Assembly: GCA_964016885.1 (NCBI GenBank)
Contig: OZ024742.1
Span: 352,222,001 to 352,286,000, forward strand
Direction of reading: 5' to 3'
DNA from: Eledone cirrhosa
Lineage: Eukaryota
DNA length: 64,000 nt
Shown here: in pieces, positions 1 to 64,000 of the stretch
Numbering within the stretch: the first letter of the stretch is position 1
How the letters are laid out: each line of letters opens with the position of its first letter
Notes under the pieces: generated by a model
Database searches by the model: none
What the model was told of the DNA's origin: nothing
The model's input: the letters and a program-made list of their open reading frames with translations, nothing else
Position numbers and translations under genes: made by a program

Positions 1-239
1 GGATCACCAGAGGCAAAAATCGATATTTACGAAATTTGTCCGATTCCAATGAAATTTGACGTAGGTATGTATTTTGATGCAGGGATCAACATGAGGTAGT
101 TGCAATTTTCAAAGAATCGATAATCGGACCCCTAGAGGCAAAAATCCGGCAATCGAAAAACGCTATTCTTCTTGCTTCCATTTGTCGTGACTCCCGCCAT
201 GCAAAAAACGTCCAATCTATCAGGATTATCTACCGTCAG

Positions 240-2535
240 TCTCTTTAAATTAACGCTCACCATATTCAGCAAACCTTTTATGCCGATTCTTCCATTTATT
301 CTATAAGGACTATCAAGACTATACTGCCCCGCATCATCCTGTATGGCGCTCAGTCTTCTCAAGCGATCATCGATCCTCCATGCGCTCTCTCCATTCCCAT
401 GGTCCCACTACCGTAGTATAATGAGGCATCCGTCAATCTCTGCCCTCACCCTTCCCTGCACGCCGTTGACCCACTGCATCGTTTTGCATCACAATGCGCA
501 TCTCTGCCTTGTCAGCCGCAATTAATTCCACAGCTTTTTCCATTGTCTGCCCTCCGTGGTCCCTAAGGACTGTCACGGCTCAACATGCCGAATCCCTACC
601 ACCGTCCACCCCTACCCATTTTCATTGCCTACACTCCGGGAGAGGTCAAGACTTTCATACCTGACCAAGCCGCATCCCTGCCACCGTCAATCCCTGCCCT
701 CTCCCTTCCCTGCAGGCCGTCGTCCCACTGCATCGTCATGCCTCACCATGCCGCATTACTGCCCTGACGGACACCATCCCCTCTTAAGCCCTTTCTTTTG
801 CCTCCCCGTCGTGCACCTTCAAGTCTGACATGCCTAACCAAGCCGCATCCCTGCCACTATCAAGTCCTGCTCTCTCCCTTCCCTGCAAGCCGTCGTCCCA
901 CTGTATCGTCATGCCTCACCATGCCGCATCTATGCTTTGTCAGCCGCCATGCCCACCCCTGCCCTCTCCCTTACCCGCACGACTTGGTCCTTTACGAGTG
1001 CCATGGCTCAACACGCTGAATCCCTGCAACCGTCAATCCCGGCCATTTCCATTCCATGCACGCCGTCGACCCACTGCATCGTTATGCCTCACCATGCCGC
1101 ATCCATGATCTGTCAGCCGCCATCCCCTCCTCAGCTTTTTATGTTGCCTGCCCGCCGTGCTCCTTCAATACTGCCATGCCTAACCAAGCCGCATCACTTC
1201 TACCGTCATCCCCTTGCCCTCTCCCTTGCCCGCACACCTTGGTCCCTCACTGCTATGGCTCATCATGCGGCATTCCTGCCCATTCCTGCTACTTGCTCAA
1301 ATGCCATCAGCATGGTTTATTCCTGCGCCGCACATAACCGCCCATTATATCAGACCGAAGACAGCACCGAATATGAAGACGATCATGTGTAAGTCATTTT
1401 ACATTCATTTTGACCATATTTAACAAAATTAACAAACATTCATCCCATTCTCCTCCAAAGCCTACCGATATTTGATGGCCGATAAACATCCTGCCTTGCA
1501 CCCGGTTTTCTCAAACAATCATCGTGCCACCCGGTGCTCTCTTCATTCCCGAGGTGCAACTCAATTGGCATGCCGCATCCACGCCATGTCAGCCGCCATG
1601 CACCTTGCCATTTCGTCATGCCTCATCATGTTGCATCCCTACCTTGTCAGCTGCCATCCATTTCCCGACCCTTTCCACTGCCTAGGCATGGCAGTTTTGA
1701 GGGACCAAGTCGCATCCCTTCAACCGTCAAGCCCTGCCCTCTCGGTTCCCTGCACGCCGTCGTCCCACTGCATAGCCATGCATCACCATGCCGCATCAAT
1801 GCTCTGTCAGCTGCCATCCCCTCCTCGGTCCTTTCTTTTGCCTGCCCGCAGTGCTCCTTCTACACTACCATGGCTCACCATGCGGCATCCTTGCCACCGT
1901 CCACCCCTGCCCTCTTCCGTGCCTGCTGGCCGTCGACCCACTGCATCGCCATGCCTCAGGATGCCGCATCCATGCACTGTCAGCCACCATCTCCTCCGCG
2001 GCCCTTTCTTTTTCCTGACCGCCGTTCTCCTTCAAGACTCCCATAGCTATCTATGCCGCATCAATTTCTTGCCACCCGCTTAAACGTCATTAGCATAGCT
2101 TATTGTTGCCCCATTTGACCACCCACTTTCGCAGGATAAACACAATACCAACGCGCACGATATTCCATGGTAAATCTTTTTTAATTACATGTTCATCATG
2201 CTAAACAAATGATGAATAGCAACTCTTTCATTTCTCCTGACATGCCTTTCTCTCAATTATGGCCGAGAAGCATCCTGTGTAGCATCGCGTCTTATCAAGC
2301 GATCATCAGGCCTTCCACTGTCCTCACAATAGACTCACATCGCCGCCTCTATTCCCTGCGACGCCCCTAAACATCATCAGCATGGCCTATTTTTCTGCCG
2401 CGTTTAACCGGCCCTCATTCTAGGCCATAAACAACAAAACCGCACGATGAAGCTGCGTAGGTCTATTTAAATTAATGGTCAACATGTTCAGCAAAACAAT
2501 TGTATAAAAGCTTCCTCTTCACCTCCGAGGCCTAT
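240..2535. repeat. Degenerate higher-order tandem repeat: GC-rich ~80-170 bp subunits separated by recurring AT-richer spacer blocks
   Basis: Motif 'gccgcatccctgccaccgtcaatccctgccctctcccttccctgca..gccgtcgtcccactgcatcgtcatgcctcaccat' recurs near 425, 670, 842, 1015, 1710 and 1885. Spacer motifs 'aagcgatcatc' (~361, 1512, 2297) and 'catcagcatgg' (~1305, 2088, 2375) also recur. Confidence 0.8.
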
Positions 2536-3149
2536 CCATTACATCTTAGAGGTCGGGATTCGCAATTTCTACGATTTCAATATTGACACAACAGTCCGTC
2601 AGGTTTTTCGGAACATGTTGCTCAGATAGGAATATCAACGTGATTTTCACTTAATTCGTAAGTGTTCAGACTTCCGTATGATTTTATTTTTTATTGATAC
2701 AACACCGACTACAATCATCTAACTTCACTTTGTAGGCTAGACGCGAATCACAAGGAAAACAATCCTCTGATATACAAACACAGCAAATTCTTTGGTCTAC
2801 CTACATTTCAATGGCTATATCCTTTGCTGTTGTACGGTTGTACATTAGACAATGTCGCAAAACATTATTCCACTTGATTCTTACCTTTCAGTTATGAATT
2901 GGGCAGTGCCTTAAAATCCCGGTTTATTTGCGTGCAATTTTTTTGTATCATATGAATGGAGAATCGAAAACCTTTTTTCTCATAACGTTACACATGCCCC
3001 ATGGATGTTTGTGGACTATTTTTCAAAATACCAATATCACAGATTGGAGCACAAAAGAAACGTTTGTTCTTCATTTATTTCGGTTACAGCATCCTGCTGG
3101 AATTTAGCGCAGACCCGTTTAAATCCAGCGACATATAACCCCGGGTGTA

Positions 3150-3614
3150 ACCGGGTACACCAGCTAGAGAGACAAATGGAAACATTGTTTCCTCGGTCCG
3201 ATGTGACGAAAGTCGATTTAGTTCCACAACAAATTAACAAACCATACTTGAAGACACGTTGAGGCTGATGCAAAGGGAAATAACCCTGGACACAATTTTG
3301 ATCAACTTTTTTTCACTATAGCAATTTTACCGGGACTAGTTTTTAGCTACTCAAATCTACTTCAGAGGTCACGCATTCATGTAAAAAATCAATAAAACTG
3401 AAGCGGGGGCTCGGCTTTGCGCAAAAAAAGGCAAAGTTGCACATGGGAAAACTTTTTACAGGAAGGTCTGATTTTCTTGAAAACTGTCGCAAAAGACTCG
3501 CCATTATGCCGCGGTTCAGATAAATTCCGTTTTATTTCTTCTTCTGCGCATGTGAGCACGAAAATTGTAAAAATAAAAAAGAATGTGAAAATTCGACTTT
3601 TCACCCTGCTTTAA
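3150..3614. mobile_element. Probable terminus of a non-autonomous TTAA-site (Kolobok-like) DNA transposon
   Basis: Ends ...ttttcaccctgCT|TTAA at 3601-3614. The subterminal motif 'tcctcggtccgat.tgacgaaagt.gat' (3190-3217) recurs at ~37965. No partner TIR identified in the window. Confidence 0.35.
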
Positions 3615-3842
3615 AAATCAACTGAAAATTCAATTTGAAGTGAATTTGACTTCCGTCAGTCGTGCAAAGAACAATTTCAACGATACACTCTGAACCTACA
3701 ATTGATCCATTATTTATGCTCAATTACACACCTGCGTATACTAACCTCTGTTTTTTTTCCATGATGTTCGAAGGTTTTTGCACCTGTGATGCGCGGGAAG
3801 TAACTTTCACACATTTTAACAACAGAGCAAAGGTCGACTTAC

Positions 3843-3872
3843 ACCCGAGCAACGCCGGGTACTTCTGCTAGT
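3843..3872 (+). mobile_element. Helitron-type 3' terminus
   Basis: Hairpin acccg-agcaacgc-cgggt followed by ...CTAG|T. The same motif occurs at 14385-14412. Confidence 0.6.
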
Positions 3873-4071
3873 ATATATATACATATAACCCCAACAGAAG
3901 ATGGTGTATGACAGAAGAAAGGAGGGTCACAAAATAAAACCCTTATCACTGAGGAGTTCAGAGACAGTTTTACGAAATAGCTTTCACCATAATAAACTAC
4001 TTTCCGGTTTCCGAACCACCCAACCAAACGGAAACTTATAATGAATTGTAGTGAAAACCAACAGGGGAGTC

Positions 4072-4158
<87 letters not shown>

Positions 4159-4989
4159 ATAAACATTAAGAAAAATGCTGTTACATAAATCGTTTCTTCA
4201 TTATCATTATTTCAACGTTACCTTATGTACGCCATGATGAAACGTACACATTTGTTGTTGTTATGGGAACCGTATCTTCAAATGAAAATCAGAGTTTTTG
4301 ATATGCCGCAGGCGAAAACACGTCCTTATCCTCGTGTGCCCCGCTGATAATGTACTTCTTAAAAAGTCCTTTCATTCCGTTAGTATTTGTGGAGTGATAC
4401 ACACACACACACGCGCGTGTACCCACCCCACCCCCACCACACACACACACACTCACACACACACACACAAATATATATATATAAAGTTAGTTAGTTAGTA
4501 GGTATCTGTTTCAAGTGCAAAATTCTGCTGAGCATGGTAATGAGAGAAAGTTAACGAACATATGTTAGAACTGTTGTAGTTTATGTGTTAGTAATTGGCT
4601 AATCGCTCCTGTGCGTGATTCATTAAGTATTGCTACGGGATTTTAAGCCATCAACTGTAAAATTTATTTCCCAATGTTAGTATAATTTTGCACTTGTAAA
4701 AACATTCCATTAAATTAATGTTTTGCAGGCACCAACTATTTGGTAATTTTGACAACACTATCCCTTCCACTAATAATTAATACATTTTCATCAACTCTCC
4801 AAGACTATCGAAATATACTCAAATAGAGGTATACTCGCATGTGTTTCTATGAATGTACGTGTGTAGTGATGTGTAGGGAAGTATGTATATTTCTATATAT
4901 ACAAGTGTGCATGACTTTACATCCCAGACAAATATTATCTAAAATGATATTATTCTTAAAATAAAGTAGTTATATATCTATCTAGAGCG

Positions 4990-5330
4990 AGTAACATTCC
5001 CGAGATCCACCATCGCTGCCATGTACTGCATATCCAAGAGACCAGTGTCTGTCCTTAGGGCACCAATATATGTCAACCTCTGTCTTCCTCTTTCAGTGTG
5101 TCCATGCAGGGGATCCCGCAGGAGCACTGAGTGCAGTATCAACTCTGGATGTCAGTGAGCATGTCCAGCTAACCTCAGTCTCTTCTGTCTTACTTTCGAG
5201 CTGGCATTTGGGAGGCTCCCGTATAGCTCTCAGTTCTTCATCCGCAGTGTATACTGATTAATGTTCAGGGCCATCCTCAGCATTCTCGTGTGGCACCCAT
5301 CCACCATCTGAGTGAATTTCATAGTCAGTG
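4990..5330 (-). mobile_element. RTE-clade LINE 3' remnant
   Basis: Manual minus-strand translation VDGCHTRMLRMALNI..N*ELYGSLP..SSKVRQKRLRLAGH..HPE..HG..RGRQRLTYI..L..DTGL resembles the RTE ORF C-terminus; it contains in-frame stops. Confidence 0.75.
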
Positions 5331-8300
5331 TCCAAGTCTCAGACCCGTTTTATATAGCTCATGTTCCTATAGGACATATATTATGTCCGTTGCGCCACAA
5401 TATAGAATCTACAATATCGTCACATACATATCAAAGATGATTATAATAATTCATGACATCTCTTATTAGTACAACGCCAGAAAATGTATTTAAAATTATT
5501 CTCCTGTTGGGTGCAAGAGAACATTGTTGAATGAGATCTCAACTTGCGTAATATAATGTTAACCGCTATAAATAATTTCGTCAGTGTTTCTAGCATAGGA
5601 TTCACTCTAGAAACAATGGAAACCTATTAAATCCTCCCTAGATAATCATTTTTATGCGTCTCAATGGTGGTGAAGAGGATTATGGAGTGATGGCTTCGGT
5701 GGTGTTATTCTTGATAATATTGACGTATCAAAGTATTATGTTCATATGCATTGTCTATCACCGCATTATTGTCACAATGCATCATTGCCAAATACAGAAG
5801 TAATTCATTTAGCATAATGCAACAGTACAGAAATACTGGTATGGCGTGAAAATATCATTATATATATAATTTACGATATGTAGCCAGATTAGAAGCGGGC
5901 GGAACAAATGGCCTGCATATTTAAGCACTAGATGACGTGCATTTGATTTCGCTATTCAATTTAATTTAGACAAATATATTGTAGACATAATAGAGCCTAT
6001 AAATCAATACTTATTCGTAATCCGATTCAAATGGATATTGTTGTTTATTACATTTTTAATGGCATAATTTAAAATATATATACATTATGGCGATCAGCAT
6101 TACATATTAATGCATTCAAAGGAGTTTCTTTTCCTACGTTAGGTAATTTCACTTGACTAACACGGCTAAATACGCCAATGTTTCCTTAATAGGCCTCTAT
6201 CAATAAATTTCAAAGTTTATGTTCATACTCGATTTTACACTATACTGAAACCCTAAGTCAGTGTTGATAAGCTAAATTTACAAAACATGCTAAATAACGC
6301 CACGAGGCAGTTGAGGTAGTTTCGTGTAGTCAACCCCGTTAGATCTATTCAGATCAGATTTTTCTCATGAAAAAATGTAGGTTCGTATTCGATAAATAAC
6401 ATTGCAATATCTAAAGCCATTATTAAGAAAATAATTGATGAAAGCTTTCTATGATTCCGAGAATGTTTAGATTTATAACATATAGACACAGAGACGTGAG
6501 TGGCCCTACCAGGTCTATAAATCATGCCTCCAAAACGTGTAACAGTACGGCACAGCTAAAACTGCATTAAGAGGTACGAGTAAAAGAGAAGTGAATTGTG
6601 TTTAAATATGTCTTTCTTCTCTATCTGATTGAATAAAATGATAGATCACTAATATTCTAATCGTTAAAAACCTTCACGAACATCTGTGGAAAATTATGAA
6701 TATCAAAATCGTCAAAATGTCATCAGAAACTAAATACCATGTCATTCCGCGCATACGCTCGTCACTGAAATACTTTCAGTATTTCATTTGATAATATTCT
6801 AGTAACAAAATCTTTGGTTTTAAAAACAAGTAATTAATTATTTGGCAATTAGTTTCTGAATTCATATACAGGTAAGTTCGGCTTTTCATTTTGATGACAT
6901 TTTTTACACCTCGAATCTTGATGTCTAATTAATATTCATACTTCTCTATTGTAGGAAGCCGTCACATTAAATCGGCTGATATTTTTGTTGATTAGACGAA
7001 TGTAAATAGCTGAAAAAGCAGAGCTGAGTTTACAGTCGTTGCAATATCAATCGTTTCATTGATTGATTCCTCTGTACAGTGTCATATTATCCAATGTCGT
7101 TTTCTTTAGAAAGAATCAGGGAGGATATCAATGCAACCTACAAATCATTATCTCGATTAATAGACTGTACACAAGGGGGTAGCAGTAAAGATTACTTCGT
7201 ACTCAGAAAACACTTTTTAGTATCTGTTTCTGATAGTTTTCTACTTGTCAATGGGCTGGTATGTGATTGTTTTCTCTTGTATGATAGAGAACAGAGATCA
7301 GGGATCAGGTTCCGCGGCATGCGCACAAAGGTCAAGAAAACTGGGCTAGGTTTAGATAGTGATACTCACTTACGTCCCTAGTCACTTACGAGACCAACTA
7401 TGTATGGTTTTCATTATTCCCGGATCATTTCCCTTGTGGGGAAAATTGGAAATCAATAGTTCATAGTCTCATTACGAGAAGTAGTTTTTAGCAGGAAATA
7501 ATCTGAAAAGCGAAGTAATTATATATTCTTTATCTGGTGCAGAAATACAGCTTACTCACTATCGCTTATTTTAGGATAATATCAATGTATTACAGCAATA
7601 AAATTTGTCTTATACTTAAGCTGTAATAATTCGGTTTTTATTCTATAAAGAATATTTTAACACTACTTAAAGACTGGAAACTTATATAGTAATTGTCATC
7701 CTATTTTACATTATTTAATTTCCCCTGTATATCTCCTAATGAATGTTTAATTAAATTAACTAATGCGATCAAAACATACATAAAATAGTATATATATACA
7801 CACACACACACACTCACATACATACCCACACACACATATATGTATATATGTGTGTGTCTATCTGTCTCTGTAATATGTGGGTGCGTGTGTCTGTGTATTA
7901 TCGTCATTTATACTATGCATTTAATGGTTCTTCTTTGTTTAGAAACCATATTAGCAGTCACAAAATACAATAGATGTTGTCACTAAATTGTCAAAAAATA
8001 TCAGTTACATATATTTGAAATAAAATATGTTTTATATAACAAAGTAGCTATTATATACAACATTGTTTTCACTGTTAGTATTTCGACTTCGAATCTGATT
8101 GTTGCCAGGTCTTTTTCTTGGATTGATCAAATATATCATTCAAATATCTGGTATAATCAATATCCTCACCCATCACATTGCGGGTCCTGTGCTTAAGTTA
8201 GAAAACAATTAACAGTATTTAGATTTCATACGAAATCCTATGTTCCGCCTACTTGCGCATTCATTCAGGTATTGGTCAATGTTCTCACAAACAAGTGAAA

Positions 8301-9054
8301 TCCACTAATGGTAAAATGAAGACGTGGCTAATGGAATACTAATTGGGTGAACACTGTATTTTGTTCCTGTTTTAATCTGAGGACAGTAATTATACCAAAT
8401 CGAAATATGAGTTCGATTAAGATATTTCCACGTGTAGAAACGTAAACCTTTCATAATTCTCTTGTTAGAATTATCATTATACCAGAGAATTTGTGGAAAT
8501 ATAACTCCTTTAAATTTTACATTAGGATTGTAGAAATTCGTAGATGTATAACAAGACAACAATGGGTACCATGACGTATTTTATTTTTTATTGTTAACAT
8601 ACTTCACTATTGTTCAAATTCATTATTGAAGAACGTGTTTAAGTAGTCATCACCTAGTTTGACAGCAGGCGTAGAAATGCCTTAAGGATCAAACGGTTGC
8701 AAATCGAACTTCACTTTAACTTCGGGACCTTGAGTTATAATACGGTATTGTAAAAGTAATCAATGTTGGTGAATGGAGAGGTAAAATTACCTACGCCTAT
8801 AGCTCGCCGTAACTCACTGATGCCTTTTTGGTTATTCAAAAAATCGAAATTTATAAAATAGAATATTGTCTTTGCAGGATATCAACGTTCCGTATGGTTC
8901 TAGACTACATGACTCCATATCATAGTTAATGGATAATTACAATCATCATGGAGTGTGGAGACAATAAAACGGTTTATATTGATTGAGAAGATACAGTTGC
9001 AAAGCTGGCAATTCGATAAACATTGAAATTAAGAGTATGTTCGATACCTATCAT

Positions 9055-9240
9055 TGCATTGGCAGTATCGGTAGAGGGTTGGATTATGCTTTCCAGCATA
9101 GTTACGTCCCTTTACGATCTGAGTTCAATTCCCGCCGAGGTTAACTTTGCTTTTCATCCCTACGGGGTCGATAAAATAAAGCACCAGTAATGTACTGGGA
9201 TAATTGCTGGCCTTGTGCCACAAAGTAGAAACAATTATTG
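9055..9240 (+). mobile_element. tRNA-derived SINE (Meta-domain-like)
   Basis: B-box-like 'gagttcaattcccgccgagg' followed by 'ttaactttgcttttcatccctacggggtcgataaaataaagcaccagt' and the tail 'ggccttgtgccacaaagtagaaacaatta'. Related copies at 31.2-31.8 kb and 57.4 kb. Confidence 0.8.
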
Positions 9241-9811
9241 CATATATATATATATATATGTGTGTGTATGTGTGTGTGAGTGTGTGCATGTGTGCATGCG
9301 GCTGTATGTGTGTGCATATGTGTGCATGTGCGTGTGTGTGTGTGCGTGTGTGTGTGTGTCTCGAAGAGGTTGTTTTGGAAAAAACAGGAGCAGGAGGTGA
9401 AAGCTCTCAACATTCGATGTTTGTTGTATTTACGATGGAGATTCAGTATAATAATAACATTAATAAAGATGCTGGTGTTGTTATTATAAATATATATATA
9501 TATATATAAGTTGTAATATAATGAAACTAAATTTCATTTCTCACTCTTAGTACGGCACTTACTTAAATGTAAGTATGTATGTATACGTACATACATATAT
9601 GTATACAGACGTACAGTAGTATGCATATATATATGTATATATATATATACATATATACATACAGGTACACATACATATATGTACGTATCAGTTTAGCGAA
9701 CGTTTATTATAACGCCCGCTTTGTCCGTTTGTAAACAAGCGAACAGCCTGATTTATGCCATACGGTTTTAAGGCAACCACGTCACCTTTTTGTTTAACAC
9801 TGACACAGGAA

Positions 9812-9852
9812 CGATGTACTAGTTTCAAGCTTGTTAGCTATCATCAGCACCA
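9812..9852 (-). ncRNA. Minimal hammerhead ribozyme (second copy)
   Basis: Reverse complement of the 10294-10334 motif; core identical, one change at the end of stem I. Confidence 0.78.
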
Positions 9853-10047
9853 TATACCCTTCTGCAAGATAGTTGAACGTTCGAAAGTATATACTTTCCT
9901 TATGAAAATTAACGGCTGAGCAGCCTAATTTGCATATCGAGTGAGTTCAGTCGGCCAGGCGTACCGAAAACGATAAGTTGTAATATAATGAAACGAAATT
10001 TCATTTCTCTGTATACATACATATATGTATACAGACGTACAGTAGCA

Positions 10048-10092
<45 letters not shown>

Positions 10093-10293
10093 GTATACAT
10101 ACATACTTACATTTAATTAAGTGCCGTACTAAGAGTGAGAAATGAAATTTCGTTTCATTATATTACAACTTATCGTTATCGGTACGCCTGGCCGACTGAA
10201 CTCACACGATATGCAAATTAGGCTGCTCAGCCGTTAATTTTCATAAGGAAAGTATATACTTTCGAACATTCAACTATCTGGCAGAAGGGTATA

Positions 10294-10334
10294 CGGTGCT
10301 GATGATAGCTAACAAGCTTGAAACTAGTACATCG
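10294..10334 (+). ncRNA. Minimal type I hammerhead ribozyme, apparently intact
   Basis: cggtg-CTGATGA-tagct-aaca-agctt-GAAA-ctag-TA-catcg. Canonical core, stem I 5 bp (one G-U), stem II agct/agct, palindromic stem III actagt. Confidence 0.8.
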
Positions 10335-10490
10335 TTCCTGTGTCAGTGTTGAACAAAAAGGTGACGTGATTGCCTTAACACCGTATGGCATAAATCAGGC
10401 TGTTCGCTTGTTTACAAACGGACAAATCGGGCGTTATAATAAACGTTCGCTAAACTAATACGTACATATATATATGTGTACCTGTATGTA

Positions 10491-10534
<44 letters not shown>

Positions 10535-11287
10535 TGCTACTGTACGTCTGTATACATATATGTATGTACGTATACATACACACTTACATTTATATATATA
10601 TATATATATAACCTGCTTCGTTTGTTATAATTTTATATTTACCGCTGTGACTCCCTCTACCTGTTTTGGCCGTTTTGTGGTCCACCACGCTTTCATATCG
10701 AATCTCTTCATCTCTCTCTCTCTCGTATTTTTCTCTTTCTCATTCTCTCCCTCTCTCTATTTCTGTATCCATCTGCTCGTTTTCGACCGTGTTTCACACA
10801 TGTTGTAAGACCCTTTTGGATTATCTCTCTTTCCCTTCTCCCTGTCACTTCCGATGTGTCCTTCTATCTCTCTCTCTATCTACACTCATTTTGCTGAAAT
10901 CGAAAGTAAAAACCTCGCTTCGCAGTTATATTGACCATCGGACTTAAGTCCAATCGGTTCGTGGTAACATATTCTATTTCTCCTCAGTTACTCACTTGAA
11001 TGTGCCATTCACATATGCCCCCCTCAATTCAGTTTGTTTACTTCGTATTTCCTCTTTCTCTTTTTTCTCTTTCTTCCTCTCTCTTCACTAATTTTTCATT
11101 TCTTTCATTCATGGCCTTTTGATCGGTAAACGGACTTGGGCGCGATGCTGATAGTTTTCGATGACCTGTTTTAAGCGTGGAATACCTATGATCACAGTTA
11201 ACAGCTGATGAAGACTTTCTTCTCTTGTTTACGTCCATATTACTATCTTACACTTTGTTTAAAGTAACCGCACAGTCCGCTTCGTTT

Positions 11288-11362
<75 letters not shown>

Positions 11363-12361
11363 TAAACAGTCGCGACTTTTGCCGTTTCAGAAGTTAGTCC
11401 GGAACTAGTAGTTGGAAGGGCAAGAGTTGAGTCATCTAGCCCTGACTCTTTATATTATTGCTACACTCTACTACCCCAAGTATCAAGTACACTGTTTTCG
11501 GAATTTTAGATGATACGATACTATGACTTGCAGATGAAATGGCCCCGTAGAGCCTTCGTGTTTTTCATGTATACAATTATAATTCGTTGGGTTTCATGTA
11601 TGTATTTATAATTAGATATTGAGAAGAAAATGTATATTACACAATATAGACTGTACAACTGCATTATCCACCAAACAATCGTGGAGTGTAACCTGTCAAC
11701 TAATAGGTTATATCCACGGTAACAATTGATTACAGGTTTGGTACATCTATTCTGTGTGTAGCGAGATCTATGAATACACAACAACGATGTCAACTAAATA
11801 TTAGGTGATGTCTCTATATTGTATGGTATTATGGTGTATAATTTTGGAGAGTTTAGCAATGTATTTTTAAAAACATATCATCCCAGTATTTTAGGTAGAT
11901 GTTCGTGATAAATGAGCATTCACTACAATAACCATGGTTTAGGATATTCTATCGAATTAGAATATGAAGAAATATGGATATAAAGACGAAGTATTGATCT
12001 TGTTTAACACGTTTGACAACGCAATGTTTTACGGAATTTATTTCATCTCGGGACGTGACTCATAAAGAAGAGAAACTAATATTGAATGATATTCAAAACA
12101 GATATCTTAGAAATGAGCCAAATGATAGTAAATGTAATATATATTAAAAAATATAGAAATGAGTCAGCAGTGATTAGAATTAGGTGTGTATCCACATCTA
12201 AAATCCCAGGAAATGACGTGAGTTGGATACGCGAATGAACATAGAATAATGAAGGATATAACTTTAAGTTAGATGGGAAATAGATATAAGCTCGGAAGTA
12301 AAAAATCTTATATACGCATAAACAAACATTCACAAGCACACACATATATAATACTGGAATA

Positions 12362-12365
<4 letters not shown>

Positions 12366-12429
<64 letters not shown>

Positions 12430-12488
12430 CTCTCTCTCTCCCTCTTTATCTCTCTTTCCTTCTCTCTCTCTCACTCTCTCTCTCTCTC

Positions 12489-12525
<37 letters not shown>

Positions 12526-12526
12526 G

Positions 12527-12575
<49 letters not shown>

Positions 12576-12578
12576 TTA

Positions 12579-12623
<45 letters not shown>

Positions 12624-12688
12624 TTATTTATTTATTTATATATATATGTATATATATATATATATATGTACATATGTAAAGCTATCTA

Positions 12689-12762
<74 letters not shown>

Positions 12763-12800
12763 TATATATATATATATGTGTGTGTGTGTGTATGTGCGCG
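12366..12800. repeat. Compound (TC)n/(TA)n/(TTTA)n/(TG)n microsatellite
   Basis: Read directly from the sequence. Confidence 0.95.
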
Positions 12801-13398
12801 CGTGTGCGTGTAGCCTACAGCTATATACAGCTTAATATAAGGAAGATATCGACATGACCATCAATGTATTAAATACAACATAAAACGAATGTTCTCTCTG
12901 CCAATTAATTGCCAATGCTTCTAATTTCATACATTTTAATATCCCGTATGTAAAATATAAGCGAATATCGATGTAATAATCCTCTACTGTATATTACTGC
13001 TCACTACACACAGAACATTTTTACTGAATTGCCAGGACACCAATGAATGAAAGCCAAATTATATAGATCCCATTAAATGATACAACATTGGAAATAAACC
13101 TAAATGCGACGAAATATCTATAATAAATACGTCGTATGGAATAGTATTAAAGGCTGGTTTACGTGATCATATCTACGAAAATATATACGTTTATATCAAT
13201 ATTTAAGTTTCTTGAGTTCATAAAGCAACATTTTATTTAAAGACACTACAATGTAGTGGCACAAACATCCAGAGTTGAAGACCATGGAAGGAATTGGAAT
13301 GTAATAGATCTCATACGTATATATATATATAAAGGTAGAACGCTGGAAGGTAATGTCCGTAGTGGTAGAGCACTCCGTCCATGGGACGAGTTTGATAG

Positions 13399-13639
<241 letters not shown>

Positions 13640-13643
13640 TAAT

Positions 13644-14412
13644 CTATAAAGCTCAGTGTGTGGTCATGCTCCTTCTTTATAGAAATCTACGATATAGAAT
13701 TTCTTCAATTGAAACTTACAACTCAGTACTCGAAATAGCTTCGATTGCGTCTTGACGCAGATAATTTATTCAATTTCACCCACAATTACAAAAAATAGAT
13801 AAAACTCAATATTTTTCTCTCTCATTTAAACTGCTGAACCCTTACTACTACCATTCAAAATCTATACAACTTCATACTTTCTGCTACTTTGTCTTTCCAA
13901 GCTTGATGGTGATACTGTCCGTTCACACCACTCCCTACTGTCTTAAATTTAGAAAACACATATCCACTATGAGGTTACTAAACCTGCTAGAAACAGCAGC
14001 TAACTCTCCCCCATATCTTAAATTTAGAAAACATATCTTCTATGAGGTCACTAAACCTGCTAGAAACAGCAGCTAACTCTCCCTCATATCACAACCCTCC
14101 CTACTGTCTTAAATTTAGAAAACACACAGTCAACCATGCAGAATAAGTCCATCGCAGCTCTGTTGTTCGGCTAGCATCGTCTATGCGCGTGTTGCGCAAG
14201 TAATGTGAAACAATAAATTTCAACACTTTTTTGCACAGAGATAATATCCATAGGCGAAACTACAATTGTCACTGGTGGCGCAGCTCATGCTTCCAGGTCT
14301 GCAATTCATTCACCCAGTGCCTGGCAGACAAAAAGGTGCTGCCATAAAATGGGTGGTGCAACCTAACTTTGGTAACTTAATGACCCCGAGCAACGTCGGG
14401 CTTTAATGCTAG
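13644..14412 (+). mobile_element. Putative non-autonomous Helitron with an internal ~60-bp tandem duplication
   Basis: Possible 5' 'TCTATAAAG' start. 3' hairpin cccga-gcaacg-tcggg followed by CTAG|T. 'tatgaggt.actaaacctgctagaaacagcagctaactctccc' is duplicated at ~13968 and ~14041. Confidence 0.5.
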
Positions 14413-14713
14413 TATATATATATATACGTGTGTGCGTGCGCGTGTGTGTGTGTATGTGTGTATGTGTGTATGTGTGTCTCTGTGTGCGTGCGTGTGTGTG
14501 CATAATTTTTGTTTGCATAGTTCACCACAGATACAGACACACATACACACTCTCATACGCGCACATATAGACAAACAGAAACACACACACGCACACACAC
14601 GCACGCACACACAGACACACATGCACACATACACAGACACACTCTGTCATAATATAGATTTCTGATTTCGGTATCTTTCTTAGTTAATCAAATCTACTGA
14701 ACCACTTATTATA

Positions 14714-14801
<88 letters not shown>

Positions 14802-15107
14802 AACAAGGGGAAGAAGATTATTGCATGGTTGCACATGGATTACATATTATAAAATTAGTCCCTCATCAGTGATCTTGCCAACCATCATTGGTATTTCATC
14901 GCATTAAAAATCAGATACCTCAGGTTGGTGCGAGCAATAACTAAAATAACCTATTGGGACAAGTGAAACGCGTAAAGCGAGTGACACAAGTAAACAACAG
15001 AAGGAAAAGCAAACCGGAGGTTGGAAAACAGCAAGCCACATGATAGTTATCAAATCAGCATAAGCTGGGTGAATTTCATGAGCGGTCAGAAAAGCAGACC
15101 GTACGCC

Positions 15108-15167
<60 letters not shown>

Positions 15168-15861
15168 GTGTGTGTGTGATTGTGTCTGTATGTGTGTGTG
15201 TGTATGTGTCTGTATGAGTCTGTGTGTGTGTGCGTGTGTGTGTTTCTGGCTGTATATCTGTATGTGCGCGTGAGAGTGAGTATGTGTGTTTGTGTGTCTG
15301 TGGTCGACTATGCAAACAAAAGACGGAATTAATTGCTTAATCATTGTATTGTTTCACAATCAATGAACTGATTACGCACTAAACTACTCCTTTTGTTTTC
15401 ATTGTTCAACACATATTTGTATATATGTCTCTAAATCTCGGTGAGATTGCACAATACTATCCGTTATAATTAGAGACTACAAGAGAAAGAACTTCCATCA
15501 GCAGATCTCTTTGGAATTATTTCGGGAATATGGTGATTTAACAACGTTGTTAGACCTGTATATACAAGTGTATGTAAAGACATCTGTTTTAGAACATATC
15601 CAGCAAATTTATAATAGGTCCAACGAAGCATAGGAGTAATTGCGAGGATCTATTACAGCCGAGTAAAATTCACTAACATATTGAGTCAACATTTGACGGG
15701 ATCAGTGTCGTACTGAAATAGGTGAGGCGCACCATATTGCGCGAATCACCCTCATTATACTACAATGCAAATGCAAAGTATGTCTCATTATTCCCATGGG
15801 ATTGGTAAGGTTCATATACCGTAATGATAAAAGAAAACACACAAGCACGCACGTGATATAC

Positions 15862-15901
<40 letters not shown>

Positions 15902-15944
15902 CACATGCGTGTTTGTGTGTTTATATATATATATGTGTATATAC

Positions 15945-17320
15945 AGGGAAAAATATGACCCCGACGGCTGAGCTCAAGCCGTTACGACGGCTATTTTCGG
16001 ACTAAGTTCGAATATTTAGCCTGGTGAATACATAGCCGAACCTGTCAGGGGGGTACTTCCTTATGTCGGAAGATTGTAGTTGTCAATAGGATTGGTTAAA
16101 ATTTGTTGTAAACACAAATAAGTCTATCATGGCATTTGGTGGGAGGTAGGGGTGGTTGAATTTGCCTGTAGAACAATAGGTGAGTGAGTGGAGCGGACTA
16201 GCGTTGAAAGTCATATGTGTACAGCAGATTCTAAGGATAGTGTATGAAGTGGAGGAGGGAGGTTATAGAATAGGTAAATCGAATGAGAGTAGGAGACAAT
16301 AAAAGATAATAGAAAGATATAAACAAATATATATAAAATTAGATAGTGAGAAATGAATAACATTATCACAATGCTATCTTACAATTACAGGTTAATAAGT
16401 TGAGAATAGAAAAAACTTGTGGAAATTGAGAAGTAACAAAACTTATACAAAATTAAAGGGGTTTAACACGTCTGCTATACGTAGTTAGTAAACGTATTCG
16501 GCCAATTCTATTTTAAACTTACTGTGGTGGGGAAATTGATGCTACAGAGGCCCGATTGGCTGCATCGGGGTAGGCGAAAGGGGAAAAGCAGACGAGGAAG
16601 AAAATAGGGTGTGGAAGGAAGGGATAGGATGAGACAGGGGGAAGAAGAAGACAAAGACGAAAAGAAAAGAGATACATCTACACATGTAAGCTGGGGTTTC
16701 CCCGAACTTATTCGCCAAGTGTGTGTGTGGGGGGGGGGTATCAGCCCTTGTCTACCAACCCGGGTCGTTATGGGGTTTGAGGGCGGATTAAGCCCTACGC
16801 AATCTGTAAGATAGCATTTTGGTTTCTTTATTCATTTCTCACTATCTAATTTTATATATTTTTTTTATATCTTTCTATTATCTTATATTGTCTCCTACTC
16901 TCATTCGATTTACCTATTCTATAACCTCCCTCCTCCACTTCATGCACTATCCTTAGAATCCGCTGTATACATATCACTTTCAACGCTTGACATCTCCACT
17001 CACTCACCTATTGTTCTACAGGCAAGTTCAGCCACCCCTACCTCCCATCTAATGCCATGATAGACTTATTTGTGTTTACAACAAATTTTAACCAATCCTC
17101 TTGACAACTACATTCTTCCCATATGAGGAACTACACCCTCGACAGATTCGGCTATTTATTCACCAGGCTAAAAATTATTATTTATTCAAGAAATAGCAGT
17201 CGAAACGGCTTCAGCTCTACCGTTGGGGTCATACTTTTTCCTATTTCCCACTCTACTACCATAAGTATTGAACACTATGGTGCGTTATGGTCCATCTGCT
17301 TCCATACAACAATTCCATTG
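15945..17320. mobile_element. PLE-type two-armed inverted insertion (~415-bp arms)
   Basis: 15945-16360 is the reverse complement of 16827-17241. It is flanked by (TA)n. Its terminal module is related to 19690-19818 and 44082-44200. Confidence 0.7.
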
Positions 17321-17333
17321 TTATGTATATCTG

Positions 17334-17519
<186 letters not shown>

Positions 17520-17599
17520 TATACATATATAAATACACAAACACGCATGTGAAATATATACATATATATACATTTATATACATATACATGTGAAATATA

Positions 17600-17636
<37 letters not shown>

Positions 17637-18233
17637 GAAAAATAACACAAGAGCGTCTACAACATCAACATATTTTTATTGGCTTACAATGTTTCTTCCT
17701 TACGTACCCGTAGTATTCGTCAGAGCTATAAAAGGGGTTTGATGGTGTTATGGACTCTACCAACCAAACATTCAAGAACAAAGAGTAAAGAGAGTAAAGA
17801 GCAAAAGTAGGGGACGATAAGTCTAATTTTGGTGCGGGAGGGTGGGGTGTGGGTCTTTGTTTACTAGCTGCGGTCATATTCATTCCCGGGAGTCGGGTGG
17901 TTAGCTGAACCATAGATGGGGAGGCGTTGATAGTATGGTGCAGAGGGTGCGCAGAGGCTACACAAACACAAAGGGCATACAATATATATATATATATAGC
18001 GGAGGAGAAAGTACATGAGGTAATTGGAAATGGAAAAAGAGTAATAATAATAATCTATAATTAATAGTGTATAATAAGGCATGGGGAAGATTACACTATA
18101 ATAAGGTATAAAAGTAAGAGTAAGGTGAAATATAAAGGAGGATAAAAGTGGAAATAATAAAGATAAAATTATAAAGATAAAAACATATATAGAGAATTTA
18201 TAAAGAAATATAAGCGAATATTTGGAGGGGAAA

Positions 18234-18240
<7 letters not shown>
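17637..18240 (-). mobile_element. ~600-bp hammerhead-bearing non-coding element (solo pLTR-like), copy 1
   Basis: Near-identical reverse complement of 41125-41722. Hammerhead at 17674-17733 (-): gct-CTGACGA..tacgggtacgta..GAAA-cattg-TA-agc. Embedded in (TA)n. Confidence 0.8.
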
Positions 18241-19115
<875 letters not shown>

Positions 19116-19623
19116 AGAAAAAGAGATGGAATCGAAAATGCAACTGGAGTCTTATTTTTTTTTTAAATATATATATTTATTTGGTTCCTTTACCGGTTTC
19201 GTAGTTCTTCTGCTTTTCTAAAGGTGAGTTGAGATGGAGGGTCTGTGGTTTTTCTCACATCTCAGATGTGAGAAAAACCCTCTTCCTCTTTCCTTCCTAC
19301 CTCATTCGTTCTCTTATATCTAGTGTATCAAATATTTTCATATCATTCTACTACAATTTCTGACGAGATGGTGTGTTTTCTTACAGTGTACCTACGATTT
19401 ATGATAATATTTTTATATTATACAAATAGCGAGGTATAGGTAACCCATACACTATATAAACAATTGTTACCTAATAAATTATTTATACCCGCATTTCCGT
19501 TTCATAAACTTCTTCTTCATATTCTCTCCGGATTTTAAAACACACTTTATTATACGTTGAGCAATCTCCGACGTCGGTTGACTCCATCCAATGCGACTAC
19601 TTAGTCACATAGGAATACAGATT

Positions 19624-19663
<40 letters not shown>

Positions 19664-19836
19664 TTGTATATATATATATATATCACGTGTGAAATGTGAT
19701 AAGGAAGCAGATGGACCATAACGTACCAAAGTACTCAATACTTAGATTAGTAGAGTGAGTAATAGAATTAGCCGTCGAAACGGCTTGAACTCAGCCGTCG
19801 GGGTCCTACTCGTCCCTATATATATGTATATATGTA

Positions 19837-19920
<84 letters not shown>

Positions 19921-19923
<3 letters not shown>

Positions 19924-22900
19924 AGATCAACATATGGTTAAAAGTGTTCCATGTATTTTATTATGCGCATTGCAAAAACAAATACCATCTTGCGATGACA
20001 TTTGCGTTTTCGTCAGACAAAATAAGGAGACATGATATGAAGGTTATAAAACACTTGTGAATAGTGCAGTTTTAAATCAACATGTGAAAAGTAGTTTAAG
20101 ATTGATGTGTGATATTGGGAAAAAAAGAGGGGGTGGGGAAAGCATGTAAAAGAGGAGGAGATGTGAGTAAAGAATGGAAGGGGAGGAGTATAATAAGGAA
20201 GGATGAGATAGGAGAGATGGGTGATAGAAAGAGAGAGATAATCTTTATAACTGAGAAAAATATATTGTTTTACAGAGAGAGGTTAAAAAGCCCTTGGAAG
20301 ATAATATATGAATTAAAGGAATTTGAAAATTAATGAAGAGAAAAAATTAAGAATAATGTTAAATTAAGGGTTGTATATTGAAGGGTTTAATAATATGTGC
20401 GATGAAAAGAAATTGTTAATATGTATTAAGAATAATATTAAATTAAGGTTCGAATATTGAAGGGTTTAATAATATGTGCGATGGAAAGAAATTGTTGATA
20501 TGTATTATTAAAATAAAAATATTAATGTTATTAAGGATATCATGTGAAAAGAAGTAGATGAGTGGATGAATTATGAATTTAGAGGAATTAGTTAATGTTT
20601 AAGTTTGCTTTTATGTAATGTAATATGTATGTGTAATATATGTAAATAGTTTGTTTACAAATGAGCGCAGAAAGCAAAGAAGGAGATAGTGTTTAAGGTA
20701 GAGAAGATACTAACATCAAAATATGTATGTTTATGAAGTATTTCCTAATGGTAATAATATAATGTAATAAAGGAGATTAGTTAAGGTTTAAGTTTGTTTT
20801 TATGTATTGTGATGTGTAATATGTAGAAATTAGACGAGCATGAAAGGAAGAAAAAAATAATGAATTGAGGACTAATAATCTAACGTAAAAAAAATGTTTA
20901 TGTTTACGAAGGATTTTTAAAGGTGATACTATAAAGTATTTAAAAGGGTAATAGTAAGTTTTATGGCCAGTGATAAGATGGAAGAAGGAAGAGTGGATAT
21001 ATTGTGGTGAGTAATTATGAGAATTGAGAAGTATCTAGGAAGAAAAGTTACAGATTAGAGGTTAGAAATTAAAAGAAAAAAGAAGAAAGGGAAGTGATAA
21101 TAAGAATGATATAGAATGGGTAACTAGTATTATATAATGTATAATAAATAACATGGACATAAGGTAGAAAGATGGGTATATTTTTAAAGAAATATATATA
21201 TATATATATATGCCTTTGAGAAAAAGGATTTTAAATTGGTAAAGTATCAGATATTAGCCGGAAATGTTATGGAATGTTCTGTGGAATTTATGCAAGCAGA
21301 GAGAAAATAAGTCAGTGCGTCTATTTATTATTGAATCTGAATTAGATATACTGGTAACTTTCTGACATAAACAGAGATTACATGTTTTGGATAGAGAGGC
21401 ATTCAAATGTGGAGAGGCAGAACAAACTTTCTTCCAATAGATGTTATGGTTAATATTTTTGTCTTTCAAGGATCATATGAGTTCTGAGAGTGCCGTGTTG
21501 GTTCTTTTAAGTTGGTATTTAAAAGACGAATGATGATTATAAAGACGAGCTTTAAAGGTGGAAGTGGAGCCAAAATAGGTAAAGGAATTGGTGTCAGTTA
21601 TAACTTTACATTCATAGATTAAGTTTTTTTCAAGACAATGGTTGTTGAGAGGACATTTATATTTAACAGGGTAATTACAATTGCGATTAGAGACATTAAC
21701 ACAGTTATTGACAAGTGACCTAGTGTTATCTATAGGAGGAATTGGATTGGAGAAGTTATTTACGATAGGAATAATAGTTTCTTGATTTAGATTGGGATTA
21801 AGAACATTTAACGAAGTTGCGTTTGACGTCGTATTCGGGTTTGCAGAAATTAGCCTAGAGTTAACAATGACGTCGGGTGTACTACTGCTATTATTATGAT
21901 AATCAGTGTTGGAAGGAAGAGATTTACTATTTAGTATTTTATTGTTGTGTTTAGAGATAATGTTGGAGATGTTGGAGGAGGTCGAATAGGAAAATGTTAT
22001 AGTATGTTTGTTAAATATTTTACTATAGATATGTGAGGGAGGGAAGCATTTATTTAAGGCACTAAAGAATAATTTAGGAATATTATTATTAATAGAGATG
22101 GAGAAAGGAGCATTATACCAGATTATATTTTTGTATCTAGGTCTCTTATTAAAGTTATTGGAATGATCATGATTAATTATGTTACTGTAAGATCTTCTAG
22201 GATTGGTTTTTTATTGTATTTGATTTTATCAGCATAACCGGCTTTAGAAAGCGCATTATTATAGTAATTGGTGTTAGCATCAAAGATGTTATTATTATAT
22301 GATAGGTTTGATATTCTTTTTCCAATATTACTAACTAGAGCATTTTTAATGTTAGTGGGGTGGTTAGATTTAAATTTAACATAATTTAGATTCTCATTGT
22401 TTTTATGGTAAGGGTAAGATAGGCCAGTGTCAAGATTAAGAGATATATCCCAGAAGTTAGCTAGTTTGATGTTGTTATCAAATTAAATGTTTACGTTATG
22501 TTGGTTAAAGAGATCACGTATATTGTTCTTAATAATATTAAGTTTAACTATGTTTCAATTTAAGATAGTAAAAAGTCCATCGTCCCGATAAATTCCACGC
22601 GAAGTTGAGGAATTTTCCGATTCAAAGAGTTCAAAATAAAGATACCAATTAAATCTGTCAATTGGGATGAATCGGATGCAGCCATTGTAATGTCAAAGTT
22701 GTTGGAGGTATCAGCTCTGGACAGTATTCATTGTTGTATTCTAAGATGGTTTTACGTGCGGTGAGAATGATGAGAAGTTCATCTGTCGTGATGTCAGGAA
22801 TATTTATAAGCGAAAGATAGAGCATTGTTGAGAAGTGAGTGCGAAATAGAAGAATAGTAGCTGGCAATATCAAATTGAATAAATGTTTGTTTGTTTTTCT

Positions 22901-24628
22901 TATTCAATGTGTTGAACCAGCCTATTACTTCAGAAGTACCAAACCATACATTTAAGTTAGAAGTAGAGCAATTAGAACGAACCTGTTGGATAAGTCTATC
23001 CAAGATAGCTTCGCTAACAGCCCCATATTTGATTTAGAGGGGGTGATTAGTCTAACAGGTAGTTCAGTACGAAAGTAGTTTTGTGATCCTTGAGATTTAA
23101 CCTCGGAGTTCTTGGGAGGAATGGTTCGGTCTTTTTTTCGATGCCAGGTTTTGACATAATCTCAGAAGCTTCAAAGTTTATGGATTCTTAATTATCATGG
23201 TTAGTTTTGCGATATTTCTTCCTAAGTTTTTTAAAGATAAGGTTGTTATAGTTATCCTTAGATATACCATATACATTATTTGTTTTGTCGGAGTGGACTA
23301 AAACATTTTTTGAGAAATTTAGGTTTAAAATCGTATTCTTGAAATTTACAAGGTGCTCTTGTCCTCTGTAAAGGTTTCCCTTGATTTTAAGATTTCTTAT
23401 AATGTTAGATAACTCTTCCTCGAATTGCACTAGATTTTGTTGGAAGGAGGATTTCTTCTAGAATTAAATAAATGATTAAATAAACTGGCCATAAAACTTA
23501 CTATTACCCTTTTAAATACTTTATAGTATCACCTTTAAAAATGCTTTGTAAACATAAACATTTTTTTTGCGTTAGATTATTCCTCCTTAATTCATTATTT
23601 GTTTCTCCCTTTCATGCTCGTCTAACATTTACATTTTACACATCACAATACATAAAAACAAACTTATACCCTAACTAATCTCCTTTATTACATTATATTA
23701 TTACTATTAGGAAATACTTCATAAACATACATATTTTGATGTTAGAGTCTTCTCTTCCTTAAACACTATCTCCTTCTTTGCTTTCTGCGCTCATTTGTAA
23801 ACAAACTATTTACATATATTACACATACATATTACAATACATAAAAACAAACTTACACACTAACTAATTCCTCTAAATTCATAGTTCATCCACTCCTCTA
23901 CTTCTTTTCACATTATATCCTTAATAACATTAATATTTTTATTTTAATAATACATATAAACAATTTCTTTCCATCGCACATATTATTAAACCCTTCAATA
24001 TTCGAACCTTAATTTAATATTATTCTTAATACATATTATCAATTTCTTTTTATCGCACATATTATTAAACCCTTAAATATACAAACCGTAATTTAACATT
24101 ATTCTTAATTTTTTCTCTTCATTAATTTTCAAATTATTTTAATTCATATTTTATCTTCCAAGGGCTTTTTAACCTCTCTCTGTAAAACAATATAGTTTTC
24201 TCAGTTATAAAGGCTATTTCTCTTTCTATCACCCATCGCTCCTCCTATCTCATCCTTCCTTATTATACTCCTTCCCCTCCATTCTTTACTAACATCTCCT
24301 CCTCTTTTTCATCCTTTCCAACACCTCTCATTTTTTTTCCTAATATCACACATCAATCTTAAACTACTTTTCATATGTTGATTTAAAACTGCACTATTCA
24401 CAAGTGTTTTTTAACCTTCATATCATGTCTCCCTATTTTAGCTGACGAAAACGTAAATGTCATCGCATGATGATATTTGTTTTTGAAATGCGCATGATAA
24501 AATACCTGGAACTCTGTTAACCATCTTTTGATCTTATATTATTTATACTCCAGTCCTACAAACTGTTGAGTGCTACTTATCCGATATCTGCATTGCTTAA
24601 TTGTACTACAATAAATCTCACCTCCTAC

Positions 24629-24631
<3 letters not shown>
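19921..24631 (-). mobile_element. Decayed Penelope-like retroelement (RT + GIY-YIG, CxC..CP..C linker type) with ~1.05-kb inverted pLTR arms
   Basis: Minus-strand fragments: FIQFDIASYYSSI, YRDDG (rc of 'ccatcgtcccgata' ~22580), PYHKxNENLNYV..SNHP, C-N-Y-P..KCPL..CL, YFGSTSTFKARLYNHH, CNLCLCQK..CLH. 19921-20971 is the reverse complement of 23484-24538; the extra tail 24540-24631 is on the right arm only. Confidence 0.88.
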
Positions 24632-24716
<85 letters not shown>

Positions 24717-24876
24717 CACATACTATAAGGACCGGAAGAAAGATTAAGTTTGCCATCATGACACATTTAATAGGATATATATTTTTCTTTATGGATCAGC
24801 TCGAAGCAAATTATATTATTGATCGCACCCATCTCTGTAATCGAAAGGTCGTCAGATATTCCTAGTGCATGAGTTC

Positions 24877-24986
<110 letters not shown>

Positions 24987-25339
24987 GATAACATGAATTA
25001 TCGTCATATGTATTCCAGTTAGCGGTTGTGAATACTCTGTATTGGATAGTTTTAACGTACTGCGTTGTTTGACTCAACAAGAAGTTTCCTTGTGTATCGA
25101 GTGTGTGAGTTCTCGGGAATTACTATGCAAGTTAATCTTGGAGTAATAATAGTGAAAGAGTGAAGAATAACATCGTCAACAGTTTTTTTCTGATGATCTG
25201 GTTAAGCAGACATTGTATTTAAAATTGAGTGATAAAACTTCAACTGATTAGCAACTTTTAGCAACTTGATCAATGAAACCTTTGTAATATTGTAAATAAA
25301 ACCGTTTTTGTACTTTTGACCATGTTATTCTTCACTCTT

Positions 25340-25394
<55 letters not shown>

Positions 25395-25604
25395 GTCTGA
25401 AGGCTCTGATACAACGATACACCATAATCACAGAGCTGGCATATCTAAGAACTGACTATCTGCCTGTTGATGTCATAGTCATTCAATGGCTATCATCGAA
25501 ATATAAATGGCAGTAAATAAAGGATTATGAATTCATGCAATTGATTTATGTTTCGTCTCTCTATATATATATACATATATATACACATATATAAATATAT
25601 ATAT

Positions 25605-26390
<786 letters not shown>

Positions 26391-26394
<4 letters not shown>

Positions 26395-26595
26395 TTATTA
26401 AAATTACAGATCAAAGTTGAAGCAAATAATCACTGCTTTCACCCTTAACGGGATCTTCTGAAACGATTCTTTGTTTAAACTTTAATCTGTTATTTTAATA
26501 AATATCTGCTCTAGGGTTCTTATGTATTTGATATATATTTCTCCATATCGAGACTTCTTTGTATTTTAGTCTTCGCATTTATTATTATTACGATA
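26391..26595. mobile_element. Minimal two-armed insertion of the same PLE family
   Basis: 26391-26464 is inverted and 26465-26595 is direct relative to 29165-29330. Confidence 0.75.
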
Positions 26596-27071
26596 TATTT
26601 ATATATATATTTCTGTTTGTGAGTCTGTATGTATATGAGGAATGGTGGAAATATTCAACATATGGAACCATTCTTCTCATTGCATATGTTTTCCTACTGC
26701 TAAAGGGAAAATGCAATGTAAAAACACTAACATTAATACCATAATTAAATCGAATATATAAAATCAAATTATAAACAATTTACAATCTGCCCAATATTAC
26801 AAAGCTGTCAAGAGTGAGATGTTATAAAATCATTAATTAATTATGAACTATTAGCATTTTTGAATTCCGACAATATAATTATTTGAGCTATCGTAGAGAA
26901 TATCATCTATAATTGTAGTTATGTTAAACAAACCCGATTGCCTCAATTTACATGGCATTCTATCAGAAATACACAGACTTAAATATATAAATACATACAC
27001 ACATACATGCAGAAATAGATAAACACACACATAAGAGGAAAAAACACAATACATAAAATTCACTAATAATA

Positions 27072-27098
<27 letters not shown>

Positions 27099-27102
<4 letters not shown>

Positions 27103-29326
27103 TTATTAAAATAACAGATTAAAGTTTAAGCAAATAATCGCTGCTTTCACCCTTAACGGGATCTTCTCAAACTAACAAAGTCAATCTGTAAACGCAGAAC
27201 TGGATATTTAAAAAAACGTTGCAACCGGAGGAAGACAGGAAGACGATACTTTGGTTCGTGGTAACGTTCGCTGGCAAAGAACGGGAAAAAACGAATATAA
27301 TACGTCATTTTTAGGAGCGGTGAAAAACAATTACGCGCAAAGACAGAACCACGTTTATGGTATAAAAGAGGTCGTAGACTAATGTTCTCTTAGGTGGTAC
27401 ATAGAGACGGTCTCTGGCAATGGACGAAAAAAACCTGAGATAATACGTCATATGTGGAGCGTGGAGAACAATAGCACGCAAAGACAAAACCACGTAAATG
27501 GTATAGCAGAAGTCGTAGACTAAATTGTTACTAGGAGACCGAATGAAACTCCGCTACAGAGTTAATAACAAAGTAAATAAATACAATACAGAAGTAATAG
27601 AAATAAATAAATACATACACGCAAACTTACCATAGGTAAACAAAACCACCCACATATAAATATGTGTGTGTGTATGTGTGTATGCACGTGTTCCTACGGC
27701 TAGGTAGTTTAGCTAAATTTGAAGCTCTGATGTTATGTGCAAGGTTAGGAGTCGTAGGAACACGTGCAACCCTGTAGTTAGTACTAACTGTAATTGTGGG
27801 AATCGGGTTGATTGCCCCCTATCCGGGAAATGCCTCTCTAGTAACATTGTCTACAAATGTAAGGTTGTAACACCCACGTCCCGTAGGGGCTACATAGGGT
27901 TTACCGCCAATAGATTCAAGCAGCGTCTTTACATGCATACTCATTATTTTCGTTACCCTCTAAGAAGGAATATGACGTCACTTTCAGCTTATATCTGGTG
28001 TCTAAAAGACAACCACACCCAATATAAGTTACACTGGGAGATCCTAGCTAGGGCTAGATGGTATAACGGAAATGAAAAACCATGTGACCTCTGCGCCGCT
28101 GAGGCCCTGGAAATACTCTACGCCACAGACCACATCTTAAACAAAAAATCTGAGGCAATTTCGGCTTGTAAACATAAATTGCACAAAACTTTCCTGTATT
28201 ACAGCCCCACGTTATACCCTAACGGATAGTACGATCTATACGTGGATATTATACATCTTGATGTGGGAGCTAAGTATATCTTTTGTTTATACCTTTACTT
28301 ATTTGCATAGATAAGTATATATTACGCGTATGTTTTGTGAAGGTACGTATACCTTCTCGTACGTATATTTGATTGTTATGGCGTATCATTTTTTTTATAT
28401 ATTCTGGTACATATGGTTCGGCTATGTGTATACGGGAGTTTTGCGTCTGTGTGAGTACGTAGGTTCGTACGTATGTAGGGCGTGTGTATATGTGTACTTC
28501 ATGTTTTGGTTGACTTACGTCTCCGAACATTCGTGTATTTACATGTAGGTATGTGTGTGCACTTGTTATATACGTATTTATTTATTCATATACGTTTATA
28601 TAATTATTTATTTATTTGTATACACGCATACACACACACACACATATTTATATGTGCGTGGTTTTGTTTACCTATGGTACGTTTTTGCGTATGCTTGTGT
28701 ATGTAAGTATTTGTTTGCGTGTATGTATTTATTTATTTCTATTACTTCTGTATTGTATTTATTTACTTTGTTCTTAACTCTGTAGCGGAGATTCATTCGG
28801 TCTCCTAGTTAGAATTTAGTCTACGACTTCTGCTATACCGTTTACGTGGTTTTGTCTTTGCGTGCTATTGTTCTCCCCGCTCCACATATGACGTATTATC
28901 TTCGTTTTTTTTCGTCCATTGCCAGAGAACGTCTCTATGCACCACCTAAGAGAACATTAGTCTACGATCTCTTTTATACCATAAACGTGGTTCTGTCTTT
29001 GCGCGTAATTGTTTTTCACCGCTCCTATTAATGACGTATTATATTCGTTTGTTCTCGTTCTTTGCCAGCGAACGTTTCCACGAACCAAAGTATCGTCTTC
29101 CTGTCTTCCTCCGGTTGCAACGTTTTTTGAAATATCCAGTTCTGCGTTTACAGATTGACTTTGTTAGTTTGAGAAGATCCCGTTAAGGGTGAAAGCAGCG
29201 ATTCTTTGCTTAAACGTTAATCTCTTATTTTAATAAATATTTGCTCTACGGTTCTTATATATTTTATATATATTTATCCTTATCGAGCCATCTTTGGATT
29301 TTAGTCTTCAAATTTATTAATATTAC

Positions 29327-29330
<4 letters not shown>
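27099..29330 (+). mobile_element. 5'-truncated Penelope-like element: inverted pLTR arm, GIY-YIG region, 3' pLTR
   Basis: 27099-~27685 is the reverse complement of ~28625-29240. Internal GIY-YIG ORF. Both ends abut (TA)n. Confidence 0.88.
27735..28229 (+). CDS. PLE GIY-YIG endonuclease domain (C-terminal fragment of the PLE ORF)
   Basis: CNCGNRVDCPLSGKC, then IVY..YIG.T..FKQRLY.H, TSLSAYIW.LK and CDLCAAEAL..ILNKKSE..CKH. Open for 164 aa. Confidence 0.85.
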   Translation: MCKVRSRRNTCNPVVSTNCNCGNRVDCPLSGKCLSSNIVYKCKVVTPTSRRGYIGFTANRFKQRLYMHTHYFRYPLRRNMTSLSAYIWCLKDNHTQYKLHWEILARARWYNGNEKPCDLCAAEALEILYATDHILNKKSEAISACKHKLHKTFLYYSPTLYPNG

Positions 29331-29410
<80 letters not shown>

Positions 29411-29417
29411 TATTATT

Positions 29418-30810
29418 GTAGCAGCAGGGCCCGGCGTTGCACGTGGTAGGAAGCGTGAAATAGCAACAAGCATATGCAAAGATTGAGGAATGTAGGTGTG
29501 TACTTTTTGAATTCCTTTGTTCTCAGGGAATGATTGTTCATCTACTGGAAACGTAGAACACCAGCAGGCCCGAATTGTGAAACATCTGCACGCATGTGAA
29601 AAATCTGAAGAAAATCAGCTGGATACTTTTTAAGCGTACTTCATCTTAGTGTATGATTCCCCTTCCATTTGGAGAAAATCAGTTAGGTACTTTTCGAGTT
29701 TTATAGATTCGCACCCAGTCATCCGGACAGACATCATCAGTTATGTCTATTGCACCTGCATGCATACTGTACATAGTAAAGACTGCAATGCTTGAGTAAG
29801 ACGTCATGCAACCGCACGGTATGCTGCGCCTTCCCCACAGGAGACCATAGCCTCTTCGTAAATCTACCCAATCTGATATAGACCGAACTGTTATATTGGA
29901 TGCCGAACACTTCGGAATTAATATTGGGATCACCATTAACAATTTCAAGTGTGCCTGTTTTGGCTAAAAAGGGCCTTGTGTGCGTTCACATGTAGCCCTT
30001 AAAAGGACTATGTATGCGTTGCCCGGCAGGTCTTAAAAGTCATTTGGTTGCTTTCTCTGGCAACCTATAGAATGACTCTGTATTCGTTCAAGATTTGTTC
30101 ATACGCTTTAAATTGTGGCGCGAATGTTCAACCCACGGAGGGTTTCTTCTCTGGGGGTGTTCACTTTAAACCAAAGGAAACAGACGTTTTTGTTAAGAAA
30201 CAAAAGTAAAAGTAAACCAGGCTTGTTAAAGAAATAGTGATAACATACCTACCTCCTCGCTGTTGCCCTTATAACACTGTTATATCAGATGCTGAACACT
30301 TTGGAGTTAACAATATCAAGTGGAGGCCCTGAAAGGGCCATGTTTGTGTTCACCGGTAGGCCTTAAAATGACTTTGTATACGTTCACTGACAGCTTTTAA
30401 AGTTACCTTGTTTGCGTTCTCTGGCAGCCCTAAAAAGGAGGGGTCACCATCAACAATTTCAAGTGTGGGGTCCTAAAAAGGGCCGTGTGAGCGTTCTCTG
30501 ACAGCCCTAAAAATGACTTTGGTTGTCTTCACTGGCAGCCCTTACAATGACTCTAAATGCGTTCGCGATTTGTTCAAACGCTATAAATAGTCGCGCCGAT
30601 TGTCAAGAGTGGGAGGAGGCTTAAATTTCCGAGAAACCATTAATGGAATCAGAAATATTTTTGTCCACATAAGTGCGAGGGGTCTAACTAATGTTGGCTG
30701 CAAATTCCGAGGAAATCGGCTGGATTATTTTTAAGTTACCCCTGAAATCAGCCTAAATATGCCTAAAAAATGCGATTTTTCGCCTCATAGTAAATTTATA
30801 TTATAAACTT
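29418..30810 (-). mobile_element. Putative non-autonomous Helitron-like element with internal short tandem repeats
   Basis: Begins 'tagcagcagggcccggcgttgcacg', the reverse complement of a Helitron 3' hairpin end. Internal ~40-bp repeats 'gcgttc.ctggcagccct.aaa' and duplicated blocks at 29888/30277 and 29931/30445. Ends in 'tttatattata'. Confidence 0.5.
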
Positions 30811-31224
30811 AAAATGTATTTGACACCAACTTTGTCCCTCTGTGTTCGTAATCATCTGGTTATATCCTTGACTCCCCAGGAACTCATCTGATATGTTTTT
30901 CGGTACATGGCAGATGAACTTCTTCAATTGAGTTAGAATGTTGAACTATAATGTTCTTCTTTCGGTCAACCACTCAGAACTGAATCTCATGACATTGTCA
31001 AGTCACCTTGCTGGCCATTCATGTTACCGCCAACGAAACAGAGAACGTCTTTGAAATTGGACACATACCACCCTCGGATATTGCTTGAAACGATCTTGCT
31101 TGACTATGAGGTCATTGCTATCATCCTAATTGATCACTGAGGCAAAGCTTTATGAGTAATTTTCTATAGGGAGATTCTTGAGCTCCACCCTGTCCATTGC
31201 TACGTAAAATTTATATGACATCAT

Positions 31225-31845
31225 TAGGCGGTAGATTTGCAGTATGGGTCGGACACCATGCTTTGACGCATAGAGTTACGGCCCTTGCCATTATGAGTTC
31301 AAATCCCGCTGAGGTTAACTTTGCCTTTCATCCTTACGGGGTCAATACAATAAAGTACCAGTAATACACTGGGGTAATAGCTGGCCTTGTGCAAAATGTA
31401 GAAACAATTATTGATGACGTGCAATTGATTGGGAGTATCGGTAGAGCATCGGACAGCATGCTTTGTGACATGTAGTTACTTTCTTTACGATCTGAGTTCA
31501 AATTCCGCCATGGGTATTACGGGGTTAATAAAATAAAATTCAAATATCGCACTGGAGACGATATGATCAACTTTACCCGTCTCTGTTAACTGCTCCTGTG
31601 TTAAATGAACGATTATTAATGATAGCGGTGAATTAGCTGCACTATCGTTAAAACGACGACATGATTTGCGACATATTCTTACGGCCCTTTACAATCTGAT
31701 TTCAAACCGCACCAAATTTAACGTTACATTTCATTCTAACTGAATCAATACAGTAAAGTACCAGTAACACATTGATATATATTTAATATAAATTCCTCAT
31801 TCCCTTCAAATTGCTGTTTTTGTAACATAAGTAGAAGCAATTATT
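31225..31845 (+). mobile_element. Three tandem diverged SINE copies of the 9055 family
   Basis: 'gagttcaaatcccgctgaggttaactttgcctttcatccttacggggtc' at ~31295, with degenerate repeats at ~31494 and ~31697. Confidence 0.7.
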
Positions 31846-32695
31846 TTTGTTGTTATTTGTTGTGCTGGATATTGTGTTGTTGGTGGCGGTCGTCTCATAA
31901 TTTGTTAGAACAATTCCAGGAATTTACTCCATTACCCGCTTATTCAAGCCCCTAAATACGGACCCAAGCAAATATGATCATATATTAGTAAGGCTATATG
32001 CATGTTTATGAGTGTATACTATGTTATTGTGTCTATGTTTATCTAGAAACGTATGGGTCATCGTTTTAAAGGGTTGCTGAAAAATTGACTTTCATTCTCC
32101 AGTGAAATCTTGGACTTATTATGTGTGTGTCTTTGGCGAATGCCTCTATTATATAAGTGTTTCTGTTTACGTTTAGGTGTAGATACACTGATTTGGTGAA
32201 CTGTATTTAAATAGAATTCCTGAAGTACAGACTGAACCTGATGTTATGCTAGTTGTTATGGAAAATGCTGGTGAAGTTAATGTTGGCAAAACGGATATCA
32301 TAATTAATATAATTAAATGTGATGGTCGATCGCAGTTTTCAGTGTATATTCATTTGGTAGGTTTATTCATGTTAATGGTGTTAAGGAAGATGTAACTACG
32401 GTACGGAATACACTTTAGGTTGGGAACAATTTACATATGTGTAATGGCGGAATATTTGAATGGAGAAGTTGGATGCAGTATTTTCTTTAGTAATTTATAA
32501 GGTTGTATAAGTTTCATATGATACTTGTATTTTATATATAATTACATAGTTCCAGGTAATTAGCTGGTCAAATGAAAAAAAAAGTGCATGATATAAATAG
32601 AATATGATTTCAGAAATATTTAATGAGAATTATATGGTTTTAAATTACATATAGGATTCAGGTTTGATTGAAAATTATGCAATTAAGATTTAATT

Positions 32696-33990
32696 TCACA
32701 TTCTGCGGGCCATGTCAACTTTGCTGCTTATATGCGTGGCCCAACTTATGTTGCTGTCCACGGTAACTCCCAAGTCTCTGATGTTGTTAGATGCCACGAG
32801 ATTTTCACCGGAGGGAAGGGGGTACGGGAGTTTCAGAGCATCCTCTTTTCCAAAGTGGATGAGTTCGAATTCGTCTTCGTTCAGAAACATGTTGTTCTTT
32901 TCCGCCCATTGGGTAACAGTCAGTAGGTCTGACTTACGGCTTATCCGGTCATCCACGCCATTGATGACCCTTTGGAGCTTGGAATCATCAGCGAAAATTC
33001 TAATGTTGCTGTGTTTGATGATGTCAGAGATGTCATTAATATAGATGATGAAGAGAAGTGGGCCCAACACAGTGATTTGTGGGACCCCACTACTGACTTT
33101 GGCAGGGCTGGATTTGACTCCTTCGACTAAAACATGTTGGGTTCTGTTTGACAGGAAGCAATTGATCCACTGCAGCAGCTTTCCAGTGACACCAATATTG
33201 GACAGCTTTCTCAGTAGAATGTTGTGATCAACCCTGTCAAAGGCTTTGCTGTAATTAAGGTAGATAACATCAGTGTTGGAACCCTCTCCCAAGGCTCTCA
33301 AAATACCCATCAAAGTGATGCAGTAGCTGCGTCAGGCAATCCCTTCCATTACGGAATCCATGCTGGTTGGAGCTCAGCATATTGTTACTCTGAAAGAAGT
33401 GAGTCATTCGCGATCTCATCACTCTCTCAAATACCTTAATGATATGAGAGGTGAGTGAAATTGGACGGTAATTCACGGCAAGGGATTTGTTTCCTTTTTT
33501 GAAAACTGGGACAACAGACTGGGTTGGAAGGTTTTCTGGCACATATCCAGCATCTAGTGAGTTCCGCCACAGATTGGCAAGAGGAGATGCAAGTTGATGT
33601 TGACACGCCTTCAAGACACAAGCAGGGAACCTATCGGGACCTACTGCTGAATTATGCTTGATTTCCTTTATTGCCGCTAAGACATCAGGCGCGCCAAACG
33701 TTATGTCCGATAAGGTGTAACGGGGGGTAACATCGCCGATATAGCCCAGATCGGCCATATCAGGATTGCTAAAAACAGAGCAGTATTGTTTCTGCAGTAT
33801 CTCACCCATCGTTTTAGCATTGTCTTGAAGAGTGCCACTTTCATCAATTAGAGGGCCAACAGTAGAGTCAGTGATTTTGTGTTTTTTGGCAAATGAAGAG
33901 AACACTTTAGGATTGTGTTTGATCTTCACAATGGCCCAGGCCTCTTCAGCTCTTCTCAGATTGTTGATGATATACATCATATTGTTTTGG
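32696..33990 (-). mobile_element. CR1/L2-group LINE ORF2 fragment (RT), frameshifted
   Basis: GPDRFP, NYRPISLTSHIIKVFER, QHGFRNGRDCLTQL; then DVIYL.YSKAFDRVDH, SGVPQ.TVLGPLLF, FADD, RDLGV. Two overlapping ORFs: 33270-33980 and 32696-33313. Confidence 0.9.
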
Positions 33991-34208
33991 AGGTTATGTT
34001 TTTTAATCTCTAATGATGAAATATATATAAATAGTGATGAAATATATATATATATATATATATATTTATTCAGGTTTGAGGTTCACCACTGTATAGAGCT
34101 GGTCTATTCCCTATGGTCAATTGTAATGCAATAATATAGAGAGTACTCAACGTAAGGCAGTTCAACCGTCTTTGTTTTTGTAGTTGGTGGTGCTATTACG
34201 GAGTTAAA

Positions 34209-34326
34209 TATGATGAAATGAGAGGAGGCTGGATTTGTGTAAATCCTTGAAAGGTTTATTATACTATGATCATAGTATAATAAAACTTTCAAGGATTTAC
34301 ACAAATCCAGCATCCTGTCATTTCAT

Positions 34327-34330
<4 letters not shown>
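34209..34330. repeat. Near-perfect loopless palindrome (~61-bp arms)
   Basis: Centre tga|tca at 34269/34270; the arms differ at about 4 positions. Confidence 0.9.
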
Positions 34331-34414
<84 letters not shown>

Positions 34415-34888
34415 TGGTAAACGGAATAGAAAATGCTGACAAATTGTTCACAGTTGAAAAATGGTTTAATTAGGAATAAAAGAGTATTAGTGATTGTATG
34501 GGTTAGTATTCAGTTGTGGTTTTAAGTTTTTAAGTTTTTACCGGTTGCGCATTTCTAAATGCTTTTCAAAAATAATTTTGAGATAGAGTGTCCGTGCTGT
34601 TTGCTCTGATCTGATTAGTTTTGGGAATTCTACCTGTTTTTATGTTAAAAAAGTGGCTCCAGCGTTACTTTGGTGTTGCAAAATTTCTTGTGGTCAAAAC
34701 AATTTTGATTGGTCGGTAGAGGTCATGTGAGTGTAAAAAATTGATTTTGCGCCAAGACTGTTTTTACGTTAAAAAAGTGGCTCCAGCAACAATTCTTGTG
34801 GTCAAAACAATTTTGATTGGTCGGTAGAGGTCATGTGAATAATAAATTGGTTTTGCGCCAAGATTGAGAAATGACACTTTCACAACAA

Positions 34889-34950
<62 letters not shown>

Positions 34951-35022
34951 TAGTAGTAGTAGTAAGGTGTTCGATGTTGTGATAATGGCTAGCAGCGATG
35001 TGTGACAAATGGCTATTGAGAT

Positions 35023-35059
<37 letters not shown>

Positions 35060-35236
35060 GCAGAGTAATTCGTGGTGGCAGGGATGGTCAGTAAGAATGT
35101 GTATGAAAGCAATGGGGGGTATTTTAGCATGTCAAAAGATATTTTTCAGCTTTTGTCTTATACGGAGAAATGCGTGTGTGTGTGTGTGTATATGAGTATC
35201 TTTGTATGTTGATGTACGCGTGTGTATGTGTGTGTG

Positions 35237-35314
<78 letters not shown>

Positions 35315-36866
35315 GACTAGTTCTTTTTCCCCCAGGTAAAATGGTGTACATTATTCGATTTTTTCAGTAAAATCGGTTCTCTTAATAGAACATCAAACAT
35401 CTTAACAATAAAAGGTGTGAAATGAATTTCACTATATATATATACACACATACATATATTCTCTATATACATATATATATATACATATATATATATATAC
35501 ACATATACATATATATACACATACATATGCACATATATTTTTTTGTGTAGCACCATAGAGCATGTGTGTTTACGTATGTCATTGTGTTTATATGTGGGTA
35601 GAGATGTGTGCTGATGTAGGTATGTATGTAGACGTGTGTATGTTGTGGGTTCGTCTTAGGGAGAAGTGTTTAGACGGGGTCCGTATTTGTTAATGAAGTA
35701 AGATTCCTTGCTGATGCGCTGGGTGTGGGTGGCATTATCGTTGAATTTGTAGAGGGGAAAGATTCTGAAGTTGGGATGATTTTGGGCGGCACAGGTATCA
35801 ATGTGTTCCCTCAGTGGTATTTTCCTGTATTCCCGTATTTTAATTTGGGATCTATGGACAGTCATGCGTTGGCGGAGGCTGTTTTTGGTCTGGCCTATGT
35901 ATTGTTCTCGAAAACCTGAACAAGTTAATACATATATTAGATTTTTCGATGCACATGTGAAGTTGTGTTTTACTATAAAACATTGTCCATCTTTGAAATA
36001 GAATTCCGAACCCTCTATTAGGTTGATGCAAATGCCACAGTTGGGTCTATCGCATTTTTTTACTGTGGGTTTCGTTGTTGTGGTTGGCAGTACTTTGGCA
36101 TGTGTTAAGATGTTTTTCATTGACTTGGATTGTCTTTTGCTCTTTATGATATCGTGTGTTCGTAGAATTTGGTTCATTCTATGGTCCTTTTTCAATACAG
36201 GGGTGTTCTGGAGGATGGTGTCAAAGGCCTCATTGTTGAGGGTTTGTGTGTGGAGATGTATGGAAGAGCTTTTAGTTTTGGTTGATTTACTTTAGGGTGT
36301 CTAAGGTCCTGGGTACTGAGTTTTAGGGCACGTTGGATTCCATTGTCAATTAGTGATGCAGGGTAGTCCCTGCCTATGAGTGTGTCCTTTAGTTCTTGTA
36401 GTCGTAAGTAGCAGATGTTTTTATTGGAGACTATAGTACATATTCTCTTGGCTAAGTTGTAGGGAATATTAATTTTAACGTGTCTAGGGTGGCAAGAGTT
36501 GAAGGGGAGATATTGCTTGGAGTCTGCGGGCTTGTAGTATATGTCTGTTTCTATTTTTTTGTTATGGATCTTAATGAGGATGTCGAGGAAGGGGAGTTGT
36601 TGATGGCTGCATTCCATCGTGAAGTTAATATTTGTGTTGAGCCCATTTATAAGGGTGTGAAATTCTTTAAGTTTTTCGATGTTTTCGTGCCAAAGGATGA
36701 AGCAGACATCTAGATATCGCTTCCAGTTCCTTTCTATGTGTAAGTGGAGGGTGTTTCCAAATTTGTTTAGGACTTTAGTGTAGAGGGTGATTTCCAGGTA
36801 TCCCATGACTAGGTTGGCATAAGTGGGGTCTGTTTTCGTTCCCATAGCGGTCCCAGATTTCTGCAT
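34415..36866 (-). mobile_element. 5'-truncated Penelope-like element (Neptune-type linker) with microsatellite-rich 3' pLTR
   Basis: 36192-36866: GTAMGT..PTYANL.MG, WKRYLD, LPFLD, TDIYYKP, SCHP. 35656-36195: KCDRPNCGIC, NLIYVLTC, YIGQT..LRQRM..H, KE.YFI.KY.P.LN. One frameshift. Degenerate hammerhead at ~34538-34572 (-). Confidence 0.9.
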
Positions 36867-36879
36867 ATATATATATATG

Positions 36880-37478
36880 CAAAGATTTTATTAAAAATTG
36901 TTGTGTTACAACAAGTTAATATTTTATAACTGATATAAAGCACTCGACAAGTTTTTGGAGTAGATATACGATATTAAACAAATGGAAACTATATTTATAA
37001 AACCATATTTATTTCATAAAAACATATTTCAGGGATACCAGGGATATATTGAGTTTATCTTTATCTATGATGAATTATTATGTATCTGTCGCTTTAGTTT
37101 GCCTCTCTTATTTCTCTCTTGTTTCTTGTTTCTCTTTCACTTCCTCCTATATATTTATATTTTCTCTCTCTCTTTCCCCCCCCCCCCTCTCTCACTCTCT
37201 CCATGTTTTCTTTATCTCTGCTTTTTCTTTCTCTCCGTTTTTTCTAACTGTGCTTAACACTATAACTAAATAATTATAAACAAATTCACTATCCAGACAG
37301 CTTCCTAATCTAATGGTCGCTTATATTATGGTACGTCAAAATTATTTATAAAACTGTTTATATATTGTATTTTATATGACGAAGGCATGCAATTTTTTTT
37401 AATATGGTATCCCTGAAATATGTATAATGAAATAAATATGGTTTTATAAATATAGTTTCCATTTGTTTAATATCGTAT
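36880..37478. mobile_element. Short two-armed inverted insertion (75-bp arms) in (TA)n
   Basis: 36965-37040 is the reverse complement of 37404-37478. A related sequence lies at 38240-38340. Confidence 0.6.
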
Positions 37479-37488
37479 ATATATATAT

Positions 37489-37722
<234 letters not shown>

Positions 37723-37733
37723 AATATGTATAT

Positions 37734-37795
<62 letters not shown>

Positions 37796-37797
37796 AA

Positions 37798-37915
37798 GGC
37801 GTGTGGCTGAGTGGTTAGAGAACTGGATTCACAATCGTGAGGTTGTGAGTTCGATTCCTGGACCGGGCGATGCGTTATGTCTTTGAGAAAGACACTTTAT
37901 TTCACGTTGCTCCTT
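37798..37915 (+). mobile_element. tRNA-derived SINE 5' part (CORE-like domain)
   Basis: A box tggctgagtgg, B box gttcgattcc, then 'tgtctttgagaaagacacttta'. Confidence 0.75.
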
Positions 37916-38166
37916 CTACTTGGAGTTGCGACCGATAGATAGTATTAGCATTTGGAAAAACCAATCCTCGGTCCGATTTGACGAAAGTTGATCGATTGAC
38001 TATAATAAAGCATTGCTTTATTGTGCTACAATAAAACTCACCTCCTACATTATATATATATATATATATGTAAATTGTAAAATATAAATATATGTAAACA
38101 GAAATAACAAGTCGGTACAGTATAAGGAAGGGATATATTAGGTTAGCGCTTGATATAGCAGGAAAA

Positions 38167-38199
<33 letters not shown>

Positions 38200-38631
38200 C
38201 AAAAGGGATATTTAATTTGCTGGTAATTCAACAAATGTAAATGTTGATAACTGATTCAGAGCACTTGACAAGTTTTCTGGAGTATAATATTCAATGATAT
38301 TAAATAAATGGAAACGATATGTATAGAACTATATTTACTCTTATATATATATTTCAACGGCGCCACTCAACGTAATGCAACTCACCCGTCTTCGTTTGTG
38401 TTGTTGGTGGTGCGAGTACGGAGTTAATTATTATAAAATAACACAAGGTTTATTCTAATATGATCATTTCAACGAGCGCGGCCGACTGAGGTAGAAGCTG
38501 CTAAATAGTCGGTTGTCCTCTTGTCTTTGATTTTCATGGACTTTATCTGTTATATTCCTCTGTTATATTTTGAATACCTGATGATGTCACCGGATTCACA
38601 CTGATCATAATATAATAAACCCCTCAAGGTT

Positions 38632-38724
<93 letters not shown>

Positions 38725-38736
38725 AAATATATATAG

Positions 38737-38780
<44 letters not shown>

Positions 38781-38959
38781 AATAATAAAATATAATAATA
38801 ATAAAGAAAAGACAGTTACTTTATATCATCTCTATTTATTTTATTATATATATTTCGAAGATGCGAGGCGTATGTATAATATAATCCAAAACATTTTCTC
38901 GTCAGACAAAGTGCATGGGTGCATAATTGTATGCTATATTTGTACCCATCTTCGCCGTA

Positions 38960-39910
38960 TCTAAAGATCAAATTCGACTTGTTTTACTCTACGATTTTCA
39001 TAAATGTGTAAATGCAATGTCAATTCAGAACGTATATAAGGAAGCCACATTGAATGAAATAAGTTACAATATGTGGTTTACCTGGCTCTGAAGCGGGGAT
39101 TTCAGTTTGAAAGACGTGTCAAAAGAAGATCGTTCAAAAAACCTGATTCAAATGAGTTGAAAAGCTGACTATTACTTCCAGGAACAGACAGAACAATTTA
39201 ACGTGGCTAATACAATCGTACTATACCAACTAAATAGGATCGATAAGGTTTCATTGGTTGGGAAATAGTGTGTTGTTTTGAATCAATTTTTAGGTAAGCT
39301 TGTTACAGGAAATGAGAAGTGGATCTTTTACCATTACATTAAGCGTATTCGATCGTGGATCAGACGTGGAGGAAACCAGTTCAACAAATGCTTCAAAGAA
39401 GATAATGTTGAGTGTATGGCGGGATATTGAAGGAATTATGCTAATTTCTTCTGCGATCAACTTCGTCGTTTGGCAGCCTCATAGAACCGAAATAGACCCT
39501 CCTTATTCAACAGAAATGGTATTATCTCCCATCACGAAAATGCTCGTACTAACACACTTCAGCTGATACAATATCTCTTAAAAAGCTTAGTTGGCAAATA
39601 TTACTTCTCCTCCATATTCTCCTCACCTTGCTCTTTCTAACTGTCACTTGTTTAGGGGACTACAAAACCATTTAGTTTTAGGTTGCTATCAATAGAGTTT
39701 AAGGTTGATATCAAGAGAAGAGGAAGAACATTAATTGGATTCATATTTTGCATCAACATATAACGATTGTTACACACATGGCATTTATGAGTTTGTTGAC
39801 AGATGAAATGGGGTTCTGAAAGGAAAGGAGTTTAAGTTAAATACATCCACAGTCATTGGTTTCCTCATTTTTGATTTTCACTTTGAAATCGGACATCACT
39901 GATGCACCAC
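38960..39910 (+). mobile_element. Highly decayed Tc1/mariner transposase remnant
   Basis: KKIMLSVWRDIEG resembles KKVMLSVWWD..G. 'cctccatattctcctcaccttgctctttctaactgtcacttgttt' translates to PPYSPHLALSNCHLF, resembling PPYSPDLAPSDFHLF. Boundaries are approximate. Confidence 0.7.
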
Positions 39911-40249
39911 ATGATATATATAATTCAAAGAAAAAATTACAAACCCAAACCGTAAGACGGGAGATGCACAGGACAGTCTAATTGCATCAGAACACCTCAG
40001 CCGGTCCATTATTTTGGAATACATCAAGGTCGATATAATTAACCCATTGTGTACAATGACTGTTGTTTTAACATTTAAAGCTCTGTTATTAGTTAAATGA
40101 TCATAGTTACTGTCTCCTGAGTCTTTTGTATTTTAGGTTCATTAATTCCGTTCATTCGATGACTTGTATGGTTAGGTAAATCGATAACATGTACATACAT
40201 ATATACACTCAAACAAACACACACAAATATATTTAAATGAATAAATAAA

Positions 40250-40294
<45 letters not shown>

Positions 40295-41124
40295 TATAAA
40301 TACATACACACATATATATATATATATATATAAAGCTTTACATATAGATATGTGTCTGTGTGTGTCGGACACATGTACACACATAAAAAAGCTGTCATGC
40401 CTGCCTGAATTTTCGGTCAGTTGCTGACTTAACCGATTAACCCCACAATTACTACGTAGCGGTTCTTGCACGTGACTACTGGACCCGGATGAAACGAAGA
40501 CGAAGAATTTCCTTGCGTACCGTTTTGTACCACAGATGCGATCTCACCCTGCTTCGTTAATGTCCTATCGACATCAAAGTTCAACGTTTGGGCGAATAGA
40601 TTTGAATCCAACCACCAACAACATAGCTGGTTGACCGATAATCACACCAAACCGGAGAACTGGGATCGTTGTGACTTCCAAATATACAACCACTGACACT
40701 GTTACGAAGACCAGAAAACCATACTCCATATATTGAACCAATTGATTGATATGTGCGACCAAAACATATGGAACTAGGAATATTGGATCCTCAGTCAATG
40801 TCCGGGTGAGCAAAAATTGATTTCTATCTGCATTGGAATTTACAAACTTGTGCATCTGCTGTGGTGTCAAAAACAAACGCACATGACCGCACAGATAAAC
40901 AATGGACCATGCCACGTGCTTGAACCCGTAAGTGAATTGAAGGTTCTGCAACTCTGATACACATATTGTTTACTATTTATTATTAAGATGTATAAACTGG
41001 ACATAACTATTATCATCTTATATTCTCTCAACGAATCACACTTGATCATATTTCTCTATCCTGTTTTCTCCCCCCATAATTATTATATTTTCATTATTGT
41101 TTGAAAAAAATCGGTATTTTTACA

Positions 41125-41717
41125 TTGTGTTTTCCCCTCCAAATATTCGCTTATATTTCCTTATATATTCTCTATATATATTTTTTTATCTTTATTATTA
41201 TTTCCACTTTTATCCTCCTTTATATTTTACCTTATTCTTACCTTTATATCTTATTATATTGTAATCTTCCCCATGCCTTATTATACACTATTAATTATAG
41301 ATTATTATTATTACTCTTTTTCCATTTCTAATTACCTCATGTACCTTCTCCTCCGCTATATGTATATATGTATTCTACGCCCTTTGTGTTTGTGTAGCCT
41401 CTGTGCACCCTCTGCACCATACTATCGATGCCATCCCATCTATGGTTCAGCTAACCACCCGACTCCCGGGAATGAATATGACCGCAGCTAGTAAACAAGG
41501 ACCAAAACCCCACCCTCCCGCACCAAAATTAGACTTATCGTCCCCTACTTTTGCTCTTTACTCTCTTTACTCTTTGTTCTTGGGTGTTTGGTTGGTAGAG
41601 TCCGTAACACCAATCAAACCCCTTTTATAGCTCTGATGAATCCTACGGTTACACGTAAGGAAGAAACATTGTTAGCCAATAAAAATCTTTTGATGTTGTA
41701 GACGCTCTTGTGTTCTT

Positions 41718-41722
<5 letters not shown>
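41125..41722 (+). mobile_element. ~600-bp hammerhead-bearing non-coding element, copy 2
   Basis: Matches 17637-18240. Hammerhead CTGATGA at 41633-41639 and GAAA at 41663-41666. The 3' end abuts (TA)n. Confidence 0.8.
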
Positions 41723-41765
<43 letters not shown>

Positions 41766-41769
41766 ATGT

Positions 41770-42342
41770 GTGTGTGTTTTGTAACCGTTCACTTTGTGGC
41801 TCAATGAGGATTTAATCACTTAACCAATCAGAGGTATATATCATAAAACATGTCTATAGAATCACCAGAAAAAATATGTACCGTTTCTTCTCCCAATTAG
41901 CATAATTAACCTTATAAAATATCAATTAGACCACGCTATAAGAATAAATGCTCCTATGAAGAAATCTCCGACAAATAATCGAAAGCAGCCCCTCGCGGCG
42001 GTTGTGACGGAGTATTTATCGAGTATTTCGACAGCGTGTATAAATCGACCAGATATACAGTCAACTAAACAGAATTAGGTGTAAAATAAACTAGGAGAAA
42101 AGTGAACATATTTAGTTTCTCTACCATGGTTTCGTCCGCATTTTAAGATATCCGATAACATTGGAAATCTGGAGCATCGGACACTTCAGGAGTTAGCTCA
42201 AATTTAGACAATTAATTTTCCAAAGTGATCGCGCCAAAATCTGGTGATTCTATAGACATGTTTTATGATATATAGCTCTGATTGTTTAATTTATTAACTC
42301 TTCATTGGGCCACAAAGTGACCCATTGCAAATCCCCCCCCCC

Positions 42343-42350
<8 letters not shown>
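41770..42350 (-). mobile_element. Two-armed insertion of a further hammerhead-bearing pLTR-like family
   Basis: 41770-41870 is inverted relative to 42239-42350. The body is the reverse complement of 43620-44015. Confidence 0.7.
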
Positions 42351-42406
<56 letters not shown>

Positions 42407-42413
<7 letters not shown>

Positions 42414-43399
42414 ATAATAATAAATTTGAAGACTAAAATCCAAAGAGGGCTCGATAAGGATAAATATATATCAAATATATAAGAACCGTAGAGCAAATAT
42501 TTATTAAAATAACAGATTAAAGTTTAAGCAAAGAATCGCTGCTTTCACCCTTAACGGGATCTTCTGAAACTAACAAAGTCAATCTATAAACGCAGAACTG
42601 GATATGGGTGTTTTGCGTCTGTGTGAGTATGCAGGTTCGTACGTATGGTGAGTGTGTGTATATGTGTACTTCTTGTTTTGGTTGACTTACGTCTCCGAAC
42701 ATTCGTGTATTTATATGTAGGTGTGTGTGTGCGCTTGTTATATACGTATTTATTTATTCTTATACGTTTATATAATTATTTATTTATTTGTATACACGCA
42801 TACACACACACACATATTTATTTGTGCGTGGTTTTGTATACCTATGGTAAGGTTTTGCGTATGCTTGTGTATGTACGTATTTGTTTGCGTGTATTTATTT
42901 ATTTATTTCTATTACTTCTGTATTGTATTTATTTACTTTGTTCTTAACTCTGTAGCGGAGATTCATTTGGTCTCCTGGTTAGAATTTTAGTCTACGACTT
43001 CTGCTACACCATTTACGTGGTTTTGTCTTGGCGTGCTATTGTTCCGCACGCTCCACATATGACGTATTATCTTCGTTTTTTCGTTCATTGCCAGAGAACG
43101 TCTCTATGCACCACCTAAGAGAACATTAGTCTACGACCTCTTTTATACCATAAACGTGGTTCTGTCTTTGCACGTAATTGTTTTTCACCGCTCCTATTAA
43201 TGACGTATTATTCGTTTTTTCACGTTCTTTGCCAGCGAGCGTTTCCACGAACCAAAGTATCGTCTTCCTGTCTTCCTCCGGTTGCAACGTTATTTTGAAA
43301 TATCAGTTCTGCGTTTACAGATTGACTTTGTTAGTTTCAGAAGATCCCGTTAAGGGTGAATGCAGCGATTCTTTGCTTACACCTTTATCTGTTATTTTA

Positions 43400-43407
<8 letters not shown>
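42407..43407. mobile_element. Two-armed insertion of the 27.1-29.3 kb PLE pLTR
   Basis: 42407-42605 is the reverse complement of the pLTR end including its tail; 42606-43407 is a direct copy of ~28435-29240 without the tail. Confidence 0.85.
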
Positions 43408-43459
<52 letters not shown>

Positions 43460-43461
<2 letters not shown>

Positions 43462-44015
43462 CTTTATATGTAATAATCTCCCGTTAGGTTGAGATACAAT
43501 TTTGACTGTATTGGGCTGCGCTTTCTAGCAAAAGGTCACCAGCCGTAAGCAACTAATCACATTCTTTCTAACTTGACCGCTGTCACGTCACGATTGTTAG
43601 CCATTTTTTTATGTATTCTTGGCGCGATCACTTTGGAAAATGAATTGTCTAAATTTGAGCTAACTCCTCAAGTGTCCGCGCTCCAGATTTCCAATGTTAT
43701 GTGATATCTTAAAATGCGGACGAAACCATGGTAGAGGTTCCTAAATATGTTCAATTTTCTCCTAGTTTATTTTACATCTAATTCTGTTTAGTTGACTGTG
43801 TATCTGGTCGATTTATACACGTTTTCGAAATACTCGATAAATATTCCGTCACAACCGCCGCGAAGGGCTGCTTTCGGTTATTTGTCGAAGATTTCTTAAT
43901 AGGAGCATTTATTCTTATAGCGTGGTCTAATTGATTTTTTATATGGTTAATTATGCTAATTAGGAGAGGAAACGGTATATATTTTATCTGGTGATTCTAT
44001 AGACATGTTTTATGA
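43460..44015 (+). mobile_element. pLTR-like element (family of 41770-42350) with a degenerate hammerhead
   Basis: ctc-CTCAAGT-gtccgc...gcggac-GAAA-ccatgg-TA-gag at 43665-43736; flanked by (TA)n. Confidence 0.65.
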
Positions 44016-44276
44016 TATATATATATATATACACATATACAAATATATGTATATATATATATATATACACAAATATATATATAGGAACATTTTAACCCCG
44101 ACGGCAGAGCTCAAGCCGTTTGAATGGCTATTTCTGGACTCTACTACCCCAAGTATTGAGTACTCTAGTGCGTCATGGGCCATCTGGTTCCTTACCACAC
44201 CTCTATATATATGTATGTATATGTCTCTCCACCACTCCCCTACACACCCTTTGAACTCTGTTCCCACACACTTCTC

Positions 44277-44308
44277 ACCTGAGGAAGGGCTTATGCCCGA
44301 AACGTCGT
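44277..44308 (+). ncRNA. Minimal PLE-type hammerhead motif
   Basis: ac-CTGAGGA-a-gggc-ttat-gccc-GAAA-cg-TC-gt, within a ~170-bp element ending at (TA)n. Confidence 0.65.
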
Positions 44309-44396
44309 CCCCCACCAACACCCCACTCTACAGAGCGTGAAATTAATAAACATTCGTTGTACTGCCTCTCTCTTTTGTCCCTGTTCAAATGTTTCC

Positions 44397-44656
<260 letters not shown>

Positions 44657-45352
44657 TATATATATATAATATTATATATATATATATATATATATACTAA
44701 TTGGGCGATGTAGAGTGAGAGAAAGACGACATTGGTTTATTTCTTTTAATTGAAACCAAAAATGTTTCCAAACACACAAGAGGTGGATATTTGATATAAA
44801 TAAACTATATAACTCCTCCGAAGTCGTTGCACCCTTATACATAATAACATCAGAAATAGATTTTATTTGAATTAATGCCCTGCAGACAGGGTTTTGTTTC
44901 ACTGCCAAACAGTACAAATTTAGGATAGAAAACGAAGTTAGAAAATGAAATCTAATAATAATAAAAAATACATCAGCAACAACAATGTTTTATGAGGTAG
45001 ACAAAGGCTTTTGACAGTGACGCAAACTAATTTTCCGAGTACTTTTCTTGGTAAATCTGGATGTCTACCAAATAATTCCTACATTGTCTTCATATTAAGT
45101 TAATCAATCCTCTTGGGAAACATATATTTTACTTATGTGGTCAATTTGCAATTGTGTACTAGGCGGCTGAGATAAATGAATATTTGCCTTAAATTATGCA
45201 TTAAAATATGTCATAGAAGTAAGAAGGCTATTCATAGCAATAATAACAATCAATGGAATAATGGAATATTAAGTAGTGTATTAAAAAGATTTATTTTTTC
45301 ATATTATGAATATACTTAAGAGATTGTAAAATCTTTATTGATAGTATATAAT

Positions 45353-45354
<2 letters not shown>

Positions 45355-45391
<37 letters not shown>

Positions 45392-45434
45392 ATGGTGGCG
45401 GAGGTGGTAGTAGTAGTAGTAGTTGTTGTGGTGA

Positions 45435-45466
<32 letters not shown>

Positions 45467-45775
45467 ATGGTGGCGGAGGTGGTAGTAGTAGCAGTAGTGG
45501 TTGTGGTGATAGTAGTAGTAGTAGTAATAGTAGTGGTAGTAGTAGTAGTAGTAGTAGTGATATTATTATTAGTAGTAGTAGTATTAGTAGTAGTAGTAGT
45601 AGTTGCTGTTGTTGTTGTTGTCGTCGTCGTTGTTGTTGTGCTGTGGTTGTAGTGATTATAGCATTCCTGGCAATGCTGTTGCTGCAGTTTCTGTATTAAA
45701 TCGTATACTAACTCCTTGTCTATTGTAAAATCAACAATAGCAACAACAGCAACAAGAGCAACAACAACTACAGCA
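45355..45775. repeat. Compound (TAG)n/(GTT)n/(CAA)n trinucleotide repeat
   Basis: Read directly; it is the source of the poly-V and poly-T pseudo-ORFs. Confidence 0.95.
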
Positions 45776-48700
45776 ATAATTATGATTTCATTTATTGGCC
45801 ACCAGGGCCGACATATAGGAGACAATACAAAAGACTGGGACAGTGGGGGTTTTACAGAAAAATTGAGTAAACAATATAAATAAAAATAACAAAGTAACAA
45901 TAAAATACAACAAAAACGATTCCTCAATAGGGGGGGGGGTGTCCACCCAGGGTTCACTCAGGTAACCCACCAATCCTGAACGACCTGACACTTCGAGAAC
46001 ATCCTGGAAGGGCACCCCTTTCCTCCTCAAATTTACCCAACTAAAGGCGCATGACCAGAGTAGGCCCACTCACACGGGCCATTCTCGCCACATTCACCCA
46101 CCTCCAGCAAATGTACATGGGGGGCAGCACTTCTCTCTCCACCCTCACCTTCCTTTCCAAGTGAAACTTGAAAAGTTTGATGAAGTATTAGCCGAAAGGT
46201 AAAGTGACTGTCTTCATTCCTTTCCACCTGGTCCACCATACAACCTCTTTCACTACTGCCACCAGACAGGAACATTTCCTGCACGTTCTGGCCAAAAGAA
46301 GGCGACGGGCCGATCTTCACTATGGACAAGGCCGATAGATGGATCCGTTCTACACGCGACAACAGCTGCATCTCGGGCAGGTTCGTCTGACAGCACTTCC
46401 GTGCCTGTAGAGATTATCTCGAACCGGCAGTGCCCCCTGGTAGCACTGCCATGCGAGGGACTTTTGGAAATTATCCATCGTCCCCGGCTCGAAAATCATC
46501 CGGAACAGACTAGTTACTCCGACTTCGGTGACTCTCAGAGCCTCTCCGAGTGCTTCGTCGAACTTGCCCACCACTAATGCTCTATAGAACTCGAGAGTGG
46601 AAGTTCCACTGACCGCATTACCCGCCTGGTAGAGGGCAGTGAGTGCCTGGCAACATTCCAGAGGCCAGTCACCCAGTCCTGTCTCTTCTTGACCCAGGAC
46701 TGCAGCTCAGTCAAAGAAACACACCGCGGAAAGGCCAGTCTACCAAACGGCGACCACACATGTTCACCGTATAGGCAGAATATCTGGAGATGCCGCAGCA
46801 TCAGCGCGTGTCTGCGCATCATTAGCCATGGGATGCCCAGGCGTCCACGTAGAGGGTACTGGCAGCAGATGGACGCCTCACCAGCGGAACCTGACCCCTC
46901 CACAAGAATTTGAAGAGGAGGCGCTCCAAGATGGCTAGGCGCGACGGCGACAAAGGACGACGGTCAGACAGTAGTAGATGACGGACGCGATGTACGCCTT
47001 CACCACCTCCGCTCGACCTTTCAGTGATAGCTTCATCCCAGCCCCTTTCTGGATGAGACTGGCTACCCTGCCCGTCACCTCATCCCAATTCGTATCCACC
47101 TGGAGGGCTGACCCGAACCAAACCCCGAGCAACTTTACCGCTCCGTCCGTCCAGCGCCAAACGACGCTGTTGGACGGCATGGACTTACCTCTCCAGGTGC
47201 CGAGTTGCAAGCTCACCAACTTTTCCGGGTTAAGTTTTGCTCCTGTCAAACTTTCATATTCATCCAATAATTTGCAGACCACCTCGATTTCTGAGGTGTC
47301 CGACACCATCACGGTGATGACTTCCGCATAATCAGACACAGCCTTTTCGCGCCCCGGTTCGAGCGGGATGCCCTGCAACAGCTCCAGCTTCCGCAGTAAC
47401 GGCTCGTGTGTCAATACATACAGAAGGGACGAGAGAGGGAACCCTTGACGGACCGATCGGGAGTCCTGAAACGGTTCCGAGAGGTGACCATTAATGTTGA
47501 CCACCGAGCAGGTGTCGCTGTGCATTGCAGCGATTCAGCTACTGAAGACGGGGCCGAAGCCAGCCGCCTTGAGGACAGCCTCCAGGTACCGATGGTCGAC
47601 CCTATCGAAAGCTTTCGATTGATCTAAATTGACCTGAACCCCACCGAAGCCAGGTTTACAACCTACACCCTCTATGACGTATCGCATCAGGTGCAGGTTG
47701 TCGTGTATGGACCTGGTTGGGATTGCGCAAGTTTGCGGCTGTTTTGTATTGAAGAAATGGTCTAATGCCATTCTCGCCGCTAGCACGTTGGTTGCAATGC
47801 CACTACAAATAGCCTCGCCTAACTTATCTACCAACTCTGCCTCCTTTCTATTTTTCTCTAACGCTACTTCTTTGCTAAACTCTATCGACATTACCCTAAT
47901 CTCTATCTTGAGAGCACCCCCACCCCCAGCATCTATTGTTGACGACTCCCCCTGTCAACGTTTGCTGAACTAAATTGTTGACCTGGTAGCTGTAAGCCTT
48001 GCGTGCCGGAAATGATATTTTCAGCTTCCAGTAACCAGGTCCTAATCTACGGGTCTAATCTAAGTCGACCATACAGATCACAAACTAGTGATCTGAATAG
48101 GCGACCGTTTTAAAACGTGGACAGCTTACACTATTTCTGACAATTTTCCTAATGAATATCATAATGAATATCAAAATGAATATCTATATAGGATCTAGCC
48201 GACCCTATGCGGTTAGTCCAGGTCCACACTGGCGCATTAGCGAAATCTAGTCGGTACCTGTCAGAGAGTTGGAACTGGCTGACCAAGTTCTTGAGGCATT
48301 TGCACGCCCCGCTCATATCGGAAACTCCTACACAGCCCCAGAGTGCGTCAAATATGCCTTTCCAGTTCCCCCCGCTAACAGTAAAGGGCGAGACGTACAC
48401 AGAAAGGCTTCCAGGCGTCTAAAGAAGTCCGCCCGTCCTGCCCCAGTAGGGGCGTAGAGGCCACCAGTCTAAAAGCACCACCTTCATTATTGTTCACGTC
48501 CCGGACCACCAACTTCCTGTGCGGGTTCCGGAAGATCGACATTACCTCGAGATCCAGCCTTTTCCTTAACAACACTGTCAGCCCATCTCCTTTTCCCGAC
48601 CGACTAACAGATGCAAATATCTGACAGTCATCGAAAACGGGGGCTAGTGCGCGCGTGTCGGAAATCCTGGTCTCGCTGACGGCAATTACATCCATTTCTA

Positions 48701-50780
48701 GAGACCTGAGGTCGTTGAGCAGGTGACCCCGTTTCCAGGACGATCCCAGGCCTCGAACATTTAAACTTCCCTCTCTTAATACGGCCAATAACTTACCTTC
48801 CGGGCCCTTGTGAATGTTGGGTGGTTCGACCTCCATAGTTGGTGGGGTTTCTTTTGGGAACTCCTTTAAAAGTCAAGAAGTGGGTTTTACGTTCGGGGTT
48901 CCCACGTCCCGAGGAATGCTGTCTCTTATGTCTTTGTACAAAACGAGCGATATTCGCACCAGAAATAAATCTTCCGGCCCGCGAACGTGCTCGATTTAAA
49001 AATGTTCCCCTCTTTTTGTATATTTTCACTTCGTGCTACGAGGGCTATCAGTTCCTTGCTGGCCCTCCTGACGAGCACGTAGTTTTGTATGTTTTGTTGG
49101 TGTGATTTTATTTGTTTGCGTGGCTGTGGTGGTGATGGTTTTGGTGGTGTTGTTTCGGTTGTATCTGTGTTTGTTGTGAGTGCGGTGCCTGTGGTTTCAG
49201 ATGTTTGTGTGTGTATTTGTTCTTGCGTCTGTTTAGGTTGTTTGCGTTTGGGGGATTCTGGTGATGGTGATGGTGGTGTTGATGTTAGTGTTATTTGGGA
49301 GATGTTTGCGTGGGTGCTGTCTGCGTTTTTTATTGGGGGTGATTTTGTGCTTTGTTGTGATTTTTTTTACTTTTTGTGTTTTCCTTTTTGTGTTTTGGGG
49401 GATTTGTGTTTTCTCTCATCTTCACTACTGGTAGATGAGGGGTCTCTGTCTGTAAGTGTGTCTGTGTGTGTGTTTATGTTTTTATTGATGTGTGTATCTT
49501 GGGGGGGGGGGAGATTTGACAACTTTCCTCGTTTCCACCCTGGGTGGTCAATGTTGGTGGTGGTCTTTCTATTGGTGTTGTTGTTGTGGTTTTGCCGGTG
49601 CAGGTGTTGGTTGTGCTCTTCAGCCCGGAGCGGCAGCAGTGGAGCACTTCGACCCCTTGCATCTTTCAGCAGTTATGGGCAGAAGGCTCGCAAATGTGTT
49701 TTTCCCCCAAACAAAGCAATGCGGCCTTTTGCCCTCTGAAGGATCTCCAGGTCAACCCCGGACCAGTCCTCTCTGGCCGTTCTTGTCACTTCTATCGGAA
49801 CGGTATCCATCCCCTCCACAATCACACATCCCAGAAGTCACCACATGTCAAGTCCTGGTGGGATTGTGGGAATGCGGAGACGTTTCGTTCTTTTTTCCCA
49901 TGCGGGAGGGGTACATTATGAACATGCTGGTTTTGCAAGGAGTCATAGCGTGTTTCATACCGTGGGCTTCTGACTTGAACAGCACCGAAATGGTGCCGTA
50001 CTCTCTGCCCCTCGCTATGTATTCGTTATCATCTCTGATTCACATACGCGCGACTTCGACATCTGCTTGTGGAATTTAAAGCTGCCCTTTTGGTCTGTGC
50101 TGAGATGCATCTACAATGCACCGTTCTGCGCTCCACTGTTTCAATAGCTTCTACCGAGACAGTTAAGTTGGCCCAGGTTTGCACTTGCTTCCAGGCCTGG
50201 GCCAACTTTTCATGTTTGTTTGAGAGGTCCATGTTGAAGCATGGCCTCCCTTTTGCTGCTGCCGCAGCGAAAGTGTTCTTCTTGTTGTCGTTGGGGGTGG
50301 TGTTGTCGTTGTCGTAGTTCTTGTTGGTGTTGTTATTACTGTCGCTGTTATCAGTGTTGTCTTTGGTGCCGCTGTTGTTCTCGGCGCAGTTGCTATTGTT
50401 GCTGTTGGTGTTGTCGCTATTTGTTTTCATGTTAGTGGTGTTGCATTTGTCATTATTTCTGTTATCTGTATTTTCGTTGTCGCTGTTACTGTCATATTTT
50501 TCCTAATTAGAGTTCTCAGTGTTGGTATCATTGCTGTCTTTGTTCAGATTGTTTGTGGTGGTGTTTTGTATCAATTTCTGTTAATTTCGCCGTACCGCTC
50601 CTCTCAACTTTTACGTCGTTTTCGCACGATAACAGGCATATCGCTGGGAGGCGTGGCTCAGCCATGTTTTTATTGCTTTCGATAATTTTTTTAAAATGTA
50701 AAAGAGTTCAAATATTTGGGCCCAAAACCCAAATATTAATCTTTCCCCGTCACATAGTCCAATGGCTTGTATGCCTTACA
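45775..50780 (-). mobile_element. Decayed L1/Tx1-type LINE, copy 1 (frameshifts and an internal deletion)
   Basis: Colinear with 50861-56600. APE and RT fragments (GSLNVRGL, LDQSKAFDRVDH, SVRQG.PLS). Deletion joining DHFFNTK to QTCAIP at ~47740. Confidence 0.92.
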
Positions 50781-51132
50781 CAACAACAAAAAAAGTCAAT
50801 AAATAAGTTTTGACAGGTAAATAAATAAACTTACGAGTGCGAGCATAAAGTTCAGACTCAATAATAATAATAATAATAATGATTTCATTTATTGGCCACA
50901 AGGGCCGACATATAGGGGACAACACAATAGACAGGGACAGTGGGGGTTTACATAGAGATCGAGTAAGTATAAATAACAAAAAACAAAATAACAATAAAAA
51001 TACAACAATGAAAGTTCCCCAATAAGAGGGATCACCACCCAGGGTTGACTCAAGCACCCCACCTGTCCTGAGCCACCCGACGCTCCTAGGGCACCCGGGA
51101 ATGGCACCCCTCTCCTTCTCGAATTCACCAGC

Positions 51133-54100
51133 CTACAGGCGCATGATCAGAGTAGGCCCACTCACGCGGGCCATTCTCGCCACATTCACCCACCTTTCAG
51201 TAAATGTACTGGGGGGCAGCACTTCTCTCTCCACCCTCACCTTCCTTTCCAAGTGAAACTTGAAGAAGTTGATGAGGGATTGGCCGAAGAGAAAAGTGTC
51301 TGTCTTCAGTCCTTTCAACCTGGTCCACCATGCAACCTCTTTCGCTACTGCCACCAGGCAGAGGGAAATTGCCTGCCCTTCCTGACCAAAAGAAGACGGC
51401 GGGTCAATCTTCACTATGGACTCGGACGATAGCCGGATCCGTTCTACACGCGACAATAGCTGTTCGACATAACCGCACAAGTCAGCAATGCACGGACACT
51501 GGACGAGTGCGTGCAGAACGGTTTCGTCGCTCTGCGCGCATCTCGGGCAGGTTCGTCTGACAGCACTTCCGTGCCTGTAGAGTTTATCCCGAACCGGCAG
51601 CGCCCCCCGGTAGCACTGCCAAGCGAGGGATTTCTGGAAGTTATCCATCGTCCCCGGCTCGAAAGTCCTCCGGAACATACTGGTCAGTTCTACTTCGTTG
51701 ACGCCCAGAGCCTCTCCTAGTACGTCATCGCACTTGCCCTCCACCAATCCTCTATAGAAATCTTGAGTGGAAGTTCCACTGACCGCATTGCCCACCTTGC
51801 AGAGTGCAGTGAGCACCTGGCAACATTCCAGATGCCAGTCGCCCAGTCTCGGTCTCTTCTTGACCCAGGACTGCAGCTCAGTCAAAGAGATGAGCTGCGG
51901 AAAGGCCCGTCTAACAAACGGCGACCACACCTGTTCACCGTTTAGGCAAAATATCTGGAGATGTCGCAGCCTCAGCGCATGTCTGCGCATCATTAGCCAC
52001 GGCATGCCCAGCCCTCCACGAAGAGGGTGCTGGCAGCAGATGGACCGCCTCACCAACGGGACCCGTCCCCTCCACAAAAATTTGAAAAGGAGCCGTTCCA
52101 AATTGGCGAGGCGTGGACGGGGGCAAGGCACGACGGTCAGGCGGTAGTAGATGACGGACGCGATGTACGCGTTCGCCACCTCCGCCCGCCCTTTCAGTGA
52201 TAGCTTTCTCTCAGCCCATTTCTGGGTGAGGTTGGCTATCCTGCTCGTCACCTCGTCCCAATTCTTATCCACCTGGAGGTCTGGTCCGAACCAAAGCCCG
52301 AGCAACTTTACCGATCCGTCTGTCCAGCGCCCAACGACGCTGTTGGACGGCATGGACTTGCCTCTCCAGGTGCCGAGCTGCAAGCCCACCGACTTTTCCA
52401 GGTTAAGTTTTGCTCCCGTCAACCTTTCATATTCCTCCAAATGGGTGCGGATCACCTCGATTTCCGAGGTGTCCGACACCATCACGGTGATGTCGTCCGC
52501 ATAAGCGGACGCAGCCTTTCTACGTCCCGGTTCGAGCGGGATGCCCTGCAACAACTCCAGCTTCCGCAGTAGAGGCTCAAGAGTCAATACGTACAGAAGT
52601 GAGGAGAGAGGGCACCCTTGACGGACCGATCGAGAGATCTGAAACGGTTCCGAGAGGTGGCCATTAACTTTGACCACCGAGCAGATGCCGCTGTACATTG
52701 CAGCGATCCAGCTTCTGAAGACGGGGCCGAAGCCAGCCGCCTCGAGGACAGCCTCCAAGTACCGATGGTCGACCCTATCGAATGCTTTCGATTGATCTAA
52801 ATTGATCAGAGCCCCACCGAAGCCAGGTTTGCACCCAACCCTCCCTATGATGTATCGCATGAGGTGGAGGTTGTCGTGTATGGACCTGGTCGGGATTGCG
52901 CAAGTTTGCGCCTCCCCAACCAAATCTTTGACGACAAGCGCCAACCTTTTCGCTAACACCTTGGCCAAAATCTTAAAATCTGTGTTGAGCAGGGTAATGG
53001 GCCTGAAATTATCTAGTGTGTCCCTCTTGTTCTCGTCTTTCCTTATCAGCGTCACTACGGCACGGCTCACAGAACTGGGAATGCTCCCGTTCTGCTGCCA
53101 GTTGCAGTAGAGCGCTTCGAGGAGATCGGAGAACAAGTCTGGCATATTTACGTAAAGCTCGTAGGGCAGACCATCCAAACCGGGTGACTTGCGATTCGAG
53201 CAGCCGACAAGGGCGTCCTGAATTTCGACTGATGTTATCGGCTCTTCGCAGCGATTAGCGTCGGCCGTCGAGAGGCGTGGCAAGCCGTCGAGGTAGGGAC
53301 TGAAGTCCGCCGGCGTCTCCGACTCACCCATCCTCCCGAACGATCGAGCAAAGTGCTGGCGAAAGGCCTCACACATCTGCTTGAAATCGCTCAGTTCGTG
53401 TCCATCTCGATCCGTCAAAGGCCGAATTGTGGTTTTATTTCCACGCTGCGTCTCTGCAAAGCGAGCCCATCGGGCAGCTTTGGTTCCCTCGTTCCTCAGA
53501 GCACGCGCCTTAGCTCTGACAATGCAACCTTCGTGTTTCGCATTGAAGAAATGGTCTAGTGCCATTCTCGCCGCTAGCACGTCTGTTGCAATGCCACTAC
53601 AAATAGCCTCGTCTAACTTAGCTATCAGCCCCTCCTCCTTTCTATTTTTCTCTATTGCTACTTCTTTGCTAAATCCTATCGAGGTTGCTCTAATCTCTCT
53701 TTTGAGAGCCCCCCACCACCTGTTGTTGACAACCCCCCCTGTCAACTTTTGCTTAACTAAGTTGTTGACCCGGTCCCTGTAAGCTTTACGTGCCGGAAAC
53801 GACATGTTTAGCTTCCAGTAGCTAGGTCCTAACCTACGTGTCTTATCTAGGTCGACCATACAGATCACAAGCTTGTGATCTGAATAGGCAACCGTTTTAA
53901 AATGTGGACATCCTACACTATTTCTATCTCTTTTCCTAATGAAAATCCTATCTATGTACGATCTAGATGACCCTATGCAATTGGTCCAGGTCCATACTGG
54001 CGCATTAGGGAAATCTAGTCGGTACCTGTCAGACAGTTGAAACTGGCTGATCAGGTACTTGAGGCTTTTGCACCCCCCGCTCCTATCAGATACTCCCACA

Positions 54101-54552
54101 CAATCCCAGCGTGCTTCTAAGATGCCATTCCAATCCCCTATTAACAGTAAAGGGCGAGACGTAAGCAGAAAGTTTTCCAGGCGCCTAAAGAAGTCCGGCC
54201 GACCGGCCCCAGTAGGGGCGTAGACGGCCACCAGTCTAAAGGCACCACCTTCGCTATTGCTCACGTCCAGGACCACCAACTTTCCGTCAGGATCCCGGAA
54301 GATTGACCTTACCTCGAGATCCAGACATTTCCTAAACAGCACAGCCACTCCACCTCCCATTCCCGGCCGACTAACAGATGCAAAGATCTGATAATCGTCG
54401 AAAATCGGCGCCAGTGCGCGTGTGTCGGAAATTCTGGTCTCGCTGATGGCAATTACATCCATTCCTAGTGACCTGAGGTCGTTGAGCAAGTGACCTTGCT
54501 TCCAGGGCGACCCCAGGCCACGAACATTTAAACTTCCTACTCTTATGGCCAT
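51133..54552 (-). CDS. LINE ORF2: APE endonuclease + reverse transcriptase + C-terminal Cys/His motif (1139 aa, uninterrupted)
   Basis: SLNVRGL, ISET, IGDWN, YIDRIF, YSDH, SYWKLN, KSPGLDG, FRPITLLNTDFKILAK, DQSKAFDRVDH, RQGCPLS, AYADD, CPRC...ETVLHALVQC. Confidence 0.96.
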   Translation of the reverse strand: MAIRVGSLNVRGLGSPWKQGHLLNDLRSLGMDVIAISETRISDTRALAPIFDDYQIFASVSRPGMGGGVAVLFRKCLDLEVRSIFRDPDGKLVVLDVSNSEGGAFRLVAVYAPTGAGRPDFFRRLENFLLTSRPLLLIGDWNGILEARWDCVGVSDRSGGCKSLKYLISQFQLSDRYRLDFPNAPVWTWTNCIGSSRSYIDRIFIRKRDRNSVGCPHFKTVAYSDHKLVICMVDLDKTRRLGPSYWKLNMSFPARKAYRDRVNNLVKQKLTGGVVNNRWWGALKREIRATSIGFSKEVAIEKNRKEEGLIAKLDEAICSGIATDVLAARMALDHFFNAKHEGCIVRAKARALRNEGTKAARWARFAETQRGNKTTIRPLTDRDGHELSDFKQMCEAFRQHFARSFGRMGESETPADFSPYLDGLPRLSTADANRCEEPITSVEIQDALVGCSNRKSPGLDGLPYELYVNMPDLFSDLLEALYCNWQQNGSIPSSVSRAVVTLIRKDENKRDTLDNFRPITLLNTDFKILAKVLAKRLALVVKDLVGEAQTCAIPTRSIHDNLHLMRYIIGRVGCKPGFGGALINLDQSKAFDRVDHRYLEAVLEAAGFGPVFRSWIAAMYSGICSVVKVNGHLSEPFQISRSVRQGCPLSSLLYVLTLEPLLRKLELLQGIPLEPGRRKAASAYADDITVMVSDTSEIEVIRTHLEEYERLTGAKLNLEKSVGLQLGTWRGKSMPSNSVVGRWTDGSVKLLGLWFGPDLQVDKNWDEVTSRIANLTQKWAERKLSLKGRAEVANAYIASVIYYRLTVVPCPRPRLANLERLLFKFLWRGRVPLVRRSICCQHPLRGGLGMPWLMMRRHALRLRHLQIFCLNGEQVWSPFVRRAFPQLISLTELQSWVKKRPRLGDWHLECCQVLTALCKVGNAVSGTSTQDFYRGLVEGKCDDVLGEALGVNEVELTSMFRRTFEPGTMDNFQKSLAWQCYRGALPVRDKLYRHGSAVRRTCPRCAQSDETVLHALVQCPCIADLCGYVEQLLSRVERIRLSSESIVKIDPPSSFGQEGQAISLCLVAVAKEVAWWTRLKGLKTDTFLFGQSLINFFKFHLERKVRVEREVLPPSTFTERWVNVARMARVSGPTLIMRL

Positions 54553-54581
54553 GCTGGCAGGATGAATGGGAGAGGAAAGGT

Positions 54582-56491
54582 TTACTTACCTTCCGGGGTC
54601 TTGTGAAGGTCGGGTGGTTCGACCTCCATGGTTTGTGGGGTTTCTTTTGGGAACCCCTTTAATAGTCTTGAAGTGGATTTTACGTTCGGGGTTCCCACAT
54701 CCCGAGGAAAGCTCTTTCGAATTTCTTTGTATGAAGCGAGCGACATTCGCATCAGAAGCAAATTATCTGGTACGCGAAATGTGCTCGCATCAAATGTTTC
54801 CCCCTCTTTTTCGATGTTTGTGCTTCGTGCTACATGGGCCATCAATTCCTTGTTGGCCCTTCTGGCAAGCACGAAGTTTTTAATGTTTTGTTGCTCGGGT
54901 TTTATTTGTTCGTGTGATTGTGGTGGTGATAGCTTTGTTAGTGTTGTTTCTATTGTGTCTGCGTTTGTTGTGGATGGGGTGTCTGTAGTTTCTGATGTTT
55001 GTGTGTCTATTTGTTCTTGTGTCTGTTTAGCTTGTTTGCGTTTGGGGGATTTTGGTGGTTGTGTTGGTGATGCTGTGGGGAAAATGTTTGTGTGGGTGGT
55101 GTGTGTATTTTTTTTTGTGGGGGTGTTTGTGCTTTGTGGATTTCTTTTTTTTTTGTGTTTTGTTTTTTGTATTTTGGGGGACTTTGGTTTTCCCTCATCT
55201 TCACTGCTGTAGGATGAGGGGTCTGTGGCTGTGAGCGTGTTTGTGTCTGAGTGAGTGTTTATGTTCTTGTTCGTGTGTGTATTTTTTTTTTTGGGGGGGG
55301 GGGGGGAGAGCTTTCCTCGTTTCCCCCCTGGGTGTGCAATTTTGGTGGTTCCATTGTTGACGGTGTTGCTGGTGGTCCTTGTCCCGGCGTCGCCAGCAGT
55401 GGAATCTTTCGACCCCTTGCGCTTTTCGGCAGTTGAGGGCAGAAGGCTCGCAAGTGTGTCGTTTCCCCACAAAGGAAACAATGCGGCCTTTTGCCCTCAG
55501 TCATTATATGCAACACCCTCCCCTTTTGGAGGCGGATGTGGTCCGGGATTGCTTTTACGTTTTCGGGTCTGATTTGGAGCAGTATCTCCAGATCATCCCC
55601 GGACCAGTCGTCCCTGGTAGTTCTCGTTGCCTCTACCGGGACTGTATCCGTTCCTTCCACGATTACGCAACCCAGGAGCCACCACATATCAAGTCCTGGT
55701 GGAATCCTGGGAATGCACACACGTGCTATTCGTTTTCCCATGTGGGAGGGGTACATTATGACCTTGCTGGTTTTGCAAGGGGTCATTGAATGCTTCACAG
55801 CGAGGGCTTCAGACTTGAACAGCACCGAAACGGTGCCGTATTGGCTGCCCCTCTCTATGAAGTCTGTGTCCTCTCTGATGTATTTCAGTGCGGCTTCTAT
55901 GTCAGCTTGGGCGATTATCGCTGCCCTCTTTGTCTCTACTGAGATGCATCTGAAATGCACCGTTCTTTTTTCCACTGCCTCAATGGCTTCTGCCGGGACA
56001 GTTAAGTTTGCCCAGGTCTGCTCTTGATTTATGATTTTCCAGGCCTGGGCCAACTTTTCCTCTCTGTTGGTTAAGTCGATGCTGTAGCATGGTCTCCTTT
56101 TAGCCGCTGCCACAGCAGCGAAGGTGTTATTGTTGGTGTTGTCACTGTTGTTGTTCCTGTTGGTGTTGCTGCTGCTATTGCTGTTGTTCTCCCCTGTGTC
56201 GTGGTTACCCTCTGTGCTGTTGGCCTTGTTGGTGCTGCTGCTGTCGCTACTATTACTCTCTGTGCTGTTCGTTTTGTTGGTGCTCTCGCTATTACCACCT
56301 TCTGCGCTGTTCGGCTTGTTGGTGTTGGTGTTGTCGCTGTTACCACCTTCCGCGCCGCTCGGCCCGTTGGTGCTGGCACTGTCGCTGCTCACACTCGTGC
56401 TGGTGGCGCTCCTCGCCCCACCTCTCCTCTCAACGCTCAAGTCGCCGTTGCACGACAGCAGACCCGCCTCTAGGGGGCGTGGCTCCGCCAT
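54582..56491 (-). CDS. LINE ORF1 (CCHC zinc knuckle, low-complexity termini), split by one frameshift within 55259-55481
   Basis: ATG at 56491 with the same MAEPR start as copy 1 (50665); CFLCGETTHLRAFC. The second half runs to a stop at 54582, 29 nt before the ORF2 ATG. Confidence 0.8.
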
Positions 56492-56702
56492 GTTTTTTTG
56501 AGAAAAAAAATTATTATTTTTCCAAAATAAAGTTCAAATATTTGGGCCAAAAGGCCCAAATATTATGAGTTATTCCTTCACAGGATACAAATGAATGTCT
56601 TATAATGCTTCAGCGGTACAAAAGAATAAACAATTCTCCACAATTAATCCTCAAAAAATTGCTTACTCACGGAGCTTCAAAAAACGTACATCCACTTTCG
56701 TC

Positions 56703-56734
<32 letters not shown>

Positions 56735-57345
56735 TAATAATAATAATGGTTTTTTTATTGGCCACAAGGGCTAACGTGGAGAAAAACATTACAGACGGCA
56801 CAGGAGGATACAAAGTGGGTTTGAGCCGTGTAAAAAGGTTATAAAAACAGAAACATGTAAAATAAATTAAAATTCAAACAACAAAAATTCCCTGGGTGTC
56901 ACTCGTGGCGAAAATCACACAAAAGACCACGGCCACCCTGACCAACGGGACAAGCGCCCTCCCTCAGTGTTCCACTCCACAGTCTACACGTTCATAGTCA
57001 GAGTGGGCCCATTCACTCGGACCAGACTCGCCACTTTCACCCACCTTTCAACAAATTTACTAGAAGACAGCATTTGCCTTTCCACCCTGATTTTCCTCTG
57101 CAAATGAAACTTTTAAAAGATAATCAGGGATTGGCCGGAGAGGAAAGTGTCCGCCTTCAACCCTTTCAAACCTGTCCACCACACAATCTCTTTCGCCATG
57201 GTCACCAAGCAGATGAAGACTACTTGCCCTACCTCCTCTTTAAAGGAGGGTGGTGGGGCTATCTGCACAATGGACTCAGTCCAAAACCGAATCCGTTCTA
57301 CACGCTACAGCAACTGTTCGACATAGCTCCACAAGTCAGCAATCC
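56703..57345 (-). mobile_element. 3' fragment of a third, more divergent L1/Tx1-type LINE
   Basis: Similar to 50885-51495 ('tattggccacaagggc', 'gtgggcccattcac', 'tccgttctacacgc', 'cacaagtcagcaat'), with an (AAT)n tail. Confidence 0.8.
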
Positions 57346-57354
57346 TCGGGCTCT

Positions 57355-57545
57355 AATAATACTAATAATTGTTTCTACTTTTGGCACAAGGCCAGCAGTT
57401 ATCCACTGTATTACTGGTTCTTTATTTTATCGACCCCGTAAGGATGAAAGGCAAAGTTAACCTTGGCGGGATTTGAACTCATCATAAAGGGACGTAACTC
57501 CATGCGTCAAAGCATTATGTCCGACTTTCTACCGATACTGCCAAT
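57355..57545 (-). mobile_element. SINE of the 9055 family
   Basis: Reverse complement of the same domain: 'ttttatcgaccccgtaaggatgaaaggcaaagttaacc..gggatttgaactc'. Confidence 0.8.
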
Positions 57546-57547
57546 CC

Positions 57548-58725
57548 AAGAACTAAATGTTATCATAGAGGAACTGAAGCAACACATTGTAGCAAAAAGT
57601 GCAAAGATTAGGCGGTATGAGAACAGAGTTAGTCAGTATAGACAGAACCGCATGTTTGAAAACAACCAGAAGATTTTGCTTGAAGAGCTTGAAGGGAAGG
57701 AAAGAGGTAATGATGTGATTCCTGAGGCGGAACAGACTAAGAGATTCTGGAGAGGAATATGGGAGCAGGATGTTGAACATGATAGTCAGGCAGTGTGGAT
57801 TAATACAGATCAAAAGGAGATTAGTGAACAAGCACACCAACAACCTGATTTAAGTATCACAGCTGAAACTCTTAAAGGGCAGGCTAAAAACTAACCAACT
57901 TGAAATCACCAGGCCCAGACGGTATGCAAGGGTTTTGGATTAATACTATAACATCCCTCCACCCAAAACTGACAACCATGTTCAATGACTGCTTGATGTC
58001 GGATGAAGTAACAAAGTGGTTGACAAAAGTAACCACAATTCTGGTAATGAAAGACCGAATCAAGGGTAATGAAGTTACAAACTATAGGCCCATCATATGT
58101 CTGTCCGTAATGTGGAAACTGTTAACAAGAATTGTGTCTGAAAAAATTTACTATCACCTCCACATAAACAACTTGTTACCGGACGATCAGAAAGGATGCC
58201 AAAAGAAGTCCCGTGCTACAAAAGACCAGTTACTTATTGGTAAGATGATAATGTAGAATTACAAGAGGAGGAATATAGGTCTTGCCATGGGATGAATAGA
58301 TTACAAAAAGGCATTCGACATGGTACCTCATTCTTGGATAACCAAAAGCCTAATGATCTTCAAGGTTGCATACAACATCAGATAGCTATTAAGTAAAAGC
58401 ATGAAGTCCTGGGAAACAGCTAACTTCAGGTGGAGAATCATGGGGATGCCTGAAGATCAAGAGATGTATCTTCCAGGAACATAGTTTGTCCCCTTTGTTG
58501 GTGGTACTTACCCTCATACTCCTGTCCCACATATTGAGAAAAATGAGGGCAGGACACAAGCTGGGAAGAGGGGAGCTTACTATCAACCACCTTCTCTTAA
58601 TGGACGATCTTAAACTCTTAGGAAGAGTGAGGAGTTTGATGTACTTGTTAACACTGTCCGTATTTTCAGCAATGTTATATGTATGGAATTTGGTTGTAAT
58701 AAGTGCATTTGCAGTCATTAAATGA
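57548..58725 (+). mobile_element. R4/Dong-clade non-LTR RT remnant
   Basis: KIRRYENR..QYRQN.MF, FWRGIW, KSPGPDG.QGFW, NYRPI.CL..MWKLLT, DQKGC.KKSR.TKDQLL, IDYKKAFDMVPHSWI, INHLLLMDDLKL. Contains stops and frameshifts. Confidence 0.85.
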
Positions 58726-58883
58726 GGCTATTCTGGGACACCTTTTAGTCAATCATATCGACACATTTATTAATGATTGCAAGTCTCTAACTGTTTCTAT
58801 CTACCTTCGTTGTTTGTCAAATAGCTAACAAAAAGACCGTCAGAATGGACACACCGGAAAGCATAGACATGTACACACAGTCA

Positions 58884-58954
<71 letters not shown>

Positions 58955-60089
58955 TTCATGTTTTCTGGTTGACCAATGTATACAATTGGTTATTCTGTTT
59001 AGTTAGCCTTGATATAATATATATATATATATATTTAAAGGTTAAACAAGGTTCATTAAATAAATCAAAGAATGAGTTTACAATAGATTGGAAGCACTCA
59101 ACAGTTCGTTTTCCCGTGTTATTAATTCAAAATATTAACAAAAATAGACATTCGTGTGTTCAAGTATATTTTATTATACATATTTCTGAGGTACTGAGCT
59201 CTCTTCAACAGTACGTCTTCATCAGATAATATAACATGATGCATGACATACCTTGACATAGTAGATGGTTAAGATTCAGTCATGGTAGTGAATATGATAT
59301 GACAAGGCTCAATATTTATATACCTTCAGATTGAGACATGAAAAAAATTACATGCAATAAAGAGGGTGCGTGTGAGAAAGCTTAAACATATATAATAGCA
59401 ATTTACATAACTGTTAGAGATTCAAATAATTTAAATTATTGAATAAAGAAGAAAGACAGAGAGAAACAGATGAGGAAAAAATATAGTTATTAGAAGTATA
59501 GAAAGCAAAAGAGAATTGATCAAGGATATAGAGACAAAGGAGAATAATTTTTATAGTATAAAGCATAGATAAATACATGAATATACATGAATATACATTT
59601 GGGCATAGCTTTGTGAAAGAGTAAACTCAAATCTTTAAATTATCTAGAAGTATCCATCTATCTAAATATTAAATATATCTGGGTGTAATTTTCTGAGGGT
59701 TTAATTTCGAGTCCTAAATTAATAAGAAATATACTAACAATTATTTATACACCCAAATTTATCCGACTCACAGTTAAATTTCAAATTCCTTATGTTAGTT
59801 CAGAATAATGGAGTAATCTAAAGGTATAATATTTCAGGCTATAAAAGTTTATAAATGTCTATATTAATATTAAAGTATACTAACATATTTAATTCATAAA
59901 ATCATATTTAAAATATGTTCAAACATGAGAAAGAAACTTAGAATTTTCTTCCACACGAAGGTAAACCATAATAAATTATATTATCTTATAATATTTTGCC
60001 ATACTAAAATAATTCTCACTAAATAATTTAGAAAATAATTACAGTTATGACTTTAAAAAATTAAAATCAACAATTAGAATGCCCTAAAG

Positions 60090-63000
60090 CAGTGGTCGCC
60101 AACCTTTCTAACACCGAGGAGCCCTGTAAATATTTTGAATTCTTCACGGAACCTACACAATACAAAACTTTTCAAAAAAAAAAAAATAAAGTATTTATTT
60201 ATTTTAGTGTTTCATGCCTGTGTATGTAATCGAACATAATTAACTAGTGGCTTTTCTGCTGCTGCGCCTCATCAGTGAGTTTAGAAAATCGAGGTTCAAC
60301 ACTAGTTAATGCCAGTCTCATACACTCGTCAATTGCTGACAGTTTATTCCTGTTCTTTGTGCAGATTTCTACCAACTGCGAAAGCCCTTTTTCGCACAAG
60401 TAGCTAGATGGGAATAAAGTCAAATATTTCAATGCAAGTTGGCTGATTTTATTAAACTCCCCAATCAAGAATAAGTCGATCCATAGTTCTTTCTTTCTGC
60501 TTTCGAATATCACTTTCAGGTCTTCGTTTGAATTCAAATGCATCAACTGATGTAAGCATTGTGCAGGTAGTACATTTTTACAATTTCCAGCGTCATTTTC
60601 GGACACTAACTGCTCGACCTCGGTGAACGGGTTTTTTATCCATAAATATCCGCTAACAATATATTTTTCCATGAAGTCAAAATAATCTGAAAAACTTGTG
60701 GAAAGCAATTTTAAATGAGAAAGAATAATCTTCTATAGATTGCTGAAGTCAAAATCTTCTCTCTTTTTAAGCTCTATTTCAAGGTTTGAAAGTAATGAGT
60801 AATTGTCCGATTCAATTCTTTTTTAATTTTGATTGAATATATGTAATAAAATTGATTGAAGTAAAAATATCTGCATTGTTACCCTGAAGACACTTATTTA
60901 GTTTGTTAAGTTCACCAAAAATGTCTACTAAATAAGCGAGTTGCACATTCCATTCATTGGTTTCTAATACACTTGCTCTTTCATCATTCTGTTTTTTTAG
61001 AAAAACTATTATTTCTTCTCTCAGTTCAATAAATCTCTTCATAGCATCCCCAAAAGACAGCCAACGCACATCATTGTTCAATAACAATCTATTATAATTA
61101 CTTCCAGAAGATTCACAAATAGATTAAAACATTCTAGAATTTTTTGCTCTTGCATGGATCAAATTGATAATTTTGACAATGTTTTTCAGCTGGTCATTTA
61201 ATATTTGAGCATCTCTGTCTTTGAATTCTTTTTAACACAAAACCTCTCGATGAATCATACAATGATTTGAAATACAATTTGGGGTCTATTCTTTAATTTC
61301 TGCAATCAAACTAGAATTTTTACCAGTCATTGCAGCTGCTCCATCTGTTGTTATTGAAGTCAGCTTGCTCCAAGATACACCATTTTTTAAAAAATACTCT
61401 TCAATTTTATTGAATATATCTTGACCTTTAGTTGTGATGTCTAATACCAGACAAAATAAATACTCTTCTACTAATTATTTTTTATCAAGGTCTACAAACC
61501 GTACATAGCAAAGTAATTGAGCCTTGTTATTAATATCCGTAGTTTCGTCCACTTGCAGACCAAAACATGTGCTTTTCTTTAGTGCAGTTAGTATCTGCAG
61601 AAATATCAATTATCCTTCTTTTTACAGTATTTGCTGACAATGTAACTGGCTTAATTTTTCTTTGTCCTTAATACTGCAGCTTTCAAAAGTATCAGAAGAA
61701 ATATCAATTATACTTCTTTTTACACTATTTGCTGACAACGTAGCTGGCTTAATTTTTCTTTGTCCTTAATACTGCAGCTTTCAAAAAGATTCTCTGTAGC
61801 AATTTTTATACTTGGCAGAATTAACTGTTCTCCTCATGTAAATGGTTTCTTGTTTTTACCAATCAAATGTGAAATCTCAAAAGATGTTCTTGTTAAAGCT
61901 TTATCTCTATGTGACTTTTTACAAAACAAGTCATACATATTAGCTTGTGATTTTTTAATGTTGTTTTTCAGCGAAGTAAAGTATTCCAGTGACTTGTTTT
62001 TATCATTGGTGTGATTAGTATCAAGGTGTCTTTAAGTTTTGCAGGATTTAAACAGCTATTTGATAGAACTTTTAAACATAGCAAACACATGGGCTGATCT
62101 GGTGTATCTTTTTTAGTGTCAGCTTTTTGAAATCCATATCTAACATAATCATCACACCACTGTCTAACCTTACTGATGGTATCTAACTTCAGCTTCTTTG
62201 CAGTAGACATCATATCAATGTTATTTATCTACAGTTAAACTTTTTAATATGACATTAATAAACAAGAGAAATTAAGTTTGTTTAATTACAAAAAGTACTT
62301 AGATTAACTTTAATTTTAGATATTTGGAAAAACTTAACTAGTTAAAAATAAATTATAATTTTTAAAAATTGAAATTTCTCCATTTTAGGATGGCAAACAT
62401 ATTATTTAAAGTTTTATAATAATATTAAAATATTAGGGGTTACTGAAAAAGGTGCAAATTTATAAACAACTAGAAGGAATTTTTTTCAGAGTCCAGCACT
62501 TCCTGCATATACTTCTTTAGGGTCGTATTACATAGTATTGGTAATGTAAATATATTTCAATATCCGCCATACTAAAAGGTGCAAAAAATGCAAATCAGCT
62601 GGTAGTGTAGAAGATGTGACGATGGTATTGGAAATTAATTCAGATATCTTCTATCTATTTTGACTCAAAGTTAGATATAATATAAGAAGGCTTTAGGCTG
62701 CGTTAAACATATATTAGATTGGAACAAATAAAGTTTAGTCAAATGTTTGTGTACATATATATTTATTGTATGAAGTAATTTCTCAATTGTGAATGCAGAT
62801 GTCATCAAATGAATACATAATTGTGTGGCAAAGTTTATAGTGTATGCATGGAATACAAAATTACCTTTGTTAGTAGTCGAAACTTTACAGGCGTTATATT
62901 TTCTGTACAAAGTACAACACAATGTAACATGTTCTTATTTAGAATTGTCTGTGGAACTGGATGCATGTTGAAAACGACTAGTAAGCGAGTTCACTATGTG

Positions 63001-63561
63001 AGGAAACTTTAGGCGACTTTAAAGCTTTTCTGAGGACAGCAGATTAAAACGTGTTCGCTATTGAAAATATTCTACTGAACTTACGTTGTGAGAACAGCGA
63101 ACTGACCCTGTATCTCGCCTGAGAGACCTCGCTGATCTGAAGTCTTCAGTTTAAAGTTATGCTGTCATCGACCAACATTTACTTGTTCGTGATTGGTCAA
63201 TTTCTAAGTTCAATTAATGTATGATCAGTAGTAGTGAAATCCTCGGAATTCAGAAAACTATGTCTTTCCAAGAATTGATGTGAAATTGAAAGTATTCAAT
63301 TTCCACGAATCTCAGAACAGTGTTTTTCTGCTAATTCAAGTGAGAAACTAAAAGTAGTGTTTTCCACGAATTGGAGTGGAGAACCTGTGTACACTACAAT
63401 AGTACTCGTTCATTTATACATTGCACCTTTGGCATTTTCTTTGCACCTTTTTCAGAAAACCCAAAATATTAATGGTAATGTAAATATTTATTTTTTTAAG
63501 GAACCCGGAGTTTGTTTTACGGAACCCCAAGGTTCCGCGGAACCCATGTTGGCGATCACTG
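60090..63561 (-). mobile_element. hAT (Buster/Charlie-type) DNA transposon, full-length 3472 bp, with a disrupted transposase
   Basis: TIRs CAGTGGTCGCCAAC and CAGTGATCGCCAAC (13/14). Perfect 8-bp TSD ccctaaag at 60082-60089 and 63562-63569, with central TA. Confidence 0.95.
60244..62213 (-). pseudogene. hAT Buster-family transposase pseudogene
   Basis: YVRYGF..PMCLLC.KVLSN (BED-like), LQVDETTD, TTDGAAAMTG, HCMIHRE, VRWLS.G, LAYLVDIF..LN.LN..LQG, FPSSYLCEKG.S..RNKL..MRLAL..PRF. Several frameshifts. Confidence 0.92.
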
Positions 63562-63569
63562 CCCTAAAG

Positions 63570-64000
63570 CATCTAAAGGCCTTATAATTAAACTTTAAAA
63601 AGTTATTATTAGATTTGATTTCCCTTTCCATAAGCCCAATGAAAACTTAAATTACGTTAGCTATTACCTTAGCTAGTACTGTAATCACCCTAAATTCGTG
63701 GAAAATATACTAGTCAATAGTGTACAGAAACGCATAACTAGAATTTCAGCCGCTAATAAATCCTTATTTGATGAAAAAGCAGGATATTATAATGACGCGC
63801 TAAGAAAGGCAGGTTATAAAAATAATATTGAATATATAGATAACAATAATTTGAATTATAATCCTGATAAAAATAAAAAAAGACTAACATATACAAACGA
63901 GATTCTAGAAATTATAATATAAGTACCAATACCGTGAATAAATCGGCGAATCATATCAGAACTAAACCAATTATATGGCTTGCACCCACATCCACCCACT
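63570..64000 (+). mobile_element. Penelope-like RT/thumb remnant, interrupted by the hAT insertion
   Basis: PFHKPNENLNYV..CNHP..NSVQKRITRIS..FDEKAGYYNDALRKAGY, the same motif series as at 22.2-22.45 kb. Confidence 0.7.

Follow-up and report, generated by a model that had tools for sequence, protein, structure and literature searches.

Locus layout and unit structure

The locus consists of two inverted copies, A and B, of a unit of approximately 470 nt. It lies within a 64-kb window, i.e., the whole stretch of DNA that was analysed. Unit positions are given in the coordinates of copy B. The features of the locus were assigned as follows.

9487..9508, no strand: left flanking (TA)n target tract, overlapping the 3' end of copy A by a few bases
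9506..10050, minus: copy A, a 5'-truncated partial unit plus one full 467-nt unit, with its 3' end (9506) at unit position 10173 of copy B
9973..10050, minus: upstream overrun of copy A, i.e., 41 nt of the TA-rich arm, a 41-nt deletion and a 37-nt repeat of copy A's own 3' end
10051..10088, no strand: central (TA)19 tract where the orientation inverts; it is self-complementary and corresponds to the internal TA tract of the unit
10086..10592, plus: copy B, 5'-truncated, a 477-nt unit plus an overrun of approximately 30 nt, with its 3' end at unit position 10115
10456..10592, plus: TA/TG-rich self-complementary arm, part of the unit (counterpart in copy A, 9564-9690)
10591..10610, no strand: right flanking (TA)n target tract, with TA overlap with the 3' end of copy B

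The copies are placed head-to-head, i.e., their 5' ends meet at the centre and their 3' ends run outward into (TA)n tracts of approximately 20 bases. The sequence-only reading of this DNA had described a unit that runs past its own start in both copies, copies that are opposed across a (TA)n tract with different end points, and no coding capacity. The inverted pair is real, and this observation was confirmed on re-analysis. The spacing was re-measured as 467 nt in copy A (9506/9973) and 477 nt in copy B (10086/10563), copy A ends at unit position 10173 and copy B at 10115, and no ATG-started frame of the doubled unit exceeds 54 aa. The period of copy A is given by a 37-nt direct repeat at 9506 and 9973 (97%), and that of copy B by 10086-10115 and 10563-10592, which match at 29 of 30 positions.

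The overruns are short, i.e., approximately 30 nt in copy B and 37 nt in copy A, plus 41 nt past the 41-nt deletion. In the overrun alignment of copy A, 74 of the 76 aligned letters match, with the 41-nt gap. Each copy thus extends over 1.06-1.25 units. The 10-nt difference in period between the copies sits in the internal (TA)n tract of the unit, and the TA-rich arm was therefore assigned as part of the unit. The non-repetitive cores of the two copies are identical at 316 of 326 positions, the copies are 97% alike overall, and the inverted arms 9620-10009 and 10137-10526 are 96% complementary across 390 nt. A read-through transcript of the locus would form a long hairpin. The GC content of the unit is 35%, and no third copy of the unit was found in the 64-kb window.

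Just left of the locus, a SINE-like repeat was found at 9054-9240, with copies at 31248-31413 and 57364-57549 that are 84-88% alike. Presumably it resembles an octopus SINE.

Hammerhead motifs

Each copy carries one type I hammerhead motif.

9811..9853, minus: type I hammerhead motif of copy A, predicted cut after 9817
10293..10335, plus: type I hammerhead motif of copy B, predicted cut after A10329, with an extended helix I predicted at approximately 10269-10353

The motif of copy B has a 6-bp helix I, the core CUGAUGA, a U.U followed by a 4-bp helix II, and GAAA. Helix III is reduced to the palindrome ACUAGU, and its self-pairing was predicted at -6.8 kcal/mol. The features of a type I hammerhead, i.e., CUGANGA, GAAA, UH and helices I-III in type I order, are present in both copies. 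Three private changes in copy A make its extended helix I weaker, at -17.4 kcal/mol compared with -25.8 in copy B.

A type I descriptor, which was composed after the motif had been seen, matched exactly twice on the two strands of the 64 kb, once in each copy. Over 100 shuffles of the window, the rate was 0.03 loose matches and no strict match per shuffled window, and 5,000 shuffled units gave 1 loose and 0 strict matches. The canonical hammerheads that had been noted at 9812-9852 (minus) and 10294-10334 (plus) were recovered by the descriptor at 9811-9853 and 10293-10335, with a null near zero. The hammerhead pattern scan gave no match in metagenome contigs or viral contigs, and a looser scan gave one match (L001). 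Two weak hammerhead-core-like strings with poor helices, at 13446 (+) and 41633 (+), came from relaxed scans run without a null and are probably due to chance.

In the Rfam search, the motif had no match at the gathering score. The best score in the clan was HH9 with 17.6 bits (E 0.34) at a cut-off of 52, and a further HH9 score was 15.8 bits. The isolated motif was not predicted to fold better than shuffles (z -0.24 to -1.18, four sense-strand stretches). ViennaRNA, to whose model the catalytic core does not belong, favours a core-sequestering pairing in both monomers, and the upper pairs of helix I have a probability of 0.01-0.2. The canonical metazoan hammerhead architecture is described as requiring a second copy for a dimeric active site (PMC4209133). 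Two hammerheads on one strand were not found at the locus, and with only one motif per strand the locus would be unable to release a monomer or a circle alone.

Several candidates were rejected. The circular unit has a strong predicted fold (z -6.8 and -6.1), and this was discarded as a sign of a circle because the TA arm drives the fold; the non-repetitive part alone gave z -2.3 in the sense and -0.3 in the antisense direction. Matches to Rfam microRNAs and snoRNAs were rejected, being all below the gathering score and nearly all on TA tracts. A Pol III SINE with a hammerhead, i.e., the schistosome type, was rejected as well, for the hammerhead strand is without an A/B box or a tRNA-like head. 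No A or B box was found on the plus strand of copy B at 0-1 mismatch, and no tRNA family was among the 87 Rfam matches.

Family of the unit in public sequence runs

Twenty public runs contain part of 10090-10470, two of them at least half. No RNA run is among the 23 runs, which has no bearing on expression. Family counts were taken from four runs, i.e., X1, X3, X4 and the RAD run X21; X2 and the 16 small-share runs X5-X20 were left out. In organism A, 5,226 and 5,530 contigs matched the unit (two runs, one sample), and in another sample 66,635 of 12.47 million RAD reads did. In organism B (run X4), four contigs matched with 90-99% likeness at a depth of 2-8, and these may come from a low-copy relative, a transfer or a contaminant. 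The mean word depth per contig is approximately 11,000-12,000 at 10117, 10286 and 10292, and 5-45 by the same measure for the eight long X1 pieces listed. Word depth, which is no copy number, suggests that the family has a thousand copies or more.

Of the 21 contig pieces listed, 7 (one of them from organism B) extend across position 10175, where the end of one unit passes into the start of the next. The bridging pieces differ from the unit at 4-20 positions, and none of the 21 pieces listed spans the full 381-nt stretch. Because the bridging pieces are diverged and organism B has one, the ORF-less junction appears to be old and shared rather than a local duplication.

This junction bears on another explanation, in which the unit is the pseudo-LTR (pLTR) of an ORF-bearing Penelope-like element (PLE). 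Most genomic copies would then be 5'-truncated ends of this PLE, and the ORF-less tandem would be a less common form, derived by deletion and without an RNA-circle life. The main support comes from 64 contigs each in X1 and X3 that depart from the unit after 10159, with a departing sequence that is partly common (agreement approximately 0.6); this sequence may be mixed flanks, a diverged junction or the parent element. The summed word depth in X1 also drops approximately 65-fold from 10129-10141 to 10168-10180. In addition, PLE pLTRs are reported to bear type I hammerheads with a palindromic helix III, and motif pairs on opposite strands with a spacing of 100-700 bp are regarded there as truncated PLEs (PMC4209133). 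Retrozyme consensus sequences of Xenopus are reported to match pLTRs (bioRxiv 10.64898/2026.07.22.740005). However, the contigs that cross the junction include diverged ones and one of organism B, and the depth dip is nonspecific because word depth falls at 10402-10466 too. Among the 23 loose ends listed, most of which are only 11-27 letters long, the well-agreeing ones of organism A resemble unit variants and none could be tied by eye to an ORF. The helices of the unit are canonical (6 bp and 4 bp), not of the long-helix-II minimal form described as typical of metazoan PLEs (PMC4209133). The pLTR explanation was therefore judged unlikely. The extreme case, i.e., that every copy is the fixed 3' pLTR of a PLE with an ORF, had been named beforehand as one that would speak against a retrozyme, and it is contradicted by the ORF-less junction in 7 of the 21 pieces listed.

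Two other ends were noted. A single organism-B contig departs from the unit at 10331. A loose end before 10123 was rejected as a tail boundary because its letters resemble a unit variant.

Variants and pairing in helix I

The changes G>T at 10296 and T>G at 10332 occur at matching read fractions (0.05/0.53 and 0.05/0.50), and together they convert a G.U to a U.G pair in helix I. If the register is moved by one base, the changes at 10285, 10286, 10287 and 10340 form U.G, A-U and G.U pairs. ViennaRNA favours the unshifted register for the lower helix in both window copies, so that the shifted covariation register is not the predicted one. The helix I variants thus keep pairing across the family, with a linkage that was taken from read fractions, not haplotypes, and with one register unlike the predicted fold. 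In X1 contigs the fractions disagree (5% at 10296 vs 38% at 10332). Variant 10303 lies at the free core position 7 and variant 10313 in loop 2. None of the 40 variant places listed falls in the 12 core positions, which is not significant (P 0.26). The variation in helix I, in which pairs are kept, may reflect selection on an RNA fold.

A repeat copied at the DNA level, i.e., by a Helitron-type rolling circle or by satellite turnover with inversion, could bear a hammerhead-like relic. Rolling-circle copying yields overruns and permuted ends, and such elements often contain microsatellites. However, the unit is without subterminal inverted repeats, the inverted matches of at least 8 nt in 10100-10460 being one palindrome and one 8-mer. 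The pair-keeping variation may point to a selected RNA fold, and the inverted 5'-truncated partners fit PLEs. A DNA-level origin was thus judged highly improbable.

Copies A and B have minority alleles in common at 10160, 10184, 10286 and 10447, and this fits one template lineage. Copy B alone carries the rare letter at 7 of the 40 variant places listed, as expected for later private mutation.

Insertion structure

According to published descriptions, PLEs insert as partial tandems with truncated 5' ends; many carry a further 5'-truncated copy in inverted orientation at their 5' end, and one end bears a tail of 30-40 bp. For Naiad clade PLEs, (TA)n is reported as a preferred target (PMC8557442). 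At the locus, a partial tandem with an inverted 5'-truncated neighbour is present in (TA)n, and inversions recur in the family. The strand changes in 12 of the 15 joints listed. Of these twelve, nine have one side within 10090-10124 (in five cases at 10118-10124), and their partners are spread over 10269-10430. In seven of these nine, the short side ends at 10149-10151, the AATT site where RAD reads start, and these joints fit the head-to-head geometry seen at the locus. The RAD joints have 1-3 starts each and are possibly copies of one chimeric molecule, and the RAD start sites bias which joints are visible. Inversions independent of RAD were found in an X3 contig (10103/10315) and in record 17 of organism B, in which an inverted 10116-10155 is joined to 10211-10447. 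Among the joints listed, no inversion joints cluster at the cut site 10329, the nearest being at 10315 and 10338.

Approximately 28,600 RAD reads with loose ends at 10149-10151 were discarded, as their agreement was only 0.34. These ends lie on the AATT site (10146), and two AATT sites are connected by a joint 10145-10236, which makes an origin of the ends by restriction or ligation likely. On the same grounds, the joint 10146/10395 was discarded.

The joints near 10116-10124 may mark a tail within the unit.

10116..10159, plus: putative PLE-type tail segment of approximately 40 nt, marked by the record 17 piece and the five RAD joints at 10118-10124

The stop of copy B at 10115 adjoins the inverted 40-nt piece 10116-10155 of record 17. 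Copy B stops just before the second occurrence of the segment, and copy A includes it. An 8-bp hairpin was predicted at 10138-10157 inside the putative tail. One organism-B contig and the five RAD joints fit a tail of 10116/10124-10155, and the ends of the two window copies differ by 58 nt.

The pair could also have arisen by two separate insertions of the same family and mechanism, i.e., of B later into the TA tract at the 5' end of A, or the reverse. This is made conceivable by the 10 of 326 core positions at which A and B differ, by the (TA)n target motif inside the unit, and by the window being full of TA-tract insertions. However, A and B have minority alleles in common, and the rare letters of B alone at 7 of the 40 listed places are accounted for by later private mutation. 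Furthermore, both 5' ends lie within approximately 35 unit positions, and the same head-to-head joint recurs in the family. Two insertions were therefore regarded as rather improbable.

PLE remnants and other repeats in the window

A broken PLE remnant with reverse transcriptase (RT) and GIY-YIG nuclease pieces was found at 35659-36887 on the minus strand. The GIY-YIG domain (PF01541) matched at 35659-36291, and the nuclease is preceded by a CX4CxxC motif, a feature reported for the Neptune and Nematis clades (PMC8557442). The RT piece adjoining GIY-YIG had 174 homologues, many with RT and GIY-YIG. Among the 120 listed, the best named homologue was an Octopus bimaculoides protein with 54% identity, with bivalve proteins close behind. 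Taken with the TA-rich landscape and the SINE-like repeat at 9054-9240, this tentatively points to a molluscan host, probably an octopus. No sequence common to the unit and the PLE remnants was found in the 64-kb window.

A second hammerhead core, of the minimal type, was found at 44279-44310 on the plus strand. It has a 4-bp helix II, no helix III stem and a helix I of approximately 2 bp. Its repeat of approximately 400 nt lies between TA tracts (44015-44400), has partial relatives at 15876-16003, 17241-17342 and 19667-19887, and looks like a PLE pLTR. Inverted arms of 1.07 kb at 19909-20971 and 23484-24547 are 93% alike, and each contains 79-bp tandem repeats. They flank PLE-like coding remnants at 21476-22482 on the minus strand (recognized by eye, with no Pfam match), i.e., an inverted PLE-type insertion.

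Further inverted pairs between TA tracts, 89-94% alike, were found at 15945-16383 and 16805-17242, at 41835-42237 and 43619-44021, and within 25563-29413. The last of these families contains internal repeats of 139 nt and a GIY-YIG-like remnant that was recognized by eye (27723-28229), and further copies of it lie at 42350-43472. An apparently intact LINE lies at 51133-56533 on the minus strand, with frames of 424 aa and 1,150 aa, the second of which has endonuclease, RT and zf-RVT domains. A decayed LINE relative, 74-88% alike, was found at 45775-50419. A GC-richer 173-bp tandem repeat occupies 426-2076, with 74-79% matches.

Proposed origin of the locus

The locus was interpreted as a head-to-head pair of a many-copy, ORF-less, hammerhead-bearing repeat of approximately 470 bases. 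In our judgement it is fairly likely that this repeat is of the retrozyme type and that an autonomous PLE supplied the proteins for its copying and insertion into (TA)n. The sequence-only reading had proposed a non-autonomous ribozyme element, copied into (TA)n sites from a multimeric or circular RNA, probably by PLE reverse transcriptase. The ORF-less many-copy family and the PLE-type insertion into (TA)n agree with it, whereas the locus alone would give no monomer.

In the proposed mechanism, source loci with two or more tandem units would be transcribed. The hammerheads would cut as dimers and free a monomer, and a host ligase would close the circle; dimeric cutting is proposed because helix III is only a palindrome. 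A PLE protein with RT and GIY-YIG would nick (TA)n and prime reverse transcription inside the RNA, near unit positions 10115-10175. Reverse transcription would then read through the hammerhead site into the previous unit. Both strands of the target would be primed, and two 5'-truncated cDNAs would be joined via the self-complementary TA tract, giving an inverted pair in one event. A single event is preferred because A and B have minority alleles in common and the type of joint recurs. Purified PLE protein is reported to nick AT-rich DNA and extend both strands, and to start reverse transcription inside RNA at two tail-bounding sites, on uncut RNA (PMC11167929).

Both copies reach 240-275 nt upstream of the cut site. 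Because they extend past it, the template would have been circular or an uncleaved multimer rather than a linear monomer produced by cutting. An uncleaved multimer accounts for the overrun equally well as a circle. The locus itself is likely a dead-end product. It was considered a derivative copy and not an active retrozyme, for it lacks two consecutive hammerhead units, while the family is likely of the retrozyme type.

A more specific reading is that of a dispersed, thousand-copy cephalopod retrozyme whose circular RNA is the direct PLE template, with both (TA)n strands primed and with head-to-head, permuted, tailed copies longer than the unit. It is put forward tentatively, as somewhat unlikely in this full form. 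If true, the copy ends across the genome would prove that animal retrozymes are mobilised by PLEs, and they would show where RT starts on the circle.

The element class, its occurrence in molluscs (mussel, PMC7229834) and its link to PLEs (bioRxiv 10.64898/2026.07.22.740005) are already in print, and the unit is likely a new member of this known class of animal elements. Among the openly accessible papers searched, no cephalopod report of such a hammerhead or retrozyme element was listed, and no title or abstract start dealt with tails or inversions in retrozymes. In the published accounts consulted, PLE mobilisation of animal retrozymes has so far been argued from co-occurrence and pLTR homology, not from insertion structure. 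This idea would become testable with a large family that combines TA targeting, inversions and ends of the PLE type. Otherwise, the unit is an expected repeat type for a PLE-rich mollusc genome.

Comparison with known systems

Metazoan non-LTR retrozymes were described by Cervera and de la Pena in 2020 (PMC7229834), with circular RNAs in coral, mussel and axolotl. The present unit shares the features of retrozymes, i.e., a short ORF-less low-GC unit with a canonical type I hammerhead and a head-to-tail junction common across the family. As in that report, there are many copies, and PLEs are found in the same genome. The U.U at the base of helix II is as in axolotl HHR_Amex2, and the weak palindromic helix III as in HHR_Amex1. 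On the other hand, the unit (467-477 nt) exceeds the 170-400-nt circles reported there and includes a long TA arm. Each copy here has 1.06-1.25 units with one hammerhead per strand and no array.

Non-LTR retrozymes were regarded as non-autonomous PLE derivatives by Li, Clavereau and Pollet in 2026 (bioRxiv 10.64898/2026.07.22.740005). The sample of that preprint is given as 31 vertebrates, 3 insects and 1 coral, with no mollusc, and its case for PLEs is described as resting on co-occurrence and pLTR homology. One of nine tested dimers was cleaved. The unit falls within its size range of 51-972 bp, monomer derivatives are common there, and dependence on PLEs is proposed in both. In the preprint, a retrozyme counts as "active" if a complete hammerhead is present in each of two or more consecutive units, whereas the present locus has no two consecutive hammerhead units. 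Insertion ends, tails and inversions were studied here and are absent from the analysis of the preprint as far as it was available.

With endonuclease-bearing (EN+) PLEs and their pLTRs, the unit has in common the partial tandem, the inverted 5'-truncated neighbour, a putative tail-like segment of approximately 40 nt, the (TA)n target and the type I hammerhead with palindromic helix III (PMC8557442, PMC4209133, PMC11167929). It is unlike the EN+ PLEs of these reports in having a period of approximately 470 nt instead of approximately 3 kb and a hammerhead that is canonical, not minimal. No ORF for RT and GIY-YIG, as in an autonomous EN+ PLE, was found in the unit, whose longest ATG frame is that of 54 aa. 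The non-autonomous Chlamys element MRC1 (PMC8557442) is green algal, and its 3' end is described as similar to its autonomous partners, whereas no likeness between unit and PLE was seen in the 64-kb window. The unit would resemble MRC1 as an ORF-less, PLE-dependent type of unit that forms pLTRs and head-to-tail copies.
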